Below, one piece after another: positions 1-64,000 of a DNA stretch of 64,000 nucleotides; the stretch's first letter is position 1; the number at the start of each line of letters is the position of its first letter. The stretch is from Deltaproteobacteria bacterium (GTDB lineage Bacteria > Myxococcota_A > Polyangia > Polyangiales > JADJMO01): positions 3,181 through 67,180 of the forward strand of contig JACPFM010000071.1 in assembly GCA_016182965.1 (NCBI GenBank), read 5' to 3'. Under the pieces are notes generated by a model. That model made no database searches. It had not been told where the DNA came from and saw nothing but the letters and a program-made list of their open reading frames with translations. The translations under genes and the position numbers were made by a program.

Positions 1-8877: not shown

Positions 8878-9873
8878 ATGAGCACCCTCGCGCTGGTGGG
8901 CGACGTCGGCGGCACCAAGACCTTGCTGCGGCTGGTCGATGAGCAGGGCGTCGCGCTGCGCACGGCCCGGTTCGACAGCCGCGGCGCGGAGCTCGCGGCG
9001 ATCATCACGAGGTTCCTCGACGGGGTCCGCCCGCGCGTCGCGGTGCTCGGCGTCGCCGGTCCGGTGCTCGACGGCGTGTGCGCGACCACGAACCTCCCGT
9101 GGCTGCTCGACGAGCGCGCGCTGGAGCGTCAGCTCGGCATCTCGCGCGTGCGGCTGCTCAACGATTTCGAGGCGACCGCGTACGGCGTGCTGCACGTCGA
9201 TCCCTCCCAGCTCATCTCGCTGCAGGGCGGCGAACGGCGCCCGCACGGGCAGGTCGCGGTCATCGGCGCCGGCACGGGGCTCGGCGAGGCGTTCCTCGTC
9301 TGGACCGGCGACGACTACGTCGTGGTGCCGACCGAGGGCGGTCACGGCGACTTCGCCCCGCGCAACGACCGCGAGGACCTGGTCCTCCGCACACTGCGCG
9401 CGCGCCTCGGCAGGGTGTCGGTCGAGCGCGTGGTCAGCGGGCTCGGTATCGTCGAGGTGTACGAGGCGCTGCGCGACGGCGGGGTCGCGCCCGAGTCCGA
9501 GGCCGTGGCGGCGCAGCTGCGCGCGGGCGATCCCGGCGCGGTGATCGGCGAGCACGCGCTGCGCGGCGGCGATCCGCTGTGCGAGGCGACCATCGACCTC
9601 TTCGTCTCGGCCTACGGCGCCGAAGCCGGCAATTTCGCGCTGCGCACGCTGGCTCGCGGCGGCGTCTTCGTCACCGGCGGCATCGCGCCGAAGCTCTTGC
9701 CGAAGCTCCGCGAGGGCGCGTTCGTCCAGGCGTTCCGCGACAAGGGGCGCCTGTCGGACGTGGTCGACGCCATCCCGGTGAGCGTGGTGCTCGATCCCGA
9801 GGTGCCGCTGGTCGGCGCGTTGCACGTCGCGCGCGCGATCGCCGCGCGCGTGACCAGCGCGGGGACTGGATGA
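8878..9873 (+). CDS. glk: Glucokinase
   Basis: MSTLALVGDVGGTKTLLRLV... (ATP-binding DxGGT), ...RLLNDFEATAYG..., ...GAGTGLGEA.... Typical Glk family architecture, 331 aa. Confidence 0.9.
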   Translation: MSTLALVGDVGGTKTLLRLVDEQGVALRTARFDSRGAELAAIITRFLDGVRPRVAVLGVAGPVLDGVCATTNLPWLLDERALERQLGISRVRLLNDFEATAYGVLHVDPSQLISLQGGERRPHGQVAVIGAGTGLGEAFLVWTGDDYVVVPTEGGHGDFAPRNDREDLVLRTLRARLGRVSVERVVSGLGIVEVYEALRDGGVAPESEAVAAQLRAGDPGAVIGEHALRGGDPLCEATIDLFVSAYGAEAGNFALRTLARGGVFVTGGIAPKLLPKLREGAFVQAFRDKGRLSDVVDAIPVSVVLDPEVPLVGALHVARAIAARVTSAGTG

Positions 9874-10874
9874 GGCGCACAGCCCTCGCGCTCCTTTTCA
9901 CGGGGTGCGCGGCGTTCGCGTGCCGCCGCGAGAAATCCCCTCCCGCTCCCCCTCCCGCCATCGCGTCCGCCTCCGCGTTCGCGTCCGCGTCCGCGTTCGC
10001 CTCCGCCTCCGCGTCCGCGTTCGCCTCCGCGTCCGCCTCCGCGTCCGCGTCCGCGTGCGTGGGCCGCTCGCTCTCGATGACGCTGCCCAGCGGCAACCCG
10101 AACACCTTCGGCAAGCCGAACCTCTGGGCGCACATCCCCTGCGCCTACCGCGCCGACCGACCCCTGCGTCTCGCCTTCGTCTTCCACGGCCACGCCAATT
10201 GCCTCGAGAGCCTGGTCGGCGACGCCGGCGTCCGATGTCGGCCGGGCGACGCGCCGCGCATCGCGCACGACGTCGCCGCGCAGGTCGACCGCTCGGGCAC
10301 CGGCGCGATCGTCCTCGTGCCGCAGCTCGCCTACGACGAGCGCCACGGCGATCCGGGCGTGCTCGACTCCGGCCCCGCGCTCGAGAAGCTCGCCCGCGAG
10401 GCCCTAGAGGGCCCGCTCTCGCCGGCGCTCGGCGCGCGCCGCCTCGCGGACGTCGAGCGCGTGGCGATGATCGCGATCTCCGGCGGCTATCAGGCGCTGC
10501 ACGCGGTGCTCGGCGCGTTCGGCGATCGCACGCGCGAGGTGTTCCTCCTCGACGCCTACTACGCCGAGCACGGCCCGGTCGACGCGTGGGTCGACAAGCA
10601 CGTCGCCGACTTCGCGCGCGGCGGCGCACGGCCGCGTCGGCTCGGCGTCATCTACAGCGGTCTCGACTCCACGCGGCCGCTGACGCAGGCGTTCGCCGCG
10701 CGCGTCGCGGCCGCGATGCAGAAAGATGGCCTCGCCACGAGCATGCTCCACCGCGACGTCCCGCGCGATCCGACGGTGGACGAGCTCGCCACGCCCGTCG
10801 CCTTCCTGTTCTCCGACAAGGACCACGACGACATCCCCCGCACCGATCTGGCGAAGGTCCTCGCCGGCTTCTGA
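9870..10874 (+). CDS. Lipoprotein with a Ser/Ala-repeat linker, possibly alpha/beta-hydrolase-like
   Basis: ATG overlaps the glk stop (ATGA). Lipobox LLFTGC. ASASAF(ASAS)n linker. Later ...[14 protein letters not shown]... resembles a nucleophile elbow. Confidence 0.65.
9960..10056 (+). repeat. In-frame GC-rich hexamer/18-mer tandem repeat encoding an (AS)n/ASAF linker
   Basis: gcgtcc/gcctcc/gcgttc units are repeated about 16 times inside the lipoprotein CDS. Confidence 0.8.
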
Positions 10875-10956
10875 CGCCACGTTTCCCCGACCCCGATCCG
10901 CCGAAGAGGACGCCAGCTCTTCCCGCTCGCGCGCCCTCGCGGTACGGGCCCCCGCC

Positions 10957-12972
10957 ATGCAGGTCGCCGAGCCGCTCCGTACCCAGTGCGTCCACACGAT
11001 CAAGTTCCTCGCCGTCGACGGCGTCGAGAAGGCCAAGAGCGGCCACCCCGGCATGCCGATGGGCAACGCCGACCTCACCTTCGAGCTGTTCACGAGGCAC
11101 CTGCGCTACAACCCGCGCGATCCGAAGTGGCCGAACCGCGACCGCTTCGTGCTGTCGGCCGGCCACGGGTCGATGCTGCTCTACGGCATGCTGCACCTCA
11201 CCGGCTACGACCTGCCGATGGATGAGCTGAAGCGCTTCCGCCAGCTCGACTCCAAGACGCCGGGCCACCCCGAGTCGCACATCACCGTCGGCGTCGAGAC
11301 CACCACCGGTCCGCTGGGGCAGGGGATCACCAACGCGGTCGGCATGGCGCTCGCGGGCAAGATGCTCGCCGCCCGCTTCCCGCAGCACGCAGGGCTGTTC
11401 GACTTCCGCGTCTTCGGCATCGCCTCCGACGGCGATCTGATGGAGGGCGTCTCGCACGAGGCAGCGTCGGTCGCCGGCCACCTCGGGCTCGACAACCTGA
11501 TCTTCTTCTACGACGACAACCACATCTCCATCGACGGCGAGACCGAGCTCGCGCTGTCGGACGACGCGCAGAAGCGCTTCGAGTCGTACGGCTGGTTCGT
11601 GCAGCGCGTCGACGGCCACGTCCCCGACCAGATCCGCCGCGCCCTCGACGCCGCCGTCTCCAAGGTCGGCGAGGGCAAGCCGAGCCTGATCATCGCGCGC
11701 ACGCACATCGGGCACGGCTCGCCGAACAAGCAGGACTCCGAGAAGTCGCACGGCTCGCCGCTCGGCAAGGACGAGGTCGCCCTCACCAAGGAGGCGGCCG
11801 GCTGGCCGGAGGAGCCGACCTTCCTCGTCCCCGACGAGGTGCGCAAGGTGTTCGCCGATCGCGCCGCCGAGCTGACGGCTGACTACGACGCCTGGCAGGA
11901 GAAGGTCGCCGGGCTGACCGGCGACGACAAGAAGCTCTGCGACGCGCTCGTCTCGCCGAAGGTCCCGAGCGATCTGCTCGACAAGCTCTTCGCGAAGGCG
12001 CGCGAGCTCGCCGGCAAGCCGGAGGCGACCCGCGCGCTCGCGGGGAAGATCGAGCAGGTCGCCGCGCGCGAGTGCCCCTGGCTCGTCGGCGGCTCGGCGG
12101 ACCTCAACCCGTCGTGCAACACGTACATCGAGGGGTCGCCGTCCGTGCGCAAGGGCGACTACGCGGGTCGCAACGTGCACTACGGCGTCCGCGAGCACGC
12201 GATGGCCTCGATCAACAACGGCCTCGCGGTGACCAGCGGGTTCGTGCCGTTCGGCTCGACCTTCCTCATCTTCAGCGACTACATGCGGCCGGCGATCCGC
12301 CTCGCCGCGCTGTCGCGCCTGCAGAACGTCTTCGTCTTCACCCACGACTCGATCTTCCTCGGCGAGGACGGCCCGACCCACCAGCCGGTCGAGCAGATCG
12401 CCTCGCTGCGGTTGATCCCCGAGCTGCGCGTGGTGCGCCCGGCCGACGCGCTCGAGTGCGCGGCGGCGTGGGCCTACGCGCTCGAGCGCGCGCACCGTCC
12501 CACCGCGATCGTGCTCACCCGCCAGAAGCTCGCGCCGCTCGACAACGGCGCGATCGATCCGCGCGCGATGGTCCGCGGCGCTTACCGGCTGGCCGATCCG
12601 AAGGACGCGACGATGGTCATGATCGCCACCGGCTCCGAGGTGGCGCTCGCTGTCTCCGCGGCCAAGGCGCTCGAGACGAACGGGCAGCGCGTGCGCATCG
12701 TCAGCGCGCCGTGCCTCGAGGCGCTCGAAGACGCGGGCGAGGCGGCATGGAACGAGGTGCTCCCCGACGACGGCCTGCCGCGCGTGAGCCTCGAGGCCGG
12801 GCGGACCAACGGGTGGAAGGCGATCGTCGGCCGCGGCGGTCTCACCATCGGCGTCGACGACTTCGGCCACTCGGCGCCCGACAAGGATCTCGCCGGTCGC
12901 TACGGCCTCACCACCGAGTCGGTGGTCACGCGCGTGCGCGCCTGGTTGGAGGCGGGCGCGAAGTCGCGCTGA
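10957..12972 (+). CDS. tkt: Transketolase
   Basis: [72 protein letters not shown]. Full-length TPP-dependent transketolase signature set. Confidence 0.95.
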
Positions 12973-13015
12973 ACTCGCGCTGAGTGGAAAGGCGCCGACG
13001 GCCGTCCAACGGCTC

Positions 13016-13618
13016 GTGCGACAAACTGCCCGAACGACGCGGACGAGGTATGCTTCTCGTGTGTCGCGCTCGTGGGCTCCGCTCGTGACGATCGCGCTCG
13101 CCTCGGCGGCGGTCGCGGCGGTGCCTGCGTGCGAGCCGCGCCAGAAAGGGCCGGTCGGTCCGACGGCAACGGCGTCGATCGCGGGCGCGCCCACGGCGGC
13201 GCCTCCTCCGCCGCCGACCGCCGCGCCCTCCACGGCCATCCCCTGGATGATCCCCGGCCTGCAGATCCCGGGTCTCCCGACCTCGCCCCGCCAGGCGATC
13301 CTCGGTCGGTGGAACGTGGCCGGCGTCGACGGCAAGCCGGTGGCGACCGCGCCGGGCATGGCCACCGATCCGTTCGATCCCGCGTCGTACGTCGCCGGCA
13401 CGCAGGTCACCTTCACGCCCGACACGGTCACCATTGCGCGCGCCGGCGTCTCGCTCATGAGCCGTCCGTACAAAGTGGTGAGCGAGCTGCCGCCGATCCG
13501 CGTCACCATCGACGCGGGCTACGGCCCGTCCAACCTCGACTTCGCGATCGACGGCACGTGCCTCTGGAGCATGCCCTCCACGCCGCCGCACGTGCTGTCC
13601 CTCAGCCGCGCGCAGTAA
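13016..13618 (+). CDS. Hypothetical lipoprotein
   Basis: Signal/lipobox-like ...APLVTIALASAAVAAVPAC, a Pro/Ala linker, then a globular C-terminus. The start is uncertain; a GTG further in is also possible. Confidence 0.55.
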   Translation: MRQTARTTRTRYASRVSRSWAPLVTIALASAAVAAVPACEPRQKGPVGPTATASIAGAPTAAPPPPPTAAPSTAIPWMIPGLQIPGLPTSPRQAILGRWNVAGVDGKPVATAPGMATDPFDPASYVAGTQVTFTPDTVTIARAGVSLMSRPYKVVSELPPIRVTIDAGYGPSNLDFAIDGTCLWSMPSTPPHVLSLSRAQ

Positions 13619-13624
13619 GGCCCG

Positions 13625-13993
13625 GTGCTACGCTCGACGGCGATGGCGAGAATCGCACCGCTGGTCGGCGGGCTCGTCCTCATGCTCGTCGTCGTCCTCG
13701 TCGTCCTGACCGGGGCCGCCTGCACGCAGCCGGCGCCCGACGAGGACAAGCCGCGGACCTCGTGCAAGGTCGACGCCGACTGCGGCCGCGGCAAGTACTG
13801 CAGCGAGGCGAACATCTGCCGGAGCGACTGCGAGATCGACGCGCACTGCTACGGACCGACGACCACCGCGCAGTGCAACGCGCAGGGCCGGTGCATCGAG
13901 ACGATCGACGCGGCCTCGCCGCCGCCGGACGACGCCGTCTCCGAGGGCGGCGAGTCCGACGCCGAGGGTCCGACCGAGGGGGGTGGCGCGTGA
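13625..13993 (+). CDS. Small Cys-rich lipoprotein
   Basis: Signal peptide with lipobox LTGAAC. 8 Cys in CKVDADCGRGKYCSEANICRSDCEIDAHCYGPTTTAQCNAQGRC. Acidic tail. The stop overlaps the next start (GTGA). Confidence 0.6.
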   Translation: MLRSTAMARIAPLVGGLVLMLVVVLVVLTGAACTQPAPDEDKPRTSCKVDADCGRGKYCSEANICRSDCEIDAHCYGPTTTAQCNAQGRCIETIDAASPPPDDAVSEGGESDAEGPTEGGGA

Positions 13994-15927
13994 AGCGGCT
14001 CGTCGCGCTCGCCCTCGCGTGCGCTGCGATCACGCCGGCGGCGCGCGCCACCGCCGGCGCGCCTCGCGAGGTGCCCGTCTCACGGACCTGGGCCGCGCCG
14101 CCGCTCGACGCGATCGTCCCCGCCACCGCGCTGATGCGCGGCGATCCATCGCGGGTCGCGGGGGCGCGCGTGGTCCGCACGATGGCCGACGGCACCCACG
14201 TGGTCGCCTTCGACGAGGCGATCTCGGCCGAGGCGACGAGGGCGAGGGTCGAAGCGCTCCGCGCCGAGGGCCTCGACGTGGAGCTCGACTTGTTCCGGCA
14301 GGGGCAGGCCGCGCCGGACGACGAGGGCTACTCCAAGCAGTGGGCGCTGACGCTGGTGAAGGCGCTCGACGCCTGGAACTTCACCACCGGCGACGCGTCG
14401 CTCACCGTCGCGGTGGTCGACACCGGGTACGTCGATCACCCCGATCTGCTGCCCCGCATCGTGCGCGGCTACGACTTCATCACCGACCCGACCAACGCCG
14501 GCGACGGCGACGGGCGCGACGCCGATCCGCACGACGCCGGAGACGAGAGCGAGGCGTCGTCGAGCTTCCACGGCTCGCACGTCGGCGGGATCATCGGCGC
14601 TGCGACCAACAACGGCATCGGCATGGCCGGCGTCGACTGGGGGTGTCGGCTGCAGCCGGTGCGGGTGCTCGGCGTGCGGCGACACCGCGGCCGCGACAGC
14701 GACATCGCCGACGGCATCCGCTGGGCCGCCGGCTTCAACATCCCGGGGCTCCCGCAGAACCAGACGCCGGCGCGGATCATCAACCTCAGCTTCGGCGGTC
14801 CCGGGTTCTCGCGCGTGTTGCAGGACGCGGTGCTCGCGGCGCAGTCGCGCGGGGTGCTGGTGATCGCCTCCGCCGGGAACGGCTCGACCGACGCGAAGGA
14901 CAACGTCCCCGCCGCGCTCGAGGGCGTGACCTCGGTCGCCGCGGCCGGTCCCGACAGCAAGCTCGCCTCCTACAGCAACTTCGGCGCGCGCGTGGACTTC
15001 ATGGCGCCCGGCGGCGCGCTGTTCCTCGACGCGCCGGTCGGCGAGGAGACGCCCGGCGCCATCTGGTCGACCAGCTGGGTGCGCGCCTCCGAGCAGCCGG
15101 TGTTCGCCTACGCCGCGGGGACCTCGCAGGCCGCCGCCTACGCGACCGGCGTCGCCGCGCTCGTTCGCGCCGCGGCGCCGACGCTGCCGCCGCAGGTGGT
15201 CGCCGCCATCATGCGGCGCTCGGCGCGCCTGCCGAAGGCCGGGTGCGAGATGGGCTGCGGCGCCGGGCTGATCGACGCGAGCCGCGCCGTCGCCTACGCC
15301 AAGATGATCCAGGAGGCGCAGTGCGGCGAGGGGACCTGCGGGGCGACCAACGCGCTCGGCCCCGTGCCGCTGCGGCCCGAGGAGGGCTGCTCGGTCGCCG
15401 CGCCGGGCGCCGGACTCGGCGCGGCGGGCGCCGGACTCGGCGCGGTCGGGGGTGGCTCGAGTGGCTTCGGCGCGCTCGGCCTCGCGCTCGCGATCGTCGC
15501 ACGCCGCCGGCGCTCGCGTCGCCGCACGTCGCGCCCTTTCGTCGCGCTGCTCGCGGCGGCGCTCTCGGGCCTGCTGCTCGTCGGCTGCGCGTCTTCGCCG
15601 TCCGAGCGCGAGTCGGAGTCGCAGTCGACCTCCGCGCCGACGGTGAAGATCATCGAGCCGATCCCCACCTACGAGGGGGGTGAGCTGGTTCTGCCCATCG
15701 GCGCCGGCCGCGAGATCGAGGCGGCGGTCACTCCGTCCACCGCGCTCGATCGGGTGGAGCTGCGGATCGACGACTCGTCCGAGGTCATCGGCCGCCTCGG
15801 CCACGCGCCGTTCCGGTTCTGGGTGCCGCAGTGGGTCCTCGGCGAAGCCGGGCGGCGCCTCCTGTGCATCACCGCGATCGACGCGCGGCAGCGGCAGGGA
15901 GAGCTCTGCTTCCACGCGACGCCGTGA
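13990..15927 (+). CDS. S8 (subtilisin-family) serine peptidase, fused in frame to a MYXO-CTERM-like anchor and a downstream lipoprotein-like module
   Basis: GTG at 13990 gives signal peptide VKRLVALALACAAITPAARA. Catalytic blocks VAVVDTGY (Asp), HGSHVGGIIGA (His), AGTSQAAAYATG (Ser). C-terminus: EEGCSVAAPG...LGLALAIVARRRRSRRR, then FVALLAAALSGLLLVGCASS.... Confidence 0.85.
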   Translation: MKRLVALALACAAITPAARATAGAPREVPVSRTWAAPPLDAIVPATALMRGDPSRVAGARVVRTMADGTHVVAFDEAISAEATRARVEALRAEGLDVELDLFRQGQAAPDDEGYSKQWALTLVKALDAWNFTTGDASLTVAVVDTGYVDHPDLLPRIVRGYDFITDPTNAGDGDGRDADPHDAGDESEASSSFHGSHVGGIIGAATNNGIGMAGVDWGCRLQPVRVLGVRRHRGRDSDIADGIRWAAGFNIPGLPQNQTPARIINLSFGGPGFSRVLQDAVLAAQSRGVLVIASAGNGSTDAKDNVPAALEGVTSVAAAGPDSKLASYSNFGARVDFMAPGGALFLDAPVGEETPGAIWSTSWVRASEQPVFAYAAGTSQAAAYATGVAALVRAAAPTLPPQVVAAIMRRSARLPKAGCEMGCGAGLIDASRAVAYAKMIQEAQCGEGTCGATNALGPVPLRPEEGCSVAAPGAGLGAAGAGLGAVGGGSSGFGALGLALAIVARRRRSRRRTSRPFVALLAAALSGLLLVGCASSPSERESESQSTSAPTVKIIEPIPTYEGGELVLPIGAGREIEAAVTPSTALDRVELRIDDSSEVIGRLGHAPFRFWVPQWVLGEAGRRLLCITAIDARQRQGELCFHATP

Positions 15928-15950
15928 CGGACGGAGTCGAAGGTCCAGCC

Positions 15951-16151
15951 GTCGTCAGTCGTCAGTCGTCAGTCGTCAGTCGTGTCAGTCGTCAGTCGTC
16001 AGTCGTCAGTCGTCAGTCGTGAGAACCTCTCGTCGAGCCTGGTCGAAGGTCGAAAGGTCGAAGGTCGAACCAGGGGCGGAGCCCCTGGAACCCCGCGGAA
16101 CCGGATGGGAAACGGGCTCTCGCTTCGACCTTCGACCTTCGACCTTCGACC
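15951..16151 (+). repeat. Heptamer-array/hairpin composite element, copy R1
   Basis: About 10 tandem GTCGTCA units (15951-22), a spacer, the left arm (GGTCGAA)4 at 16041-16070, the core palindrome ccaggggc-gga-gcccctgg, and the right arm (TTCGACC)4 at 16124-16151. Confidence 0.9.
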
Positions 16152-16231
16152 TCGGAACCGCGCCGGTCCGATTGCTTCACACGGCCTCACTCCATCGACG
16201 CCCCACGGCGCAGCCGTGGTATTGCCGCGTC

Positions 16232-18082
16232 GTGGAGCAGCCGGGGCGGAGCGACGCTGCGCGCGTGGGGGCGCTGGCCGCGATCGTCGCGCTGTCGATC
16301 TGGCTGCCGCGCCTCGCGCCTACGGTGACGCTCCTCGGCGATTCCGCCGTGTTCGTCAGCGCCGCCGCGACGTTCGGCGTGCCGCAGCCCTCGGGCTACC
16401 CGCTGTGGACGCTGGTCGGCTGGATGTTCTCCAAGGTGCCGCTCGGCGACGTCGCCTACCGGGTCCACCTTTCGAGCGCGATCTTCCACGCCGCGACGGT
16501 GTTCGTCGTCGGCTGGCTGGTCACCACGCTCTCGCCGTCGCGCGTCGTCGGTCTCGTCTCCGGGCTTTCCGCGGCCCTGTGCCTCGCCTTCTCGCGGGCG
16601 TTCTTCCTCGGATCGCTCTACGCCGAGGTCTTCCCGCTGAACGATCTGTTCACCGCGCTCGCGCTCGCGGCCTCGATCGAGCTGTGGCGTCGGCGCGACG
16701 CGCCGCAGGCGGAGGTCGACCAGGCGCTCAACGCGCTCGCGTGGATCTCCGGGCTCGCCTCGGCGCACCACCAGACGATCGCGCTGCTCGCGCCGGCGCT
16801 GGCGCTCCTGGTGTTCGGGTCGGGCGCGTGGCTGCGCATCTTCGCGCGCTTTCCAGCGTTGCTCGTCCGGTTCGTGACGCCGATCGCGGTCTTCCTGCTC
16901 CTCCTTCTGGTCGTGGCCGCGCGCGACCCGTTCGTGTCGTGGGGCGACGTGCGTTCGCTCAGTGCGCTGTTCCGGCTGGTGACGCGGGCCGACTACGGGG
17001 GGCCGCTCAGCCCGCACCTCGGCGGCAAGGAGCTCGAGGCCTCGGTGCTCGCGCACGCGTGGCTCGAGGGGCAGGCGCTCGCGTATGGGTGGCTGCTTCT
17101 CGGCGTCGCATGTGTCGGCGCGGTCGCGGCGTTCGTACGTGACCGCTCTCGGGACTGGCCGGTCGCGATCGCGCTGGTCACCGCCGTCCTCATGAGCGGC
17201 CCGGTGTTCGCCGCGATGAACCAGCTCGAGGTCGACACCGAGCACGGCCGCGCCTTCGCCGAGCGCTTCTCCACCATGTCCGCGGTGCCGATCGCCATCC
17301 TCGTCGGGCTCGGGATCGCCGCGGCCTTGCGCGCCGGCGAGCGGTGGTTTCCGCCGCCGATGGCGCGGGTCGTCCTCGGGCTCTCGTTCGTCCTGCCGCT
17401 GTCGCGCCACGCGTCGGACTGCGATCTGCGCGACGATCGCCGCGGCCTCCAGGTCGCCCACGATCTGGTGAACGACGTCCCCGACGGCTCGCTCGTGCTG
17501 ATCACCGGAGACGCGCTGAACGGCGCCGCGCTGTGGGTGTGCGGCGTCGAGCGTCGCTGCGGCAACACGCTGGTGTTCACGCCCGGGCAGATGCACCTCG
17601 ACTGGCGCGTGGCCCAGCTTCGTCGGCGCCACCCGGATCTGGCGCTGCCCGTGCCGGCCGGGAAGTTCATCTCCGTCCGCGAGCTCGTCGGCGCGAACCT
17701 GCCGCGGCGGCCGATCTTCCTCTCGCCGCAGATCCTCGATCTCGAGCCGCCGCTGCGCGACGCCTTCCAGTTCCTCCCCGAGCACATCCACGTGCGCGCC
17801 CTCCGAACCGAGGACCTCGACGCGTTCAAGGCGTCGTTCCCCGAGCGCGCGCGGAGGTTCGCCCGGGCCGACGCGTGCGAGGGGTGCGGGATCGCTCGCG
17901 CCGATCTCCGCGCGCCCTCGCTGGAGACGAGCCTGCCCTTCCTCTATGCGCTCGCCTTCGAGAACCACGCGCGCGTGCTCGGCGCGTGGTTCGAGGAGCC
18001 GGCGCTCGCCGCGTTCTTCTCGGCCCGGGCCGAGCAGATCGATCCCGAGGGCATCCGCCGCGTGCGCGCCCCCGGGCCGTGA
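16232..18082 (+). CDS. DUF2723/TMEM260-like multi-pass membrane protein (putative glycosyl/mannosyl-transferase)
   Basis: Motif LLGDSAVFVSAAATFGVPQPSGYPLWTL resembles the GDxxE...HPPGYPL signature of DUF2723. At least 10 predicted TM helices, then a soluble C-terminal domain. The start (GTG 16232) is uncertain. Confidence 0.65.
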   Translation: MEQPGRSDAARVGALAAIVALSIWLPRLAPTVTLLGDSAVFVSAAATFGVPQPSGYPLWTLVGWMFSKVPLGDVAYRVHLSSAIFHAATVFVVGWLVTTLSPSRVVGLVSGLSAALCLAFSRAFFLGSLYAEVFPLNDLFTALALAASIELWRRRDAPQAEVDQALNALAWISGLASAHHQTIALLAPALALLVFGSGAWLRIFARFPALLVRFVTPIAVFLLLLLVVAARDPFVSWGDVRSLSALFRLVTRADYGGPLSPHLGGKELEASVLAHAWLEGQALAYGWLLLGVACVGAVAAFVRDRSRDWPVAIALVTAVLMSGPVFAAMNQLEVDTEHGRAFAERFSTMSAVPIAILVGLGIAAALRAGERWFPPPMARVVLGLSFVLPLSRHASDCDLRDDRRGLQVAHDLVNDVPDGSLVLITGDALNGAALWVCGVERRCGNTLVFTPGQMHLDWRVAQLRRRHPDLALPVPAGKFISVRELVGANLPRRPIFLSPQILDLEPPLRDAFQFLPEHIHVRALRTEDLDAFKASFPERARRFARADACEGCGIARADLRAPSLETSLPFLYALAFENHARVLGAWFEEPALAAFFSARAEQIDPEGIRRVRAPGP

Positions 18083-18097
18083 GCGGGCCCCCTGCGC

Positions 18098-19672
18098 TCA
18101 CCTTCGCCGGGTGGCGTCGAGCGCGGCGCGGACCGCCTGCAGGATCTCGCCGCGCGTGGCCGGCTTGAGGAGCACGTCGTCGACGCGCTCCGCCTCTTCC
18201 GGCGGCGGCTCCTGTCCGGTGAAGAGGATCACCGCGGCGCCCGGGGCGCGCGCGCGCACCGCGCCGACGACGGTGTCGCCGATGCCGCCCGGCATCGAGC
18301 GGTCGAGCAGGACCAGATCGAGGCCTGCGTGCAGGCACCCGATCGCCTCGGCCGCGCTGGCGGCCCGCGTGGTGTGGAAGCCGGCGTCCTCCAGCAGCAT
18401 CGCGACGGCGTCGCGGACGCCGGGCTCGTCGTCGACGATCAGGACCTTCTCCCCCCGGCCGACGGGCGCCTCGCCGCTCGGGCGTTCGCTCCGCAGATCG
18501 TCGCGCTTGGCGATCGGGAGCAGGAGGTCGAAGGTCGTGCCCCAGCCGGGGATCGAGCTGCACGCGAGGAAGCCCTCATGCTCGTCGACGGCGGCCCACG
18601 CGGTCGAGAGGCCGAGGCCGGTGCCGCGGCCGACGTCCTTCGTCGTGAAGAAAGGCTCGAAGATGCGGCGGCGGACCTCCTCGGTCATCCCGATCCCGTC
18701 GTCCTCGACGCGAACGCGCGCGAACCGTTCGTCCGCCCTCGCCGCGGGGACGGCGCCCGACGCCGCGTCGCGTCCGGGCGCGACGTCGACGGTCACCCGG
18801 ATGCGCGGCGCGCGGTGGCCGCGATCGACCACCGCGTCGCGCGCGTTGATCAGCAGGTTGAGGATGACCTGCTCGATCTCGCCCGGATCGGCGTGCACGC
18901 AGGCGCCCTCGGCGCGATCGATCACCTCGAGCACGACGTGGTGCGGGAACAGCTGACGGCAGATGCCGACCGCGTGCCCTGCGATGCGCGCGAGCGGCTC
19001 GGTGCGCCGGGGCGCGCCGCGCCGATGACCGGCGAAGGCCATCAGCTGTCGCACCATCTCGGCCGCGCGGAAGCCCGCCTCGGCGGCCTCGTCGACGATC
19101 TGCTGGCGCGGCGGCGGCAGCAGCGGACGCACCAGCTCGAGCGCCGGCAGGATCGCGGCGAGCATGTTGTTGAAGTTGTGCGCGACGCCGGACGCGAGCT
19201 GGCCGACGGCCTCGAGGCGCTGCGCCTCGCGGAGCCGCTCCTCGCGCTCGCGGCTCTCGGTGACGTCGACCGCGACGATCACCGCGGTGCGCCCGCCGTC
19301 CGGCTCCGCGATCGGCGCGGCCCAGCACTCGAGCTGCAGCGGCCGACCGTTCGGCGCCGCGAAGCGCGCGCGGTAGTGCGCCGGAGCGCCGGTGGCGATG
19401 GCGTCTCGCACATCCGCTGGCCGCGCGCCGTCGGCGCGCATCAGGTCGTCGACGTGCGCGCCGATCACCTGCTCGCGCGTGATGCCGGGCTGCTCACGGT
19501 TGATCGATCGGACGCGCAGGTCCTCGCCCACGTGCAGGACGAAGCCCGGGACCGCCTCGAGCAGCGCCTCGAGGAAGCGCACGCTGGCGCGCGCGCGCTC
19601 CAGATCCGCCTCCAGGTCCTCGGTCCGCGCGAGCAGCGATCTCCCCTCGTCGTCCTCCCGATTCGCAGTCAC
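18098..19672 (-). CDS. Hybrid sensor histidine kinase (PAS-HisKA-HATPase_c-REC)
   Basis: H-box GQLASGVAHNFNNML; N/G boxes ...NLLINARDA..., DDGIGM, FEPFFTTK, GTGLGLS. C-terminal receiver KVLIVDDEPGVRD...LVLLDRSMPG...LLKP. Confidence 0.9.
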   Translation of the reverse strand: MTANREDDEGRSLLARTEDLEADLERARASVRFLEALLEAVPGFVLHVGEDLRVRSINREQPGITREQVIGAHVDDLMRADGARPADVRDAIATGAPAHYRARFAAPNGRPLQLECWAAPIAEPDGGRTAVIVAVDVTESREREERLREAQRLEAVGQLASGVAHNFNNMLAAILPALELVRPLLPPPRQQIVDEAAEAGFRAAEMVRQLMAFAGHRRGAPRRTEPLARIAGHAVGICRQLFPHHVVLEVIDRAEGACVHADPGEIEQVILNLLINARDAVVDRGHRAPRIRVTVDVAPGRDAASGAVPAARADERFARVRVEDDGIGMTEEVRRRIFEPFFTTKDVGRGTGLGLSTAWAAVDEHEGFLACSSIPGWGTTFDLLLPIAKRDDLRSERPSGEAPVGRGEKVLIVDDEPGVRDAVAMLLEDAGFHTTRAASAAEAIGCLHAGLDLVLLDRSMPGGIGDTVVGAVRARAPGAAVILFTGQEPPPEEAERVDDVLLKPATRGEILQAVRAALDATRRR

Positions 19673-19720
19673 TCAGGGAGAATACGAAAAATACCGGGGG
19701 CCGCACGTTCTGAGTGTGGA

Positions 19721-20725
19721 CTACAGCTCGTTCAATCCGGATAAGAGGCGGGGGCCGAAATAGAGCCACATGCGGAAGTCGGTGCGCGAGTCGGTGGTGA
19801 AAGTGCGACCCACGCCCGCCCCGATGGCGAACCACCCGGACGCGTCGAGGAGGAGCCCGGCGCCGAGCGCCTGGTAGTTGATCCGCACCGTCGTGCCGTT
19901 GCTCAAGGTCTGGGTGTCGTTGGGCACGAGCAGGTTCCACGCGGCGAACGCGCTCGCTCCGACGTACCCGCGCGACGATCCGGAGGGGAACCACTTCCAA
20001 CCGAGCGCGACGGCGACGGGGGTCACCCCGATGCGGTAGCCGCCGGGCGAGGAGGACAGATCGGTCGTGAACATCGGGAGGGGGAACCAGACGACCCGTC
20101 CGTTGCCGTACGCCTCGAACGGGCGCCGCCAGACCAGCGGCGAGCGCACCGGCTTGTCTTCGACGATCGCCTTCTCGGCGCCGGCGACGACCAGGGTCAT
20201 CGTCGTGCCGTTCGAGAGCGCCGCGTCGCGGCCGAGCTTCGCGGTCCGCAACGCCAGGGCGAGATCGCAGTCGGCCCCGAGCTTGAGCGTCTTCCCCGAG
20301 TCGACGTGGACCGACGCCTCGAGGCCGCACTCCTTGGGCTCGATCGCCTCGCGTCCGCTGTCTCCCTTCCGGGTGCACAGCGCGACGAGCATCTCGTCGT
20401 CCGCGATTTCGGTCGGCGCGGAGGTCTCGGGCACCTTGAGGTTGCGGCAGCGCTTCTCGAGGAAGGTGACGAGCGCGGCGGCCTCGAGCTGCGCGAGATC
20501 CTCCGGAGGACAGGCGGCGATCTCCAGCCGCGCCTTCTCGGTCTTCGGCTTCGGTGCGTCGGGCGCGAGGTCCGGCGCCGGTTCCGCCTCGACCTTCGGC
20601 TTGGTCGCAGGCGGCTTCTTCGGTTTCGCAGCGAGCGCGGGCGTAGGGCCGACCGCGAGCACGGGCGCCACGATCACGGCGGCAGCGAACAGCCGAAGTC
20701 GGCGCACGTTCACCCTTTCTATCAC
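19721..20725 (-). CDS. Secreted hypothetical protein, possibly with a beta-barrel-like C-terminus
   Basis: Signal peptide, a Lys/Pro-rich linker (AAKPKKPPATKPKVEAEP), and a C-terminal half with alternating hydrophobic pattern ending ...MWLYFGPRLLSGLNEL. Confidence 0.6.
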   Translation of the reverse strand: MIERVNVRRLRLFAAAVIVAPVLAVGPTPALAAKPKKPPATKPKVEAEPAPDLAPDAPKPKTEKARLEIAACPPEDLAQLEAAALVTFLEKRCRNLKVPETSAPTEIADDEMLVALCTRKGDSGREAIEPKECGLEASVHVDSGKTLKLGADCDLALALRTAKLGRDAALSNGTTMTLVVAGAEKAIVEDKPVRSPLVWRRPFEAYGNGRVVWFPLPMFTTDLSSSPGGYRIGVTPVAVALGWKWFPSGSSRGYVGASAFAAWNLLVPNDTQTLSNGTTVRINYQALGAGLLLDASGWFAIGAGVGRTFTTDSRTDFRMWLYFGPRLLSGLNEL

Positions 20726-20797
20726 TCCGTGCGTCTCGGAGGGGTTCGATCCCCGCGGACCCTTTGCTACCCTCGGGACCCGTTCCGCCGGGCCCGG

Positions 20798-22477
20798 ATG
20801 ACCGCCTCCCTCGCCGATCCGCCGTCGACGCGCTCCGTCGCTGCTTCACCCGAAGCCGGCGTGGCGACCCTCGCGTCGGTCGCCTCCTTCCCGGCGACCC
20901 CCGAAGAGGGCGAGTGCGCCTGCGCCGACGACCACGCGCGGCCGAGCGTCGCCGAGGTGATCCGCGCGCGGGCGGCGCGCGTGATCGCGATCAAGCCCGT
21001 GCGCGCGGCGCTGTCGTTCCTCGCGATCGCCCTCGTGCCGTACCTGCACCCGCGGCTCGCGTCGCTGCGGCTTCTGACGTTCGGTGGCCCGGGCGCGCAG
21101 CCCGCCGCGATCGCCGACGGTCCGACCGGCATCGTCCCCGAGTACGGCGAGCTCACGCTGGCCGAGGCGCGCAACGACGAGCCGCCGATCCTCGACGATC
21201 ATGACGGCCACGGCGACGACGCGCCGATGGTCGTCGCCGCCGCCGCGTCGGCGCAGGCCAAGCAGCCGGTGGTGCTGAGCGATCTCGCGAAGGCCGTCGG
21301 CGCCAACCACCGCGTCGTCGAGGATCCCTCGGGCGGCGCCATGCGCGCGTTCCACGCGTCGCTGGAGCTCACCGAGCGCGGCGCGCCGAAGGCCATCACG
21401 CGGGTCGCCCACTACGGCGATTCGCTGCTCGTGTCCGACTTCATGTCTTCGACCCTACGTCGCCGATTCCAGCAGCGTTTCGGCGACGCCGGCCACGGCT
21501 TCGTGCTCATGGCCAAGCCGTGGGCCTGGTACTTCCACCAGGACGTCTCGCACTGGTCGAGCGACGGCTGGAAGGTCCACCGCATCGTCAACCCGCGCAT
21601 CGGCGACGAGCTCTACGGCTACGGCGGCGCCACCTTCCGCGCGCTCGAGGGCGGGGTGAAGGCGGGCTTCGGCACGGCCAAGCCGGTGCCCGGCGATCCG
21701 AAGAGCGAGAAGGAGGCGTTCGGGCGCCGGGTCTCGCGCTTCGAGGTCCATTACCTCGAGCAGCCCGACGGCGGCTCGTTCGATCTCCTGCTCGACGGAA
21801 AGAAGGTGCAGACCGTCTCGACGCGCGCCAAGCCCGGCGAGCCCAAGCGGCTGGCCATCGCGCGCGTCCCCGCCGAGGACGGCGAGCACGCGCTCGAGGT
21901 GCGCGCGCACGGCGGCTCGGAGGCGCGGTTCTTCGGCGTGACGCTCGAGCGCGACGTGCCCGGCGTCGTGTGGGACGCCCTCGGGGTCAACGGCGGCCGC
22001 GCGCGCATCCTCGACGTCAACGACGCGGGGCACTGGGCAGAAAGCCTGCGAGCTCGCGCACCTGCGCTGGTGATCCTCCAGTACGGCACCAACGAGTCCG
22101 AGGACACCGGCTACCCCGAGGCGCAGTACGAAGCGACGCTCGAGACCGTGCTGCGGCGCGTGCGCTCCGCGGTGCCGGAGTCCTCCTGCCTCGTGGTCGG
22201 CGCGATGGACCGCGCCGGCTACGGCGTCGGCGGCCTCGAGACGCGCCCGATCATCCCCAAGCTCGTCGCCATGCAGCGCAAGGTCGCCTTCAAGGTCGGG
22301 TGCGCGTTCTGGGATGCCTACCTCGCGATGGGCGGCTCCGGCTCGATGGGGCGCTGGTCGCGCGCGACGCCGAAGCTCGGCGGCGGCGATCTGACCCACC
22401 CGACCTCGACCGGCGCGACGCTCCTCGGCGATCTCCTCTACGCGGCGCTGCTCGAGGGCTACGCCGAGCGCCGCTGA
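20798..22477 (+). CDS. Membrane-anchored SGNH/GDSL-like hydrolase or acyltransferase, partner of the adjacent MBOAT
   Basis: N-terminal TM (AALSFLAIALVPYL). Blocks HYGDSLL, ALGVNGG, LQYGTNES and GGGDLTHPT resemble SGNH blocks I, II, III and V. The stop lies 4 nt before the MBOAT start. Confidence 0.7.
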   Translation: MTASLADPPSTRSVAASPEAGVATLASVASFPATPEEGECACADDHARPSVAEVIRARAARVIAIKPVRAALSFLAIALVPYLHPRLASLRLLTFGGPGAQPAAIADGPTGIVPEYGELTLAEARNDEPPILDDHDGHGDDAPMVVAAAASAQAKQPVVLSDLAKAVGANHRVVEDPSGGAMRAFHASLELTERGAPKAITRVAHYGDSLLVSDFMSSTLRRRFQQRFGDAGHGFVLMAKPWAWYFHQDVSHWSSDGWKVHRIVNPRIGDELYGYGGATFRALEGGVKAGFGTAKPVPGDPKSEKEAFGRRVSRFEVHYLEQPDGGSFDLLLDGKKVQTVSTRAKPGEPKRLAIARVPAEDGEHALEVRAHGGSEARFFGVTLERDVPGVVWDALGVNGGRARILDVNDAGHWAESLRARAPALVILQYGTNESEDTGYPEAQYEATLETVLRRVRSAVPESSCLVVGAMDRAGYGVGGLETRPIIPKLVAMQRKVAFKVGCAFWDAYLAMGGSGSMGRWSRATPKLGGGDLTHPTSTGATLLGDLLYAALLEGYAERR

Positions 22478-22481
22478 CGTC

Positions 22482-24017
22482 GTGTCCTTCATCTCGCTCC
22501 AGTACGCGCTCTTCTTCACGGCGATCTTCGTCGTGTTCTGGGCGCTGCGGCGGCGGCACCTCGAGCGGACGGTCGCGCTGGTGGTCGTCTCGGCGTGGTT
22601 CTACACGCGGTTCGACTACGGCCCGTCGCACCCGCGGCTCGGGTGGACCTACCTCGCGATCCTCTTCTGCTCGGCCGTCATCGACTTCGGGTTGTCGCAG
22701 GCGATCCACGGGGTCGACACGACGCCGCGCGCGCTCTCGGATCGAACGTGGGGCGAGCGACGGCGCAAGCGCCTGCTGCTCGTCTCGATCGTCTACAACC
22801 TCGGTGTCCTCGCCTGGTTCAAGTACACGAACTTCGGCCTGGAGACCGCGCGTCACCTGCTCGAGGCGGTCGGGGTGCACGTCGCGCCGCGCACGCTGCA
22901 GATCGTGCTGCCCATCGGCATCAGCTTCTTCACGTTCGAGACGATGAGCTACACGATCGACGTCTATCGTCGCGAGCTCGTGCCGCCCCGCGGGCGGGGC
23001 GAAGGGCTCGACGCGCTCCGGTCGTGGTCGGGCGCCTTCCTCGAGTACCTGCTGTTCATCAGCTTCTTCCCGCACCTGGTCGCCGGCCCGATCATCCGTC
23101 CCAAGGACATGCTCCCCCAGCTCCGGCGCGATCCGGAGCTGAACGAGGACCGCGCCTCCGAGGGGCTCTTCCTCATCGCCGCCGGCCTCCTGAAGAAGGT
23201 GGTCATCGCCGACTACCTCGCCCTCAACCACGTCGACCGGGTCTTCGACCGGCCCGAGTGGTTCAGCGCGCCCGAGGCGCTGGCCGCGGTCTACGGATAC
23301 GCGCTCCAGATCTACTGCGACTTCTCCGGGTACACCGACATCGCGCTCGGGTCGGCGCTCCTGCTCGGCATCGTCCTGCCGAAGAACTTCGACAGCCCCT
23401 ACAAGTCGCGGAGCCTCCAGGAGTTCTGGCACCGCTGGCACATCTCCCTGTCGAGCTGGCTGCGCGACTACCTCTACATCCCGCTCGGCGGCTCGCACGG
23501 TGGTCCGTGGAAGACCTACCGGAACCTGATGATCACGATGCTCCTCGGCGGGCTGTGGCACGGAGCCTCGTGGAACTTCGTCGTATGGGGCGCGCTGCAC
23601 GGGGCGGCGCTCTCGGTCACGCGCATGTGGCAGCGCCGGCGCGAGCGGCCTTCCCGTGACGGCGAGCGACCCGCCACGCGGCCGACGGTCGAGATCCTGC
23701 AGGGCGTGCTCACCTTCCATTACGTGTGCCTCGCCTGGATCTTCTTCCGGGCCGACGGGTTCGCCCGGGCGCGGATGATGCTCCGTCAGATCGCGTTCGG
23801 CGGCTGGCACGTGACCAACCTCTCGCGCGGGGTGGTGCTGATCCTCGCGCTCGGGTTCGTCACCCACCTCCTGCCCGACGGGTGGTACGAGCGGGCCCGC
23901 CGCGGGTTCGTCTCGCTGCCGGCGCCGGCGCAGGGCGCGCTGATGTTCCTCGTGGCGCTCGTGGTGAAGACCGTGGCGAGCACCCAGGTGGTGCCGTTCG
24001 TCTACTTCCAGTTCTGA
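22482..24017 (+). CDS. MBOAT family O-acyltransferase (AlgI/DltB/PatA-like)
   Basis: 511 aa polytopic protein. ...FFPHLVAGPI..., ...FWHRWHISLSSWLRDYLYIPLGGS..., ...LLGGLWHGASWNFVVWG.... The conserved His region is typical of AlgI/PatA. Confidence 0.9.
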   Translation: MSFISLQYALFFTAIFVVFWALRRRHLERTVALVVVSAWFYTRFDYGPSHPRLGWTYLAILFCSAVIDFGLSQAIHGVDTTPRALSDRTWGERRRKRLLLVSIVYNLGVLAWFKYTNFGLETARHLLEAVGVHVAPRTLQIVLPIGISFFTFETMSYTIDVYRRELVPPRGRGEGLDALRSWSGAFLEYLLFISFFPHLVAGPIIRPKDMLPQLRRDPELNEDRASEGLFLIAAGLLKKVVIADYLALNHVDRVFDRPEWFSAPEALAAVYGYALQIYCDFSGYTDIALGSALLLGIVLPKNFDSPYKSRSLQEFWHRWHISLSSWLRDYLYIPLGGSHGGPWKTYRNLMITMLLGGLWHGASWNFVVWGALHGAALSVTRMWQRRRERPSRDGERPATRPTVEILQGVLTFHYVCLAWIFFRADGFARARMMLRQIAFGGWHVTNLSRGVVLILALGFVTHLLPDGWYERARRGFVSLPAPAQGALMFLVALVVKTVASTQVVPFVYFQF

Positions 24018-24065
24018 CCGCGCAGAACTCCATCCGAGGGGTCGGGCTCTGCTAGGTAGCGGCGC

Positions 24066-24776
24066 ATGCGTCGCATCGGGGTCGGGATCGCGTCGATCGT
24101 CGGGAGCTTCGTCGTCTACGGGGCGCACGTCGCCTGCGGCGGCGGGGCGCGGCTGATGCCCGCGGCGCCGGCCCAGACCTCGCCGGCTCCCACTCCGACG
24201 GGAGTGACGACCGTGGTCGCGCCGTCCCCCGCGCCGTCGGCCCCGCCTGTCTCTGCCAGTGCCAGCGGGGCGCCGGCGCACGAGCCGTGTGCGTGCGCCT
24301 CCCCGAAGACCTCGGCCTTCTTCCTGGTGTCGGGCGACGAGAAGCTGGTGATCGATCCGCTCGACGCGCAGGCGACGCTCGACATCTCCTACACCCGTGG
24401 TGCTTCGGGCAAGCGCGTGGTCGTGCTGACCGGTGTGGTGCGCGGGTACCGGAGCGACGTCCCCGCCGAGCGACCGACCACGTTCGGGATCCGCCTCTCG
24501 CTCGCGGACGGCGCGCCGGGGACCGCGCCCCCGATCGACGAGGTCGCGGCGCACGTGAGCACCTGGGGTGCCGCCGGCGCCGTCGCGCCGAGGGTCTACG
24601 CGGTCGTCGCCAAGAGCACGCTGGCCACGACCATCACCGACGCGCTCGTCGAGATCCGGGGGTCCTTGACCCTGAAGGACCCGGCGTCCGGCCGGTCGAT
24701 CACGCTCGACAAGCTGTCGCTCCGGAAGGCAGGCAGCGCGCTGTTGCCCGAGAGATCCGGCGTGTTTCGGCCCTGA
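24066..24776 (+). CDS. Hypothetical secreted or anchored protein
   Basis: N-terminal hydrophobic segment and a Pro/Ala/Ser linker. No recognisable motif. Directly follows the MBOAT gene. Confidence 0.55.
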   Translation: MRRIGVGIASIVGSFVVYGAHVACGGGARLMPAAPAQTSPAPTPTGVTTVVAPSPAPSAPPVSASASGAPAHEPCACASPKTSAFFLVSGDEKLVIDPLDAQATLDISYTRGASGKRVVVLTGVVRGYRSDVPAERPTTFGIRLSLADGAPGTAPPIDEVAAHVSTWGAAGAVAPRVYAVVAKSTLATTITDALVEIRGSLTLKDPASGRSITLDKLSLRKAGSALLPERSGVFRP

Positions 24777-24865
24777 TCGCGAGCGCCGCGCAGCAGCTGC
24801 GCGCCCCGCGTCGGCGTGGCCTTCGCGCTCCGCGTTCGGACGGTGAACGAGCTCGGTGAGGTGTC

Positions 24866-24969
24866 GAGTCCGCAGGACGAGCGGGTCAACCGAGTCCGCA
24901 GGACGAGCGGGTCAACCGAGTCCGCAGGACGAGCGGGTCAACCGAGTCCGCAGGACGAGCGGGTGGTCC
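24866..24969. repeat. 4 x 26-bp direct tandem repeat (non-coding)
   Basis: The unit gagtccgcaggacgagcgggtcaacc occurs three times perfectly, plus a fourth copy that diverges at its 3' end. The 26-bp period is not divisible by 3. Confidence 0.9.
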
Positions 24970-25039
24970 ATCGCGTGTCGTCGCCTCGCCTCGTCACCCG
25001 GGGTGGTCGTCGACGCCCCGAGGGTCCGGTCGTCGGACC

Positions 25040-25118
25040 TCGGTTGCACCTCGCGCGCACTCGGTTGCACCTCGGGTGCATCTCGGGTGCATCTCGTGTG
25101 CATCTCGTGCGACCTCCG
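25040..25118. repeat. Helically phased short direct repeats, TGCA(C/T)CTCG cores at 21-, 11-, 11- and 11-bp spacing
   Basis: tcggttgcacctcg x2 (25040, 25061), then ggtgcatctcg x2, tgtgcatctcg and a degenerate tgcgacctccg. An A9 tract follows at 25174-25182. Confidence 0.85.
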
Positions 25119-25370
25119 CATCGACGTCATCGAGGTGTGTTCGATTCGACACGCGCACGTCGACCTCACGTCGAAAAAAAAATGCATCGATCGTCAACAT
25201 CGAACTCGACGACTGCGATCACGTCTGGTTAACATCCTCGTCATGCAACACGCGTCGGCATCATGCGCGACGCGAAAGCGCGCAGAGCCATCCGACGAAC
25301 CGAGCACGCGCGATGAGGCGCGACGAGGCGACGGGTGGGGGCGCGTGAGAGCAACCTGAGGAGGCTCACC

Positions 25371-25688
25371 ATGATCGAAGAGACCAAGAGCGAGGGCGAG
25401 GTCGTCACGATGACCGTCGCTCGTCCCGCCGAGATGGCCGCCAAGAAGGGCGCCAAGCGCGGCGCGAAGAAGGCCGCCAAGAAGGCGGGCGCGAAGAAGG
25501 CCGCCAAGAAGGCGGGCGCGAAGAAGGCCGCCAAGAAGGGCGGCGCGAAGAAGGCCGCCAAGAAGGCGGGCGCGAAGAAGGGCGCCAAGAAGGCCGCCGC
25601 GAAGCGTGGTGGCAAGAAGGGCGGCAAGCGCGGTGGCAAGAAGGCCGCTGCGCCGGCTGCGCCGAAGGCTGGCGGCGAGGAGGAGTGA
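25371..25688 (+). CDS. Histone H1-like / AlgP-like Lys-Ala repeat DNA-binding protein
   Basis: Strong SD gaggagg 6 nt upstream of ATG 25371. 105 aa, of which about 70% is AKKAAKKAG-type repeat encoded by ~27-bp DNA repeats. Acidic ends. Confidence 0.8.
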   Translation: MIEETKSEGEVVTMTVARPAEMAAKKGAKRGAKKAAKKAGAKKAAKKAGAKKAAKKGGAKKAAKKAGAKKGAKKAAAKRGGKKGGKRGGKKAAAPAAPKAGGEEE

Positions 25689-25703
25689 TCCTCCGCGCGC
25701 GCG

Positions 25704-25722
25704 CGAGCCGGACTCCGGCTCG
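25704..25722. terminator. Candidate bidirectional terminator hairpin between convergent genes
   Basis: cgagccgg-act-ccggctcg (8-bp GC stem) in the 43-nt gap between a + gene (stop 25688) and a - gene (stop 25732). No U-tract. Confidence 0.35.
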
Positions 25723-25731
25723 TGAGGCGCG

Positions 25732-26073
25732 TCAGGTCGCCGGGTGACCGGCGCCACGGGCGGGGAGGCTTCGGCCTCCCCGTTTCGTCTTTTGTCTCGG
25801 CGTCCCGTCTCGACGCCGTCGGATCGCGAGCTCGAGCGCGACGACGAGCGCGCCGATCGCGGGCGCGCGACCCGCACCGGAAGACCCGCAGCTGCAACCG
25901 CCGGTGTCGGCGAGGAAGGGCTGCGGGATCGGGAGAATCGCGCCGGTGTCCTCCTGGAACGGACCGGGATCGAAGCCGCCGTCCTCGAGCTGCGCGCGCG
26001 CCACGATCGGCGCGGTGGCGATGAGCACCAGGGTGGCGATCGATCCGGCGAGCGTCGAGGTCCTCCGCATCAC
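25732..26073 (-). CDS. Small secreted protein with a MYXO-CTERM-like anchor
   Basis: Signal peptide MMRRTSTLAGSIATLVLIATAPIVARA. C-terminal GGCSCGSSG...IGALVVALELAIRRRR, followed by a 30-aa basic tail. Confidence 0.55.
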   Translation of the reverse strand: MMRRTSTLAGSIATLVLIATAPIVARAQLEDGGFDPGPFQEDTGAILPIPQPFLADTGGCSCGSSGAGRAPAIGALVVALELAIRRRRDGTPRQKTKRGGRSLPARGAGHPAT

Positions 26074-26177
26074 TCCTCCTCGTGGCGGCCAGGAGACGGG
26101 AGGAGCTCAGGCAAAAGACGGGCGCAGCCGCTCTCACGGCCGCGCCCGGATCGAATCGGCTCGATCTCGTGCGTGCG

Positions 26178-26438
26178 TCACACCAGCGCGCGGCGCCGTG
26201 CGATCGCGTGGTAGCCCGCGACGAGGATCACCGCACCGAGCAGCGACATGAAGAAGCCGCCGGTGGTCTCGCCCTCGCTGTAGATGCCGAGCGCGCGACC
26301 GAGCAGCGCGCCTAGCAGCGAACCGGCGACGCCGAGCAGCATCGAGACGACCCAGCCGCCACGCTCGGCGCCCGGGACGATGAAGCGCGCGATCGCGCCG
26401 ACGATGAGACCGAACAGCAGAAACAGGATGATGCTCAC
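26178..26438 (-). CDS. GlsB/YeaQ/YmgE family (transglycosylase-associated) stress membrane protein
   Basis: 86 aa. MSIILFLLFGLIVGAIARFIVPG...GWVVSMLLGVAGSLLGALLG... is the classic family pattern. Confidence 0.85.
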   Translation of the reverse strand: MSIILFLLFGLIVGAIARFIVPGAERGGWVVSMLLGVAGSLLGALLGRALGIYSEGETTGGFFMSLLGAVILVAGYHAIARRRALV

Positions 26439-26661
26439 GGTTCCCTCCTGAAGATGGGGGGCCGCCCCTCAGGGCGGCAGTGGGTATCCCAGGCGAGGCG
26501 GTCAGACCGCCACCGTTCACGCCGACCAGTGCGCGGACGAACTGAGTTCAAGCAGCGGCCGTGCCGCGCGAGGTGGACACGCTTCGACTCCGCTGGGGTG
26601 ACACGGCGCTCCCGGGGAACACGCTTTCGGACCCATCCGTGCCGCAGTACGGGCGTGAACG

Positions 26662-27486
26662 GTGCTGCCTCTGATCACGGTCCTCGCGATCTCGCTCGTC
26701 GCTGGCTACGGAGGAGCCCTCCTCGGGCTCGGCGGCGGGATCTTGATCGTGCCCGCCCTGACGCTGGGTCTCGGCGTCCCCATCCGTGTCGCCATCGGGG
26801 CGAGCCTCGTGTCCGTGGTGGCGACGAGCGCCGGCGCGAGCGCCGCCTTCGTTCGCGACGGCTTCACCAACATCCGCGTCGCGATCACGCTGGAGGTCGC
26901 GACCGTCCTCGGATCGCTCGCCGGTTCGATGGTCACGGGGCTCATCACGCCGGCGGCGGTGCAGCTGCTGTTCGGGGTGGCGCTCGCGGGGAGCGCGATC
27001 GCCTCGCTGCGGATCCCGCACGACGAGGCCCGCGAGGTGGTCGCCGATCGCTGGTCGCGTCGTCTGCGGCTCGCCGGTTGGTACCCGGCGAAGGACGGCC
27101 GACGGATCGAGTACGAGGTGACCCGCGTGCCGCTCGGGCTCGGGCTCATGTTCGTCGCCGGCGCCACGAGCGGCCTGCTCGGGATAGGCGCCGGTGCCCT
27201 GAAGGTCGCCGCGATGGACCTCGGGATGAAGCTCCCGCTCAAGGTGTCGAGCGCGACCAGCAACTTCATGATCGGGGTGACCGCCGCGGCCGGCGCGCTC
27301 GTCTACCTCGTGCGCGGCGACGTCTCGGCGATGGTCGCCGGGCCGGTGGCGCTCGGCGTCGCGACCGGCGCGCTGCTCGGCGGCCGCGCGCTCGTGAAGA
27401 CCGAGACGCGCCGCATTCGCCGGATCTTCGTGGTGGTCCTGGTGGTGATCTCGATCGAGATGGTGCGGAGGTCGATCTTCCCATGA
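26662..27486 (+). CDS. TauE/SafE (TSUP) family sulfite/anion exporter
   Basis: GTG start. GGALLGLGGGILIVPAL..., repeated in the second half as GLLGIGAGALKVAAM. 8 TM helices. Confidence 0.85.
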   Translation: MLPLITVLAISLVAGYGGALLGLGGGILIVPALTLGLGVPIRVAIGASLVSVVATSAGASAAFVRDGFTNIRVAITLEVATVLGSLAGSMVTGLITPAAVQLLFGVALAGSAIASLRIPHDEAREVVADRWSRRLRLAGWYPAKDGRRIEYEVTRVPLGLGLMFVAGATSGLLGIGAGALKVAAMDLGMKLPLKVSSATSNFMIGVTAAAGALVYLVRGDVSAMVAGPVALGVATGALLGGRALVKTETRRIRRIFVVVLVVISIEMVRRSIFP

Positions 27487-27896
27487 GCGAGCCCGCCCCG
27501 CGCCCGGCCGACGCGCACCCGGAGGACCCGACGCTGCGGCGGATCACGCCGGTGATCCTGCGCGGTGGGCTGATCGTGGCCATGGCGTTCGTCGGGGCAG
27601 GGCTCGTCCGCTACGTCGGCCGCCCGACCGAGTTCGCCACGCAGTGGCGGCTGCTGGTCACCGGCGCGCGTCATCCGCCGGCGTTCTCCTGGCGCGCCGA
27701 GGTCGAGGCGGCCCTGAGGCTCGAGCCGCGCGGGCTGGTGCTGCTCGGCCTCGCCGTGCTGACGGCGACGCCGCTGGCTCGAGTGCTGCTCTGTGCGATC
27801 ACCTTCGCGCGCGCGCGCGACCGGACGTTCGTGCTGCTGACCGGCACGGTGATCGTGCTGCTGTCGGTCGCCATCGTCCTCGGCCGCATCGGGTGA
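27483..27896 (+). CDS. DUF1634-like small membrane protein, the usual partner of TauE/SafE
   Basis: ATG overlaps the upstream stop (ATGA). Helices at 3-4 positions. The context after a TSUP gene is typical. Confidence 0.7.
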   Translation: MSEPAPRPADAHPEDPTLRRITPVILRGGLIVAMAFVGAGLVRYVGRPTEFATQWRLLVTGARHPPAFSWRAEVEAALRLEPRGLVLLGLAVLTATPLARVLLCAITFARARDRTFVLLTGTVIVLLSVAIVLGRIG

Positions 27897-27937
27897 CCCC
27901 CCTTGCGCGCGCGGGGCGTCGCGGGAACCATCCAGCG

Positions 27938-28633
27938 ATGAACCGCCTCTCGTGCTCGGTCCGCGTGGCCCTCCTCGCCGCGATCGCGGCGATCGCCGCG
28001 GCGGCGCCCGGCTGCGGCACCTCCGAAGACGCCGGGCCTCGCGACGCCGCCGTCGACCCGCCCTTCACGCCGGTCACCGACGCCGGCGCGTGCGGCGTGA
28101 CGACCGCCCATCTCCCGCCGGCCTCCGCGAAGCACCTCGAGCAGGGAACGCCGCTCACCTTCGCCTCGAACCCGCCTTGCGGCGGCGACCACTGGTCGTT
28201 CTGGACGACGTGGGGCGCGCACGCGACCGCCGTGCCGCGCGGGAACTGGATCCACAACCTCGAGCACGGCGGCGTGGCGTTCCTCTATCGGTGCGCCTCG
28301 CGCGCCGCGTGCCCCGATCTCGCCGCGAAGGTCGAGGCGGTCGCGCTGTCGCTCCCGCAAGAGGCGCGCTGCGCGCCGCCCATCCGCAATCGGATCGTCG
28401 TCACCGCCGATCCCGATCTTCCCGAGGGCGTCGAGGTGGCCGCCGCCTCGTGGGGGTACAACCTCGTCGCGCGTTGTCTCGACGAAGCGGCCCTCCGAGA
28501 CTTCTACCGCGCGAGGGTCGGCCGCGCGCCCGAGGACACCTGCGCCGAGGGGGTCGAGGTGAGCGCGCCGGTCGACTCGGGCACCGACGGCGAGTCGGAG
28601 TCCGGGGTGGGCGACGCTGCGATCGGCGGATAG
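27938..28633 (+). CDS. DUF3105-like lipoprotein
   Basis: Lipobox AAAPGC. PPCGGDHWSFWTTWG...WIHNLEHGGVAFLY matches the conserved core I associate with DUF3105. Confidence 0.65.
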   Translation: MNRLSCSVRVALLAAIAAIAAAAPGCGTSEDAGPRDAAVDPPFTPVTDAGACGVTTAHLPPASAKHLEQGTPLTFASNPPCGGDHWSFWTTWGAHATAVPRGNWIHNLEHGGVAFLYRCASRAACPDLAAKVEAVALSLPQEARCAPPIRNRIVVTADPDLPEGVEVAAASWGYNLVARCLDEAALRDFYRARVGRAPEDTCAEGVEVSAPVDSGTDGESESGVGDAAIGG

Positions 28634-28786
28634 CGCCGTTCCCGCGCGCCGCTCCTGTCACCGACCGTGCGCGCCGATTCACTGCCCGATGGGACGCGAT
28701 GTCGCACGTCGGGCGTTCCCTCCGCTGGATTCCCGCGGAGAATTCGGGGCGTCGCGCTCGGCACGGTCGTTGCGCTAAGGCGCCTC

Positions 28787-30544
28787 GTGGCTTCGCTTCG
28801 CTGGATCGCACCCTTCTCGGTGGCGCTCTCACTGGTGGCCGTCCGACCGGCCGCCGCGTCGCTCGTGCTGGCCAAGTCCGACGGCGACGTGCACGCCTCC
28901 GAGGCTCGCGTCGCCTTCTCCACCGGCGCGAGCCGCACCGTCGCTTGGGAGCAGCTCGTCCTCGACGAGGCACGCGGCGAGATCGCCTGGGTCGTCGCGG
29001 TGCCCAAGGGCGGCTGGGTCGAAGCGGCCGACGATCACTTCTTCCACGCGCTCGACGAGGGCACCGCGCCGGTGATCGCGCCGGCCAAGATGCTCGGGTG
29101 CCCGCCCGCGTCGCGCGAGTCCACCGCGGCGCCGCGCCCGGTGCTGCCGGCGCGCCCGATCGGCGGCGTCCTCGGCCCGATGTCCTCCGCGCTCGCGATC
29201 ACGCGGCTGGGCGAGCTCGGCTTCGTCGTGGGCGCCGGCGCGCGCGCGGCGCTGATCGCGCTCGACGCCGCCGGCGAGGAGGTGGCCATCCTCACGCTGC
29301 CATCCGGTCCGCGCGGCGAGACGAAGACGGTCCGCGTGCTCGGGCCGGTCGGTCGTCCGTTCCCGTCCATCCTCGCGCCCACCAACGGGCCGGCCGCGCG
29401 CCTGCACGCGTGGATCGTCTCCGCCGCGCGCGCGCACCTCACCGGCGTGCCGGCCGTCGAGATCGACTCGGCGCGGCTGTCGTGGGCCGAGGGCAAATCC
29501 AACTTCACGGCGCTGCTCGACGATTCGATCGGCGCGGCGGCGCCGGGCGTGGTGGTCACGTTCGCCGGCGCCGACGGCCTGTTCGTCGATCAACCGGGCG
29601 GCGCCGCGCTCACGACGGTCCCCTCGGTGACGCGCCAGTACTTCGGCGCGTGGGACTCGGGCGGGTACCCGGCCGCGGTCGCGTGCGCGTCACGCGTGGT
29701 GGGGCTCGCGGGCAGCGCGAAGCTCGTGGCGCCGACCTGCGCGAAGAAGCCGCCGTGGCCGACCTCCCTCGCCGCTCCTGCCTGCTCGCTCGTCGGCGCC
29801 GACGAGATCGCGCCGAGCGAGCTCACTTGCTACAGCCTCGACGACCTCGCCGCCGCCGCCGGCGGTCTCGCGCCCTCGCGCACGTGGCTGACGCGGCTCG
29901 AGGGTGTGGCGCTCCCCACGACCAAGGCGCCGCCGATCGACCTCGTCTCCCTCGGCTCCATCCCGTCGTTCCGCGAGGCCAGGCTCGGCGCCTGGTGCAG
30001 CTCGTCGGGCTCGACGACGCCGCCGCCGTCCGGCGGCGCTCCTGCTGACGACGCGGGCGGCGGCGATCCGTCTTCCGAAGAGCCGGGCGCGTACGCTCCG
30101 TCGTCTTCGTCGTCCTCGGGAGACGCGTGCGGCGGGACGATCGCGGTCGTCGATGCGTGCTCGCGTTCGAGCTCGGGCTCGGGCGGTGGCTGCGGCGGCG
30201 ACTCGAGCTCCTCGGGAGATGGCTGCGGCGGTGACTCGAGCTCCTCGGGCGACGGCTGCAGCGGCGACTCCGGCGACTCCTCCGACGGCTGCAGCGGCGC
30301 GAGCAGCTCGTCCGACGACGGCTGCTCCTCGAGCTCGTCCTCGGGATCGTCGGGCTCGTGCGGTGGCGCCGCGAGCTCGGCCGACGACGGCTGCCTCATG
30401 GGCCAGCGCGTTAGCAAGAAGCGAGCGCGGCTGCGCGTCTCCGCGTGGTCCTACGCGGCCATCGCGATCGCCGCCGTCGCGCGCAGGTTCGGGCGGAGGA
30501 AATCCGACTCCCGCGCCCCGACGCGCGAGCCCGATCGCGTATGA
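28787..30544 (+). CDS. Secreted protein with a Ser/Gly/Cys-repeat C-terminal region and a TM/Arg anchor
   Basis: GTG 28787 gives signal peptide (V)ASLRWIAPFSVALSLVAVRPAAA; the track start at 28667 is also possible. C-terminus (SSSGDGCGGD)n, then WSYAAIAIAAVARRFGRRK. Confidence 0.6.
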   Translation: MASLRWIAPFSVALSLVAVRPAAASLVLAKSDGDVHASEARVAFSTGASRTVAWEQLVLDEARGEIAWVVAVPKGGWVEAADDHFFHALDEGTAPVIAPAKMLGCPPASRESTAAPRPVLPARPIGGVLGPMSSALAITRLGELGFVVGAGARAALIALDAAGEEVAILTLPSGPRGETKTVRVLGPVGRPFPSILAPTNGPAARLHAWIVSAARAHLTGVPAVEIDSARLSWAEGKSNFTALLDDSIGAAAPGVVVTFAGADGLFVDQPGGAALTTVPSVTRQYFGAWDSGGYPAAVACASRVVGLAGSAKLVAPTCAKKPPWPTSLAAPACSLVGADEIAPSELTCYSLDDLAAAAGGLAPSRTWLTRLEGVALPTTKAPPIDLVSLGSIPSFREARLGAWCSSSGSTTPPPSGGAPADDAGGGDPSSEEPGAYAPSSSSSSGDACGGTIAVVDACSRSSSGSGGGCGGDSSSSGDGCGGDSSSSGDGCSGDSGDSSDGCSGASSSSDDGCSSSSSSGSSGSCGGAASSADDGCLMGQRVSKKRARLRVSAWSYAAIAIAAVARRFGRRKSDSRAPTREPDRV

Positions 30545-30563
30545 TGGGCGCGCGAGCGCGCCG

Positions 30564-32183
<1,620 letters not shown>

Positions 32184-32186
32184 CGC

Positions 32187-33008
32187 TCAGCGCGTGGCGA
32201 TGCGGTCGTCGAAATCCACGCCGAGCGCGATCTGCGCGACCTTCGCGTACCACTCCGGATCGCGGGAGATCGCGGCGTGCTCCTCTGCGACCGCGTCGCC
32301 ATCGGCGCAGCAGCGGAAGCCGATCGAGTAGTCGTGGTAGATGCGCGCGTGCGCCGTGGTCACGTAGTCGCAGCCCTCGCGATTGATCCTCGTGTCGAGG
32401 TAGTAGCCGCCGTGGAACGCGCCGTCGTCGGCCCACTCGTGCACGTTGCCGACCATGTCGTGGACGCCGTAGCCGTTGGTGCACTGCGCCGCTTCACCGG
32501 TGCGCGCGACGGTGTTCGGCGTCTGGTTCAGGCGCGGATCGTTCATCGCCGACTCGGAGTACATCGCCGCCGTCGGGTACAGCTTCGACAGCGGGGCCGT
32601 GCGACCGGTGTCGACGCACGCGTGCGGCACGCGCGCGTCGCCGTACGGATAGCGCGTGTGGTCGGGGCCCTTGCACGCCGAGACCCACTCCTCCGCCTTG
32701 CACAGGCGCTTGCCGGCGTTCATGCACGCGGCCCTCGCCTCGTACCAGGAGACGTGCGCCTGGGGGACGGCGCCGGCTCGCGAGACGGCCTTCACGATGT
32801 GACCGGCGGGCGAGACGTAGGCGGACCAGGCGCCGAGCTCGTGTCCGCGCTCGTCGATCTCGACGAGCGAGGCCTCGAAGCGATCGACGCAGGTCTCGCC
32901 GACGGCCGTCATGTCGCTCGGGCAGCGGGGGCTCGCCGACGCCGTCGCGACCGCTCCGAAGACCAGGAGGGCCGAGCCGAACGCGAGGAGCCGACGCCTC
33001 TCGAGCAT
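32187..33008 (-). CDS. Formylglycine-generating-enzyme (SUMF1/EgtB/PvdO) family protein, secreted
   Basis: Signal peptide MLERRRLLAFGSALLVFGAVATASA. HVSWYEARAAC..., GVHDMVGNVHEWADD, ...SIGFRCC at the C-terminus. An alternative TTG start lies at 33020. Confidence 0.8.
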   Translation of the reverse strand: MLERRRLLAFGSALLVFGAVATASASPRCPSDMTAVGETCVDRFEASLVEIDERGHELGAWSAYVSPAGHIVKAVSRAGAVPQAHVSWYEARAACMNAGKRLCKAEEWVSACKGPDHTRYPYGDARVPHACVDTGRTAPLSKLYPTAAMYSESAMNDPRLNQTPNTVARTGEAAQCTNGYGVHDMVGNVHEWADDGAFHGGYYLDTRINREGCDYVTTAHARIYHDYSIGFRCCADGDAVAEEHAAISRDPEWYAKVAQIALGVDFDDRIATR

Positions 33009-33018
33009 GCGGTCCCGC

Positions 33019-33036
33019 AAGCAGAGATGGTGCCGA
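33019..33036 (-). promoter_or_regulatory. Candidate sigma-54 (-24/-12) promoter
   Basis: The minus strand reads cGGCACc-atct-cTGCTt, that is GG-N10-GC with GGCAC and TGCT cores. It lies immediately upstream of the FGE-like gene and downstream of a sigma-54 activator gene. Confidence 0.3.
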
Positions 33037-33040
33037 AGTC

Positions 33041-33066
33041 GAATGTCGTGAAATCACACGACATTC
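33041..33066. promoter_or_regulatory. Perfect 10-bp inverted repeat (candidate operator or UAS)
   Basis: gaatgtcgtg-aaatca-cacgacattc. This is a locally AT-richer patch 33 nt upstream of the FGE-like gene start. Confidence 0.4.
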
Positions 33067-33196
33067 GCGGCGCTGCCGTGCGAAGACCGCGAGGACTCGA
33101 GACCTCATTCGAGGGGTCGGCGTCGCAGGTTGGCGCGCGCGTGTGCGGGGAGGAGACGCGGCCGTGCCCCACCTCGAGCGCGCGGGCGCGTCGACG

Positions 33197-34588
<1,392 letters not shown>

Positions 34589-34923
34589 CTAGGGAGGGGT
34601 ACAGTCTCGCACGCTTGCTCTAGCTTCGCGACGATGGTTTTGCGGTGGGGAGGGCACCGCGGCGGTCTGTGCCGTCGCGGTCAGGCCGGTGCCAGTAGTA
34701 GTTGGTACCGCGAACCTCGAGGTCAATGCGCGCGGTGCACGAGGCTCTGCCGGCGCGAGCCGTCAGGTGGTGGACGAGCCGGTCGGGCGGCTCCGCAGAT
34801 TCTCGTCTTCCGGGCTCGATCCGGGCTGGGACACGCGCCATCGGCGGGCGGCTCGGGCCTCGGAGCGATCCAGCGCGACCGCGGGACGCACCTCGACCAT
34901 CGGACGGGTGAGCGCCGCGATCG

Positions 34924-35253
34924 TCAGGCGCCGAACGACACGTCGAGCTCCGCGTGCTCCTTGACGATGCCCTGGAGCGTCGTGAAGAGCTCGCCGCGGC
35001 CCTTGTCGTCGAGCCAGGCGCGCTTGTCCTCGTCCCACGAGAAGTGCCAGGCGTTCGCGCGGGCGGCGACCCAGATCTGCCGCGTCGGCCGCTGCGTGTT
35101 CACGACGCAACGAACGCCGTTCTTCAGCGTCAGCGTGAGGACGTCGCCCGCCGAGTCGAGGTCGACGTCGTCCGGGTCGACCTCGGTGATCGCGTCCTCG
35201 ATCTTGCGGAACGCGTCGCCGACCAGGCGCAGGTAGCGGGACTCGTCCATCAT
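34924..35253 (-). CDS. cyaY: Iron-sulfur cluster assembly protein CyaY (frataxin homologue)
   Basis: 109 aa. ...VDLDSAGDVLTLTL..GVRCVVNTQRPTRQIWVAAR..AWHFSWD.... This is the canonical CyaY pattern. Confidence 0.85.
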   Translation of the reverse strand: MMDESRYLRLVGDAFRKIEDAITEVDPDDVDLDSAGDVLTLTLKNGVRCVVNTQRPTRQIWVAARANAWHFSWDEDKRAWLDDKGRGELFTTLQGIVKEHAELDVSFGA

Positions 35254-35288
35254 CGCGGGTGATCCTCTCTCGTGTCCCCTGGCACTGG

Positions 35289-35672
35289 TCAGTTGAGCGT
35301 GCTCGGGAGCTGCAGCAGGAAGGTCGCGATCTCGGCGTCGAACACGTGGCCGTCCTCGCGATGCATGCGGTAGGTGCCGCGCATGGTCCCGCGCGCCGTC
35401 CGCAGCACGCACCCGCTCGTGTACTCGAAGTGCTGGCCCGGGCGCAGGGTGGGCTGCGCGCCGACCACCCCTTCGCCGCGCACCTCGTCGACGTGCCCGT
35501 CGGCGTCGGTGATGACCCAGTGACGCGTGCGCAGCTGCGCGGTCAGCGGGCCTTCGTTGGTGATGCGCACCGTATAGGCGAACACGTAGCGTTGCGCGCG
35601 TGGCGCGGACTGCTCGGGGACGTAGAAGCACTCGACGGAGACCCGGATGCCGTCCGTGATGGCGCTGGACAC
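35289..35672 (-). CDS. apaG: ApaG (DUF525) protein
   Basis: GTG 35672. ITDGIRVSVECFYVPEQSAPRAQRYVFAYTVRITNEG...LRTRHWVITDADG...EVRGEGVVGAQPTLRPGQHFEYTSG. Full ApaG signature. Confidence 0.85.
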   Translation of the reverse strand: MSSAITDGIRVSVECFYVPEQSAPRAQRYVFAYTVRITNEGPLTAQLRTRHWVITDADGHVDEVRGEGVVGAQPTLRPGQHFEYTSGCVLRTARGTMRGTYRMHREDGHVFDAEIATFLLQLPSTLN

Positions 35673-35765
35673 CGACGCAGGCTGGCAAGTCGCCCGCGCC
35701 GCCGCAAGCGCCCAGACGTACGATTCCGCTAGCGCGCGCTCGGGGGAAGCGGCATCCAAGGGCGG

Positions 35766-36563
35766 ATGGACCGGTTCGGAAGCCCCGAGGCGTGGATCAG
35801 CCTCCTCACGCTGACGCTGATGGAGGTCGTGCTGGGCATCGACAACATCATCTTCATGACGATCCTGGTTTCGCGCCTGCCGGCCAAGCAGCAGGCCCGC
35901 GCCCGGCGCATCGGTCTGTCGCTGGCGCTGCTCATGCGGCTCGGGCTCCTGTTCACCCTCTCGTGGATCATGGGCCTCAAGGAGCCGTTCTTCTCGGTGC
36001 TCGGCCGCGGCATCTCCGGCCGCGACATGATCCTGCTCGGCGGCGGCCTGTTCCTGGTCGGCAAGGCCACCCACGAGATGTACGAGCGCCTCGAGGTCGA
36101 AGGCGAGGACGAGGACGAGGACGAGACGGTCTCCCCCGGTCCGTCGCGGGGCAAAGGCGCGCAGCGCTTCGCGTGGATCCTCGCGCAGATCGTGGTCCTC
36201 GACATCGTCTTCTCGCTCGACTCGGTGATCACCGCGGTCGGCATGGCGCAGGACGTCGCCATCATGGTCGCGGCGATGGTCATCGCCGTCGGCTTGATGC
36301 TGGTGTTCGCGCGTCGCATCGGCGAGTTCATCAACGCGCACCCCAGCATGAAGATCCTCGCGCTCTCGTTCCTCCTCCTGATCGGCGTGCTGCTCATGGC
36401 CGACGGCATGGGCCAGCACGTGAGCAAGGGGTACATCTACTTCGCGCTCGGCTTCTCGCTGTTCGTCGAGATGCTCAACATGCGTATGCGCAAGACGAGG
36501 CAGGCGCCGGTGCACCTGCACGCCCGTCTCGGCGAGCGCGCGTCGCACCCGCCGTCGTCCTGA
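35766..36563 (+). CDS. TerC family integral membrane protein
   Basis: LMEVVLGIDNIIFMTILVSRLP..., ...VLDIVFSLDSVITAVGMA.... The duplicated TerC motif (DN/DS) is present. Confidence 0.9.
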   Translation: MDRFGSPEAWISLLTLTLMEVVLGIDNIIFMTILVSRLPAKQQARARRIGLSLALLMRLGLLFTLSWIMGLKEPFFSVLGRGISGRDMILLGGGLFLVGKATHEMYERLEVEGEDEDEDETVSPGPSRGKGAQRFAWILAQIVVLDIVFSLDSVITAVGMAQDVAIMVAAMVIAVGLMLVFARRIGEFINAHPSMKILALSFLLLIGVLLMADGMGQHVSKGYIYFALGFSLFVEMLNMRMRKTRQAPVHLHARLGERASHPPSS

Positions 36564-36816
36564 GGCGCTCCAGCGCGCCAGCCGCATCGCCGCCCGCGCA
36601 CTTCGACCGGGTCTGCGTCGGCCACGAAGTCCCTGTTGGTGCGAGCTGCGCCGCCGCTGCGTCAGACGATGCGGCGCACGCGGATGCGCACGTAGTCGCG
36701 CGCCTCCGGCGACAAGCGCGCGAGGACCACCATCGCGGCGCGCGCTATCGCGCGCAGGCGCCGCGAGGTGCGGACGCGCTCCTCCACCATGCGCGCAGCG
36801 GCGATCAGCGGCGTGA

Positions 36817-37746
36817 TCACGACGGCACCTCCGCGCTCGACTTCTTCTTGGTGCCGAGCGTCGTCAGCTCGAGCGGTCGCACGTCGATCCGGCAGACGTG
36901 CCCGCCGTGCTTGGGGACGGTGGAGGTGAGCTGGTAGCGGAGCCCGAACGCGGAGGCGATCCCCGACTGGAACTGCCCGAAGATCCCGCAGTGCGCGCCG
37001 TTCCACCCGGGCGCGTCGTACCAGGGGCAGGCGGTGCCCTCGAGCCAGCCGGTGTTCGACGCGGGGTCGGCGCCGCCCCAGTGATCGGGGTTCACGCGGA
37101 AGACGTACTCGCTCATCCGGAGCAGCTCGAGCGCGCTCGCCGGCGTCGTCTCGAGCTCGAACGCGCGCTTCATGCGCCGGGCGAAGCGCTCGCCGGCGGA
37201 GAAGCAGATCTCCCCGAGGATCGGCCGGACGCGCGGCAGGTGCGCGGGCATCCGCTCGGTGATCGAGACCAGCAGCTCGCCGAGGTGCGCGGTCAGCTCC
37301 ATCCACCGCGAGGCGAGGGGCATCGGCGCGATCGCCCGCTCGGCGAACAGGTGCTCGCGGAAGGTTCGGGGCGCGCCGCCGAGCGGCGCGAAGATCCATC
37401 GCGCGGAGGGGTAGCTCGCGATGCGGTAGAGCGCGCCGAGCACGAGGCCCGGCGCGCGGGGGTCGAGGACGCGGTCGGGCAGGTGGGGGAACGACGCGCG
37501 GAGCAGCTCGTAGCGGCGCTCGAGCATCGGGCGCGCGACCTCGGCGAGCACGCGCGCGCTGTGATCGAGATCAAAGTCCCGCGCGGGGGGCGGCGCGAGG
37601 TGCGGCGCGAGCTGCTCGCGCAGGAGCGAGAACCAGTCCGCCATGCCCTCCGCCGAGAACCACCACAGCAGCCGCGTGGGGATCCTCTCGCGGCGGAACG
37701 TCTCGCGGACGGCGCGGGCGAGGAGCGTGGCCATCGAGCTCAGCAT
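36817..37746 (-). CDS. Hypothetical protein; the C-terminus has an ATC-hydrolase-like Cys pattern
   Basis: ATG 37746 (MLSSMATLLARAV). C-terminus ...EGTACPWYDAPGWNGAHCGIFGQFQSGIASAFG...HGGHVCRIDV. The family assignment is tentative. Confidence 0.5.
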   Translation of the reverse strand: MLSSMATLLARAVRETFRRERIPTRLLWWFSAEGMADWFSLLREQLAPHLAPPPARDFDLDHSARVLAEVARPMLERRYELLRASFPHLPDRVLDPRAPGLVLGALYRIASYPSARWIFAPLGGAPRTFREHLFAERAIAPMPLASRWMELTAHLGELLVSITERMPAHLPRVRPILGEICFSAGERFARRMKRAFELETTPASALELLRMSEYVFRVNPDHWGGADPASNTGWLEGTACPWYDAPGWNGAHCGIFGQFQSGIASAFGLRYQLTSTVPKHGGHVCRIDVRPLELTTLGTKKKSSAEVPS

Positions 37747-37913
37747 ATTGGGATGTCCCGCCGCGGGGGGCGTCGCTCCCCGGTCAAACTGACCGGACCT
37801 CCCGTCGAAACGACGGCGCATGCAGGGCCGGGCAGCGAGGATCGCAGGGAATTCCTGGATGGCTCGCGTCTGGCAAGGGCTGGCACCCGAACCGACCGAA
37901 AGGACTTCCTCTC

Positions 37914-38435
37914 ATGGCGAACTGGGTCATCGACAACTCGCACTCCCACATCGACTTCAGCGTCCGTCACATGGTGTTCGCGAAGGTGCGCGGCGCCTTC
38001 CGCAAGTGGAACGCGCAGCTCGCGCTCGCCGAGGACCTCGCCTCGTCGACGGTGAACGTCGAGGTCGAGGTCGCGAGCATCGACACCGGCGAGGAGAAGC
38101 GCGACGGGCACCTGCGCTCGGCCGATTTCTTCGACGCCGAGACGCACCCGAAGATGACGTTCGCCAGCAAGCGGATCGACAAGACGCAGGGCACGCTGCT
38201 CGTCGTCGGCGATCTGACGATCCACGGCGTGACCAAGGAGGTCGCCCTCGACGTCGAGGAGACCGGTCGCGGCAAGGATCCGTGGGGCAACGAGCGCGTC
38301 GGCTTCTCGGCCAAGACGTCGATCAACCGCGCCGACTACGGCCTGACCTGGAACGCGGCCCTCGAGACCGGCGGCGTCCTCGTCGGCGAGAAGGTCGAGA
38401 TCAGCATCGAGGTCGAGGCCGTCAAGCAGGCCTGA
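37914..38435 (+). CDS. YceI family polyisoprenoid-binding protein
   Basis: W.IDNSHSHIDFSVRHM...VRGAF......VEVASIDTGEEKRDGHLRSADFFD...TIHGVTKEV. Classic YceI. Confidence 0.9.
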   Translation: MANWVIDNSHSHIDFSVRHMVFAKVRGAFRKWNAQLALAEDLASSTVNVEVEVASIDTGEEKRDGHLRSADFFDAETHPKMTFASKRIDKTQGTLLVVGDLTIHGVTKEVALDVEETGRGKDPWGNERVGFSAKTSINRADYGLTWNAALETGGVLVGEKVEISIEVEAVKQA

Positions 38436-38487
38436 TCCCCGAGACGTCGTCGCGGCTGCTTCCGAGGCCGGCGAACGGTGGGCCCGC

Positions 38488-39432
38488 TCAGGCGGGCCCG
38501 CGCGTGCTCTTGCGCTCCTCGAGCTCCTCGATCGTCTTCGGCCAGTCGTCCTTCAAGAGACGCGAGAGCGAGCGATCGGCGAGGAGCTTGCCGCCCGTCT
38601 GGCAGGTCGCGCAGTAGTTGGTCTCGTTCTCCGCGTAGGCGATGCGCTGCACCGGCGCGCCGCAGACCGGGCACGGCTTGCCGTACTTGCCGTGCACCGC
38701 CATCTCCTCGCGGAACGCGGTCACCTTGTCGGGCCACTGCAGCTTGGACGCGAGCGCCTCGGCGCGCAGCGCGTCGGTCCACGAGACCAGCGTCTCGCGC
38801 GTGGCGGCGTAGAGGCGATCGATCTGCGCCTCGTCGAGCTTCTGGCTGAGGGCCACCGGCGAGAGCTTCGCGCGGTGGAGGATCTCGTCGGAGTAGGCGT
38901 TGCCGATGCCGGAGAACAGCCGCGGATCGGTGAGCGTGCGCTTGAGGGTGTGGTTCTCGCGCCTCAGGGCGGCGGCGAACGCCGCGCGGTCGATCGCGAG
39001 CGGCTCCACGCCGCCGCGGTCGAAGTCGGCGAGGGCGGCTTCGCCCCGCACGAGGTGCACCGAGGCTCGCTTCTTGGTGCTCGCCTCGGTCAGGACGAGG
39101 GTGCCGCTGCCGGTCGGGGTCGAGGCGGACGCGAAGTCGAACGCGGCGAGGCCGACCTTGCCGGGGATCTTGTCGCGCGCCGCGTCGGACCAGCGCAGGC
39201 GGCCGGCGATCATCAGGTGGATCACCACGAACAGATCGCCCTCGACCCCGAGGACCAGGCGCTTTCCGATCCGGCGGTAGCCGACGACGCGGCGCCCGGC
39301 GAGCTCCGCCGGCTTCGGATCGAACGAGCGCAGCACGAACGGGCTCGCGAACCGCATGGCCTCGAGCGTCGCGCCGCGGGTCTTCGCCTCGATCCGCTCG
39401 AGGTAGACGACGACGTCGGGGATCTCCGGCAT
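38488..39432 (-). CDS. Fpg/Nei family DNA glycosylase/AP lyase
   Basis: N-terminal MPEIPDV (catalytic Pro2/Glu3). H2TH region ...LTDPRLFSGIGNAYSDEILHRA.... C-terminal zinc finger CPVCGAPV...YCATCQ. Confidence 0.85.
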   Translation of the reverse strand: MPEIPDVVVYLERIEAKTRGATLEAMRFASPFVLRSFDPKPAELAGRRVVGYRRIGKRLVLGVEGDLFVVIHLMIAGRLRWSDAARDKIPGKVGLAAFDFASASTPTGSGTLVLTEASTKKRASVHLVRGEAALADFDRGGVEPLAIDRAAFAAALRRENHTLKRTLTDPRLFSGIGNAYSDEILHRAKLSPVALSQKLDEAQIDRLYAATRETLVSWTDALRAEALASKLQWPDKVTAFREEMAVHGKYGKPCPVCGAPVQRIAYAENETNYCATCQTGGKLLADRSLSRLLKDDWPKTIEELEERKSTRGPA

Positions 39433-39435
39433 CGC

Positions 39436-40275
39436 CTACTTGCCGAAGAACCGCGGGGGACGCCGCTCGAGGAACGCCGACATCGCCTCGCCGAGATCGC
39501 CGGACGGGAGGAAGGCGGCGTTCCACGCGGCGACGTGACGGAGACCGCGGGCGACCTGCGGCGCGATCGCCTCGTCCATCACCTGCTTGATGCCCTGCAC
39601 GACCAGCGGCGGATTGTCGGCGATCGATCGCGCGAGCGCGCGCGCGCCGCCGAGCAGCGCGTCTTGCGACTCGAACACCTCGTTGACCAGACCGATGCGC
39701 AGCGCGTGCTCGGCCGGGAAATCGCGGCCGGTGAAGGCGAGCTCGCGCGCGTGACCCTCGCCGACGATCGCCGGAAGGCGCTGGAGGCTGCCGAGATCGG
39801 CGACCATCGCGACCCGCACCTCGCGCACGGAGAACCTCGCGTCGGCCGAGCACAGGCGGACGTCGCACGCGGTGATCAGGTCGACGCCGCCGCCGATGCA
39901 CCAGCCGTTCACCGCGGCGATCACCGGCTTGCGGCACGCCGCGACCGCGTTGAAGGCCCGCTGCAGCTCGAGGATCTTGTCGTAGAGGCGGGTGCGCGTG
40001 GCGGCCGCGCCTTCGCCGCCGAGGAGGGGGCCGAGATCGCCCATCATCGCGGGCAGATCGAGCCCGTAGGTGAAGTGCGGGCCGTCGGTCCTCACGAGCA
40101 CGGCGCGAACGTCGTCGTCGCGATCGAGGGCCTCGAACACGCCGGGACACTCGCGCCAGAAGGCCGGGCCCATCGCGTTGCCCTTCCCTGGACCGCAGAG
40201 GGAGACCTCGGCAATGGAGTCGTGCTTGTCGACGCGAAAGGACTCGAGCTCGGGCATCCGCGGAGGTTCGGGCAA
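39436..40275 (-). CDS. Enoyl-CoA hydratase/isomerase (crotonase) family, dienoyl-CoA isomerase-like
   Basis: ...KPVIAAVNGWCIGGGVDLITACDVRLCSADARFSVREVRV.... Crotonase oxyanion-hole blocks. Confidence 0.85.
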   Translation of the reverse strand: MPEPPRMPELESFRVDKHDSIAEVSLCGPGKGNAMGPAFWRECPGVFEALDRDDDVRAVLVRTDGPHFTYGLDLPAMMGDLGPLLGGEGAAATRTRLYDKILELQRAFNAVAACRKPVIAAVNGWCIGGGVDLITACDVRLCSADARFSVREVRVAMVADLGSLQRLPAIVGEGHARELAFTGRDFPAEHALRIGLVNEVFESQDALLGGARALARSIADNPPLVVQGIKQVMDEAIAPQVARGLRHVAAWNAAFLPSGDLGEAMSAFLERRPPRFFGK

Positions 40276-40336
40276 CGGCCGTCGAACGACAAGTCCCCAG
40301 GTTTCGGGCGATGCGTCTCCGCTGCTTGTCTCCGCT

Positions 40337-40422
40337 GGGTCGAAGGTCGAAGGTCCAATGTCGAAGGGGGCGAACCGAGGCGCTTCCTACGACCTTCGAC
40401 GTTCGACCTTCGACCCGGTCCG
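40337..40422. repeat. Heptamer hairpin element, copy R2 (hairpin only, no flanking arrays)
   Basis: The left arm gggtcgaaggtcgaaggtc pairs with the right arm gaccttcgacgttcgaccttcgaccc, followed by ggtccg. It sits in a divergent intergenic region. Confidence 0.85.
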
Positions 40423-40504
40423 CGAGCGCGCCGAGGCGGGCGTTGGCAGGGAGTCGCGAACGCCCACTGCGCAAAGCCGACGACTTCCGTTAGGCTCGTC
40501 GGCC

Positions 40505-41023
40505 ATGAAGATCGCGCCCGGCAGCATCGTCCGCATCGACTACGAGATCCGCGTCAAGGGCGGCGACGTCATCGAGTCGTCGGCGAAGTCCGGCCCCGTC
40601 CAGTACGTGCACGGCGAGGGCAAGCTGCTCCCCGCGCTCGAGCGACGCCTCGCCGGGCTCTCCGCCGGGCAGTCGCTCGAAGGAGAGATCCCTTCGGCCG
40701 AGGCGATCCCCCCGGAGGAGACGCTGCCCACGCGCGCCATCCCGCGCGCCGAGTTCCCCAAGGACGCGCCCCTCGAGATCGGCTCGCTGTTCGAGGCGCA
40801 CACCGCGACGGGCGGCGTGATCGATCTCCGCATCATCGCCGTCGACGAGCGGCACGTCACCGCGCGCCTCTTGCCGCCGCTGTTCGGCAAGGACCTCGCC
40901 TTCAAGGTGAAGGTGATGATGATCGAGGACCCGGTCAGCCACGCGCGCGAGATCGTCTTCAAGAAGCCCCCGCCCATCCCCGCGGAGGCCCTCGACCTCG
41001 AGCTCGAAGAGGCGAAGGACTAG
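40505..41023 (+). CDS. FKBP-type peptidyl-prolyl cis-trans isomerase (SlyD/SlpA-like, with an IF insert)
   Basis: MKIAPGSIVRIDYEIRVKGGDVIESS...VQYVHGEGKLLPALERRLAGL..G. Typical SlyD-like N-terminus. Confidence 0.85.
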   Translation: MKIAPGSIVRIDYEIRVKGGDVIESSAKSGPVQYVHGEGKLLPALERRLAGLSAGQSLEGEIPSAEAIPPEETLPTRAIPRAEFPKDAPLEIGSLFEAHTATGGVIDLRIIAVDERHVTARLLPPLFGKDLAFKVKVMMIEDPVSHAREIVFKKPPPIPAEALDLELEEAKD

Positions 41024-41128
41024 CCCTAGCTAGCCAGTAGGGTGCTCACGCCGGAGGACCCAAGCCGATGCCCACCCCTCGGGGTGAGATCGACGAGATA
41101 CCCATGATGCCAGATCGGCCACGATCCT

Positions 41129-41458
41129 GTGCCGCACGGCGGTGGTCCTGCCCTGTTACCACTCGCGGCCGCGAGCGTAATCCGTGGTTTTCGATCACCG
41201 CGGGCTGAAGCCCACGGCAACTCGCGCAAGCCCCGCTTCGCGGGGCTCAGCGGACGGTTTCGGTGGAATCGAGCCTGGAGCTGCGGACAACACACCTGCG
41301 GTGGACGTCCGAGCAAGCCCAGCGAAGCTGGGCTTCAGAGGCATGCCGTGGGCTTCAGCCCGCGGACATCAAGGGAAGCACGTCTCGGGATCTGTCATCG
41401 CGCGCTCCCCTCGTGGCCTCAGCCTTGAAAACAGGGTCGAACCACCGCCGAGCGGCAC
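41129..41458. other. 330-bp nested inverted-repeat, multi-hairpin element (candidate structured ncRNA or MITE)
   Basis: The outer 29-nt IR (41129-41157 vs 41430-41458) matches at 24 of 29 positions. The inner IR is a perfect 22 nt (41198-41219 vs 41344-41365). Internal GC hairpins lie at 41230-41246 and 41314-41334. No credible ORF. Confidence 0.6.
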
Positions 41459-41707
41459 CAGTCGTCAGTCTTCAGTCGAAGGGCGAGAGCTCCCCGCGTG
41501 TCCGGGCCCGAAGAGGCTGCTTCAAGGGGGCCGGGAGATTGCCGTCCGTTTCGACCTTCGACCCGAAGGTCGAATCGAGAGCCCATTTCCACGGGGTTCC
41601 AGGGGCTCCGCCCCTGGTTCGACCTTCAACCTTTCGACGTTCGACCAAGCTCGACGAAAGATTCACAGTCTCTGACGACTGACGACTGACGACTGACGAC
41701 TGACGAC
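41459..41707 (-). repeat. Heptamer-array/hairpin composite element, copy R3 (inverted orientation, both ends present)
   Basis: Degenerate left array gtcgtca-gtcttca-gtcgaag (41461-81). The core is the reverse complement of R1 (ccaggggctccgcccctgg). (TGACGAC)5 at 41673-41707 runs straight into the TCA stop of the minus-strand gene. Confidence 0.9.
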
Positions 41708-43231
41708 TCACAGCGGGTACCCCAGCGTCGCGCCGAGCAGCGTCACCAGGATCAGCACCACCGGCGCGAGCACCAGGAAGACGAGGAACGTGTAGCCCAT
41801 CACGTCCTTCGCCCGCAGGCCGAACAGGCCGAGGATGGGCAGCATCCAGAACGGCTGCACGAGGTTGGCGAGCGCCTCGCCGAGGTCGTAGACCGCGACC
41901 ATCCAGCCGAGGTGCACCTTCAGATCGTGGGCGGCCTGCATCACGTAGGGCGCCTCGATCACCCACTTCGACCCGCCGCTCGGCACGAAGACGCCGAGGA
42001 CGGCGGAGTAGACGGCGATCACCGCCGGGAAGGTCTTCGGCGTCGAGACGGAGACGAACCAGCCGGCGAGCTTCTCGTTGAGGTGCGTCTTGACGATCAG
42101 CGCGGCGATGCCCGCGTAGAAGGGGAACTGCAGGATCACGCCCCACACGCCGGGCGTCGCCTCGCGCACCGAGCGCATCAGGCGCGCCGGCGTGCCGTGC
42201 AGCGCGACGCCGCAGGTGAGGAACAGCAGGTTGATCGTGTTGAGGTTGAGCGCGTTGAGGCCCTGGCCGCTCTTGGCGAAGTACCGCACGAGGTAGGTGC
42301 TCGCGAGCAGCACGAAGAGCGCGTTGAGGATCGACGAGTGCTCGAGCCACTCGCCGGGCGTGCCCTTCACCGGCGGATCGTCGCGATCGAGCGGCGACTC
42401 GCCGAGCTCGATGCCCATCGAGGCGGCGGTGCGCGCGCGCGCCGCGTCGGGCGCGTAGAGGTAGACGAGCGCGGTGACGATCACGATCTCGACCGCGACG
42501 CTCACGAGGCTCTGCCAGAGGAAGATGGTGTTCGACAGCGGGATGACGCCGCCCGGGATCTTGCCGCCGCCGTCGACGATCTGGCGGATCGCGGGCTGCA
42601 GCGCGCTCGGCGTGGCCATCTGCAGCGCCGCCGAGCCGGAGAGCCCCTGCGCCCAGATGCTCCCGAGGCCGAGGAACGCGCTCGCCGCGACGGCGCGGTA
42701 GTCGACGCCCTGCACGCGGCGCGCGGTCTCCTTGGCGAGCATCGCGCTGAAGATCAGCGAGAAGCCCCAGTTCAGCCACGACGAGAGCATCGCGAACATC
42801 GCGACCCACGCGATCGCCACCTTGGGGGCGCGCGGGAAGCTCGCGAGCGCGGCGATCAGCCGGTAGACCGGCCGCGTCGTCGCCACGACGTACCCGGTGA
42901 TGATCACGAGGGCCATCTGCAGGGTGAAGGGGATCAGCTCCCAGAAGCCGGTGCCCCAGATCTCGGCGGCGGCCAGCGTGGCGCCGCGTACGCCGGCGGT
43001 CGGTCGCAGCATGAGCACCGCCGCGACGAACACGAGGAACGTCGCCACCAGGGCGAAGACGAACGCGTCGGGGATCCACCGCTCCGCCCAGCTGGTGAAG
43101 CGCGCGGCGCCGCGCGCGAGGAGCCCCTCGGGCGGCGGCAGATCGGGCCTGGGCGCGGACGATTCGCCGCCGCTGCTGGACGCCTGGCCCCCGGACTTGC
43201 CGAGGGAGCTCGGGAGATCGGCCCCGGACAT
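41708..43231 (-). CDS. Short-chain fatty acid transporter (AtoE/TIGR00366-like)
   Basis: ATG 43231 (MSGADLPSS...). WAERWIPDAFVFALVATFLVF..., FWELIPFTLQMALVIITGYVVA..., SWLNWGFSLIFSAMLA.... Polytopic, about 507 aa. Confidence 0.75.
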   Translation of the reverse strand: MSGADLPSSLGKSGGQASSSGGESSAPRPDLPPPEGLLARGAARFTSWAERWIPDAFVFALVATFLVFVAAVLMLRPTAGVRGATLAAAEIWGTGFWELIPFTLQMALVIITGYVVATTRPVYRLIAALASFPRAPKVAIAWVAMFAMLSSWLNWGFSLIFSAMLAKETARRVQGVDYRAVAASAFLGLGSIWAQGLSGSAALQMATPSALQPAIRQIVDGGGKIPGGVIPLSNTIFLWQSLVSVAVEIVIVTALVYLYAPDAARARTAASMGIELGESPLDRDDPPVKGTPGEWLEHSSILNALFVLLASTYLVRYFAKSGQGLNALNLNTINLLFLTCGVALHGTPARLMRSVREATPGVWGVILQFPFYAGIAALIVKTHLNEKLAGWFVSVSTPKTFPAVIAVYSAVLGVFVPSGGSKWVIEAPYVMQAAHDLKVHLGWMVAVYDLGEALANLVQPFWMLPILGLFGLRAKDVMGYTFLVFLVLAPVVLILVTLLGATLGYPL

Positions 43232-43373
43232 GGCCGCCAATCTCGCACGGAACGCCGCCGTCGCGGAGGGTGGCGGAGAAGGAGCGGCCGTGTCGCGCTC
43301 GCCGCGTCGTCGCGTCGACCCCGGGCGCGACGCTCGGGCGTGGTCGCGTCCTTGCATCGAGGATGCCGCAGTC

Positions 43374-45590
43374 GTGACCGACTCGGGCTCAGCACGCCGC
43401 GCGCGCCGCGCGTGGGATGACGTCCTGCTCGCGACCGTCGCCTCGATGGCGATGATCGCCCAGCAGGTCGCGGGCAAGGCGACCCGCGACGCCCTGTTCC
43501 TCACGCAGTTCTCGGTGCAGCGCCTGCCCGACATGATGATCGCCGGGGCCGCCGTCTCGTTCGGCGCGGCGATCTGGGCCGCGCGGGCGCTCGCGCGGCA
43601 CGGTCCCCGCAAGGTCGTCCGGGCGGCCTTCACCGCGAGCGCGGCCGCATTCGCGGCGGAGTTCGCGATCAGCTGGGTGTCGCAGCGGTCGATCGCGCTG
43701 ATCGTCTACGCGCACATGGCGCTGTTCGGCGCCACGCTCATCTCGCTCTTCTGGTCGCTGGTCAACGAGCGGTTCGACCCGCACGCGGCGAAGCCGGCGG
43801 TGGCGCGCATCGCGGCCGGCGGAACGCTCGGCGGCGTGCTCGGCGGCGCGATCGGCTGGAACATCGCGTCGTGGACCTCGGTGCGCGGCATGCTCGTCGC
43901 GTTGGCGGTGTTGAACCTGGTGGCCCTCGCCGCGGTCGCGAGGATGAGCGAGCGACGTGTCTCGGCGCCGTCGCTCGCGCCCTCCAAGCCGCCCGAGCCG
44001 GTGGCCATCGGCTCGGGGCTGCGCGCGATGCGCGCCGAGCCCTACCTGCTCACCCTCGGCGCGATGGTCGCGGTGCTCGCCCTGGTCGAGGCGCTCGTCG
44101 ACTGGTCGTTCGCCGCGCAGGCGCGCGATCGCTTCGTCACCGGGCGATCGCTGATGGCGTTCTTCTCGGCCTTCCACATGGTGGTGTCGATCCTCACCTT
44201 CGCGGCGCAGGCGATGCTGAGCCGGCGTTCGCTCGAGCGCTTCGGGCTCGCCGGCACCATGATGGCGGCCCCGCTGGTGGTGGCGATGCTCGCGGGCGCG
44301 GCCATCGACACGCCCGGGCTCTTCGCGATCGTGGTCCTGCGCGGCGGCGAGGCGGTGCTCGCCAACTCGCTGTGGCGCTCGGCCTACGAGCTGCTCTACA
44401 CGCCGGTCGCGCAGGAGAAGAAGCGGCCGACCAAGACGCTGATCGACGTCGGCTGCGATCGCCTCGGCACGCTGCTCGGCGCGGGCCTGGTCATCGTCAC
44501 GCTGCGCCTCGGCGTCGCGACGGTCGCGGTGCTGGTGCTGGTCCTGGTCTTCGCCGCGATGGCCATCGTCCTCGCGCGCCTGCTGCAGTCCGGGTACGTC
44601 GCGGCGCTGGAGGAGAGCCTGCGCACCGGCGCCGTCCGCGTCGAGGGGCCGGAGGTGTTCGAGCTCACCACGCGACGGACCATCCGGGCCTCGCGGCTGC
44701 GGGCGCCGATCGCCTCGCCGCCGCCGACGCCACCGCCGCCGCCGGCGCCGCCGAGCGACCAGGCGGCCGCCGAGGGCGATCGGTTGCTCGCGGCGATCGC
44801 CGATCTGCGCTCGCGCGAGCGCCGCCGCATCCAGCGCGTGTTGTGCGCCGCGGACGACGATCCGCGCCTCGCTCCCTTCGTCCTCCCGCTGCTCGGGCGG
44901 GCCGACGTCCGGAGCGAGGCGGTCGCGTGGCTGCGCCGGCTCGCGCCGCGGATCACCGGGCAGCTCGTCGACGCCCTGGTCGACCCCGCGACCGATCCGG
45001 ACGTCCAGCGACGGATCCCGCGGGTGCTGCGCGCGGCCGGGTCGCAGGTCGCCGTCGACGGGCTGGTGCGCGCGCTCGCCGACGATCGCTTCGAGGTGCG
45101 CTACGAGTGCGGGCTGTCGCTGGCGCGCATGGTCGAGAGGGATCCGTCGCTCGCCGTCGCCTCGGAGCCGATCGTCGCCGCCGTCCGCCGCGAGCTCGCC
45201 GTCGAGCGACGCATCCTCGAGGCCGAGCCGGCGCTCGACCTGCTCGACGACGACGGCGATGGACCGCTGTTCGACCCGGGCCTGCGCGATCGGGCGAGCC
45301 GCGGCCTCGAGCACGTGTTCACCATCCTCGCGCTGATGCTCGATCGGGAGCAGCTCCGCACGGCCTTCCGCGCGCTGGTCGCCGGCGACGACGCGCTGCG
45401 CGGCACCGCGCTCGAGTACCTCGAGAACGTGCTCCCCGGTGAGATGCGCGACGCGCTGTGGCCCTACGTCACCGGCGCGCACCGCCCCACGCGACGCGGC
45501 GCGCGGTCGGCGCAGGAGGTGCTCGCCGAGCTGCTCCGGGCCGAGGGCCCGCTGTCGGCGCTGCGCGGGCGCCGCGAGAGCCTCGCCTGA
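43374..45590 (+). CDS. TLC/Npt-like (MFS-type) membrane protein fused to a C-terminal HEAT/ARM-repeat domain
   Basis: GKATRDALFLTQF... near TM1 resembles the K..RD.L motif of ATP/ADP-translocase-like carriers. About 11 TM helices. C-terminal ~250 aa carry repeated ...VAWLRRL..., DPDVQRRIPRVL, DDRFEVRYECGLSLARM. The GTG start is uncertain. Confidence 0.55.
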   Translation: MTDSGSARRARRAWDDVLLATVASMAMIAQQVAGKATRDALFLTQFSVQRLPDMMIAGAAVSFGAAIWAARALARHGPRKVVRAAFTASAAAFAAEFAISWVSQRSIALIVYAHMALFGATLISLFWSLVNERFDPHAAKPAVARIAAGGTLGGVLGGAIGWNIASWTSVRGMLVALAVLNLVALAAVARMSERRVSAPSLAPSKPPEPVAIGSGLRAMRAEPYLLTLGAMVAVLALVEALVDWSFAAQARDRFVTGRSLMAFFSAFHMVVSILTFAAQAMLSRRSLERFGLAGTMMAAPLVVAMLAGAAIDTPGLFAIVVLRGGEAVLANSLWRSAYELLYTPVAQEKKRPTKTLIDVGCDRLGTLLGAGLVIVTLRLGVATVAVLVLVLVFAAMAIVLARLLQSGYVAALEESLRTGAVRVEGPEVFELTTRRTIRASRLRAPIASPPPTPPPPPAPPSDQAAAEGDRLLAAIADLRSRERRRIQRVLCAADDDPRLAPFVLPLLGRADVRSEAVAWLRRLAPRITGQLVDALVDPATDPDVQRRIPRVLRAAGSQVAVDGLVRALADDRFEVRYECGLSLARMVERDPSLAVASEPIVAAVRRELAVERRILEAEPALDLLDDDGDGPLFDPGLRDRASRGLEHVFTILALMLDREQLRTAFRALVAGDDALRGTALEYLENVLPGEMRDALWPYVTGAHRPTRRGARSAQEVLAELLRAEGPLSALRGRRESLA

Positions 45591-45596
45591 TCGGCA

Positions 45597-45692
45597 GTCG
45601 TCAGTCGTCAGTCGTCAGTCGTCAGTCGTCAGTCGTCAGTCGTCAGTCGTCAGAGAGTGTGAATCTCTCGTCGAGCTTGGTCGAAGGTCGAC
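45597..45692 (+). repeat. Heptamer-array element, copy R4 (truncated after the first arm)
   Basis: Exactly 8 GTCGTCA units (45597-45652), then gagagtgtgaatctctcgtcgagcttggtcgaaggtcgacc, homologous to the R1/R3 left half. The remainder is missing. Confidence 0.85.
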
Positions 45693-45743
45693 CTGCAAAG
45701 CATCTGGCGGGAGACGTGGGCGGTCGAGCAGGCGACGGTCGCG

Positions 45744-47072
45744 TCAGAAGCCGCGCGTCGAGCCGAGCATCACGCGGAGCTCGTTCGGTCGCAGCCCGTC
45801 CTCCCACGTCTCGGTGCCGGCGCCGACGAGCACCTCGAGCTGGTGGTCCGGTGAGCTGGTGGTGCGGAACCCGACGGCGGCGCTCAAGCGGGTGAGCTTC
45901 GGGTCGAGCTCCGAGAGGCGCGCGCCCCACACGTTGCCGGCGCCGAGCTGCAGCGCGCCGTGGAGCCAGATCCAGATCGGCCACTCGTACTGCGCGGTGA
46001 CCACCAGCGCGCTGCGATCGACGAGGCGCCCGGGGCGGTACCCGCGCATCGGCTCGAAGCCGCCGAGGGTGATCTGCTCGGTGAACGGGATCGCGCCGCG
46101 CAGCGGGTCGACGAAGGCGGCGTACCCGACGAGGCCGAGCGTGCGGCGATGTCCGACGTCGAGGAACGCGCCTGCGGTCGCGCCGTAGCGGAGCCACCTG
46201 CGGGTGGTGTCGCCTGCGTGCTCGCCCGAGAGGACGAGACGCGCGCCGGTGCGCGGCCCGTCGGGATCGCGCGAGTCGAGCACGAGATCGAGCCCCTGGT
46301 GCGCGATGGTGTACCCGTCTTCGAAACCGGGCGGCAGCTCGACCTGCCCGGAGGCCACGCGCTGCGCGAGGCTCGGATCTCCGCAGCACCTGCGATCGTC
46401 GTCGAACCGGAGCCGCCGCACGCCGATCGACGTGCGAACGGCGCTCGCCCGGAAGATCCGCAGATCGAACAGGAGGCTCGCGGCGGTGCGATCGGAGCGG
46501 TAGCGGCCGAGGTCGCGCTCGCGGCTGCGCGGCCCGAGGCCGCCGAATAGCCCGTCCGAGCGGCGGGTCCACTCCGCGCGCAGCGACACCGTGCCGCGGT
46601 CTTCGCCGCGGTAGCGGACGGTCAGCCGGTCGACGACCGTGAACGACAGCCAGTCTTCGCCCCACGTCGCGGCGTGCATGCGGAACGCGTTCTTGCGCAC
46701 GACGAAGTCGTCCCAGAAGAAGTAGACGCCGACGCTCGGCAAGAGGCCGAACTCGTAGAACGCCGTCGGGACCCAACCGATCTTGTGCGCCTCGTCGAAG
46801 GTGAAGAAGTCGACGAGCCGGGTGGGCCAGCGGTGCTTCTCGGCGTGCGTCGTGAGCGCGCCGAGCGGGACGCGCAGCACGTACTCGTGCACCATCCACA
46901 GCGGAAAGAGGACCGTGCGCGGCGCCCAGGCGACCGCCTCGCCGACGGTCGTCCGCCGCTCGCCGCGTCCGTCGTAGTCGGGGCGGGGGCGTCGGTACGT
47001 CGCTGCCGCGTCGCCGCTCGCGCTGATTCCGGCGACGAGCAGCGCCGTCGCAAGCCACAACCGCACGGGCAT
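45744..47072 (-). CDS. Outer-membrane Omp85/BamA-like (bacterial surface antigen) beta-barrel protein
   Basis: Signal peptide MPVRLWLATALLVAGISASG. The C-terminal barrel ends ...NELRVMLGSTRGF (terminal Phe). ...ITLGGFEPMRGYRPGRL... is Omp85-like. Confidence 0.65.
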   Translation of the reverse strand: MPVRLWLATALLVAGISASGDAAATYRRPRPDYDGRGERRTTVGEAVAWAPRTVLFPLWMVHEYVLRVPLGALTTHAEKHRWPTRLVDFFTFDEAHKIGWVPTAFYEFGLLPSVGVYFFWDDFVVRKNAFRMHAATWGEDWLSFTVVDRLTVRYRGEDRGTVSLRAEWTRRSDGLFGGLGPRSRERDLGRYRSDRTAASLLFDLRIFRASAVRTSIGVRRLRFDDDRRCCGDPSLAQRVASGQVELPPGFEDGYTIAHQGLDLVLDSRDPDGPRTGARLVLSGEHAGDTTRRWLRYGATAGAFLDVGHRRTLGLVGYAAFVDPLRGAIPFTEQITLGGFEPMRGYRPGRLVDRSALVVTAQYEWPIWIWLHGALQLGAGNVWGARLSELDPKLTRLSAAVGFRTTSSPDHQLEVLVGAGTETWEDGLRPNELRVMLGSTRGF

Positions 47073-47135
47073 CGGACGCCGGAGGCCCCGTCGCGTCGCT
47101 CGAAGACTTCTGTCGCGGTGCGTCATCTTCGCGCT

Positions 47136-47495
47136 ATGCTGTCGGCGATGATCGCGATCCGTGGCGCCGTCGAGGTCGACGCCGATACGGCCGAGGCCAT
47201 CGGCCGTGCCGTCGACGCTCTCTGCGCCGAGCTCACGCGCGCCAACGCGCTCGACCCGGGAGAGATCGTCTCCGCCTTCTTCACGCTGACGCCCGATCTC
47301 CACGCCGCGTTCCCTGCGCTCGCCGCGCGCAAGCAGGGCTGGGGCGACGTGCCGATGATCTGCGCGCAAGAGATCGACGTCCCCGGCGCGCTGCCCCGCG
47401 TCTGCCGCGTGCTGTTGCACGTGCGCCGCGACGCGCCCGGCACGCACGTCTACCTCGGCGGCGCGCGCAAGCTGCGGCCCGACCTGTCGCCGTGA
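47136..47495 (+). CDS. aroH: Chorismate mutase, AroH class
   Basis: (MLSA)MIAIRGAVEVDADTAEAI....SAFFTLTPDLHAAFPA.AAR...W.DVPMICAQEIDVPGALPRVCRVLLHV aligns by eye with B. subtilis AroH. The start may be 47148. Confidence 0.85.
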   Translation: MLSAMIAIRGAVEVDADTAEAIGRAVDALCAELTRANALDPGEIVSAFFTLTPDLHAAFPALAARKQGWGDVPMICAQEIDVPGALPRVCRVLLHVRRDAPGTHVYLGGARKLRPDLSP

Positions 47496-48313
47496 TCGTC
47501 GGGATCGTCGGCCTCGGGCTGCTCGGCGGGTCGTTGGCCCGCGCGCTCGCGCAGGTCGAGACGCGCGTGATCGCGGTCGATCCCGATCCGTCGGTGCGCG
47601 CCGAGGCCATCGAGCTGGGCGTGGTCGCCGAGGCGCACGCCGACGTCGGCCCGCACCTCGCCGCGTGCGACGTGGTGGTCCTCGCCGCGCCGGTGGCCGC
47701 CATCGAGGCTCTGCTCGCTCCGGTGTCGCAGTCGATGCACCAGGGCGCGGTGCTCACCGACGTCGCCGGGATCAAGCGCAGCGTGCTCGACGCCGCAGCC
47801 GACGCGGTGCACCCCGACGTGCGGTTCGTCGCGGCCCATCCGATGTTCGGCGGCGAGAGCGGCGGGTTCGCGGCGTCGCGCGCCGAGGTCTTCCAGGGCG
47901 GCGTGGTCGCGATCTGTGACGACCGCCTGCCGTTCTCCCCCGCAAGGGAGCACGAAGAGGCCATCGAGCAGGTGTCGGCGCTGTACCGATCGCTCGGCGC
48001 GCACGTCCTCCGCTGCGGCGCCGACGCGCACGACGCCGCGGTCGCCAAGGTCTCGCACCTGCCGTACGTCGTTTCGCACGCGGTGTTCGAGGTCGCCGCA
48101 GGCGACGCGCTCGCCGAGGCGCTCGCCGGCCCGGGCTTCCGCGGCGCGACGCGCCTCGCGGCGTTCGCCTATGGCGTGCAGGGCGAGGTCGCGCGTCGCA
48201 ACCCCCACTTGCCGGCTGCGATCGACGCGATGATCGATCGGCTGCGCGCGCTGCGCGACGCGCTCGCGTCCCCCGACGACGCGCGGCGCGCGCTCGCGCC
48301 CAAGCGAAGATGA
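47492..48313 (+). CDS. tyrA: Prephenate/arogenate dehydrogenase
   Basis: GTG overlaps the aroH stop. Rossmann IVGIVGLGLLGGSLA, ...DVAGIK..., ...FVAAHPMFG.... Pathway context with aroH. Confidence 0.85.
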   Translation: MIVGIVGLGLLGGSLARALAQVETRVIAVDPDPSVRAEAIELGVVAEAHADVGPHLAACDVVVLAAPVAAIEALLAPVSQSMHQGAVLTDVAGIKRSVLDAAADAVHPDVRFVAAHPMFGGESGGFAASRAEVFQGGVVAICDDRLPFSPAREHEEAIEQVSALYRSLGAHVLRCGADAHDAAVAKVSHLPYVVSHAVFEVAAGDALAEALAGPGFRGATRLAAFAYGVQGEVARRNPHLPAAIDAMIDRLRALRDALASPDDARRALAPKRR

Positions 48314-48376
48314 TCACGGAGAGGCGGGGACGAGGGAGGGGGAGGATTCGGGGGGGCCGTCCACGCCTCTCCGTGA
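48314..48376 (+). terminator. Long-loop hairpin immediately after the tyrA stop (13-bp stem, G-tract-rich loop)
   Basis: tcacggagaggcg ... cgcctctccgtga. The 37-nt loop contains the runs gggg, ggg, ggggg and ggggggg. Confidence 0.35.
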
Positions 48377-48555
48377 CGCGCTGCTTCATGCAGCCTGCCG
48401 CCGCCGCTCGCAATGGGCGATCCCCGTCGCGTCGGGCACGCCGAACGACGAAAGGTGCAGACGCTTGATGCGTCGCAGCAGGGCCGTGGGACGGGCCGTT
48501 CGTGCCGTGTCGGAACGCGCGCGAACGCGAGCGGCCAGAGGCGCGACACGTTCTC

Positions 48556-48591
48556 GTTCGACCGTCGACGTTCGACCGTCGGCCCGGTCCG
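48556..48591. repeat. Solo right-arm fragment of the heptamer hairpin family, copy R7
   Basis: ttcgaccgtcgacgttcgaccgtcggcccggtccg closely parallels the R2 right arm plus its cccggtccg tail. Confidence 0.65.
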
Positions 48592-48663
48592 CGCGAGCGA
48601 CACCGAGGTGGCGGTCACCATCCGCGAGCAGCCCATTCATCGGCAAGTTAGGATGGCGACGCG

Positions 48664-49878
48664 ATGTGTGACACGGCGGTCGTGGTCGGCGCGAGCGGCG
48701 TGCTCTTCGCCAAGAGCTCCGATCGCGATGCGAACGAGGCGCAGCTGCTCGAGTGGCACCCGCGCCGTCGCAGCGAGCCCGGCGCGCGCGTGCGCTGCAC
48801 GTGGATGTCCATCCCTCAGGTGCGCGAGACGAACGCGGTGCTGCTGTCGCGGCCGTTCTGGATGTTCGGAGCCGAGATCGGCGCCAACGAGCACGGGGTC
48901 ACCATCGGCAACGAGGCGGTGTTCACGCGCGAGGCGGTGCCGGCGATCGGCCTCACCGGCATGGACCTCTTGCGCCTCGCGCTCGAGCGCGCGTCGACGG
49001 CGAAGGAGGCGGTCGACACGATCGTGTCGCTCGCCGAGGAGCACGGGCAGGGCGGGCGCTGCGGCCACGAGGACCCGGGCTTCCGCTACTTCTCGAGCTT
49101 CCTCGTCGCCGATCCGCGTCGCGCCTACGTGCTCGAGACCGCGGGGCGCGCCTTCGCCATCGAGGAGGTGCACGGCGCGCGCACCATCTCCAACGCGCTG
49201 AGCATCCCGTCGTTCGCCGCCGCCCACGCCGCCACGCTCGTTCCGTGGGCCATCGACGCGCGGGCGCGGCGCGCGTGCACGACCGCGGCCTTCGGGCGCG
49301 CGCGCAGCGCCTCCGACGCGATGGCGGCGCTCCGCAGCCACGGCGACGGGGCGATGGCGGCGCGGCCCTCCTACGGTCCGCTGGTCGGCGCCTCGCGCGG
49401 ACCGTGCGCGCACGCCGGCGGCCTCGTCGCCGGCATGCAGACGGTCGCCTCGTGGGTGGCCGAGCTGCGCCCCGGCGGCGTCGCCCATTGGGTGACCGGC
49501 ACCGCCGCGCCCTGCACCTCGTTGTTCAAGCCGGTCGCGGTCGACGAGCCCCTGGATCTCGGACCGACGCCCGCCGATCGAGACGACGGTCGCTCGCTTT
49601 GGTGGCGTCACGAGCGGCTCCACCGCGCGGTGATGCGCGATCCGGCTCGTCTTCTGCCGCTGTTCTCGGCCGAGCGCGACGCGGTGGAGGCGCGCTGGGC
49701 GATCGCGCGTCCGGGCTCGCGCGCCGCGTTCGCCGAGGCCGACGCGCTGCTCGCCGCCTGGACCGAGCGCCTCGAGCGCCTCGAGCGGCTCGATCGCGTG
49801 AAGGGCGAGTCGGTCTCCGATCGTCGGCCGCCCTGGGCGCGGCGCTTCTGGCGCGATCGCCAGGAGCGCGCGCGATGA
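48664..49878 (+). CDS. C69-family (secernin-like) Ntn-hydrolase dipeptidase
   Basis: N-terminal MCDT (nucleophile Cys2), ...VLFAKSSDRDANEAQ..., ...FGAEIGANEHGVTIGNEA.... Typical C69. Confidence 0.8.
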   Translation: MCDTAVVVGASGVLFAKSSDRDANEAQLLEWHPRRRSEPGARVRCTWMSIPQVRETNAVLLSRPFWMFGAEIGANEHGVTIGNEAVFTREAVPAIGLTGMDLLRLALERASTAKEAVDTIVSLAEEHGQGGRCGHEDPGFRYFSSFLVADPRRAYVLETAGRAFAIEEVHGARTISNALSIPSFAAAHAATLVPWAIDARARRACTTAAFGRARSASDAMAALRSHGDGAMAARPSYGPLVGASRGPCAHAGGLVAGMQTVASWVAELRPGGVAHWVTGTAAPCTSLFKPVAVDEPLDLGPTPADRDDGRSLWWRHERLHRAVMRDPARLLPLFSAERDAVEARWAIARPGSRAAFAEADALLAAWTERLERLERLDRVKGESVSDRRPPWARRFWRDRQERAR

Positions 49879-51476
49879 GCAAGGTCCGCTCCGAGCGCGA
49901 CCTCCGCGAGGCGGTGCGCGATCGCTCGTTCGTGCCCGCGCGCGCCGAGCTGCCCGCGGTCGTGCAGCTGCTCGGGAGCGACGAGGACGCCGACGCGGCC
50001 GAGCGCGCGCTGGCCCGCGCCGGCGACGCGGGGGCGCGCGCCGCGATCGCGGCGTTCGAAGACGCGAGACCGCCGCTGCGTGGGCGCATCGTCAAGACGG
50101 TCGCGCGCGTCCCAGGCTTCGAACGCTGGCTGCTCGACCGCCTCGACGACGAGGACGGAAAGACGCGCCGCAACGCGATCGTCGCGCTCGGTCGGAGGCC
50201 CGAGGGGCCGGCGGGCACGCCGACCGAAGGAGACCTCGGCGCCGAGATCGAGGAGCGCCTCGCCGCGTCGTGGTCGCAGGAGCCTCGCGTCGAGCACCGG
50301 CGCTCGATCGCCGCCTCGCTCGGGAAGATCGGCGACGCCCGCGCCCTCGAGGTGCTGCGCGCGGCGCGCGACGCCGAGGACCCGGAGCTTCGGCGCATCG
50401 TCGGCGAGGCCTTGGTGAAGCTCGAGCGCACCGCCGCGCGCGAGGAGCGCGGGGCGATCGACGTCGCCGCGGTCCCGTCGCAGCCGCTGCTGGTCCGCTT
50501 CCGATGTCGGCGCGGCCTCGAGGAGGTGCTCGAGGAGGAGCTCGACGAGCTGTCGCCGAGCGTGGTCGGACCGGGCGTGATCGAGGCGCGCGCCGCGCTC
50601 TCCATCGCGAGCCTCTACCGCGCGCGCACCGCGCTCTCGTTCGGCTGGGTGCTGCCGGTCCCCTCGCGCGGCACGGTCGAGGAGCGGGTGGAGGAGGCGA
50701 TCGTCGCCGCCGCCCCGCTGCTGCGCCGGCACACCATCGGCCCGATCACCTGGCGCCTCGACTGGATCGGGGCCGGGCACCGGCGCGCGGCGACCTTCCG
50801 CGTCGCGCGCGGCGTCTCCGCGCGCCGCCCCGAGCTGCGCAACGATCCGACCGCGAGCCTGTGGGAGATCGCCGTGATCGGAGCGGACGACGGCATGAGC
50901 GTCGAGGCGCACCCCAAGGGCGCCGCCGATCCGCGCTTCACGTATCGCGTGGCCGACGTGCCAGCGTCGTCGCACCCGACGATCGCCGCGGCGCTCGCGC
51001 GTGCCTCCGGCGTGCGGCGCGACGAGGTGGTGTGGGATCCGTTCGTCGGCGCCGGCGCCGAGCTCATCGAACGCGCACGCCTCGGCGCCTGCCGCGCGCT
51101 GTACGGCAGCGATCTCGATCCGCGCGCGATCGAGGCGGCGCGCGCCAACGTCGCCGCCGCCGGCGTCTCCGCGGTGCTCGCCGTGTCCGATGCGCGCGAG
51201 TCGCGCCCGCCCGAGCCGGTATCGCTCGTCATCACCAACCCGCCGATGGGTCGCCGCGTGCTGGACCGACGGGCCCTCGAGCCCCTCTTCGAAGGGGTGT
51301 TCGCCAATGTGCGGGCGGCGCTGCGGCGCGACGGCCGCGTGGTCCTCCTGTCGCCGCTCTTCGGGCGCAGCGTGGAGATGGCCGCGCGACACGATCTGCG
51401 CGTGGTGCGCCGCGGCGCGGTCGATCTCGGCGGCTTCGACGCGGAGCTGCAGGTGTTCGAGGTGCGACGACGATGA
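49875..51476 (+). CDS. THUMP-like / class I SAM-dependent (N6-adenine or m2G type) RNA methyltransferase with an N-terminal HEAT-like region
   Basis: ATG overlaps the upstream stop. SAM motif I VWDPFVGAGAELIE and catalytic LVITNPPMG (NPPY-type). N-terminal ~190 aa are helical repeats. Confidence 0.7.
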   Translation: MSKVRSERDLREAVRDRSFVPARAELPAVVQLLGSDEDADAAERALARAGDAGARAAIAAFEDARPPLRGRIVKTVARVPGFERWLLDRLDDEDGKTRRNAIVALGRRPEGPAGTPTEGDLGAEIEERLAASWSQEPRVEHRRSIAASLGKIGDARALEVLRAARDAEDPELRRIVGEALVKLERTAAREERGAIDVAAVPSQPLLVRFRCRRGLEEVLEEELDELSPSVVGPGVIEARAALSIASLYRARTALSFGWVLPVPSRGTVEERVEEAIVAAAPLLRRHTIGPITWRLDWIGAGHRRAATFRVARGVSARRPELRNDPTASLWEIAVIGADDGMSVEAHPKGAADPRFTYRVADVPASSHPTIAAALARASGVRRDEVVWDPFVGAGAELIERARLGACRALYGSDLDPRAIEAARANVAAAGVSAVLAVSDARESRPPEPVSLVITNPPMGRRVLDRRALEPLFEGVFANVRAALRRDGRVVLLSPLFGRSVEMAARHDLRVVRRGAVDLGGFDAELQVFEVRRR

Positions 51477-52114
51477 TCCACGATCGAATGCTCCGAGCGC
51501 TGGCCGACGTGGCGGCGCAGGCCTGCGCCGGGCGACCGCCCGCGCACGACTTCCTCCACGTCGAGCGCGTGGCCGCGCTCGCGCGCACCATCGGCCAGGC
51601 CGAGGGCGCGCGCGTCGACGTGGTGGTCGCCGCCGCGCTTCTCCACGAGCTGATCAACCTGCCGAAGGACCACCCGGAGTCGCACCGCTCGGGCGATCTC
51701 TGCGCCGAGGAGGCGATGAAGGTGCTCGCCGGGGCGGGCGTCGCCGCCGACACCGCCGAGCGCGTCGCCGCGTGCATCCGCGACCACGCGTTCTCGAAGG
51801 GCGCCGCGCCGCCGACGTTCGAGGCGGCCGTGCTGCAGGACGCCGATCGGCTCGATGCCATCGGCGCGATCGGCGTCGCGCGGTGCTTCGCCACCTGCAG
51901 CGAGATGAAGCGGCCCTTCTACGCGCCCGACGATCCCTTCTGCGAGGCGCGGGCGCCCGACGACAAGCTGTGGGGCCTCGACCATTTTTTCCGCAAGCTC
52001 CTGCGCATCGAGGAGGGCCTGCACACCGAGACGGCGCGGGCGATCGGCCGCGAGCGCACCGCGTTCCTGCGGACGTACCTCGCCCGGCTCGAGGCGGAGC
52101 TCGCCGGGCGCTGA
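51473..52114 (+). CDS. HD-domain phosphohydrolase
   Basis: ATG overlaps the upstream stop. H..RV......AALLHEL (His...HD-like), ...LQDADRLDAIGAIG.... YedJ-like HD family pattern. Confidence 0.8.
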   Translation: MIHDRMLRALADVAAQACAGRPPAHDFLHVERVAALARTIGQAEGARVDVVVAAALLHELINLPKDHPESHRSGDLCAEEAMKVLAGAGVAADTAERVAACIRDHAFSKGAAPPTFEAAVLQDADRLDAIGAIGVARCFATCSEMKRPFYAPDDPFCEARAPDDKLWGLDHFFRKLLRIEEGLHTETARAIGRERTAFLRTYLARLEAELAGR

Positions 52115-52119
52115 CAGGA

Positions 52120-52372
52120 GTCGTCAGTCGTCAGTCGTCAGTCGTCAGTCGGCTGAATCTTCAGCGCCGCGGTCGAAGGTCGAAGGCCAGGGGCCAAGCC
52201 CCTGGAACCCCGGGCAGCATCGGCCTTGTTTCGACCTTCGACGTTTGCCCGTCGCCTCCGAACGGTGCGAGGCCTATTCCCTGGAAAGGTATGCCCGCCA
52301 TCTGCGGGACTTGTACGTCGAACTCGCCGATACGGCGGGAGGAAGGCCGGCACGTGACTGACGACTGATGAC
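52120..52372 (+). repeat. Heptamer-array/hairpin composite element, copy R5
   Basis: (GTCGTCA)4 at 52120-52147. Arms ggtcgaaggtcgaagg / ttcgaccttcgac around ccaggggccaagcccctgg. A 110-nt tail. Degenerate inverted array tgactgacgactgatgac at 52355-52372. Confidence 0.85.
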
Positions 52373-52402
52373 CCCGTCCTTCGCGAGCAGCGACTCGCCG
52401 AC

Positions 52403-53377
52403 CTACCCCACGATCTCGATCTCGGTGCCGAGCCCCTTGGCGCGTGCGGCGGCGTAGATGACGCGCGCGAGCGCGACGTCCTGGATCGCAAGGCCGGTGC
52501 TGTCGAACACCGTGATCTCGTCGTCGCTCGCGCGGCCGGGGAGGCGGCCGATGACGACCTCCCCGAGGGTGCCGTGGATCTGCCTCGCGTCGTAGATGCC
52601 CTCGTGGATGGGGACGTTGACCTCGCCGGAGTGGGTCGCCTGATCCCAGTCGTCGACGACCACCTTGGCGTCGACCAGCACGTTGGCATCGAGCTCCTGT
52701 TTGCCCGGCGCGTCGGCGCCCATCGCGTTGAGGTGCACGCCCTTCGGGACGAACGCGCGCTTGACGATGGGGGTCCGCACCGGCGTGGAGGTGCAGACGA
52801 TGTCGCAGGCACACGCCTCCTCCAGGGAGCCGACCCGGCCGGAGGCCTCGCGCGCGAAAGCCTCCGCGGCGTCGGTGCGCACGTCGTGCGCGACGACCTG
52901 GAGCTCACCGAAGACGACCCGGTGCGCATCGAGCAGCCAACGCGACTGCACGCCGGCGCCCACGAAGCCGAGGGTGCGCGGCAGCTTGCGCGCCAGGTAC
53001 TTGGACGCGACCGCGGCGGACGCGCCCGTGCGGGCGGCCGTGAGGATGGTGCCGTCCATGATCGCGAGCGGCACCGCCGTGTCGGGATCGGACAGCACGT
53101 AGACGGCCATCACCGCGGGCAGGCCGTGCTTCTCGGGGTTCTTGGGGTGGGAGTTGACCCACTTCACGCCGGCCGACGCGCCCGTCGGATCGTCGAAATA
53201 CGCGGGCATCGCCCGGAAGTCCCCCTCGTGGCGGTCGAGCGACAGGTACACCTTCGAGGGCATCAGCGCGGTGCCGCGCGCGTGGGCGGCGAACGCGGCC
53301 TCGATCGCGGGGACCGCCTCGTTCATCGAGACCACGGCGCGGACGTCGGCGTGCGAGAGGATGAGCGTCTTCGGCAT
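52403..53377 (-). CDS. Ornithine cyclodeaminase / mu-crystallin family enzyme
   Basis: ...GVKWVNSHPKNP..GLPAVMAVYVLSDPDTA.PLAIMDGT.LTAARTGA..AVASKYLA. and Rossmann GFVGAGVQ. Classic OCD/CRYM blocks. Confidence 0.9.
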   Translation of the reverse strand: MPKTLILSHADVRAVVSMNEAVPAIEAAFAAHARGTALMPSKVYLSLDRHEGDFRAMPAYFDDPTGASAGVKWVNSHPKNPEKHGLPAVMAVYVLSDPDTAVPLAIMDGTILTAARTGASAAVASKYLARKLPRTLGFVGAGVQSRWLLDAHRVVFGELQVVAHDVRTDAAEAFAREASGRVGSLEEACACDIVCTSTPVRTPIVKRAFVPKGVHLNAMGADAPGKQELDANVLVDAKVVVDDWDQATHSGEVNVPIHEGIYDARQIHGTLGEVVIGRLPGRASDDEITVFDSTGLAIQDVALARVIYAAARAKGLGTEIEIVG

Positions 53378-53438
53378 GGGCGGGCGAGCATATCGCCGGA
53401 CCCCACGTTCCGTCAGCGCGTCACGTGCGTCACGTGCG

Positions 53439-54458
53439 TCAGGTGACGAACGCGCGCACGACGCTGCGCCACAACGGCGCCGCGCCGGCCATCTCGCCGA
53501 CGAGCACCGCCTCGGCGGCGGCGCGATCGGCGCGGACGCCCGCGGCCGCGAGCCGGCGCGCGATGTGGTCGGCGACCGTCCAGCGCGTGACCAGATCGAG
53601 CCGGGCGTGCGCGAAGGTGCCGCGCTCGACCCACTCGAGGCCCCAGATCTCGTCGGCGATCCAGTCGGCGAGGATCGCCTCGGGGCGCTCGATCGTCGCG
53701 GTCCGCGCCTCGGCGCGGTCGAACGCCGGCGCCCAGGGCCTGTCGCGCAGGCCGCGCACGGGCACGTCGTGCAGCGACAGCAACGCGTCGCCGAACCACG
53801 CGAGCGCCTGCCCGCACGAGGACCCGTCGAGCTTGCTGCGATAGTGGTGCGCGACGTCGGTCCAGCTCACGTCCTCGAGCTTCGGGAACGGCTCGGCGTC
53901 GAGGACGGCCTTCGTGTCTTCGCCGGCGGCCAGGCGCGCGAGGAGGTCGCGCTCGAGGCGCTCCCAGCGCGCGAAGGGCACGCGGCGACGCGCGTCGAGC
54001 CGCACGGTCTTGCCGACCACCACGTCGGCCCCGAGCCGCCCCGCGCCGTCGCGGAGCGAGCTCCACGCGTCGGCGAGATCGATCGGCGGCCGATCGCCCA
54101 TCGTGCGGCAAGGGCAGCGGTGCTCGGTCGACACGCGTCGGCCTTCGGGCGTGGCCACCAGCCGGTAGGGGAAGCGCCGGCAGACGGAGGGCTTGGCGAG
54201 CGGGCCATGCGCCGCGTGGACGCGACAACCGTCATCGCCGAGGTGCGTGCACGCGCCGTCGCGCGCCGCGACCACCGCCGCGCCGATGTGCGGGTTGTGC
54301 GCGATCGAATCGGGCGCGAGGACCGTGAGGCGGCGCACCTCGGACCGCGTGACCGGCCCGATGGCGTGCACGTCGGTGCAGCAGAGACCGTCGCCGAAGC
54401 AGCGGTATCGTGCGCCCGGGCGGCTCGCGAGTCGAGGGGGTCGAGGACGAGCGCTCAC
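53439..54458 (-). CDS. Cys-cluster (YkgJ/CxxCxxCC-like) protein, function unknown
   Basis: N-terminal YRCFGDGLCCTDVH...ACTHLGDDGCRVH...SVCRRFPY...HRCPC. This Cys pattern is reminiscent of the UPF0153/YkgJ family. Confidence 0.45.
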   Translation of the reverse strand: MSARPRPPRLASRPGARYRCFGDGLCCTDVHAIGPVTRSEVRRLTVLAPDSIAHNPHIGAAVVAARDGACTHLGDDGCRVHAAHGPLAKPSVCRRFPYRLVATPEGRRVSTEHRCPCRTMGDRPPIDLADAWSSLRDGAGRLGADVVVGKTVRLDARRRVPFARWERLERDLLARLAAGEDTKAVLDAEPFPKLEDVSWTDVAHHYRSKLDGSSCGQALAWFGDALLSLHDVPVRGLRDRPWAPAFDRAEARTATIERPEAILADWIADEIWGLEWVERGTFAHARLDLVTRWTVADHIARRLAAAGVRADRAAAEAVLVGEMAGAAPLWRSVVRAFVT

Positions 54459-54482
54459 GGGTGGCGTATAGGCCGTTTCGCC

Positions 54483-54959
54483 ATGAAGACCAACGCAGCG
54501 CGGGTGCTCGACGCGCTCGGCATTCCCTACGAGCTGCGCGCGTACGAGGTCGATCCCGACGACCTGACCGCGGAGACGGTCGCGCGCAAGGTGGGCCTCC
54601 CGGCCGAGCAGGTGTTCAAGACGCTGGTCGCCAAGGGCGATCGCAAGGGCGTGTGCCTCGCCGTGGTCCCCGGCAACGCCGAGCTCGATCTCAAGGCGCT
54701 CGCGAAGCTCACCGGAGACGCGCGCCTCGAGACGGCGCCGCTCAAGGAAGTGCAGCCGCTCACCGGCTACGTCCGCGGCGGCGTCACCGCGTTCGCGTGC
54801 AAGAAGGACTATCCCGTCTTCGCAGACGAGACCCTCGAGCTCTTCGACGTCATCTCGGTCTCAGCGGGGCAGCGCGGACTGCAGATTCTGCTGTCACCGG
54901 CGGATTACCTGCGCGCGACCAACGCGAAGCTCGGGCCCATCGCGCGCGACTTCCGCTGA
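54483..54959 (+). CDS. ybaK: Cys-tRNA(Pro)/Cys-tRNA(Cys) deacylase YbaK
   Basis: MKTNAARVLDALGIPYELRAYEVDPDDL.AE.VA.KVG....VFKTLV.....GV.LAVVPG...LDLKALAK..G; GYVRGG.TAF. Full YbaK pattern. Confidence 0.9.
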   Translation: MKTNAARVLDALGIPYELRAYEVDPDDLTAETVARKVGLPAEQVFKTLVAKGDRKGVCLAVVPGNAELDLKALAKLTGDARLETAPLKEVQPLTGYVRGGVTAFACKKDYPVFADETLELFDVISVSAGQRGLQILLSPADYLRATNAKLGPIARDFR

Positions 54960-55034
54960 CGCGCCCCGCCTGACGCGGCCGCGTCGACGCGGCCGGAATC
55001 GATCCCTCGAGCGCACCCGGTGGCGCACGAGCGC

Positions 55035-55415
55035 TCAGATGTTCTCCTCGATGCCCTTCCGGCGCTCCGCCGGCGTACGCAGGTGCGGCGGGTGGGCAGG
55101 GCTGGTCTCCGACTCGTCGGGCTGCTCGAAGCCCTCGGGGACGTCGAATGGCCGGCCGAGATCGCCCGGATCGCGGTGACAACCGGACGGCGGAGGACCG
55201 CCGCCCTTGGCCCCCGGGTGCCCTGGCGGGAGCTCGCCCGACGGCGGCATCGCGAGGTTCGGCAGCGCGTGCGGGGCACTCGACCAGTGCTCGCCGATGA
55301 GGACGGGCTCGGACGATTCACAGCCGAGCGAGGCAACGCTCGCCGCCCCAACCATGCCGACCATGGCGACCACGGTGACGGGCGCGGCGATGGGCGCGAG
55401 GAGACGTCGGAGCAT
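55035..55415 (-). CDS. Small hypothetical lipoprotein
   Basis: MLRRLLAPIAAPVTVVAMVGMVGAASVASLGC lipobox. Pro/Gly-rich mature part. Confidence 0.45.
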   Translation of the reverse strand: MLRRLLAPIAAPVTVVAMVGMVGAASVASLGCESSEPVLIGEHWSSAPHALPNLAMPPSGELPPGHPGAKGGGPPPSGCHRDPGDLGRPFDVPEGFEQPDESETSPAHPPHLRTPAERRKGIEENI

Positions 55416-55518
55416 CACGCTCACAGCCGGATGCGCATGCCGTACCAACACCTACCGTGCACGCGCGGCCTCGACCGCGCGGGCTCATGGCCGTCTCATC
55501 CGCGGGGAGGCGTGCGGC

Positions 55519-56331
55519 TCACTGCCCGCTGAACCGTCCGGCGCGTCGCTCCACGAACGACTGCATACCCTCGCGCGCGTCGTCGCTCGCCATCACCGGC
55601 TGCAGCTCGGCGAACAGCCGAGCGGCGAGGGCGGGCTCGTCGGGCTGCGCGGCGCGCCGCGACTCGAGCATCGTCGTGCGGACGCCGAGCGGGGCCTGGG
55701 CGGCGATCGTCTCGGCGATGGCGAGCGCCCGATCGAGGTGCGCGCCCGCCTCGACGACCTCCTGAACGAGACCGATGCGGTGCGCCTCGGCCGCGTCGAA
55801 CTCGTCTCCGGTGAGGATCCAGCGCATCGCGTTGCCCCAGCCCGTCTCGCGCGCGAAGCGGATCGTCGCGCCGCCGAACGGGAAGATCCCGCGCTTGACC
55901 TCGAGCTGTGAGAACCGACACGTCTTCGAGGCGACGCGGACGTCGCACGAAAGGGCGAGCTCGATGCCGATGGTCATGCAGATCCCCTGAAGCGCGCACA
56001 CCACCGGTTTGTGGCGCACCGCTCCGTGGAGACCGAGCGGATCGACCGCGCCGTCGCGCATCGGAAAGCGCCCGCTGGCGAACGTCGGCGCCATTTGCAC
56101 GAGGTCGAGCCCGCCGGTGAAGTGATCGCCGTGCGCGAACAGCACGGCGCACCGCACCTCGGCGTCCTGTTCGAGCGTGGTGTACGCCTCGGCCAGCTGC
56201 TCGAACATCGGCGGATCGAACGCGTTGCGCTTGGCGACGCGATCGAGCCCGATGAGCAGCAGGTGACCGCGCCGGTCGACGGAGATCGTGCGCTCGCCCT
56301 GCCTGCGTTCGGCGTCTGCCTCGGAGGTCAT
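55519..56331 (-). CDS. Enoyl-CoA hydratase/crotonase family protein
   Basis: ...AVLFAHGDHFTGGLDL..., KPVVCALQGICMTIGIELALSCDVRVASKTCRFSQLEVKRGIFPFGG.... Confidence 0.85.
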   Translation of the reverse strand: MTSEADAERRQGERTISVDRRGHLLLIGLDRVAKRNAFDPPMFEQLAEAYTTLEQDAEVRCAVLFAHGDHFTGGLDLVQMAPTFASGRFPMRDGAVDPLGLHGAVRHKPVVCALQGICMTIGIELALSCDVRVASKTCRFSQLEVKRGIFPFGGATIRFARETGWGNAMRWILTGDEFDAAEAHRIGLVQEVVEAGAHLDRALAIAETIAAQAPLGVRTTMLESRRAAQPDEPALAARLFAELQPVMASDDAREGMQSFVERRAGRFSGQ

Positions 56332-56364
56332 CTCGCGAGCCTACCCGCGCTATGGTGCCTGTAC

Positions 56365-57576
56365 ATGACCGATCGGATCGCCGAACGCGTGCGCGCCGTC
56401 CTGCCGCGTGTGGTCGAGCAGAGACGAGATTTCCACCGTCACCCGGAGCTCGCGTACGAAGAGGTCCGCACCAGCGGCAAGGTGATCGAGTGGCTCGGGG
56501 CGCTCGGGCTCGAGGTGCGGTCGGGCATCGGCAAGACGGGTGTGATCGCGCGCCTGCGCGGCGATCGGCCCGGCAAGACCATCGCCCTGCGCGCCGACAT
56601 GGACGCGCTGCCGGTGCAGGAGGCCACCACACACGGCTCCGCGAGGCACGGCTTCGCGAGCCTGGTCGCAGGGAAGATGCACGCGTGCGGCCACGACGTG
56701 CACACCGCGATGCTGCTCGGCGTCGCCACCGTGCTGAGCGAGCTCCGAGACCAGATCGCCGGCGAGGTGCGCTTCCTCTTCCAGCCCGCCGAGGAGGGGC
56801 TCGGCGGCGCCGTGCCGATGATCGAGGCGGGCGCGGTCGACGGCGTCGATCTCGCGCTCGGTCAGCACATGGGACCGACGCACCCGACGGGCACCATCGC
56901 GCTCTCGCGCGGCCCGGCGATGGCCGCGACCGACTTCTTCACGCTGAAGATCCTCGGCCGCGGCGGCCATGGCGCGTATCCGCATCTGTCGGTCGACGCC
57001 ATCCCCATCGCGGCGCAGGTCGTCACCGCGCTGCAGACGATCGTGTCGCGGTCGGTCGATCCGCTCGAGGCGGCGGTCGTCACCATCGGCACCATCCAGG
57101 GCGGGTTCCGCAACAACGTCATCGCGCCGGAGGTCGAGATGACCGGCACCGTGCGCACCTTCGATCGCACGCTGCGCGAGTCGCTGCCCGCGCGCGTCGA
57201 GCGCATCGTCCGCGGCGTCGCCGACGCGCACGGCGCGCGCTACGAGCTCGACTACGCGCTGAACTACCCGGCGGTGGTCAACGATCCGACGGCCGCGCAG
57301 CTGCTCGAGCGCGCGGCGGCCGAGGTGCTCGGAGCGGATCGCGTGCAGGTGATCCCGCCGTCGATGGCGGGAGAGGACTTCGCCTATTACGCCGAGCGCG
57401 TACCCGCGTGCTTCTACTGGCTCGGCTGCCGACCGCTGGGCGCGCAGGACTTCGCCAACCTGCACAGCCCGTCGTTCGCTCCGTCATGGCGCGCGCGGCG
57501 CTGGATTTCCTCGCGGGCACGCGCTGAGGCTGGCCGGGTTGCGCGACGCGGGAGCGGACTTATCGTCGCTCCGTGA
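56365..57576 (+). CDS. M20D-family amidohydrolase (hippurate hydrolase / N-acyl-amino-acid amidohydrolase type)
   Basis: FHRHPELAYEE, ALRADMDALP, HACGHDVH, FQPAEEG, ...GGHGAYPH.... The last ~30 codons look unnatural (see findings). Confidence 0.85.
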   Translation: MTDRIAERVRAVLPRVVEQRRDFHRHPELAYEEVRTSGKVIEWLGALGLEVRSGIGKTGVIARLRGDRPGKTIALRADMDALPVQEATTHGSARHGFASLVAGKMHACGHDVHTAMLLGVATVLSELRDQIAGEVRFLFQPAEEGLGGAVPMIEAGAVDGVDLALGQHMGPTHPTGTIALSRGPAMAATDFFTLKILGRGGHGAYPHLSVDAIPIAAQVVTALQTIVSRSVDPLEAAVVTIGTIQGGFRNNVIAPEVEMTGTVRTFDRTLRESLPARVERIVRGVADAHGARYELDYALNYPAVVNDPTAAQLLERAAAEVLGADRVQVIPPSMAGEDFAYYAERVPACFYWLGCRPLGAQDFANLHSPSFAPSWRARRWISSRARAEAGRVARRGSGLIVAP

Positions 57577-57857
57577 AGAAGTCGTCCGCGCTCTCGGTCC
57601 TGCGCCACCCGCGCGCGTTCGCTCGCTTCCTGGGCGATCGTGAGGCGCCGCTCCTGCCGCGGCTGTTCGCGCTCTTCGCCGTCCTCTACGTGGTGCTGCC
57701 GATCGACGCGATCCCCGATGCCATCCCCGTGATCGGGTGGCTCGACGACGTGGGCGTCATCGCCCTGGTCCTCGCGTGGACGTCGCGCACCGTCGCGAAG
57801 TACCGCACCGGCGGCGCAGATCGCGGCGATCCGCACGCCGTCGTCGTGCGCCGTTGA
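57573..57857 (+). CDS. YkvA/DUF1232 family membrane protein
   Basis: GTG overlaps the upstream stop. ...LFAVLYVVLPIDAIPDAIPVIGWLDDVGV... is the DUF1232 signature. Confidence 0.8.
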   Translation: MKKSSALSVLRHPRAFARFLGDREAPLLPRLFALFAVLYVVLPIDAIPDAIPVIGWLDDVGVIALVLAWTSRTVAKYRTGGADRGDPHAVVVRR

Positions 57858-57912
57858 TCGGGTGACGGTTGATCGGCTGACGGGTGATCGGCCGACGGGT
57901 GATCGGTCGATC
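57853..57912. repeat. 4 x 15-bp tandem repeat overlapping the DUF1232 stop codon
   Basis: gttgatcgggtgacg / gttgatcggctgacg / ggtgatcggccgacg / ggtgatcggtcgatc. Confidence 0.8.
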
Positions 57913-58302
57913 GGCGCCGGGCGCGTGATCCCGCCCGTGAATCGGTTCGCGGCGAGCTCGTGGATCGGTTGGCCGAGCGCGTAGCAGGGCGCGGAGTCGA
58001 GCGCGTCCCGCCGAGCGTGCAGAGCACGGACGATGCGGCGTCGCGCGCCCCGCGTACGCAACGCGGCGACCGATCGCGGCCGGCACGCCCTTCGCTGAGC
58101 TCGAGCCGGTGAGGAGTGCTGAGCCGACGGCGGCGAATCTGACCGACCTCGCTGAGACTTCGCTGAGGAGGAGGGGGGGCCGGACGTCGGGGGTCGAGCG
58201 GTTCCACGCGGCGCGAGCTCGCCGCGGTGACGGGGCGAACCGTCTTCGGGAGGCCGCTCGGCCCTCGGCCCCGGCGTTCTCTTGATTGTGACAGCGGACA
58301 GG

Positions 58303-58331
58303 TTGACACCGCCGACTGTAACGGTTATCGA
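58303..58331 (+). promoter_or_regulatory. Candidate sigma-70-type promoter (TTGACA-17 nt-TATCGA)
   Basis: ttgaca at 58303-58308, a 17-nt spacer, and tatcga at 58326-58331, in a locally AT-richer patch about 40 nt upstream of a strong SD plus ATG. Confidence 0.3.
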
Positions 58332-58370
58332 TGCGACCAACGGCTGGGCCAGCAACCGAGGAGGTCGCCC

Positions 58371-58505
58371 ATGCACTGCGGACTTCGAGAACCCCGGGAA
58401 CATCGAGAACACGAGAGCCCGGCCGGCCAGTGGATGCTCGCGCTCATCGCGCTCGGGTTCCTGTGGCCGACGTTGATCATGGTCGGCCAACGGTTGCACC
58501 CGTGA
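58371..58505 (+). CDS. Candidate small membrane protein (44 aa), translationally coupled to the MerR-family gene
   Basis: SD gaggagg lies 6 nt before ATG 58371. MHCGLREPREHREHESPAGQWMLALIALGFLWPTLIMVGQRLHP has a C-terminal TM helix. The stop TGA overlaps an in-frame GTG of the MerR ORF (GTGA). Confidence 0.35.
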   Translation: MHCGLREPREHREHESPAGQWMLALIALGFLWPTLIMVGQRLHP

Positions 58506-58543
58506 GCGCGGCGCTTTCTTGCGCCGAGCCGGCCGGGGGACCG

Positions 58544-59308
58544 ATGCTGGGCGACGACGTGACCCAGACCCCGAACGCGCCCGCGAAGCAGGAGCCGTCG
58601 CTGACGATCGACGAGCTCGCCGCCGCGTCGCGCATCCCGAGCCGGACGATCCGCTTCTACCAATCCAAGGGCGTGCTCGGCTCGCCGACCGTCCGCGGGC
58701 GGGTCGCCTATTACGGCCCGCAGCACCTCGAGCGCCTCAAGCTGATCGCGCAGCTGCAGGATCGCGGGCTGCGCATCGACGCCATCCGCGCGCTGACGAC
58801 GCGCATCGACAAGGGGGAGCTCGACGTCGCCGAGTGGCTCGGGCTCGACGCCGAGTTCCGCGCGCCGTGGGGCGACGATCGACCGCGCACCATGACCGAG
58901 GCGGAGCTCCTCGAGCTCGCCGGCGAGGCGCGTCGCGACGGCCTCATCGCGGATCTGGTGCGGCACGAGCTCGTGCAGCGGCAGGGCGAGGTGTACCTCG
59001 TGTCGAGCCCGGCGCTGCTGCTGTTGTCGGTGCGGCTGGAGGCGGTCGGGATCGCCATCCCGGTCGCCGCCGCGGCGACGAAGATCCTCGAGAAGCACCT
59101 GTCGCGCGCCTCGCGCGAGCTGTCGGACTTCATCCTCGAGCGGGCGCGCACCGGCGACGACGCGCGCGTCGAGGGCCACGTGCAGGACCTGCGGCCGATC
59201 GCCCTCGACGCCGTGCACGTGCTGTTCGCCCGCGAGATGGAGCGCGTGCTCCGCGAGATGGCCGAGTCGGGCCAGACGGCGAAGCTCGGGAAGAAGAAGC
59301 CGCGCTGA
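58544..59308 (+). CDS. MerR family transcriptional regulator
   Basis: LTIDELAAASRIPSRTIRFYQSKGVL...YYGPQHLERLKLIAQLQDRGLRIDAI is a MerR wHTH plus a dimerisation helix. The start is ATG 58544 or the upstream GTG 58502. Confidence 0.85.
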   Translation: MLGDDVTQTPNAPAKQEPSLTIDELAAASRIPSRTIRFYQSKGVLGSPTVRGRVAYYGPQHLERLKLIAQLQDRGLRIDAIRALTTRIDKGELDVAEWLGLDAEFRAPWGDDRPRTMTEAELLELAGEARRDGLIADLVRHELVQRQGEVYLVSSPALLLLSVRLEAVGIAIPVAAAATKILEKHLSRASRELSDFILERARTGDDARVEGHVQDLRPIALDAVHVLFAREMERVLREMAESGQTAKLGKKKPR

Positions 59309-59313
59309 CGACA

Positions 59314-59565
59314 GTCGTCAGTCGTCAGTCGTCAGTCGTCAGTCGAGACGTTGCCCATTCGCGACCGCGGCGCCGCGCGAGGCCCCGGCGGGCGGGGTCG
59401 AAGGTCGAAAGTCGAAGGTCGAAAGCCTGAAACGGAGAGACCTGCTCCGTTCGACCTTCGACCTTGGACCTTCGACGCTCGACCCGGTCTGCCACAGCCA
59501 GCGCACGGCGGGCGCCCGCGACGGCGCGGCTCACGACTGACGACTGACGACTGACGACTGACGAC
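59314..59565 (+). repeat. Heptamer-array/hairpin composite element, copy R6 (most complete)
   Basis: (GTCGTCA)4 at 59314-59341. The left arm ggggtcgaaggtcgaaagtcgaaggtcgaaag (59394-59425) pairs with the right arm cgttcgaccttcgaccttggaccttcgacgctcgaccc (59448-59485). tcacgac plus (TGACGAC)4 at 59531-59565 abuts the stop of the minus-strand gene. Confidence 0.9.
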
Positions 59566-61632
59566 TCAAAGGACCTTCACCACGTCGCGCAGGAAGATGA
59601 CGACGATGCCCATCAGGCCCTCGCCGGCGATGACGCCGCTGGCGACGCTGACCGTGTAGCGGTCGGCGAGCTCCTTGCGCTTCTTCAAGAGGCTCCAAGC
59701 GGCGAGCGCGCCGAGGAACATCGCGAAGCTGTCGTTGAAGTCGATGACCAGCGCGATGCCGAGGCCGGTGGCGCTCGGGACGAAGGTGGTCCACGCGGGC
59801 TTGGGCGGGGGCTTGGCGTCCGGATCGCGGTCGGGCAGGCGCGCGTCGGCCTGGAAGCGCGCGACCTCGCGCGCGTGCTGGCGCGCGCCGATCTCCTCCA
59901 GCACCGCGATGAGCACGCCGATCGACGCGCCCACGACGATGCCGGCCAGCGCCAGCGTGGGCAGGTTCTTCGCGCCGTCCTTCAGCAGCTTGGCGACCGA
60001 GGCCCAGGCGACCGCCGCCGGCGCGGCGAGCTCGTTGCCGAGCTTCTCGGGCTTGGCGACGAGGAAGTACACCGGCACGCACACCGCGGCGCCGGCGAGC
60101 ACGCCGAGCATCTGCGCCCAGAACTGCTTGCGCGGCGAGCCGCCGAGCAGGTACCCGGTCTTCACCTCCATCAGCAGATCGGCCGAGTGCGACGCGGCGC
60201 CGGCGGTGACGGTTGCGGTCATCAGGTTGGCGGCCGCGTTGCCGGGGACGAGCACGCCGAAGAGGAGCTGGGTGATCTTCCCCATCGCGCCGATCGGCGT
60301 GACGCCCGTCTCGCCGGTCGCGCGCGCCGCCACGACCGAGAGGAGGAACGCCGCCGCGACCGAGACGGTACCCTCGAGGATCGGCACCGCGAACCACGCC
60401 CACTGCATGTACACGCACGCGACGGCGCACGCGGCGAGGCCGAGCGCGAACCAGCTCTGCGGCACCTCGACCGAGGCGAGCGGGTCCTCGTTCCGCGCGG
60501 CGCCGCGGCGGAACATGCCCGACAGGCCGGAGAACGCGCGCGCGACCGTTCGCCAGCGGAAGGCGAAGGCCACGATGCTGGAGCTCACCATGATCGCGGT
60601 GCCCGGCCACACGCTCCACTTCGAGCGGAGCGTCGCGTGGAGCGCGTCGGGCACCTTCACCGGGATCGCGTGCACGGCCTCCGCGGCCTTCGCGAACGAG
60701 AGCCACCTCGCGGGATCCGCGGCGATCTCGGGCGGCGCGACGCGGAGCACGCCGTGATCGACGAGCCAGGGCGCCACGATCGCGTAGTCGAGGACGGCGC
60801 CGATGAGGAGCGAGGTCGCCACCTTCACGCCGACGATCGCGCCTGCGGCGTACAGGAGCAGGCTCGTGTTGGCGCCGAGCGACCACGCGCCCATTCCGTG
60901 GCCTCGCAGCGACCCGGGGAAGGGGATCACCTCGGGGATCCGGCGGAGGAACCCGGGCTTCGACTCGAGGGCGAGCTTGAGCGCCGCGGCGCCGATCGCC
61001 GCCGCGAAGAGCGAGCGCGCCTTGGCCATCGACGCGCGACCCGCCGAGTGCATGGTGCGGATCGTCTCGGCGCACACGACCCCGCCGGGGAAGCGCAGCT
61101 GCTCGGCGTTGATCATGTTGCGCTTGAGCGGCACCGCCACCACGACGCCGAGCACCGACACGCCGAGCATCCACGCGGCCAGGCGATAGCCGTCGAGATC
61201 GGGGATGGAGATGGTCCCGTCCTTGCGCAGCATGGCCATCGCCGGGATGGAGCTGACCAGGCCGGCCGAGGACATGTACGCCGCCGCCGACGCCGCGGTC
61301 TGCGAGGTGTTGTTCTCGAGCATCGACAGCGGGCGCATGCCGGGGAACACGCCGCGCAGCGCCGCGAAGATCGCGAAGCCGACGACCGCCGAGGTGATCC
61401 CCATGCCGAACGACCAGCCGATCTTCAGCCCGATGTAGAGGTTGGACGCGCTGAGGATCGCGCCGAGCGTCATGCCGGTGATCGCCGCGCGGAAGGTCAG
61501 CTGGGGCTCGTCCTTCTGGTAGACCTGCTCGAGCCACAGCCGGTCGCGCGCGGCGATCGCCTCGGGGTCGCGCAGCGGCACGGGATCGATCGGGAACGGT
61601 GCGGCGGTCGACCCCGTGTCCTCGGACGCCAT
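59566..61632 (-). CDS. OPT family oligopeptide transporter
   Basis: ATG 61632 (MASEDTGST...). QLTFRAAITGMTLGAILSASNLYIGLKIGWSFGMGITSAV.... About 16 TM helices; typical OPT N-terminal block. Confidence 0.85.
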   Translation of the reverse strand: MASEDTGSTAAPFPIDPVPLRDPEAIAARDRLWLEQVYQKDEPQLTFRAAITGMTLGAILSASNLYIGLKIGWSFGMGITSAVVGFAIFAALRGVFPGMRPLSMLENNTSQTAASAAAYMSSAGLVSSIPAMAMLRKDGTISIPDLDGYRLAAWMLGVSVLGVVVAVPLKRNMINAEQLRFPGGVVCAETIRTMHSAGRASMAKARSLFAAAIGAAALKLALESKPGFLRRIPEVIPFPGSLRGHGMGAWSLGANTSLLLYAAGAIVGVKVATSLLIGAVLDYAIVAPWLVDHGVLRVAPPEIAADPARWLSFAKAAEAVHAIPVKVPDALHATLRSKWSVWPGTAIMVSSSIVAFAFRWRTVARAFSGLSGMFRRGAARNEDPLASVEVPQSWFALGLAACAVACVYMQWAWFAVPILEGTVSVAAAFLLSVVAARATGETGVTPIGAMGKITQLLFGVLVPGNAAANLMTATVTAGAASHSADLLMEVKTGYLLGGSPRKQFWAQMLGVLAGAAVCVPVYFLVAKPEKLGNELAAPAAVAWASVAKLLKDGAKNLPTLALAGIVVGASIGVLIAVLEEIGARQHAREVARFQADARLPDRDPDAKPPPKPAWTTFVPSATGLGIALVIDFNDSFAMFLGALAAWSLLKKRKELADRYTVSVASGVIAGEGLMGIVVIFLRDVVKVL

Positions 61633-61721
61633 GCGGGCGCTAACATAGACCGGATGCTGTCGCTGCTGGGCATCGACCCCGAGGCGAAGATCCCGATGAC
61701 CATCACGGAGTTCGTGAACCG

Positions 61722-62393
61722 TTGAACCTCGAGGTCGCGAACGTCGGTCCCGCCGTGGTGCGGCGCGCGCTCGCACGACCGTCTCCCTTCCCGCCGCACG
61801 CCTGGGATCACGACCCGCCGCCGCGGCCCGCAGCGGTGTGCGTGCCCATCGCCTTCGAGCCCGAGCCGGTGGCGTTCGCCGTGCTGCGCGCGGCGAGCCT
61901 CCGCGATCACGCGGGTGAGGTGGGGTTCCCCGGCGGCAAGCCGGAGCAGGGCGACGCCGATCTGCGGGCGACCGCGCTGCGAGAGCTCGGCGAGGAGGTC
62001 GCGCTGTTCGACGTCGACGTGCTCGGGGTCCTGTCGGAGGTGCCCGTGGTGACCGGTCGCTACGTCATCCACCCGTTCGTCGCCGACATCGGCGCGGCGC
62101 GCCCGGAGATCCGCGCCTCGGAGGTCGCCGAGATCCTGCCCATCCGCCTCTTGCCGTACCTGACGGGCGCGGCGGTGTACGAGGCGGTCCAGACCACGTG
62201 GCGCGGGCTCGAGTTCCTCACGCCGCACTTCCATGTCGACGCACGGACGCGCGAGGGCGTCGTGCTCTACGGGGCGAGCGCGTTCATGCTGTGGGAGCTG
62301 CTCCTGCGCGTCGCCGCCGAGCTCGGTGAGCCGCTGCCCGGGCCGGTGCTCGTCGACAGTCGACCGTGGGGCGAGCGGTATGGCTCGCGTTAG
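61722..62393 (+). CDS. NUDIX hydrolase (CoA-pyrophosphatase-like)
   Basis: Nudix box GEVGFPGGKPEQGDADLRATALRELGEEVAL. TTG start as given by the track, uncertain. Confidence 0.75.
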   Translation: MNLEVANVGPAVVRRALARPSPFPPHAWDHDPPPRPAAVCVPIAFEPEPVAFAVLRAASLRDHAGEVGFPGGKPEQGDADLRATALRELGEEVALFDVDVLGVLSEVPVVTGRYVIHPFVADIGAARPEIRASEVAEILPIRLLPYLTGAAVYEAVQTTWRGLEFLTPHFHVDARTREGVVLYGASAFMLWELLLRVAAELGEPLPGPVLVDSRPWGERYGSR

Positions 62394-62430
62394 GGCTCGA
62401 CCTCCGGGCGCGACCAGGCACAATGAAAGG

Positions 62431-62970
62431 GTGCCGGTTCCCGCTCGTCGTCGCCCGTCGGTGCGCGTCTCCTTCGTCCTGCCCGTGAGCGCCGATCGCC
62501 TGTACCGCGCGTGGCTCGACCCGAAGGAGCACGGCGCGTTCACCGGTGCGGGCGTCACCTCGACGGCCAAGGCCGGCGGGAAGTTCTCGACGTTCGACGG
62601 GTACGCCTCGGGGAAGTACACCGAGCTCGTCCCCGCCGAGCGCATCGTCATGTCCTGGCGCGCCAGCGATTTCCCGGAGGGCGCGCCCGACTCGCGCGTC
62701 GAGGTGCTCTTCCAGCCGGCGAGCGGCGGCACGCGGGTGACCATCCTGCACGCCGAGCTGCCGCCCGGCACCGAGGAGCAGTTCCGCAAGGGCTGGCGCC
62801 GCTACTACGAGACGCCGATGCGCGCACACTTCCGTGCGGCGCAGGCCGGCGCCGTCGAGGCGGAGACCGCGGAGCCGGCGCCCGCGCCCAAGCGGGCCTC
62901 GCGCGTCGCGCGTCCGAAGGCCGCGGCGCCGCGCGCGGGGGCGCCGACGTCGAAGCGACGCGGCAGCTGA
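62431..62970 (+). CDS. SRPBCC/AHSA1 (Aha1-like) domain protein with a basic Ala/Pro tail
   Basis: GTG 62431. ...VSADRLYRAWLDPKEHGAFTG...GGKFSTFDGYASGKYTELVPAERIVMSWR...RVEVLFQP..GGTRVTILH.... Confidence 0.75.
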   Translation: MPVPARRRPSVRVSFVLPVSADRLYRAWLDPKEHGAFTGAGVTSTAKAGGKFSTFDGYASGKYTELVPAERIVMSWRASDFPEGAPDSRVEVLFQPASGGTRVTILHAELPPGTEEQFRKGWRRYYETPMRAHFRAAQAGAVEAETAEPAPAPKRASRVARPKAAAPRAGAPTSKRRGS

Positions 62971-62991
62971 CGCGCGCGTCCTCACGCGTCC

Positions 62992-63942
62992 TCACGCGTT
63001 CGCGGCGGCGGCGGCGCGTTCACGAAGGCGATCGAGATCGAAGCGCCCGCGCGCGGCGGGCAGCACCTTGCCCCAGAGATCGCCCCGCCGAGCGAGGCGC
63101 GCCGGCGCGTTGTCGAGGCGGAAATCCTCGATGGCGACGCCGCGCTCGAGCTCCCGCCAGGTGACGGGCATCGACACCGACGCGTGACGCGTAGGGCGCA
63201 CCGAGTAGATCGAGGCGAGCGTGCGGCTCCACGCGTTCTGGTTGTAGTCGAGGAGCACGCGGCCCTTGGGGCGCCGGGCGACCGTGTACTCCGCGGTCAC
63301 CAGCGCCGGCGCGCGCGCGGCGAGGGCGACCGCGATCGCCTTGGCTACGGTCCACACCTCGTGCTGCGTCGGTCCCCGAACGACCGGCACGTAGACGTGC
63401 ACGCCCTTGCTGCCGCTGGTCTTCACGTACGTCGGCATCTTCAGCGCAGTGAGCGCCTCGTTCAGGTAGAGGGCGGCCTCGAGCACCTTCGCGAACGGGG
63501 CGCTGCCGGGATCGAGATCGAAGTGCAGGTAGTCGGGTCGATCGACGTCGTCGCAGCGCGCGTACCACGGGTTCAAATCGATGCACCCGAGGTTGATCAC
63601 CCAGGCGAGCGACGCGAGATCGTCGATCACCGGGAGGTCGATGACGCCCTTCGATCCATGATCGATCGCGCAGGTGCGGATCCACGGCGGCCGCGGCGTC
63701 GGCGCGCGCTTCATGAAGAAGAACTCGCCTCTCCAGCCGTGCGGGTAGCGCCTCATCACCATCGCGCGGTCGCGCAGGTGCGGCAGCAGCCAAGGCGCGA
63801 CGGCGACGTAGTACCGGATGAGGTCGCCCTTGGTGAGGCCGAGCTCCGGCCAGAACGGCTTGTGCAGGTTCGTGACGCGCACGGCGCGACCGTCGAGGTC
63901 GACGGTGGCGTCGCCGCTCGTCGGGATCTTCGGGCCGCGCAT
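62992..63942 (-). CDS. DNA ligase D polymerase/primase domain protein (NHEJ LigD-PolDom)
   Basis: VRVTNLHKPFWPELGLTKGDLIRYY, FFFMKRAP, DLNPW, DYLHFDLDP, TSGSKGVHVYVP, LLDYNQN.... Archaeo-eukaryotic primase-type LigD Pol signature. ATG 63942 (the track's TTG is at 63960). Confidence 0.9.
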   Translation of the reverse strand: MRGPKIPTSGDATVDLDGRAVRVTNLHKPFWPELGLTKGDLIRYYVAVAPWLLPHLRDRAMVMRRYPHGWRGEFFFMKRAPTPRPPWIRTCAIDHGSKGVIDLPVIDDLASLAWVINLGCIDLNPWYARCDDVDRPDYLHFDLDPGSAPFAKVLEAALYLNEALTALKMPTYVKTSGSKGVHVYVPVVRGPTQHEVWTVAKAIAVALAARAPALVTAEYTVARRPKGRVLLDYNQNAWSRTLASIYSVRPTRHASVSMPVTWRELERGVAIEDFRLDNAPARLARRGDLWGKVLPAARGRFDLDRLRERAAAAANA

Positions 63943-64000
63943 GTCCGACTCCGATAGCAAGCGGCCGGCCGACCTGGAGCCGTCCGGCCCCGGGGCGGGC

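Follow-up and report, generated by a model that had tools for sequence, protein, structure and literature searches.

A Lineage-Specific Palindromic Element Between Two Convergent Genes Is Probably a Gene-Less Relative of Y1 Transposase Elements in Myxococcota

The FKBP/SCFA_trans Locus

The window, meaning the whole 64-kb stretch of DNA that was analysed, carries a 330-nt palindromic element (41129-41458) in the spacer between two convergent genes. On its left side, the spacer is bounded by an FKBP-type peptidyl-prolyl isomerase gene (SlyD-like, Pfam FKBP_C; 40505-41023, + strand), which lies outside the element, and the convergent gene on the other side encodes a short-chain fatty acid transporter (AtoE-like, Pfam SCFA_trans, 7.3e-106; 41708-43231, - strand). 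With gene ends at 41023 (FKBP) and 41708 (SCFA_trans), the spacer measures 684 nt, in agreement with the gap of about 680 nt between convergent genes given in an earlier note on this DNA. The same note described the element as abutting copy R3 of a repeat that it called the R family, and a separate repeat at 41459-41711, outside the element, does adjoin its right arm. This repeat is composed of inverted GACTGAC heptamer arrays around TTCGACC-type repeats and is multi-copy inside the window, with further copies near 15951-16150, 45588-45691, 52119-52240, and 59309-59566. Several dissimilar palindromic repeats gather in the FKBP/SCFA_trans spacer and in other intergenic regions of the window.

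The gene order YceI-Fpg-ECH-FKBP-SCFA_trans-CM_1-PDH is common to the window and to the syntenic relative L003, whose orthologues are 83% identical for FKBP and 86% identical for SCFA_trans (across 41711-43231). Since the FKBP/SCFA_trans gap is 4 nt in L003 versus 684 nt in the window, and since another repeat occupies this place in relatives whose FKBP is 95% identical, with their contigs ending there, the 330-nt element is, on the comparison of these spacers, an insertion specific to the source lineage.

Structure of the Element

The element is bounded by an outer 29-nt inverted repeat (IR), whose coordinates in the earlier note (41129-41157 and 41430-41458) stand, while the number of complementary positions is 25 of 29 (86%) and not 24 of 29. 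The core of the left arm is GTGCCGCACGGCGGTGGTCCTGCCCTGTT, and the right arm (41430-41458) is AACAGGGTCGAACCACCGCCGAGCGGCAC. When gaps are allowed, the pairing extends to about 55 complementary nt, with 41120-41175 matching the reverse complement of about 41410-41466, and the left extension takes in the NotI-containing palindrome ctcgcggccgcgag, which was found at 41162-41175 as previously described. Both forms of the outer IR exceed chance. Among 200 sequences simulated by a Markov model of matching composition, the best 29-nt IR reached only 21 of 29, and the gapped IR scores 26.5, where shuffles have a mean of 12 and a maximum of 23. Relatives of the outer IR were found in none of the fetched loci bearing hp1 (see below), and a metagenome scan for it gave 10 matches, all in coding sequence encoding RGGGSALF and all apparently due to chance.

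Inside the outer arms lies the perfect 22-nt inner IR reported before (41198-41219 and 41344-41365), for which 0 matches are expected by chance and which is the core of longer, 55-nt arms (41193-41247 and 41316-41370; 82% complementary). Each arm is a two-hairpin module, made up of a first hairpin, hp1 (CCGCGGGCTGAAGCCCACGGCA), a gap of about 8 nt, and a second hairpin, hp2 (AAGCCCnnn-loop-nnnGGGCT). The hp1 is a 22-nt imperfect palindrome with an 8-bp stem and a 4-nt loop, one position being C.A on the + strand or G.T on the other strand. In the left copy, hp1 (41198-41219, + strand) is a REP-like hairpin, CCGCGGGC-TGAA-GCCCACGG, then CA, and hp2 (41228-41247, + strand) is the hairpin AAGCCCCGC-TTC-GCGGGGCT. 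The right copy is inverted, with hp2' (41315-41335, - strand) as AAGCCCAGC-GAA-GCTGGGCTT and hp1' (41344-41365, - strand) reading TGCCGTGGGCTTCAGCCCGCGG on the + strand. Between the copies is a central spacer of 67 nt (41248-41314) with small hairpins of its own (cggacg...cgtccg); this and the other capped hairpins listed earlier, gccccgc-ttc-gcggggc and aagcccagc-gaa-gctgggctt, are all present in the sequence. The central spacer would occupy the position of the transposase gene in the full-length relatives L077, L119, and L131, and no tnpA remnant was detected in it by sequence similarity to the genes of these relatives. Only these two arms were found in the window, the portion of the source genome covered, and no third hp1/hp2 copy.

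A covariance model, R1, was built from two-hairpin modules and scores 57.2 bits on the left arm and 55.7 bits on the right arm (- strand, 41314-41367). Between the two arms, hp1 is identical at 22 of 22 positions, the linker has diverged, and hp2 has one compensatory change from C:G to A:T. This sole informative arm-to-arm substitution leaves the local hairpin intact while disrupting the long-range helix between the arms. The hp2 stem shows covariation in a set of 25 modules: both sides have changed in 12 cells, compared with 3.7 in shuffles, and stem columns 46/53 are occupied by CG, UA, and GC pairs. In these alignments, the hairpins are the conserved part of the element.

The minimum free energy (MFE) of the whole element is -203.3 kcal/mol on the + strand (z -8.8 vs. 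shuffles) and -213.7 kcal/mol on the - strand (z -10.8). The MFE structures also contain a local imperfect hairpin, AGGGAAGCACG...CGCGCTCCCCT, at 41372-41413, between hp1' and the right outer arm, which has a weak, unit-like match to model R1 (20.2 bits). The overlapping ORFs of the region, earlier judged not credible, have no Pfam match, and neither promoter-like nor terminator-like consensus sites were found at the element.

As for known RNAs, several of which the earlier note had looked for without success, an all-family scan with Rfam 15 (E <= 10) of 40000-43000 returned noise only. The best match, radC RNA, scored 16.7 bits with an E of 3.4, the gathering score being 40, and the others were mir-5360 and snoRNAs. 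A scan at Rfam gathering thresholds around hp1 in 18 related loci found only tRNAs. The 3' part of the element (ggtcgaacc...gcggcacca) resembled a tRNA or tmRNA, a candidate that was rejected as ARAGORN gives only a tRNA-Ala at 8740. A retron was likewise rejected, as neither a reverse transcriptase nor a credible ORF lies within or beside the spacer.

The hp1/hp2 Repeat Family in Other Genomes

The exact hp1 20-mer was found in more than 109 genome stretches of several phyla in a metagenome scan of 596 Gb, in which about one match is expected by chance for a sequence of this length. A scan of viral contigs gave no hp1 matches. The identical 20-mer is common to Planctomycetota, Acidobacteriota, Verrucomicrobiota, and Myxococcota. 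The source genome was not among the matches listed. In several of the genomes, hp1 is multi-copy, with at least 10 loci in the Polyangiaceae MAG co266_243 and at least seven loci with at least 13 matches in the Myxococcaceae MAG co266_258. It is mostly extragenic, as 88 of 105 among the matches listed lie outside coding sequence, by a crude GC3 gene call in which 60% of bases are called coding. That an identical 20-nt hairpin occurs across phyla is mildly surprising for REP-type repeats.

The 5' heads of hp1 vary across loci (GGTG 11, GTAG 7, AGTG 5, GTTG 5). The window copies have GTTG and CATG, compared with the canonical GTAG, which heads hp1 in copies from Gemmataceae and Chthoniobacter. 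Copies in the Polyangiaceae MAG have a T-run after hp2, like that of an intrinsic terminator. Doublets like that of the window were found at L011, L031, L039, L074, L020, L015, and L133, and the order hp1-hp2-spacer-hp2'-hp1' is seen in the window, in L077, L119, and L131, and in the doublets of L020, L015, and L133. What the window shares with other species is limited to the arms of about 55 nt and does not include its centre or outer parts.

Association With Y1 Transposase Genes

At five independent Myxococcota-type places (L043, L077, L119, L131, and L132-134), hp1/hp2 modules flank an ORF of about 138 aa, which came to light only when the ORFs lying between inverted hp1 pairs were examined. 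This ORF, carried by other genomes, scores 67 bits with Pfam Y1_Tnp (cut-off 23) and 57.2 bits with NCBIfam transpos_IS200 (cut-off 55). Its best solved relatives are the ISDra2-type TnpA structures of Deinococcus, 2fyx and 2xm3, and 2a6m is another relative in the PDB. The HVH motif is conserved, and one of five aligned sequences, P0122, has Asp in place of the Tyr that the other four carry. The protein stays below RAYT level (NCBIfam REP_Tyr_transpos 31.3 vs. a cut-off of 80) and is without the RAYT-specific motif NP(L/V)(R/K)xG, YVRGQRAHH following the Tyr. Relatives of the E. coli RAYT were sought in all loci by tblastn with an approximate query and by HUH...Y...NP regular expressions, and nothing was found. 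No Y1 transposase gene is present in the 64-kb window.

The gene-bearing copies differ in their ends. In L131, an IR of about 160 nt (173-330 and 797-950) surrounds tnpA, and in L119, the Y1 transposase gene lies between the arms of a 226-nt IR (99%). The assembly coverage of L119 is very low and this copy is possibly in part an artefact, so that L131, with its imperfect IR and unique flanks, is the safer example. In L043, the orientation of the modules relative to tnpA is reversed. Full-length copies are flanked by direct repeats of 43 nt at L077 and about 83 nt at L131, and direct repeats of this length are not predicted by the IS200/IS605 mechanism.

The Myxococcaceae MAG carries hp1-hp2...hp2'-hp1' doublets of about 225 nt. 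They match the gene-bearing L077 copy at each of its ends with 81-94% identity, and they share with it an internal 30-mer and roughly the final 45 nt of tnpA. Judged from this alignment, the doublets derive from a gene-bearing copy by internal deletion. The window element matches the gene-bearing copies in the hp1/hp2 modules only.

Origin of the Window Element

Because its inner arms are the modules that flank IS200-type Y1 genes in other Myxococcota, and because deletion doublets of such a copy occur in a MAG, the window element is probably a gene-less, non-autonomous, REPIN- or MITE-like derivative of a small mobile element that belongs to the IS200/IS605 (Y1, HUH) superfamily. It is most likely a known kind of bacterial repeat (REP/REPIN-like) that was inserted between two convergent genes. 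The non-autonomous transposon considered in the earlier note is supported in substance, the arms being Y1-flanking modules. The element does not qualify as a classical MITE, which would have terminal IRs together with a target-site duplication (TSD). A search for the TSD expected of a plain MITE found no significant flanking direct repeat beside either the outer or the inner IR. Since a flanking direct repeat is absent and the enzyme is of HUH/Y1 type, a REP/REPIN or 'TIRtron' repeat is the better comparison. The outer IR of 29-55 nt resembles the long terminal IRs of some full-length copies. It would be a lengthened end of the element itself, of the kind seen in L131 and L119, or else what is left of an earlier palindromic element into which the doublet went; it is compatible with the family because L131 and L119 carry long IRs beyond hp1.

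A putative cognate Y1 transposase, encoded elsewhere in the genome, would bind the hp1 hairpins where the DNA is single-stranded, such as on the lagging-strand template. The enzyme would then cut beside hp1 and move the unit via a single-stranded intermediate, leaving no TSD. Such a single-stranded, hairpin-directed route is the accepted working of IS608, ISDra2, and REP/RAYT systems. Once in place between convergent genes, the stack of hairpins would probably act as a passive bidirectional barrier to transcription or as a 3'-end stabiliser.

Alternative Explanations

The earlier note had also proposed a novel structured RNA. A large functional RNA, about 330 nt long and made from one strand, would then fold into the nested long-range helices and the capped hairpins. 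The fold is indeed predicted to be very stable (z -8.8 and -10.8), but the two strands fold equally well, as is expected of an inverted DNA duplication, and the only arm-to-arm substitution pair breaks the long-range helix while keeping the local hairpin. The absence of a credible ORF would suit an RNA gene, yet the element is also without promoter-like or terminator-like consensus sites and without any Rfam, tRNA, or tmRNA match, both in the region at E <= 10 and, for Rfam at gathering thresholds, around hp1 in 18 loci. The occurrence of G.T pairs in the stems of REPs has been taken to hint at a function at the RNA level (PMC3733652). The element is missing from the orthologous spacer of relatives, and other species have just the arms of about 55 nt, without the centre or the outer parts. 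On the whole, an RNA gene is highly improbable. A different case is a palindrome cluster selected by the host, as a bidirectional terminator or mRNA stabiliser for the convergent genes, and not kept as mobile DNA. The site just downstream of both stop codons is typical of REPs, which have been proposed to terminate or stabilise transcripts (PMC3733652), and the Polyangiaceae MAG copies have a T-run after hp2. The window hairpins, however, are followed by no T-tract and match no terminator consensus, and the relative L003 has a gap of 4 nt. The sequence identity of hp1 with the ends of transposase-bearing elements shows an origin as mobile DNA, so that a regulatory role would be an exaptation, and as such it is compatible with the mobile derivative. 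As a full explanation, host selection seems quite unlikely to us.

It is possible, although we find it rather doubtful, that the element is a nested composite, namely a 168-nt, Y1-transposase-dependent doublet (41198-41365) inserted into an older palindromic element or hairpin, which would be set by the outer IR and be about 162-180 nt long without the insert. The stretches of 40 and 64 nt between the outer arms and hp1 are not complementary to each other, the outer parts have no counterpart beside hp1/hp2 in other loci, and the repeated unit in the Myxococcaceae MAG stops essentially at hp1. In addition, the spacer and other intergenic regions of the window gather several unrelated palindromic repeats. 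On the other hand, the IRs of L131 and L119 run 100-200 nt past hp1, so that an outer IR can be part of one element with hp1/hp2. Neither the window nor the metagenome scan yielded another copy of the presumed host element, and neither layer has a TSD.

Significance

The analysis removes a false lead, since a strikingly structured 330-nt stretch of intergenic DNA is accounted for by mobile-element palindromes and not by a new large RNA. As far as the searched literature shows, the hp1/hp2 family of Myxococcota has not been described so far; a full-text search with sequence words found the hp1 core only in the REP of H. influenzae. The combination of hp1 and hp2 is a usable marker for a Y1-transposase-associated repeat family in this phylum. 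Such repeats lengthen intergenic regions in the source genome, break metagenome assemblies at the FKBP/SCFA_trans locus, and can influence the transcription of adjacent genes. Furthermore, a 20-nt hairpin that crosses phyla could inform the co-evolution of HUH transposases and their DNA hairpins.

A broader proposal, which we put forward tentatively and consider unlikely to hold in all its parts, is that hp1/hp2 modules mark an undescribed and widespread lineage of Y1 elements, with transposases that are IS200-like in sequence and RAYT/TIRYT-like in behaviour, the same 20-nt recognition hairpin in four phyla, REPIN-like doublets with two-hairpin arms, and target duplications of 43-83 nt, and that the window element is its gene-less offspring. 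If true, the target duplications would imply an insertion route unlike the peel-and-paste of IS608/ISDra2.

Comparison With Known Systems

Like classical, DDE-derived MITEs, the window element is small, gene-less, and intergenic, has terminal IRs, and folds into a long hairpin. In contrast to them, it has no TSD, and the related autonomous elements encode an HUH/Y1 enzyme and not a DDE transposase. With the IS200/IS605 elements (IS608, ISDra2), the family has in common the transposase family, the hairpin ends, the lack of a TSD in the window, and gene-less derivatives that arise through internal deletion, as in the Myxococcaceae MAG. Classical IS200/IS605 ends consist of two different subterminal hairpins on one strand, without a terminal IR. 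The ends of the present family are instead mutually inverted, with IRs of 55-226 nt, and the full-length copies of L077 and L131 have flanking direct repeats of 43-83 nt.

The REP/REPIN-RAYT systems are closer in several respects. The hp1 is, like the REPs of these systems (Nunvar 2010, PMC2817692; Bertels & Rainey 2011, PMC3116915 and PMC3337134), a short, imperfect, GC-rich, extragenic palindrome, and its 22 nt fall within the 20-40 nt of REPs. REPs occur as inverted dimers, which adopt larger folded structures and are located for the most part between convergent or co-directional genes (PMC3733652), and a REPIN consists of two inverted REPs and a spacer and is mobilised in trans (PMC3337134). 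Correspondingly, the two inverted copies of the window surround a spacer (arms 68 nt apart) and form one long hairpin, the element has no TSD, and in related genomes the palindromes flank a single Y1/HUH transposase gene. The REP of H. influenzae, GTAGGGTGGGCTTcAGCCCACC, contains the hp1 core (PMC2817692), which is GTGGGCTTCAGCCC(A/G)C in both. The differences are that each window arm has two hairpins and a REPIN arm one, that the window heads are GTTG/CATG and not GTAG, degenerate heads being known for some REP families (PMC3733652), and that the window has no other copy within its 64 kb. Moreover, the hp1 20-mer crosses phyla, whereas REPs are usually lineage-specific, and the associated transposase, unlike a RAYT, scores as IS200-type and has no NP(L/V)(R/K)xG motif.

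Y1 genes flanked by REPs have been named 'REPtrons', and those flanked by long, sometimes double-palindromic terminal IRs (TIRs) that form repeat families have been named 'TIRtrons' (PMC3733652). The TIRtron/TIRYT type (Di Nocera et al. 2013, PMC3733652) is matched by L131 and L119, whose Y1 genes lie inside long, partly self-complementary TIRs that carry hp1/hp2 innermost. As in that type, where gene-less TIR dimers or clusters are moderately abundant, the repeats also occur as gene-less dimers, both in several MAGs and in the window, and the window doublet, with its heads inside, corresponds to the 'TT' type of dimer of Di Nocera et al. The TIRs were called unrelated to GTAG REPs by these authors, whereas hp1 has GTAG-headed versions.

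Setting and Anatomy of the Element

The hairpin-dense element at 41129-41458 lies in a gap of 684 nt (about 680 nt in the earlier note) between the convergent genes of an FKBP-type isomerase (40505-41023, forward strand) and a short-chain-fatty-acid transporter, SCFA_trans (41708-43231, reverse strand). The features given in the earlier note are confirmed. The perfect 22-nt inner inverted repeat occurs at 41198-41219 and 41344-41365 as the core of longer arms (55 nt each, 82% complementary), and the NotI palindrome and the small GC hairpins are present too. The outer 29-nt inverted repeat (41129-41157 and 41430-41458) is also in place, with 25 of 29 positions complementary (86%) and not 24 as first counted; the complementarity spans about 55 nt when gaps are allowed, and among 200 Markov-simulated versions of the spacer the best 29-nt inverted repeat reached 21/29. 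Both strands fold far more stably than shuffled sequences (z of -8.8 and -10.8). The overlapping ORFs, already judged not credible, have no Pfam match, and the element contains no promoter or terminator consensus sites.

A separate repeat (41459-41711) borders the element, as the earlier note had observed, and is multi-copy inside the window. It belongs to a heptamer family, distinct from the hairpin family described below, in which inverted GACTGAC arrays surround TTCGACC-type short repeats; further copies lie at ~15951-16150, 45588-45691, 52119-52240 and 59309-59566, with a fragment at 40337-40417.

The Locus in Related Genomes

Two readings had been offered for this element, a novel structured RNA or a MITE-like non-autonomous transposon. 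An Rfam search over the region matched nothing even at E <= 10, and ARAGORN found nothing at the element; the sole tRNA of the window is a tRNA-Ala (GGC) at 8740-8813. Relatives were located by searching for homologues of the FKBP protein and then taking the contigs that encode them. L003, a syntenic relative with an FKBP 83% identical to that of the window, shares the gene order YceI-Fpg-ECH-FKBP-SCFA_trans-CM_1-PDH, and its FKBP-SCFA_trans distance is 4 nt versus 684 nt in the window. In two relatives with 95% identical FKBP (L001, L002), a repeat variant with GACTCTA heptamers occupies the corresponding position past the stop codon, and the contigs break off there. Thus, the 684-nt spacer is composed of lineage-specific insertions, and the element is not a conserved RNA locus.

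Elsewhere, the ECH-FKBP spacer measures 263 nt in the window and 66 nt in L003, and between SCFA_trans and CM_1, which are 66 nt apart in L003, the window carries about 3.9 kb of additional sequence (43232-47135). This extra sequence holds an ORF (42897-45590) with MFS/TLC-transporter and HEAT-repeat matches, and the heptamer-repeat copy at 45588-45691.

A Two-Hairpin Repeat Family

Each 22-nt arm forms a hairpin of its own, hp1 (CCGCGGGC-TGAA-GCCCACGG), and the exact hp1 20-mer is present in, at the least, more than 109 stretches of a species-representative genome collection, where about one is expected by chance. Among the matches listed, the 20-nt hairpin CGCGGGCTGAAGCCCACGGC is identical in Planctomycetota/Phycisphaerae, Acidobacteriota, Verrucomicrobiota, Myxococcota, Binatia and others, and many metagenome-assembled genomes (MAGs) have several loci each; examples from loci L006-L114 are L034 435-454, L067 4204-4223, L026 5967-5986 and L014 393-412. 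Such identity across phyla is unusual for REP-type repeats. A crude gene call from GC3 put 88 of 105 copies outside coding sequence, though it called 60% of bases coding. Viral contigs had no match to the 20-mer. The Gemmataceae and Chthoniobacter copies have the canonical GTAG head, and the Bryobacterales hp1 is located within clusters of other GC-TGAA-GC hairpins.

In Myxococcota, a second hairpin, hp2 (AAGCCCnnn...nnnGGGCT), follows about 8 nt past hp1, which is the same module as both window arms. The window element reads hp1-hp2-(67-nt spacer)-hp2'-hp1', the primes marking the inverted right-hand copies, and a covariance model of the module found only these two arms in the 64-kb window (57.2 and 55.7 bits; next best 20 bits). 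Across 25 modules hp1 is near-invariant and the hp2 stem covaries (CG, UA and GC pairs). Between the window arms, hp1 is identical and the linker has diverged; the hp2 copies are set apart by a single compensatory change, C:G to A:T, which leaves the local hairpin intact and disrupts arm-to-arm pairing. This pattern implies that selection or recognition targets the local hairpins, not the long-range helix that gives the look of a large RNA. Together with the lineage-specific spacer and the empty Rfam and ARAGORN searches, it leaves the novel structured RNA reading unsupported.

In one Polyangiaceae MAG (L018, L050, L065, L075, L090-L092, L106, L113, L114), the module occurs as single ~105-nt units with a conserved 45-nt leader, gacggaccttcgtgaaacggaccttggagtttccctttc, upstream and a T-run after hp2, which makes the unit look like an intrinsic terminator or the 3' end of a small RNA.

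The Associated Y1 Transposase

Inverted hp1 pairs about 560-600 nt apart enclose an ORF of ~138 aa, which is intact at locus L043 and at L077 (4965-5390) is interrupted by an in-frame TGA (codon 62). The ORF encodes a Y1 HUH transposase: it scores 67 bits with Pfam Y1_Tnp, 57.2 bits with NCBIfam IS200/IS605 (cut-off 55) and 31.3 bits with NCBIfam REP_Tyr_transpos (under the cut-off of 80), and its nearest solved structures are Deinococcus ISDra2-type TnpA. The hp1-hp2 modules also border 62-64%-identical homologues in three places (L119, L131, L132-134). In the L119 protein P0122 (293-718) the catalytic Tyr is replaced by Asp, and this and the L077 TGA make some of these genes look decayed. 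At L043 (1340-2066), the modules face away from the transposase gene tnpA, opposite to L077, L119 and L131; hp1 overlaps the end of tnpA at its stop codon, and the stretch from the upstream hp1 to the tnpA start codon holds a tandem ATGCGGCCCCAC repeat.

Remoter homologues (L115, 42% identical; L120, 32%; L135, 33%) are bordered by other palindromes in REP/REPIN fashion, with CTAG-headed hairpins at the flanks of L120 and L135. The L115 transposase, which bears the JGI name RayT, has on each side a ~190-nt doublet of a different palindrome, GCCCCGGACAGATGTCCGGGGC (2770-2970 and 3430-3630), with an hp2-like hairpin inside each.

In the Myxococcaceae MAG, four gene-less doublets of ~225 nt match the gene-bearing copy of L077 at both its ends; the aligned sequence includes the last ~45 nt of tnpA and an internal 30-mer, which shows that the doublets originated through internal deletion.

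Origin of the Window Element

The window layout is that of L077, L119 and L131 minus the gene, and also that of the doublets of L020, L015 and L133; no transposase homologue occurs within the 64-kb window. The transposon-derived alternative is supported in substance, as the arms match modules flanking Y1 transposases in the layout of gene-less doublets. The best-supported reading of these sequence comparisons is that the element is a non-autonomous derivative of the hp1/hp2-flanked Y1-transposase family, inserted between convergent genes. A check for target-site duplication found no direct repeats around it, and target duplication is not expected of IS200/IS605 elements. Perfect 43-nt direct repeats border the full-length tnpA element of L077 (4765-4807 and 5476-5518) and take in the stop codon of the upstream gene, and ~83-nt repeats of 91-93% identity border that of L131 (69-151 and 953-1036); these could stem from an unusual mode of insertion or from an error of assembly.

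None of the fetched loci contains a relative of the outer inverted repeat, and a metagenome scan with it gave chance matches only, inside coding sequence. In full-length L131 and L119, inverted repeats run well past hp1 (~160 nt, imperfect and with unique flanks, and 226 nt, respectively), so the outer repeat may be the extended terminal inverted repeat of the hp1/hp2 element itself. Alternatively, the doublet may have inserted into an older palindromic element to which the outer repeat belongs. This unexplained repeat, the identical hairpin across phyla and the direct repeats of 43-83 nt that border full-length copies might each hide something less ordinary.

For the non-autonomous derivative, a Y1 transposase would recognize the hairpins and then mobilize the element in trans via single-stranded DNA; we infer this from the mechanism established for IS608, ISDra2 and REP/RAYT (PMC6006769, PMC3479197, PMC2817692).

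Comparison With Known Systems

The element most closely resembles REPs and REPINs with their RAYTs (PMC2817692, PMC3116915, PMC3337134) and the systems in the survey of Di Nocera et al. (PMC3733652). In that survey, GTAG-tagged REPs occur in eight phyla, the PVC group included, and their head-head and tail-tail dimers fold into larger structures and favour sites between convergent or co-directional genes; it also describes 'REPtrons' and 'TIRtrons', the latter being Y1 transposase genes between long TIRs, some of them double palindromes, which make up repeat families (PMC3733652). The L115 layout is a textbook REPIN-RAYT case, and the H. influenzae REP has the hp1 core in common with the window family. 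Strict membership in REP/RAYT fails on the hp1-flanked transposase, which has no NP(L/V)(R/K)xG motif and scores under the NCBIfam cut-off; the heads in the window, GTTG and CATG where REP/RAYT has GTAG, speak neither for nor against it. Strict membership in IS200/IS605 fails on the architecture of the ends, each being an inverted copy of the other. With both memberships failing, the window element appears to behave as a repeat of the REPIN or TIR type that belongs to an IS200-like Y1 transposase.

Follow-up and report, generated by a model that had tools for sequence, protein, structure and literature searches.

The question raised by this locus is why tandem heptamers begin at or just behind the stop codons of neighboring genes. 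In the window, by which we mean the whole 64-kb stretch of DNA analysed, the six intact arrays of GTCGTCA lie 0, 0, 5, 5, 6 and 23 nt from a stop codon, and the original prediction saw in this, together with a constant GTCGTCA orientation toward the upstream gene, either a preference for targets near TGA or a function linked to the end of translation or transcription. Its reading of the letters was accurate. It measured the gaps for the plus-strand genes correctly (5, 5, 6 and 23 nt). TCA directly follows the last TGACGAC unit at 41708–41710, where it is the stop of a minus-strand SCFA transporter gene identified by Pfam, and at 59566–59568, where it is that of an OPT transporter gene identified by PF03169 on its homologues (precomputed); both genes are real. 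The palindrome at 59305–59321 is exact, and it follows from the sequence that (GTCGTCA)n is free of stops in every frame, with TGA present in all three frames of (TGACGAC)n.

None of the GTCGTCA arrays is free-standing. They are the outer arms of composite palindromes, an arrangement that the original prediction did not recognise, and the order of units per copy is (GTCGTCA)n–spacer–(GGTCGAA)n–core hairpin–(TTCGACC)n–spacer–(TGACGAC)n, with a core made of a short GC hairpin of non-repeat sequence. The window holds six such loci (E1–E6). With at most one mismatch, (GTCGTCA)2 matched 30 times against 0.05 expected, TRF reported arrays of 4.7–9.7 copies at 93–100% match, the number of heptamer units varied among loci (4, 5, 8, 9), and all arrays of the window lie outside Pfam-supported genes. 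The features are as follows.

15951–16022, plus strand: E1 left outer arm, (GTCGTCA)4, a 9-nt interruption, then (GTCGTCA)4 and GTCGTGA
16041–16151: E1 inner palindrome, (GGTCGAA)4 at 16041–16069 and (TTCGACC)4 at 16124–16151
16070–16088: E1 core hairpin, CCAGGGGCGGAGCCCCTGG
40338–40415: E2, inner arms only, four (GGTCGAA)-like and four (TTCGACC)-like units
41129–41458: second, unrelated palindromic element, outer arms at 41129–41157 and 41430–41458
41193–41247 and 41316–41370: inner arms of that second palindrome, GGGCTGAAGCCC type
41459–41478, plus strand: E3 left outer arm, degenerate (cagtcgtcagtcttcagtcg), pairing with the right arm
41599–41617: E3 core hairpin
41618–41646: E3 inner right arm, (TTCGACC)-like
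41647–41672: E3 conserved spacer
41673–41707, minus strand: E3 right outer arm, (TGACGAC)5 as read on the plus strand, directly abutted by the SCFA transporter stop
45597–45692, plus strand: E4 left half-element, (GTCGTCA)8 at 45597–45652, conserved spacer GAGAGTGTGAATCTCTCGTCGAGCTT, then GGTCGAAGGTCGAC
52120–52147: E5 left outer arm, (GTCGTCA)4, 5 nt past the TGA of an HD-domain gene (whole element 52120–52372)
52171–52184, 52187–52205 and 52230–52243: E5 (GGTCGAA)2, core hairpin and (TTCGACC)-like part
52359–52372: E5 right arm, degenerate, TGACGACTGATGAC
59305–59321, plus strand: perfect palindrome CTGACGAC-A-GTCGTCAG, containing the MerR stop TGA at 59306–59308
59314–59341 and 59396–59423: E6 left half, (GTCGTCA)4 and four (GGTCGAA)-like units
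59450–59484 and 59531–59565: E6 right half, five (TTCGACC)-like units, then TCACGAC and (TGACGAC)4
59566–59568, minus strand: stop TGA of the OPT transporter, directly abutting the E6 array

The copies differ in completeness. E1 begins 23 nt past the TGA (15925–15927) of an S8 peptidase gene and has no right outer arm on its other side, toward the start of a gene at 16232; E4 begins 6 nt past a TGA at 45588–45590 and lacks its right half. E2 occupies the divergent ECH/FKBP spacer, which measures 247 nt in the window against 65 nt in the relative L120. E3 shares the SCFA–FKBP spacer with the second palindrome; a motif resembling the latter was also found at a contig end of L122. E6 fills the whole convergent spacer between MerR (plus) and OPT (minus) and is the complete copy (59313–59566); it folds as a single hairpin, about 125 bp long, with an energy of −182 kcal/mol and z = −12.7, while E3 folds with z = −4.5. 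The spacers of E3 and E4 are identical at 31 of 33 nt and the core CCAGGGGCGGAGCCCCTGGAACCCCG is the same in E1 and E3, and non-repeat spacer and core sequence common to the copies implies that they descend from one another. The E6 spacers are unlike those of E1, E3 and E4, so either the family is heterogeneous or arms can be gained independently.

The association of the elements with the 3' ends of genes is real. Four of the six elements sit in convergent spacers, compared with 10 of 54 spacers of this type overall (p = 0.013), and in the window an outer arm is present on 8/9 sides that face a 3' end and on 0/3 sides that face a 5' end (p = 0.018). Five of eight outer arms lie within 6 nt of the facing stop, with p ~2e-6 when uniform placement per intergenic base is the null. 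Against this naive null such closeness is very unlikely, but it is what one expects once the spacers are considered: convergent spacers without elements are 3–52 nt long in the window, and 4–10 nt at the orthologous empty site, which leaves a tolerated insertion no room except next to a stop codon. The orientation, for its part, is not an independent rule. The element is palindromic and GTCGTCA is read inward from both ends; accordingly, a gene ending on either side meets GTCGTCA. That arrays always face the upstream gene at its stop holds for the intact arrays of the window, but the related contigs L117 and L119 have outer arms that lie right beside start codons (0–30 nt upstream), and two degenerate outer arrays that the original prediction missed face gene 3' ends at longer distances, 437 nt for E3 (41461–41474) and 30 nt for E5 (52359–52372; OCD gene TAG at 52403–52405, minus strand). 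The stop-codon rule thus comes mostly from the shape and the location of the element, and the tight array–stop spacing is explained more simply by elements having inserted into gaps only a few nucleotides long than by a role in translation termination.

Comparison with relatives is consistent with insertion. Arrays of GTCGTCA or GGTCGAA were absent from the relatives L109, L111, L113, L120 and L121 (~100 kb; 73–90% protein identity). The convergent SCFA–FKBP spacer is 684 nt in the window versus 4 nt in L120, and in L123 10 nt separate the SCFA gene from the next converging gene, which is not FKBP. Because gene order at OPT/MerR and at HD/OCD differs from the relatives, SCFA–FKBP is the sole clean empty site, and in the window even this spacer also carries the second palindrome. 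No flanking direct repeat indicating a target-site duplication was seen at E3 or E6; degenerate units and ~10% divergence from the empty sites make the boundaries indistinct. We considered whether the SCFA stop TGA was a product of the insertion junction, as L120 has TAG, and rejected this because a native TGA is present in L122 and L123. The MerR stop TGA has the same position in L109. The OPT gene is three codons shorter than nearly all homologues listed; it has lost its last three codons and now stops at the TGA of the array junction. A scan of metagenomes with the composite pattern returned 5 loci, and the family is present at other sites in contigs L115–L119.

From these sequence comparisons, we consider it probable that this Polyangiales-like (Myxococcota) MAG carries a lineage-specific family of palindromic repeats, dispersed and non-coding, whose inverted terminal arms are the arrays. 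Presence and absence together with shared sequence suggest that copies spread by transposition or copying, in the manner of REP/REPIN or MITE, and slippage may have altered the length of the arms. Copies would survive mostly where they are harmless, that is downstream of genes and above all in convergent gaps of 3–52 nt, and survival in such gaps brings the ends of an element up to stop codons or even across them; a palindrome of fixed polarity then presents GTCGTCA first to the gene on either flank. The element may be transcribed in full as a 3' UTR that folds into a very long hairpin, and this predicted hairpin would serve as a barrier to transcription or exonucleases between converging genes. 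Canonical intrinsic terminators did not exceed shuffle expectation in 40200–59700, which spans E2–E6, no T-run lies 3' of the elements, and a consensus scan at the element ends gave only one chance-level match (59299–59312). Among the window proteins screened, a part of the total, no transposase, RAYT or IS was identified. In Rfam, only a tRNA reached the gathering threshold across the whole window, and 40200–59700 gave no match at E <= 1; a hammerhead-like reading of CUGAUGA/GAAA/GUC motifs was rejected for want of Rfam support. A literature search for described myxobacterial palindromic repeats gave nothing relevant. Other observations speak against our preferred view. The same heptamer is arrayed in many unrelated phyla, which fits a recurrent origin by slippage equally well, and mere tolerance leaves the strict polarity, with GTCGTCA always as the 5' arm, unexplained, since the opposite polarity would be safer for the upstream ORF.

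The arrays might instead be ordinary long SSRs of the LSSR/STRR type, born in place by slippage from chance proto-units at gene ends (e.g., ...AC TGA CG), with no mobile element involved. Heptamers are the commonest class of long SSR in bacteria according to the summary of Mrazek 2007 given in PMC4679880, and (GTCGTCA)n arrays occur in more than 100 genomes of many phyla, mixed with variants that differ by one or two mutations. The variable unit number among our loci agrees with slippage, and ancestral gene ends in the relatives already match the unit over 7 nt, with GACTGAC at the stop of FKBP and ACTGACG at that of OPT. However, slippage of a 7-mer does not turn a 4-nt spacer into 684 nt, nor does it explain why copies have non-repeat spacers and a core hairpin in common, why the arrays always lie inside the same multi-part palindrome, or why they are wholly absent from relatives. 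We therefore regard an origin by slippage alone as unlikely.

A much wider reading takes the arrays as members of a pan-bacterial class of heptamer-armed hairpins with obligatory polarity, produced or mobilised by a single mechanism that docks at ORF boundaries and that can overwrite last codons and supply a stop, as at OPT. Polarity and adjacency to stops or starts would then be marks of this mechanism, or else of some RNA-level function that is conserved, for example translational coupling or insulation; passive tolerance would not be their source. This reading takes in Myxococcota, Acidobacteriota, Chloroflexota, Actinomycetota, Cyanobacteria, Patescibacteria and others, and makes the GTCGTCA-type strand, which is open in every frame, the invariable 5' arm. 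Our sample from other phyla comprised 107 loci among the listed matches of a (GTCGTCA)3 scan of genome contigs. Among these matches, the array was nearer its 5' neighbor in 50 of 66 cases (p = 3e-5), a partner arm was found downstream 15 times and upstream 0 times, and pairing was stronger with the downstream flank in 64 cases versus 32. This generality of polarity and of closeness to the 5' neighbor also counts in favor of the repeat family proposed above. The unit length among them stayed constant at 7 while the sequence drifted, and at many of the listed loci outer arms lay 0–30 nt upstream of start codons. A core 'NNNCAGT' common to all heptamer families and STRR was set aside, as variants beside seeds share descent. 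On balance, a single pan-bacterial mechanism seems improbable to us.

A role at the end of translation, which the original prediction had raised, could take the form of targeting near TGA, of ribosome stalling at a hairpin 0–6 nt past the stop, or of regulated read-through yielding (VVSRQSS)n tails. Several counts speak for it. In this lineage, 8/13 arms facing a 3' end begin no more than 6 nt from the stop. At four ends the array comes immediately after a TGA, which in three of them is a working stop, and the truncated OPT ends at a junction TGA; with a co-directional upstream gene, 16/37 arrays from other phyla, among the matches listed, begin within 6 nt past its stop. REP hairpins within ~15 nt of a stop reportedly stall ribosomes in E. 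coli. But TGA makes up 45 of the 55 stops of the window (82%), six of six would be TGA by chance with p = 0.30, and 'always TGA' is therefore uninformative. Other stops are hugged equally elsewhere, with TAG adjoining arrays in L115 and L117 and with 12 TGA, 10 TAG and 4 TAA next to arrays of other phyla (among the matches listed), so that the supposed target preference was not borne out. A TGA|GTCGTCA junction in L119 lies 57 nt past the real stop and after an ordinary terminator hairpin, arms abut start codons too, two arms are 30 and 437 nt from stops, and ancestral spacers of 4–10 nt force closeness in any case. A translation-linked role is thus not supported, and TGA-proximal targeting is a doubtful explanation. 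Very unlikely, finally, is that the arrays are repeated binding sites whose sequence-specific DNA- or RNA-binding protein (a regulator, nucleoid protein or RNA chaperone) sets polarity and position through a gene-boundary function: strict polarity across phyla (15:0, among the matches listed), a 7-nt unit length kept despite sequence drift and the heptamer-binding factors speculated for Beggiatoaceae and Nostoc (PMC4679880; bioRxiv 10.1101/2022.06.06.494920) would suit it, but no candidate protein was found and no window gene was linked to the arrays, the arms, being complementary, would fold back on each other as RNA or as single-stranded DNA, and sequence varies so widely among phyla that a single conserved binder is unlikely.

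With the palindromic repeat family as the preferred explanation, the striking pattern at stops needs no new translation-linked signal and is tied to a little-known positional rule of bacterial heptamer repeats. This family also shows, in clean form, how convergent spacers of 4–10 nt grow to hundreds of bases through palindromic repeats; such repeats also clip gene ends and break short-read assemblies. A 7.2-kb Logan contig from the same organism breaks off inside arrays at both of its ends. If the strict polarity of the arms, seen in many phyla among the matches listed, reflects a dedicated mobilising or RNA-processing system, the elements offer a handle for finding that system.

The family is REP/MITE-like and is part of a known class of heptamer repeats. 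The window arrays are intergenic head-to-tail 7-nt repeats longer than chance, as in heptameric SSR/LSSR, and their gaps place them nearer the 5' neighbor ORF and near or overlapping its sense-strand stop. This positional rule is already published for other bacterial heptamers, the G-rich SSRs of Xanthomonas (GGGAATC) and Nostoc (GGGGAYT), which are almost always nearer the 5' neighbor ORF whatever its orientation, under-represented between divergent ORFs and generally without association to IS or transposable elements (Rehm et al. 2015, PLoS One, PMC4692102). Our arrays share with them intergenic tandem units, typically about four, often in inverted pairs with stem-loop potential, and the same rule toward the 5' neighbor. 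Unlike them, the window unit is not G-rich and has no G-quadruplex potential, the arrays form the outer of two tiers in a palindrome whose non-repeat core is conserved, and the family is missing from near relatives. The cyanobacterial STRR heptamers and the TAACTGA repeats of Beggiatoaceae, Cyanobacteria and Bacteroidetes (MacGregor 2015, PMC4679880) are likewise tandem heptamers of intergenic DNA, patchy in their phylogenetic distribution and sited at ORF boundaries in an orientation-specific way. Their strand with stops in every frame sits just upstream of start codons, and so does (TGACGAC)n in L117, L119 and other phyla, whereas the window copies are mainly at 3' ends; in the BOGUAY (Ca. 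Maribeggiatoa) genome, moreover, these heptamers form mostly short direct repeats in 5' leaders and not the arms of long palindromes.

Bacterial MITEs such as Correia/CREE, ERIC and RUP are non-autonomous elements of 100–300 bp with terminal inverted repeats, lineage-specific bursts, hairpin-forming transcripts (predicted here) and insertions able to remodel gene ends. The window elements have the general make-up of MITEs, being non-coding, shorter than ~500 bp and bounded by terminal inverted repeats, in dispersed copies with common internal sequence, but their terminal repeats are microsatellites of variable length and they came without a detected target-site duplication or parent insertion sequence. 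The REP/BIME/REPIN sequences of Proteobacteria are tied, in the case of REPs, to a RAYT gene (Y1 transposase). When transcribed into a 3' UTR they reportedly block exonucleases, and very close to a stop they are said to affect translation. A REP unit is a single imperfect palindrome of 20–40 nt with a conserved 5' tetranucleotide, in contrast to the tandem heptamers of our arms, and of the properties that define REP/REPIN only the inverted doublet with fixed polarity is common to the window elements. In their distribution and folding the two are alike: both are dispersed extragenic palindromes, enriched 3' of genes and between convergent genes, that form long hairpins.

In this 64-kb window, which has a G+C content of 72%, (GTCGTCA)2 with at most one mismatch was found 30 times against 0.05 expected, and the perfect 7-nt arrays were also called by TRF. 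The original prediction was that the arrays start at or just after stop codons and face the upstream gene as GTCGTCA, and all of its coordinates were borne out: TCA directly follows the last TGACGAC at 41708-41710 and 59566-59568, the gaps between array and stop on the plus strand are 5, 5, 6 and 23 nt, and the palindrome ctgacgac-a-gtcgtcag lies at 59305-59321. The frame arithmetic also holds, in that (GTCGTCA)n has no stop codon and its complement has TGA in all three frames. The interpretation was only partly supported; the association with gene 3' ends stands, but TGA specificity and orientation as an independent rule do not. Two further, degenerate outer arrays, overlooked before, were found at 41461 and 52359. 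All ten flanking genes tested with Pfam are real (S8 peptidase, TMEM260-like, enoyl-CoA hydratase, FKBP, SCFA transporter, MFS/HEAT protein, Omp85-like, HD-domain protein, ornithine cyclodeaminase and MerR), and for an eleventh, the OPT transporter gene, support comes from PF03169, precomputed on its homologues.

In the neighbourhoods inspected, every array proved to be an outer arm in a longer palindrome with the order (GTCGTCA)n, spacer, (GGTCGAA)n, a short GC hairpin (CCAGGGGCGGAGCCCCTGG or variants), (TTCGACC)n, spacer and (TGACGAC)n. Six such loci are present in the window.

Loci of the palindromic element family in the window
E1, 15951-16151: right outer arm missing
E2, 40338-40415: inner arms only
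E3, 41459-41707: left outer arm degenerate
E4, 45597-45692: left half only
E5, 52120-52372: right outer arm degenerate
E6, 59313-59566: complete

E6 folds into one hairpin of ~125 bp (−182 kcal/mol, z = −12.7), extending from 5 nt past the MerR stop to the base preceding the OPT stop. When copies from the window and related contigs were aligned, a common plan and shared non-repeat sequence became apparent (e.g., 31 of 33 nt are identical between the spacers of E3 and E4, and a 26-nt core is identical between E1 and E3). Therefore, the copies are related by descent and are not independent microsatellites, and this common descent makes it unlikely that the arrays are pure products of in-situ slippage. 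No Rfam family matched the elements, and canonical terminators were not found above shuffle expectation in the region spanning E2-E6.

Other repeats were also seen in the window. A perfect 26-nt tandem repeat (24865-24964, 3.8 copies) and an 11/22-nt repeat (25039-25107) lie in a 558-nt gap. The gene downstream of this gap has 27-nt coding repeats of AKKAAKKAG type (25335-25688) and is histone H1-like. The A9 run at 25176-25184 is unusual for sequence so rich in G+C. The DUF1232 and MerR genes are separated by a 686-nt gap with no called gene, which opens with a tandem repeat of 15 nt (TGATCGGCTGACGGG, 3.5 copies, 57855-57915), and a hexamer array, (CGCGTC) x ~16 with 84% match, spans 9962-10056.

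Judged by flanking proteins, the contig belongs to a MAG labelled Deltaproteobacteria, with Polyangium and other Polyangiales as its nearest relatives that have names. No GTCGTCA or GGTCGAA arrays were detected in five contigs of relatives with 73-90% protein identity (L109, L111, L113, L120 and L121; ~100 kb), and five metagenome contigs (L115-L119) carry the family at other sites. The same organism has also been assembled independently from short reads (L108, Logan SRR12113421, covering 52127-59312 of the window), and both ends of that assembly are inside heptamer arrays, those of E5 and E6; therefore the arrays are real and break assemblies of this lineage. Other hairpins, in which the repeated unit is 8 nt long, (CACGGAGG)n ... 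(CCTCCGTG)n, were seen 3' of MerR and HD-domain genes at ~5830-5930 of L109 and ~5090-5170 of L120, where GTCGTCA elements are absent; sister lineages therefore carry different families of short-unit hairpins at the same kind of site. In L119, several heptamer palindromes, nested or next to one another, are found in the 780-nt spacer between two tandem DsbA-like genes (11631-12410), among them repeats of (AGAAGGTC)/(GATCTTCT) type.

The arms read 5'-(GTCGTCA)n...(TGACGAC)n-3' on both strands, and therefore a gene ending on either side meets GTCGTCA first. Orientation, which had been taken as a separate rule, is thus a matter of palindrome geometry. Convergent spacers hold 4 of the 6 elements although only 10 of the 54 spacers are convergent (p = 0.013); those in the window without an element are 3, 10, 15, 21 and 52 nt long. 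An orthologous empty-site comparison, suggested with the original prediction, gave one clean case (n = 1): the stops of the SCFA transporter and FKBP genes are 4 nt apart in L120 versus 684 nt in the window, where the spacer contains E3 and a second, unrelated palindrome. In another relative, L123, a gap of 10 nt separates the SCFA stop from that of the next converging gene, in this case one other than FKBP. Because convergent spacers are tiny, an insertion sparing both genes must sit within a few nt of a stop. The summed flank gaps, 5 nt for E6 and 35 nt for E5, are both inside the empty-spacer range. Closeness to stops, said to be unlikely by chance, is indeed very unlikely under a naive per-base null (p about 2e-6) but is expected under an informed null of ancestral spacer lengths. 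The second palindrome in the FKBP-SCFA spacer (41129-41458) has outer arms at 41129-41157 and 41430-41458 and inner arms, 55 nt long, that contain a GGGCTGAAGCCC motif; one like it occurs at the broken end of the relative contig L122, directly after the SCFA stop.

Since TGA accounts for 45 of the 55 stops in the window, finding it at six of six arrays has p = 0.30, and the proposed TGA specificity was not upheld. TAG stops are found beside arrays in related contigs, with a one-base overlap in L117 and a 4-nt gap in L115. The TGA-linked intuition survives in part at the OPT gene (59566-61632, minus strand). Its protein ends in ...KVL*, while almost all of the ~70 closest homologues run 2-3 residues on, usually with P-[GS]-H (...VLP[GS]H*); therefore the element junction removed three codons and the array-adjacent TGA is a working stop. 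A TGA|GTCGTCA junction in L118 is the stop of a zinc-ribbon gene, and the one in L119 lies 57 nt past the true stop, after an ordinary terminator-like hairpin, with a CTTTGA flank as at OPT. This suggests that TGA may be part of the element end in one of its forms. A similar origin for the SCFA stop, with its TGA made at the insertion junction, was rejected, as other relatives (L122 and L123) have a native TGA. The clipped OPT with its working TGA speaks for a stop-codon or translation-linked role of the arrays, but TGA is the background stop and closeness is expected from tiny convergent spacers, and we consider such a role improbable. That the arrays are protein-binding arrays is less probable still.

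The arrays had been said always to face gene 3' ends. This tendency is seen in the window, where 8 of the 9 sides that face a gene 3' end carry an outer arm versus 0 of the 3 that face a 5' end (p = 0.018), but in L117 the right arm reaches the ATG of a Der/EngA GTPase gene and in L119 a DsbA-like lipoprotein gene has the left arm 29 nt upstream of its ATG. For the whole lineage the contrast is weaker (13/14 versus 3/6 sides; p = 0.06). Strict arm polarity is the remaining oddity and is not predicted by tolerance, because the opposite polarity would stop a clipped upstream ORF at once. It is doubtful that polarity and docking at gene boundaries reflect a common mechanism still to be discovered.

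A scan for (GTCGTCA)3 with one genome per species yielded at least 107 loci in other phyla. The matches listed include Acidobacteriota, Chloroflexota, Streptomyces, Cyanobacteria, Omnitrophota, Patescibacteria, an archaeon and others, with genomic G+C from 36% to 74%. Their arrays are interspersed with variants of one or two mutations, among them GTCATCA, GTGGTCA, GTTGTCA and GTTATCA (the reverse complement of TAACTGA), and an inverted array is often next. With a simple gene caller, which agreed with existing gene calls on two loci, 92 of 111 arrays among the matches listed were intergenic and the 5'-side gene was the nearer in 50 of 66 cases (p = 3e-5). In the same matches, 16 of the 37 arrays with a co-directional upstream gene begin within 6 nt past its stop, and the adjoining stops are TGA (12), TAG (10) and TAA (4). 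Also among these matches, 45 arrays point instead at the start of a gene on the opposite strand, and the mRNA-sense order is then often (TGACGAC)n-SD-ATG; the complementary arm is downstream in 15 cases and upstream in 0, and pairing is stronger with the downstream flank in 64 versus the upstream flank in 32.

The modular structure and shared sequence of the copies, their absence from relatives, the inflated spacers and the polarity statistics were observed, and we think it fairly likely that the elements are a lineage-specific REP/REPIN- or MITE-like palindromic family with heptamer-microsatellite arms. They would have spread recently in this organism and been kept mainly in 3' spacers. We infer this mode of spread and also an RNA function, in which the elements would probably be transcribed as very long 3'-UTR hairpins and form barriers between converging genes.

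Heptamer repeats have been described elsewhere. TAACTGA repeats place their all-frames-stop strand just upstream of start codons (MacGregor 2015, PMC4679880), and a Nostoc preprint ascribes regulatory effects to heptamer repeats close to start codons. GGGAATC in Xanthomonas and GGGGAYT in Nostoc lie almost exclusively nearer the 5' neighbouring ORF whatever its orientation, are seldom found between divergent ORFs and form inverted pairs (Rehm et al. 2015, PMC4692102); none of these three works offers a mechanism. The positional behaviour of the GTCGTCA arrays is exactly that of the Xanthomonas and Nostoc heptamers, and the positional rule for heptamer repeats is thus one already published by Rehm et al. 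2015.

Follow-up and report, generated by a model that had tools for sequence, protein, structure and literature searches.

Heptamer-built palindromic inserts at gene ends in an uncultured Polyangiales-related myxobacterium

REP, BIME and REPIN families are mosaics of palindromic units and specific linkers that also leave decayed singlets, and they are thought to be mobilised in trans. The REP elements of Escherichia coli and Pseudomonas are high-copy extragenic palindromes tagged GTAG or CGTC and located mainly downstream of unidirectional or convergent ORFs; each unit is a single palindrome of 20–40 bp, with an 8–9-bp stem, a 4–5-nt loop and an unpaired GTAG or CGTC tag (PMC3733652). Among long simple repeats, heptanucleotide arrays are reported to be the most frequent kind in many bacterial genomes (PMC4679880, citing Mrazek 2007). 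The GGGAATC heptamers of Xanthomonas (Rehm et al. 2015, PMC4692102) are tandem, number approximately 185 per genome and are rare between divergent genes; 70–75 cases per genome consist of two convergent opposite-strand arrays capable of forming a stem-loop. In Geobacter metallireducens, "multicopy nucleotide sequences" have been described as putative global-regulator sites (Aklujkar et al. 2009, PMC2700814).

Here, we describe a family of non-coding palindromic inserts of 150–290 bases, made of 7-base repeats and lying mostly between facing gene ends, in a window of 64 kb (the whole stretch of DNA analysed). A sequence-only reading of this window had called the 7-nt period unusual, which does not stand: heptamer arrays are common in bacteria (PMC4679880), and inverted pairs by stop codons are on record for Xanthomonas (PMC4692102) and Geobacter (PMC2700814). 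In our literature search, neither this element nor any heptamer palindrome of myxobacteria was found to have been described. We favour, with moderate confidence, the view that the element at 59314–59565 (copy E) is one copy of a lineage-specific, non-coding mosaic palindromic repeat family, REP/BIME- and MITE-like, in an uncultured Polyangiales-related myxobacterium. The family is a variant of a poorly understood type of heptamer repeat for which Xanthomonas, Geobacter, cyanobacteria and Beggiatoa provide the earlier reports.

Architecture of copy E and of the family in the window

We read positions 59306–59568 directly, and the sequence at 59314–59565 proved to be as the sequence-only reading had described it. 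Copy E is a near-perfect palindrome of 252 nt, with the module order (GTCGTCA)4, linker, (GGTCGAA)4, loop, (TTCGACC)5, linker, (TGACGAC)5, and it takes up the spacer that separates the stop codon of a MerR-family gene from that of an OPT transporter gene:

59306–59313, + strand: left junction; MerR-family stop codon TGA (59306–59308) within an inverted TGACGAC unit, then A
59314–59345, + strand: outer left array, (GTCGTCA)4 plus GTCG; (GTCGTCA)4 itself at 59314–59341
59346–59395, + strand: left linker, pairing imperfectly with the right linker
59396–59423, + strand: inner left arm, four GGTCGAA-type units (= GTCGAAG)
59424–59449, + strand: central loop of 26 nt with a small CGGAG/CTCCG hairpin
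59450–59484, + strand: inner right arm, five TTCGACC-type units
59485–59530, + strand: right linker of 46 nt, starting CGGTCTGCC, similar to linker 2 (see below)
59531–59565, + strand: outer right array, TCACGAC plus (TGACGAC)4
59566–59568, − strand: stop codon of the OPT gene (TCA), whose product matched OPT profile positions 1–622 of 623

Counted from the end of (GTCGTCA)4 at 59341 to the first GGTCGAA-type unit at 59396, the left linker measures 54 nt. The right array had been given as five TGACGAC units; the array is present, but it consists of four perfect units and one degenerate unit. Similarly, the two heptamers had been called different. Both units are real, but they are related: GGTCGAA in tandem equals GTCGAAG, so that both are GTCG plus three bases, with identical polarity. 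By direct reading, neither GTCGTCA nor GGTCGAA contains a run of three or more G, and thus neither has the capacity for a G-quadruplex; the same reading shows that (UGACGAC)n puts UGA in all three frames. The 263-nt copy E was predicted to fold as one long interrupted hairpin in RNA (−182 kcal/mol, z = −12.7), and the corresponding DNA value was −110.8 kcal/mol (z = −11.8), in agreement with the single long hairpin proposed earlier.

Besides copy E, outer arrays are found in four further copies of the window, which also contains one hairpin with arms only and two or three half-arm fragments; all of these are intergenic:

293–321, + strand: half-arm fragment, four TCGACC(A/T)-type units, between tandem + genes
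5346–5366, + strand: possible ninth, degenerate arm fragment, GGTCGAAGGGCGAAGGTCGAG; weak match
15951–16151, + strand: copy A; about nine GTCGTCA units, linker 1, four GGTCGAA units, CCAGGGGC-GGA-GCCCCTGG hairpin, GGGCTCTCG, (TTCGACC)4
40337–40422, + strand: copy F; arm-only hairpin of GGTCGAA-type and TTCGACC-type arms, then linker 2, between divergent ECH and FKBP genes
41459–41707, − strand: copy B, in minus orientation
45597–45692, + strand: copy C, truncated; (GTCGTCA)8, linker 1, then GGTCGAAGGTCGAC
48556–48599, + strand: half-arm fragment, TTCGACC-type units plus linker 2 (CGGTCCGCGCGAGCG), between tandem + genes
52120–52372, + strand: copy D; (GTCGTCA)4, arms, CCAGGGGC-CAA-GCCCCTGG hairpin, arms, about 110 nt of variable sequence, degenerate TGACGAC/TGATGAC array

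The sequence-only reading had claimed a composite with at least eight copies, none of them within a gene. Every copy was recovered at its position in a gap between genes (8 of 8 sites in 64 kb, all of tandem 7-nt units), and the fragment at 5346–5366 may be added. Copy A lacks the right outer array and sits between tandem + genes encoding an S8 peptidase and a TMEM260-like protein. In minus-strand order, copy B runs from the stop codon TGA of an SCFA transporter through (GTCGTCA)5, linker 1, arms, the CCAGGGGC hairpin, arms and about 70 nt to a degenerate array. Copy C lies between a convergent TLC/MFS gene and the gene at 45744–46980 (−), the latter without a Pfam match, and copy D is flanked by convergent HD and OCD genes.

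A full copy comprises five kinds of module, namely outer inverted GTCGTCA arrays, one of two family-specific linkers, inner inverted GGTCGAA arrays, a small GC hairpin and a CTCTCG junction. Allowing up to two mismatches, (GTCGTCA)3 had 26 matches in the window (0.00 expected) and (GGTCGAA)2 had 34 (0.74 expected), and the composite pattern had nine (0 expected). The 25-nt linker 1 (GAATCTCTCGTCGAGCTTGGTCGAA) occurred three times and linker 2 twice, against 0 and 0.07 expected, respectively. The small hairpin CCAGGGGC-N3-GCCCCTGG occurred exactly three times (16070, 41599 and 52187; 0.04 expected), matching the loop previously said to be common to three copies. Both outer arrays are present in copies B, D and E, and both inner arms in copies A, B, D, E and F. 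The outer arrays are reverse-complementary, i.e., terminal inverted repeats, but their length is variable, with 3–9 units per array among copies; the polarity is invariably 5'-GTCG...CGAC-3'. The true ends of the element may be TGAGTCGTCA...TGACGACTCA.

Hairpin stability z-scores of five copies, including copy E, were −12.7, −5.0, −4.5, −3.4 and −5.6, the last being copy F; 3 of the 8 copies are truncated or half-arms and cannot fold. Conserved arms with variable loops had been taken earlier as a sign of selection on structure, a claim that was not supported: across nine inner modules the arm pairs never vary and thus carry no covariation signal (term −0.48), mismatches within arms are uncompensated, and the truncated copies count against it as well. 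A single compensatory change, A–T to G–C, was found in the small hairpin between the window and JGI metagenome copies.

Gene ends and orthologous junctions

Copies with outer arrays were found at 4 of 11 convergent junctions and at 1 of 42 other junctions (Fisher p = 0.005). The distances from stop codon to array were 0, 0, 5, 5, 6 and 23 nt, and in copies B–E the array begins 0–6 nt past the stop codon. The genes flanking the copies share no common function. The approximately 50 genes of the window are of an ordinary chromosomal kind, none of them encodes a transposase, an integrase or a RAYT, and no gene bounded by arrays was found in the window or in loci L121–L128. In Rfam searches of the whole window, only a tRNA passed the gathering threshold, and only generic miRNA-like hairpins, far under their gathering scores, appeared at the E-value threshold; no credible Rfam family matched, in line with the sequence-only reading, which had placed the element in no described family. 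BLAST against plasmids and phages gave no match, although its low-complexity filter may mask arrays. No element carries the GC-rich hairpin with a U-tract directly behind it that marks an intrinsic (Rho-independent) terminator. The one terminator-like site near copy E (59299–59312, −) overlaps just its left junction.

Such placement would suit a selected functional module, that is, a bidirectional factor-independent terminator, an insulator or an mRNA-stabilising 3' hairpin between convergent genes, kept because the genome lacks canonical terminators. In line with this, convergent junctions are enriched for copies, the RNA hairpins are extremely stable, the arrays of copies B–E start almost at the stop codon, UGA falls in every frame of the array, and U-tract terminators were not above chance at elements or elsewhere in 40001–60000 (four in 20 kb, 3.9 expected). 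Effects of such hairpins on transcripts are also reported for E. coli REPs (Newbury et al. 1987; Liang, Rudd and Deutscher 2015). The orthologous junctions, however, point elsewhere.

Each of five orthologous junctions was recovered from related Polyangiales genomes (70–95% amino-acid identity), and each was empty or much shorter there. The MerR/OPT spacer is 3 nt in relative L109 (junction cgcTGAgacTCA) and 257 nt in the window, and the HD/OCD spacer (copy D) is 58 nt in L109 compared with 288 nt. In L118, the FKBP/SCFA spacer (copy B), measured stop to stop, is 4 nt (684 nt in the window) and the FKBP/ECH spacer (copy F) is 65 nt (245 nt in the window). At the TLC junction (copy C), L112 reads TGACTA, with 0 nt between the genes, L115 has 12 nt, and the window has 153 nt. 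At three of these junctions, the convergent stop codons of relatives are thus 0–12 nt apart. Synteny blocks in blastn end exactly at elements, and no perfect heptamer array of at least three units occurs in L109, L112, L113, L115 and L118–L120 (approximately 115 kb), compared with eight in the window. Filled and empty junctions were read by eye, as MAFFT failed to place the large indel sensibly. The empty MerR/OPT site reads TGA-GAC-TCA and the filled site TGA-CGACA[...]TGACGAC-TCA, which is compatible with a 3-bp GAC target-site duplication, yet GAC belongs to the heptamer itself, from which such a duplication is inseparable. Formally, the sites of relatives could also have been emptied by repeated loss.

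For the functional module, these results mean that relatives keep the same convergent pairs without any element, the spacing being 0–12 nt at three junctions and 58 nt at one more. In addition, 3 of the 8 copies cannot form the hairpin, copy F lies in a divergent promoter region, the interior of copy D has been swapped between strains, and arm mismatches are neither compensated nor covarying. We consider selected function an unlikely explanation of the family. Conversely, of the roles offered by the sequence-only reading, that of a non-autonomous mobile element fits best, given the empty orthologous sites, the unique linkers common to unrelated loci and the transposase-free window.

Strain comparison provided a view of more recent change. 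Strain L108 (98.9% identical) does not differ in the flanks of copy D, whereas approximately 85 nt of this copy's interior (the inner-right segment) is replaced. The family is thus modular and turns over rapidly, with several truncated copies and one segment differing in a 99%-identical strain; the truncated copies look like palindromic repeats in decay. An assembly or binning artefact might be suspected because short-read Logan contigs of the same organism end at arrays. However, the independent assemblies L108 and L117 (100% identical) contain the same junctions and element interior, and in eight JGI contigs from other samples a complete element is embedded in longer sequence, which leaves an artefact with a virtually negligible probability.

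Described repeats and heptamer arrays in other genomes

We compared the family with the described systems. The Xanthomonas type shares tandem heptamers, paired convergent arrays, the same polarity rule and proximity to stop codons. Its unit is G-rich and forms G-quadruplexes, for which a Nostoc family also has the G-runs, whereas the units here cannot, and the present element differs in being nested, with two heptamers, unique linkers and a conserved GC hairpin. Moreover, empty sites document insertion here, and none are reported for Xanthomonas in the available part of PMC4692102. Of the traits of paired inverted heptanucleotide arrays, we thus found intergenic tandem 7-nt units and convergent opposite-strand pairs, but not the G-runs of G-quadruplexes. 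The Geobacter sequences are likewise short, species-specific tandem arrays, mostly in opposite-strand pairs at variable distance (PMC2700814), and one of their classes (class 3) is built of five MTYCTGA heptanucleotides, whose core, CTGA, resembles that of TGACGAC. Nevertheless, their units are unlike those here, some being octamers or nonamers, some families lie inside genes, and a nested composite with shared linkers is not described in PMC2700814.

The TAACTGA repeats that occur in Beggiatoaceae, cyanobacteria and Bacteroidetes (MacGregor 2015, PMC4679880) are likewise intergenic and have CAGT/ACTG as their core, as do the STRR heptamers of cyanobacteria. On the opposite strand, TAACTGA reads TCAGTTA, which may be compared with the GTTATCA arrays that lie beside GTCGTCA arrays in L013 and L024. 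In forward orientation, TAACTGA repeats stand directly upstream of start codons (PMC4679880), matching the (TGANNAC)n-RBS-ATG arrangement that we saw in other phyla. In contrast to the present family, they are AT-rich, almost always direct (the Orange Guaymas "Maribeggiatoa" (BOGUAY) genome has a single indirect repeat) and devoid of inner arms, linkers and insertion evidence.

With REP, BIME and REPIN families, the element shares an extragenic position mostly 3' of genes, inverted dimers giving larger hairpins, and units combined with linkers in mosaic fashion. However, its arms are tandem heptamers, the copies examined contain no tagged short palindrome, and RAYT genes are missing from the window. 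A CGTC-tagged REP was considered because GTCGTCA contains CGTC, and the definition of stem, loop and tail did not fit. SARP-type heptameric direct repeats and HutP/TRAP-type RNA sites were dismissed for their different spacing or context. Compared with MITEs (Correia elements, Rickettsia palindromic elements), the copies are similar in size (100–300 bp), non-coding nature, inverted ends, co-transcribed hairpins and insertion polymorphism, the last seen here as presence or absence at five junctions, whereas their ends are variable-length tandem arrays instead of fixed terminal inverted repeats.

Outside the window, the composite pattern had no match among 185,579 GTDB species representatives, whereas eight JGI metagenome loci from other organisms have the same architecture and junction motifs. 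Arrays of (GTCGTCA)n with matching polarity, in turn, are present in many phyla. The 107 GTDB loci with GTCGTCA arrays contained 196 perfect arrays of period 7, compared with 2, 3, 5 and 2 of periods 5, 6, 8 and 9, respectively. Of 98 cases in other phyla, 23 had an inverted partner downstream and none had one upstream, and ORF ends were six-fold enriched just upstream of arrays. Opposite-strand starts beside arrays had a control rate of 24%, at which the test did not discriminate. In viral contigs, (GTCGTCA)3 had five matches and two composition-matched control heptamers had zero and three, numbers too small to single out GTCGTCA. At a Thermomicrobiales locus (L081), the nested design recurs with another inner unit. 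In a Daviesbacteria genome, an element with GTCGTCA arrays lies in frame within a GyrB-like and a LeuRS-like gene, resembling Rickettsia palindromic elements in being in frame inside essential genes; these CPR insertions support mobility of the wider class.

The period-7 excess may also be read as a sign that the arrays arose in place, by independent slippage at each locus followed by template switching in the hairpin, which would make the two sides complementary. Slippage has been proposed for heptanucleotides as the prevalent long simple repeats of many bacteria (PMC4679880, PMC4692102), unit number ranges from 3 to 9 across copies, and two viral contigs (L139 and L141) have identical flanks with arrays that differ and still match arm to arm. 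But slippage cannot account for the recurrence, at unrelated loci and in different organisms, of the same 25-nt linker, linker 2, GC hairpin and CTCTCG junction, the entire nested order is repeated from copy to copy, and relatives are array-free. Because unrelated loci share these unique non-heptamer sequences, the copies spread by copying and not by independent slippage, and an origin without mobility is very improbable. Heptamer arrays are, as a counterpoint, over-represented in many genomes and usually ascribed to slippage, and the structure may have grown partly where it stands.

The strict polarity of the 7-nt units, together with the downstream-only partners in other phyla, would likewise suit an iterated site for a nucleoid-associated protein, a global regulator or an RNA-binding protein. 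Arrays adjoin gene starts and stops in many phyla, and protein binding has been proposed for the paired Geobacter arrays (PMC2700814) and for TAACTGA repeats (PMC4679880). We give this explanation little credence, as it comes without a candidate protein, the neighbouring genes are functionally unrelated, the sites are absent from relatives, and copy and unit numbers vary freely.

Spread, transcript effects and the wider class

If the family is a mobile mosaic palindromic repeat, as we favour, its copies would arise in trans, through a transposase or recombinase whose gene lies elsewhere or through recombination between copies; no parent element or mobilising enzyme was found within the window. 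Replication slippage would lengthen and shorten the arrays, and selection would purge insertions that break genes or promoters. Random insertion followed by selection hardly explains insertions into spacers of 0–4 nt, which hint at targeting by some mechanism. When co-transcribed, a copy would give the upstream mRNA a very stable 3' UTR hairpin that, by analogy with E. coli REPs, could block 3' exonucleases, hinder convergent read-through or stall terminating ribosomes. Such effects are probably by-products instead of the element's reason to exist.

A wider reading, speculative and in our judgement quite unlikely, is that the family is the local form of a pan-bacterial polar palindromic class, 5'-(GTNNTCA)n...(TGANNAC)n-3', often nesting a second inverted heptamer array and made or mobilised by a widespread activity that places elements at ORF boundaries or in frame in CPR genes. 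Pointers in this direction are the polarity of 23 to 0, the enrichment of ORF ends and the excess of period 7, along with the nested design of L081, the two in-frame Daviesbacteria insertions and the 0–4-nt spacers. The activity could be a transposase or recombinase reading 7-nt iterons, or a process linked to replication. If true, this would explain why heptanucleotide arrays dominate bacterial simple repeats.

The family offers an unusually clean case for the question of what makes and maintains heptanucleotide arrays, combining a recent expansion in one lineage, empty sister sites, internal markers of copying, strict polarity and precise placement at convergent stop codons. How arrays spread, and how they affect neighbouring transcripts, thereby become answerable questions. 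In practical terms, each copy of the repeat interrupts the short-read assemblies of this organism.

Architecture, folding and shared modules

We examined copy E, the composite heptamer element between the MerR-family and OPT genes, together with its sister copies. The sequence at 59306–59568 agreed with the composite described by the sequence-only reading, and the sister copies that it named were all present in the window.

Features of copy E and its flanking stop codons, from the sequence
59306–59308: stop codon TGA of the MerR-family gene, within an inverted TGACGAC unit
59314–59341: (GTCGTCA)4, followed by a 54-nt linker
59396–59423: four GGTCGAA-type units, followed by a 26-nt loop
59450–59484: five TTCGACC-type units, followed by a 46-nt linker
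59531–59565: TCACGAC and (TGACGAC)4
59566–59568, minus strand: stop codon TCA of the OPT transporter gene

Tandem Repeats Finder picked up all period-7 arrays of copy E. With expected counts taken from dinucleotide-preserving shuffles, the window contained 26 matches to (GTCGTCA)3 with at most two mismatches (expected: 0.00), 34 to (GGTCGAA)2 at the same tolerance (expected: 0.74) and 9 to the composite array–gap–arm pattern (expected: 0). Read from the sequence, tandem GGTCGAA equals GTCGAAG; each heptamer thus consists of GTCG and three further bases, and the two agree in polarity, with GTCG... at the left side and ...CGAC at the right.

Copy E folded as the single interrupted hairpin that had been proposed (RNA: −182 kcal/mol, z = −12.7; DNA: −110.8 kcal/mol, z = −11.8). 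The remaining copies folded less perfectly, yet beyond every shuffle (z = −5.0, −4.5, −3.4 and −5.6). The window copies can form very stable hairpins, and no mobility gene is nearby. We found no support for selection on structure, which the same reading had drawn from conserved arms and variable loops: arm pairs were invariant throughout the nine inner modules aligned, which made covariation uninformative (covariation term −0.48), and mismatches within individual hairpins were uncompensated.

Besides the heptamers, a 25-nt linker between array and arm (GAATCTCTCGTCGAGCTTGGTCGAA) was common to three copies (0 expected) and a second linker, TTCGACC-CGGTCCGCG(C)GAGCG, to two; the hairpin CCAGGGGC-N3-GCCCCTGG followed by AACCCCG occurred in three copies, and GGGCTCTCG-N-TTCGACC in two. 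When JGI metagenomes were scanned once for the composite pattern, 8 loci (66–70% G+C) in three samples matched; in these, the module order was nested as in the window copies, the linkers were related to theirs, a (T)CGAGAG/CTCTCG junction adjoined one arm, and the small hairpin was CCGGGGG...CCCCCGG, with a compensatory A-T to G-C change. Pure local slippage, by which each copy would have arisen in place, is improbable given that linkers, the hairpin and other non-heptamer modules are common to several copies; on sequence grounds, the window copies are homologous rather than independent slippage products. Unit number, in turn, may be set by slippage. The family is modular: arrays and arms are combined variously with either of two types of linker and with loops of several types. 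Reduced forms include copy A, which lacks one array, copy C, which ends after the first arm, copy F, which consists of arms alone, and the half-arms at 293 and 48556.

Insertion and turnover

The host is an uncultured myxobacterium, with 65–83% amino-acid identity to the named relatives Polyangium and Sorangium; one of its proteins matched an NCBI entry labelled "MAG: Deltaproteobacteria bacterium" at 100% identity. We obtained contigs of relatives via orthologous proteins, and these were syntenic with the window.

Spacer lengths at gene junctions in relatives' loci (L109, L112, L115, L118) and in the window
MerR/OPT, convergent: L109, 3 nt (cgcTGAgacTCAcag); window, 257 nt
HD/OCD, convergent: L109, 58 nt; window, 288 nt
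FKBP/SCFA, convergent: L118, 4 nt (TGAcccaCTA); window, 684 nt
FKBP/ECH, divergent: L118, 65 nt; window, 245 nt
TLC/next gene, convergent: L112, 0 nt (TGACTA); L115, 12 nt; window, 153 nt

At the two junctions checked (MerR/OPT and FKBP/SCFA), the insert lay exactly between the stop codons, and the C-termini of the proteins were unchanged. Perfect heptamer arrays of at least three units numbered 8 in the window, with none in ~115 kb of relatives (L109, L112, L113, L115 and L118–L120). Since the elements were absent from relatives at all four identity levels (95%, 90%, 81% and 70%), repeated loss would be a less parsimonious account than a gain in the lineage of the window, and by this comparison the window copies are insertions. 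The suggestion of a non-autonomous mobile element thus survives, as junctions are empty or shorter in relatives and non-heptamer modules are common to copies. No target-site duplication was established; the MerR/OPT site is compatible with one of GAC, but the heptamer unit itself contains this triplet. No parent element or mobilising enzyme was found in the window; copies may be mobilised in trans or spread via recombination between copies. Precise insertion into 0–4-nt spacers is the best lead to a targeting mechanism.

L108, another assembly from almost the same strain (98.9% identical), carries copy D between identical flanks (6942–7220 in L108, 52124–52402 in the window). About 85 nt between its right arm and right array were replaced by unrelated sequence, bringing extra TGACGAC/TGATGAC units. 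This swap between identical flanks implies that the interior turns over faster than point mutation; exchange between copies would most simply account for it, and the comparison indicates module exchange or hypervariability inside the element. Short-read contigs of the host organism break off inside arrays.

Adjoining copy B is a 435-nt non-coding stretch (41024–41458) with nested long inverted repeats (41129–41157 with 41430–41458; 41193–41247 with 41316–41370); region 41120–41465 folds at −203 kcal/mol (z = −10.7). It was single-copy among all sequences fetched, had no Rfam match and was missing from L118, in which 4 nt separate the two flanking stop codons.

Placement at gene boundaries

Genes of the window (72% G+C) were called by our own codon-position G+C model, and about 50 were then compared with Pfam. 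They are ordinary chromosomal genes (transketolase, glucokinase, sigma-54 activator, FKBP, SCFA transporter, OPT, OCD, LigD Prim-Pol and others), with no transposase, integrase or RAYT among those compared. All elements in the window lay between genes, and copies with outer arrays occupied 4 of the 11 convergent junctions versus 1 of the 42 tandem or divergent ones (Fisher p = 0.005). Distances from stop codon to array start were 0, 0, 5, 5, 6 and 23 nt, and on the sense strand of the adjoining gene the array read GTCGTCA in every case. TCA directly followed the array at five ends in two organisms; at one of them (L128, a JGI locus) it was apparently not a stop codon. The element disperses by copying, inserts at gene boundaries with strict polarity, and is modular with rapid turnover.

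No U-tract terminator or sigma-70-like promoter coincided with an element. A selected terminator or insulator is rather unlikely, because at three junctions sister species have the same convergent genes 0–12 nt apart and no element, and because many copies are truncated. On the same two grounds we lean towards a selfish or neutral repeat with side effects, ranking it above the terminator or insulator, local slippage and a protein-binding array; this last we hold to be as improbable as slippage. For such a selfish or neutral repeat, selection would restrict surviving copies to 3′ spacers, and co-transcription would add a 3′ hairpin to the flanking mRNAs. Possible effects of this hairpin are more stable mRNAs, less read-through between convergent genes or stalling of ribosomes at termination, as has been reported for E. 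coli REPs.

Two convergent spacers without a heptamer element, 36564–36816 (253 nt) and 54960–55518 (559 nt), are unusually long; the other element-free ones in the window span 3–52 nt. A hexamer array, (CGCGTC) × 15.8 (9962–10056), lies at the start of ORF 9959–10874, which had no Pfam match. A 1.9-kb stretch without a gene called by our model contains a 26-nt unit repeated perfectly in tandem 3.8 times (24865–24964; CGAGTCCGCAGGACGAGCGGGTCAAC) and an 11/22-nt repeat (25039–25107; CTCGGGTGCAT-type); the ORF listed there (25335–25688) had no Pfam match and overlaps 27/81-nt repeats, whose predicted product is a peptide rich in Lys and Ala.

Known systems and heptamer arrays across phyla

The element, which the first reading could not place in a described family, matched no Rfam family, and plasmid and phage searches with it returned nothing. 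No paper on the window composite or on myxobacterial heptamer palindromes was found in the literature searched, whose coverage was incomplete. The 7-nt period had been called unusual, wrongly: according to PMC4679880, which cites Mrazek 2007, heptanucleotides outnumber all other long simple repeats in many genomes, and polymerase slippage is proposed as their cause, as it is in PMC4692102. Xanthomonas GGGAATC repeats, at 70–75 convergent pairs per genome and rare between divergent genes (PMC4692102), follow the same placement and polarity logic as the window element. Geobacter metallireducens has several species-specific short tandem array families, including heptamer MTYCTGA, "mostly found in pairs" on opposite strands (PMC2700814), and TAACTGA repeats (reverse complement TCAGTTA) lie immediately upstream of start codons (PMC4679880). 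Like REP/BIME/REPIN elements and MITEs, the element is extragenic and 3′ of genes, forms inverted dimers, is built as a mosaic, includes decayed singlets and is presumably mobilised in trans; it lacks, however, the short tagged palindrome that defines REPs (PMC3733652), and neither of two MITE hallmarks, target-site duplication and parent insertion sequence, was established for it. The window composite is a new form of an already known, unexplained kind of bacterial repeat.

The exact composite had no match among 185,579 GTDB species representatives; (GTCGTCA)3 alone occurred at at least 107 loci. Listed matches came from Acidobacteriota, Chloroflexota, Actinomycetota, Planctomycetota, Verrucomicrobiota, Bacteroidota and cyanobacteria, and also from a Polyangia MAG, CPR bacteria and a Woesearchaeota archaeon. 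The listed loci, chosen for carrying the array and informative for themselves alone, held 196 perfect period-7 arrays of at least three units (65 different units), versus 2, 3, 5 and 2 at periods 5, 6, 8 and 9. At these loci, a CAGT/ACTG core was present in 32% of non-query heptamers (5.5% of all heptamer classes), and inverted partners (arrays with ACTG at period 7) lay within 200 nt downstream in 23/98 cases and upstream in 0/98. An ORF of at least 80 codons ended within 15 nt upstream of 26/97 listed arrays versus 17/388 control positions; by eye, many right-hand arrays there directly preceded an RBS and ATG. Interest would be greater if the polarity and boundary rules across phyla stem from one dedicated mechanism.

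Several MAGs gave three or four loci each (among them Acidimicrobiia MO_035.B30, Lentimicrobiaceae SRP098346_co1_165 and Chloroflexia STL-CHL24), which suggests genomes rich in such arrays. In Thermomicrobiales MAG SMAG_U3822 (L081, ~4181–4330), the design is nested as in the window with inner heptamer GGTCCCA: stop TGA, (GTCGTCA)5, GGTCCCA-type arms, complementary TGGGACC, and TGACGAC/TAACGAC units. Candidatus Daviesbacteria MAG STD1_94 carries one and the same small (GTCGTCA)4...CTGA-type palindrome in frame at two loci (L017, 4208–4300; L070, ~850–960; see also L012). Its inserts in GyrB-like and LeuRS-like ORFs read SSVVSRQSSDKTSLKADSPDAIGTSLRTDGY and SSVVSRQSSDKKSLIADSEATPKAGEAILKTDSW, both encode SSVVSRQSSDK.SL.AD...L.TD, and resemble Rickettsia palindromic elements in their in-frame position inside genes. 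Heptamer palindromes are also present in IMG/VR viral contigs. Two near-identical contigs with identical flanks (L139, 7527–7650; L141, 11833–11960) have different heptamer arms, TTCGACT-type and TTTTGACG-type, each complementary to its own partner arm, and one 42-kb contig (L140, L142 and L145) has four (GGTCGAA)n/(CTCTCGR)n palindromes.
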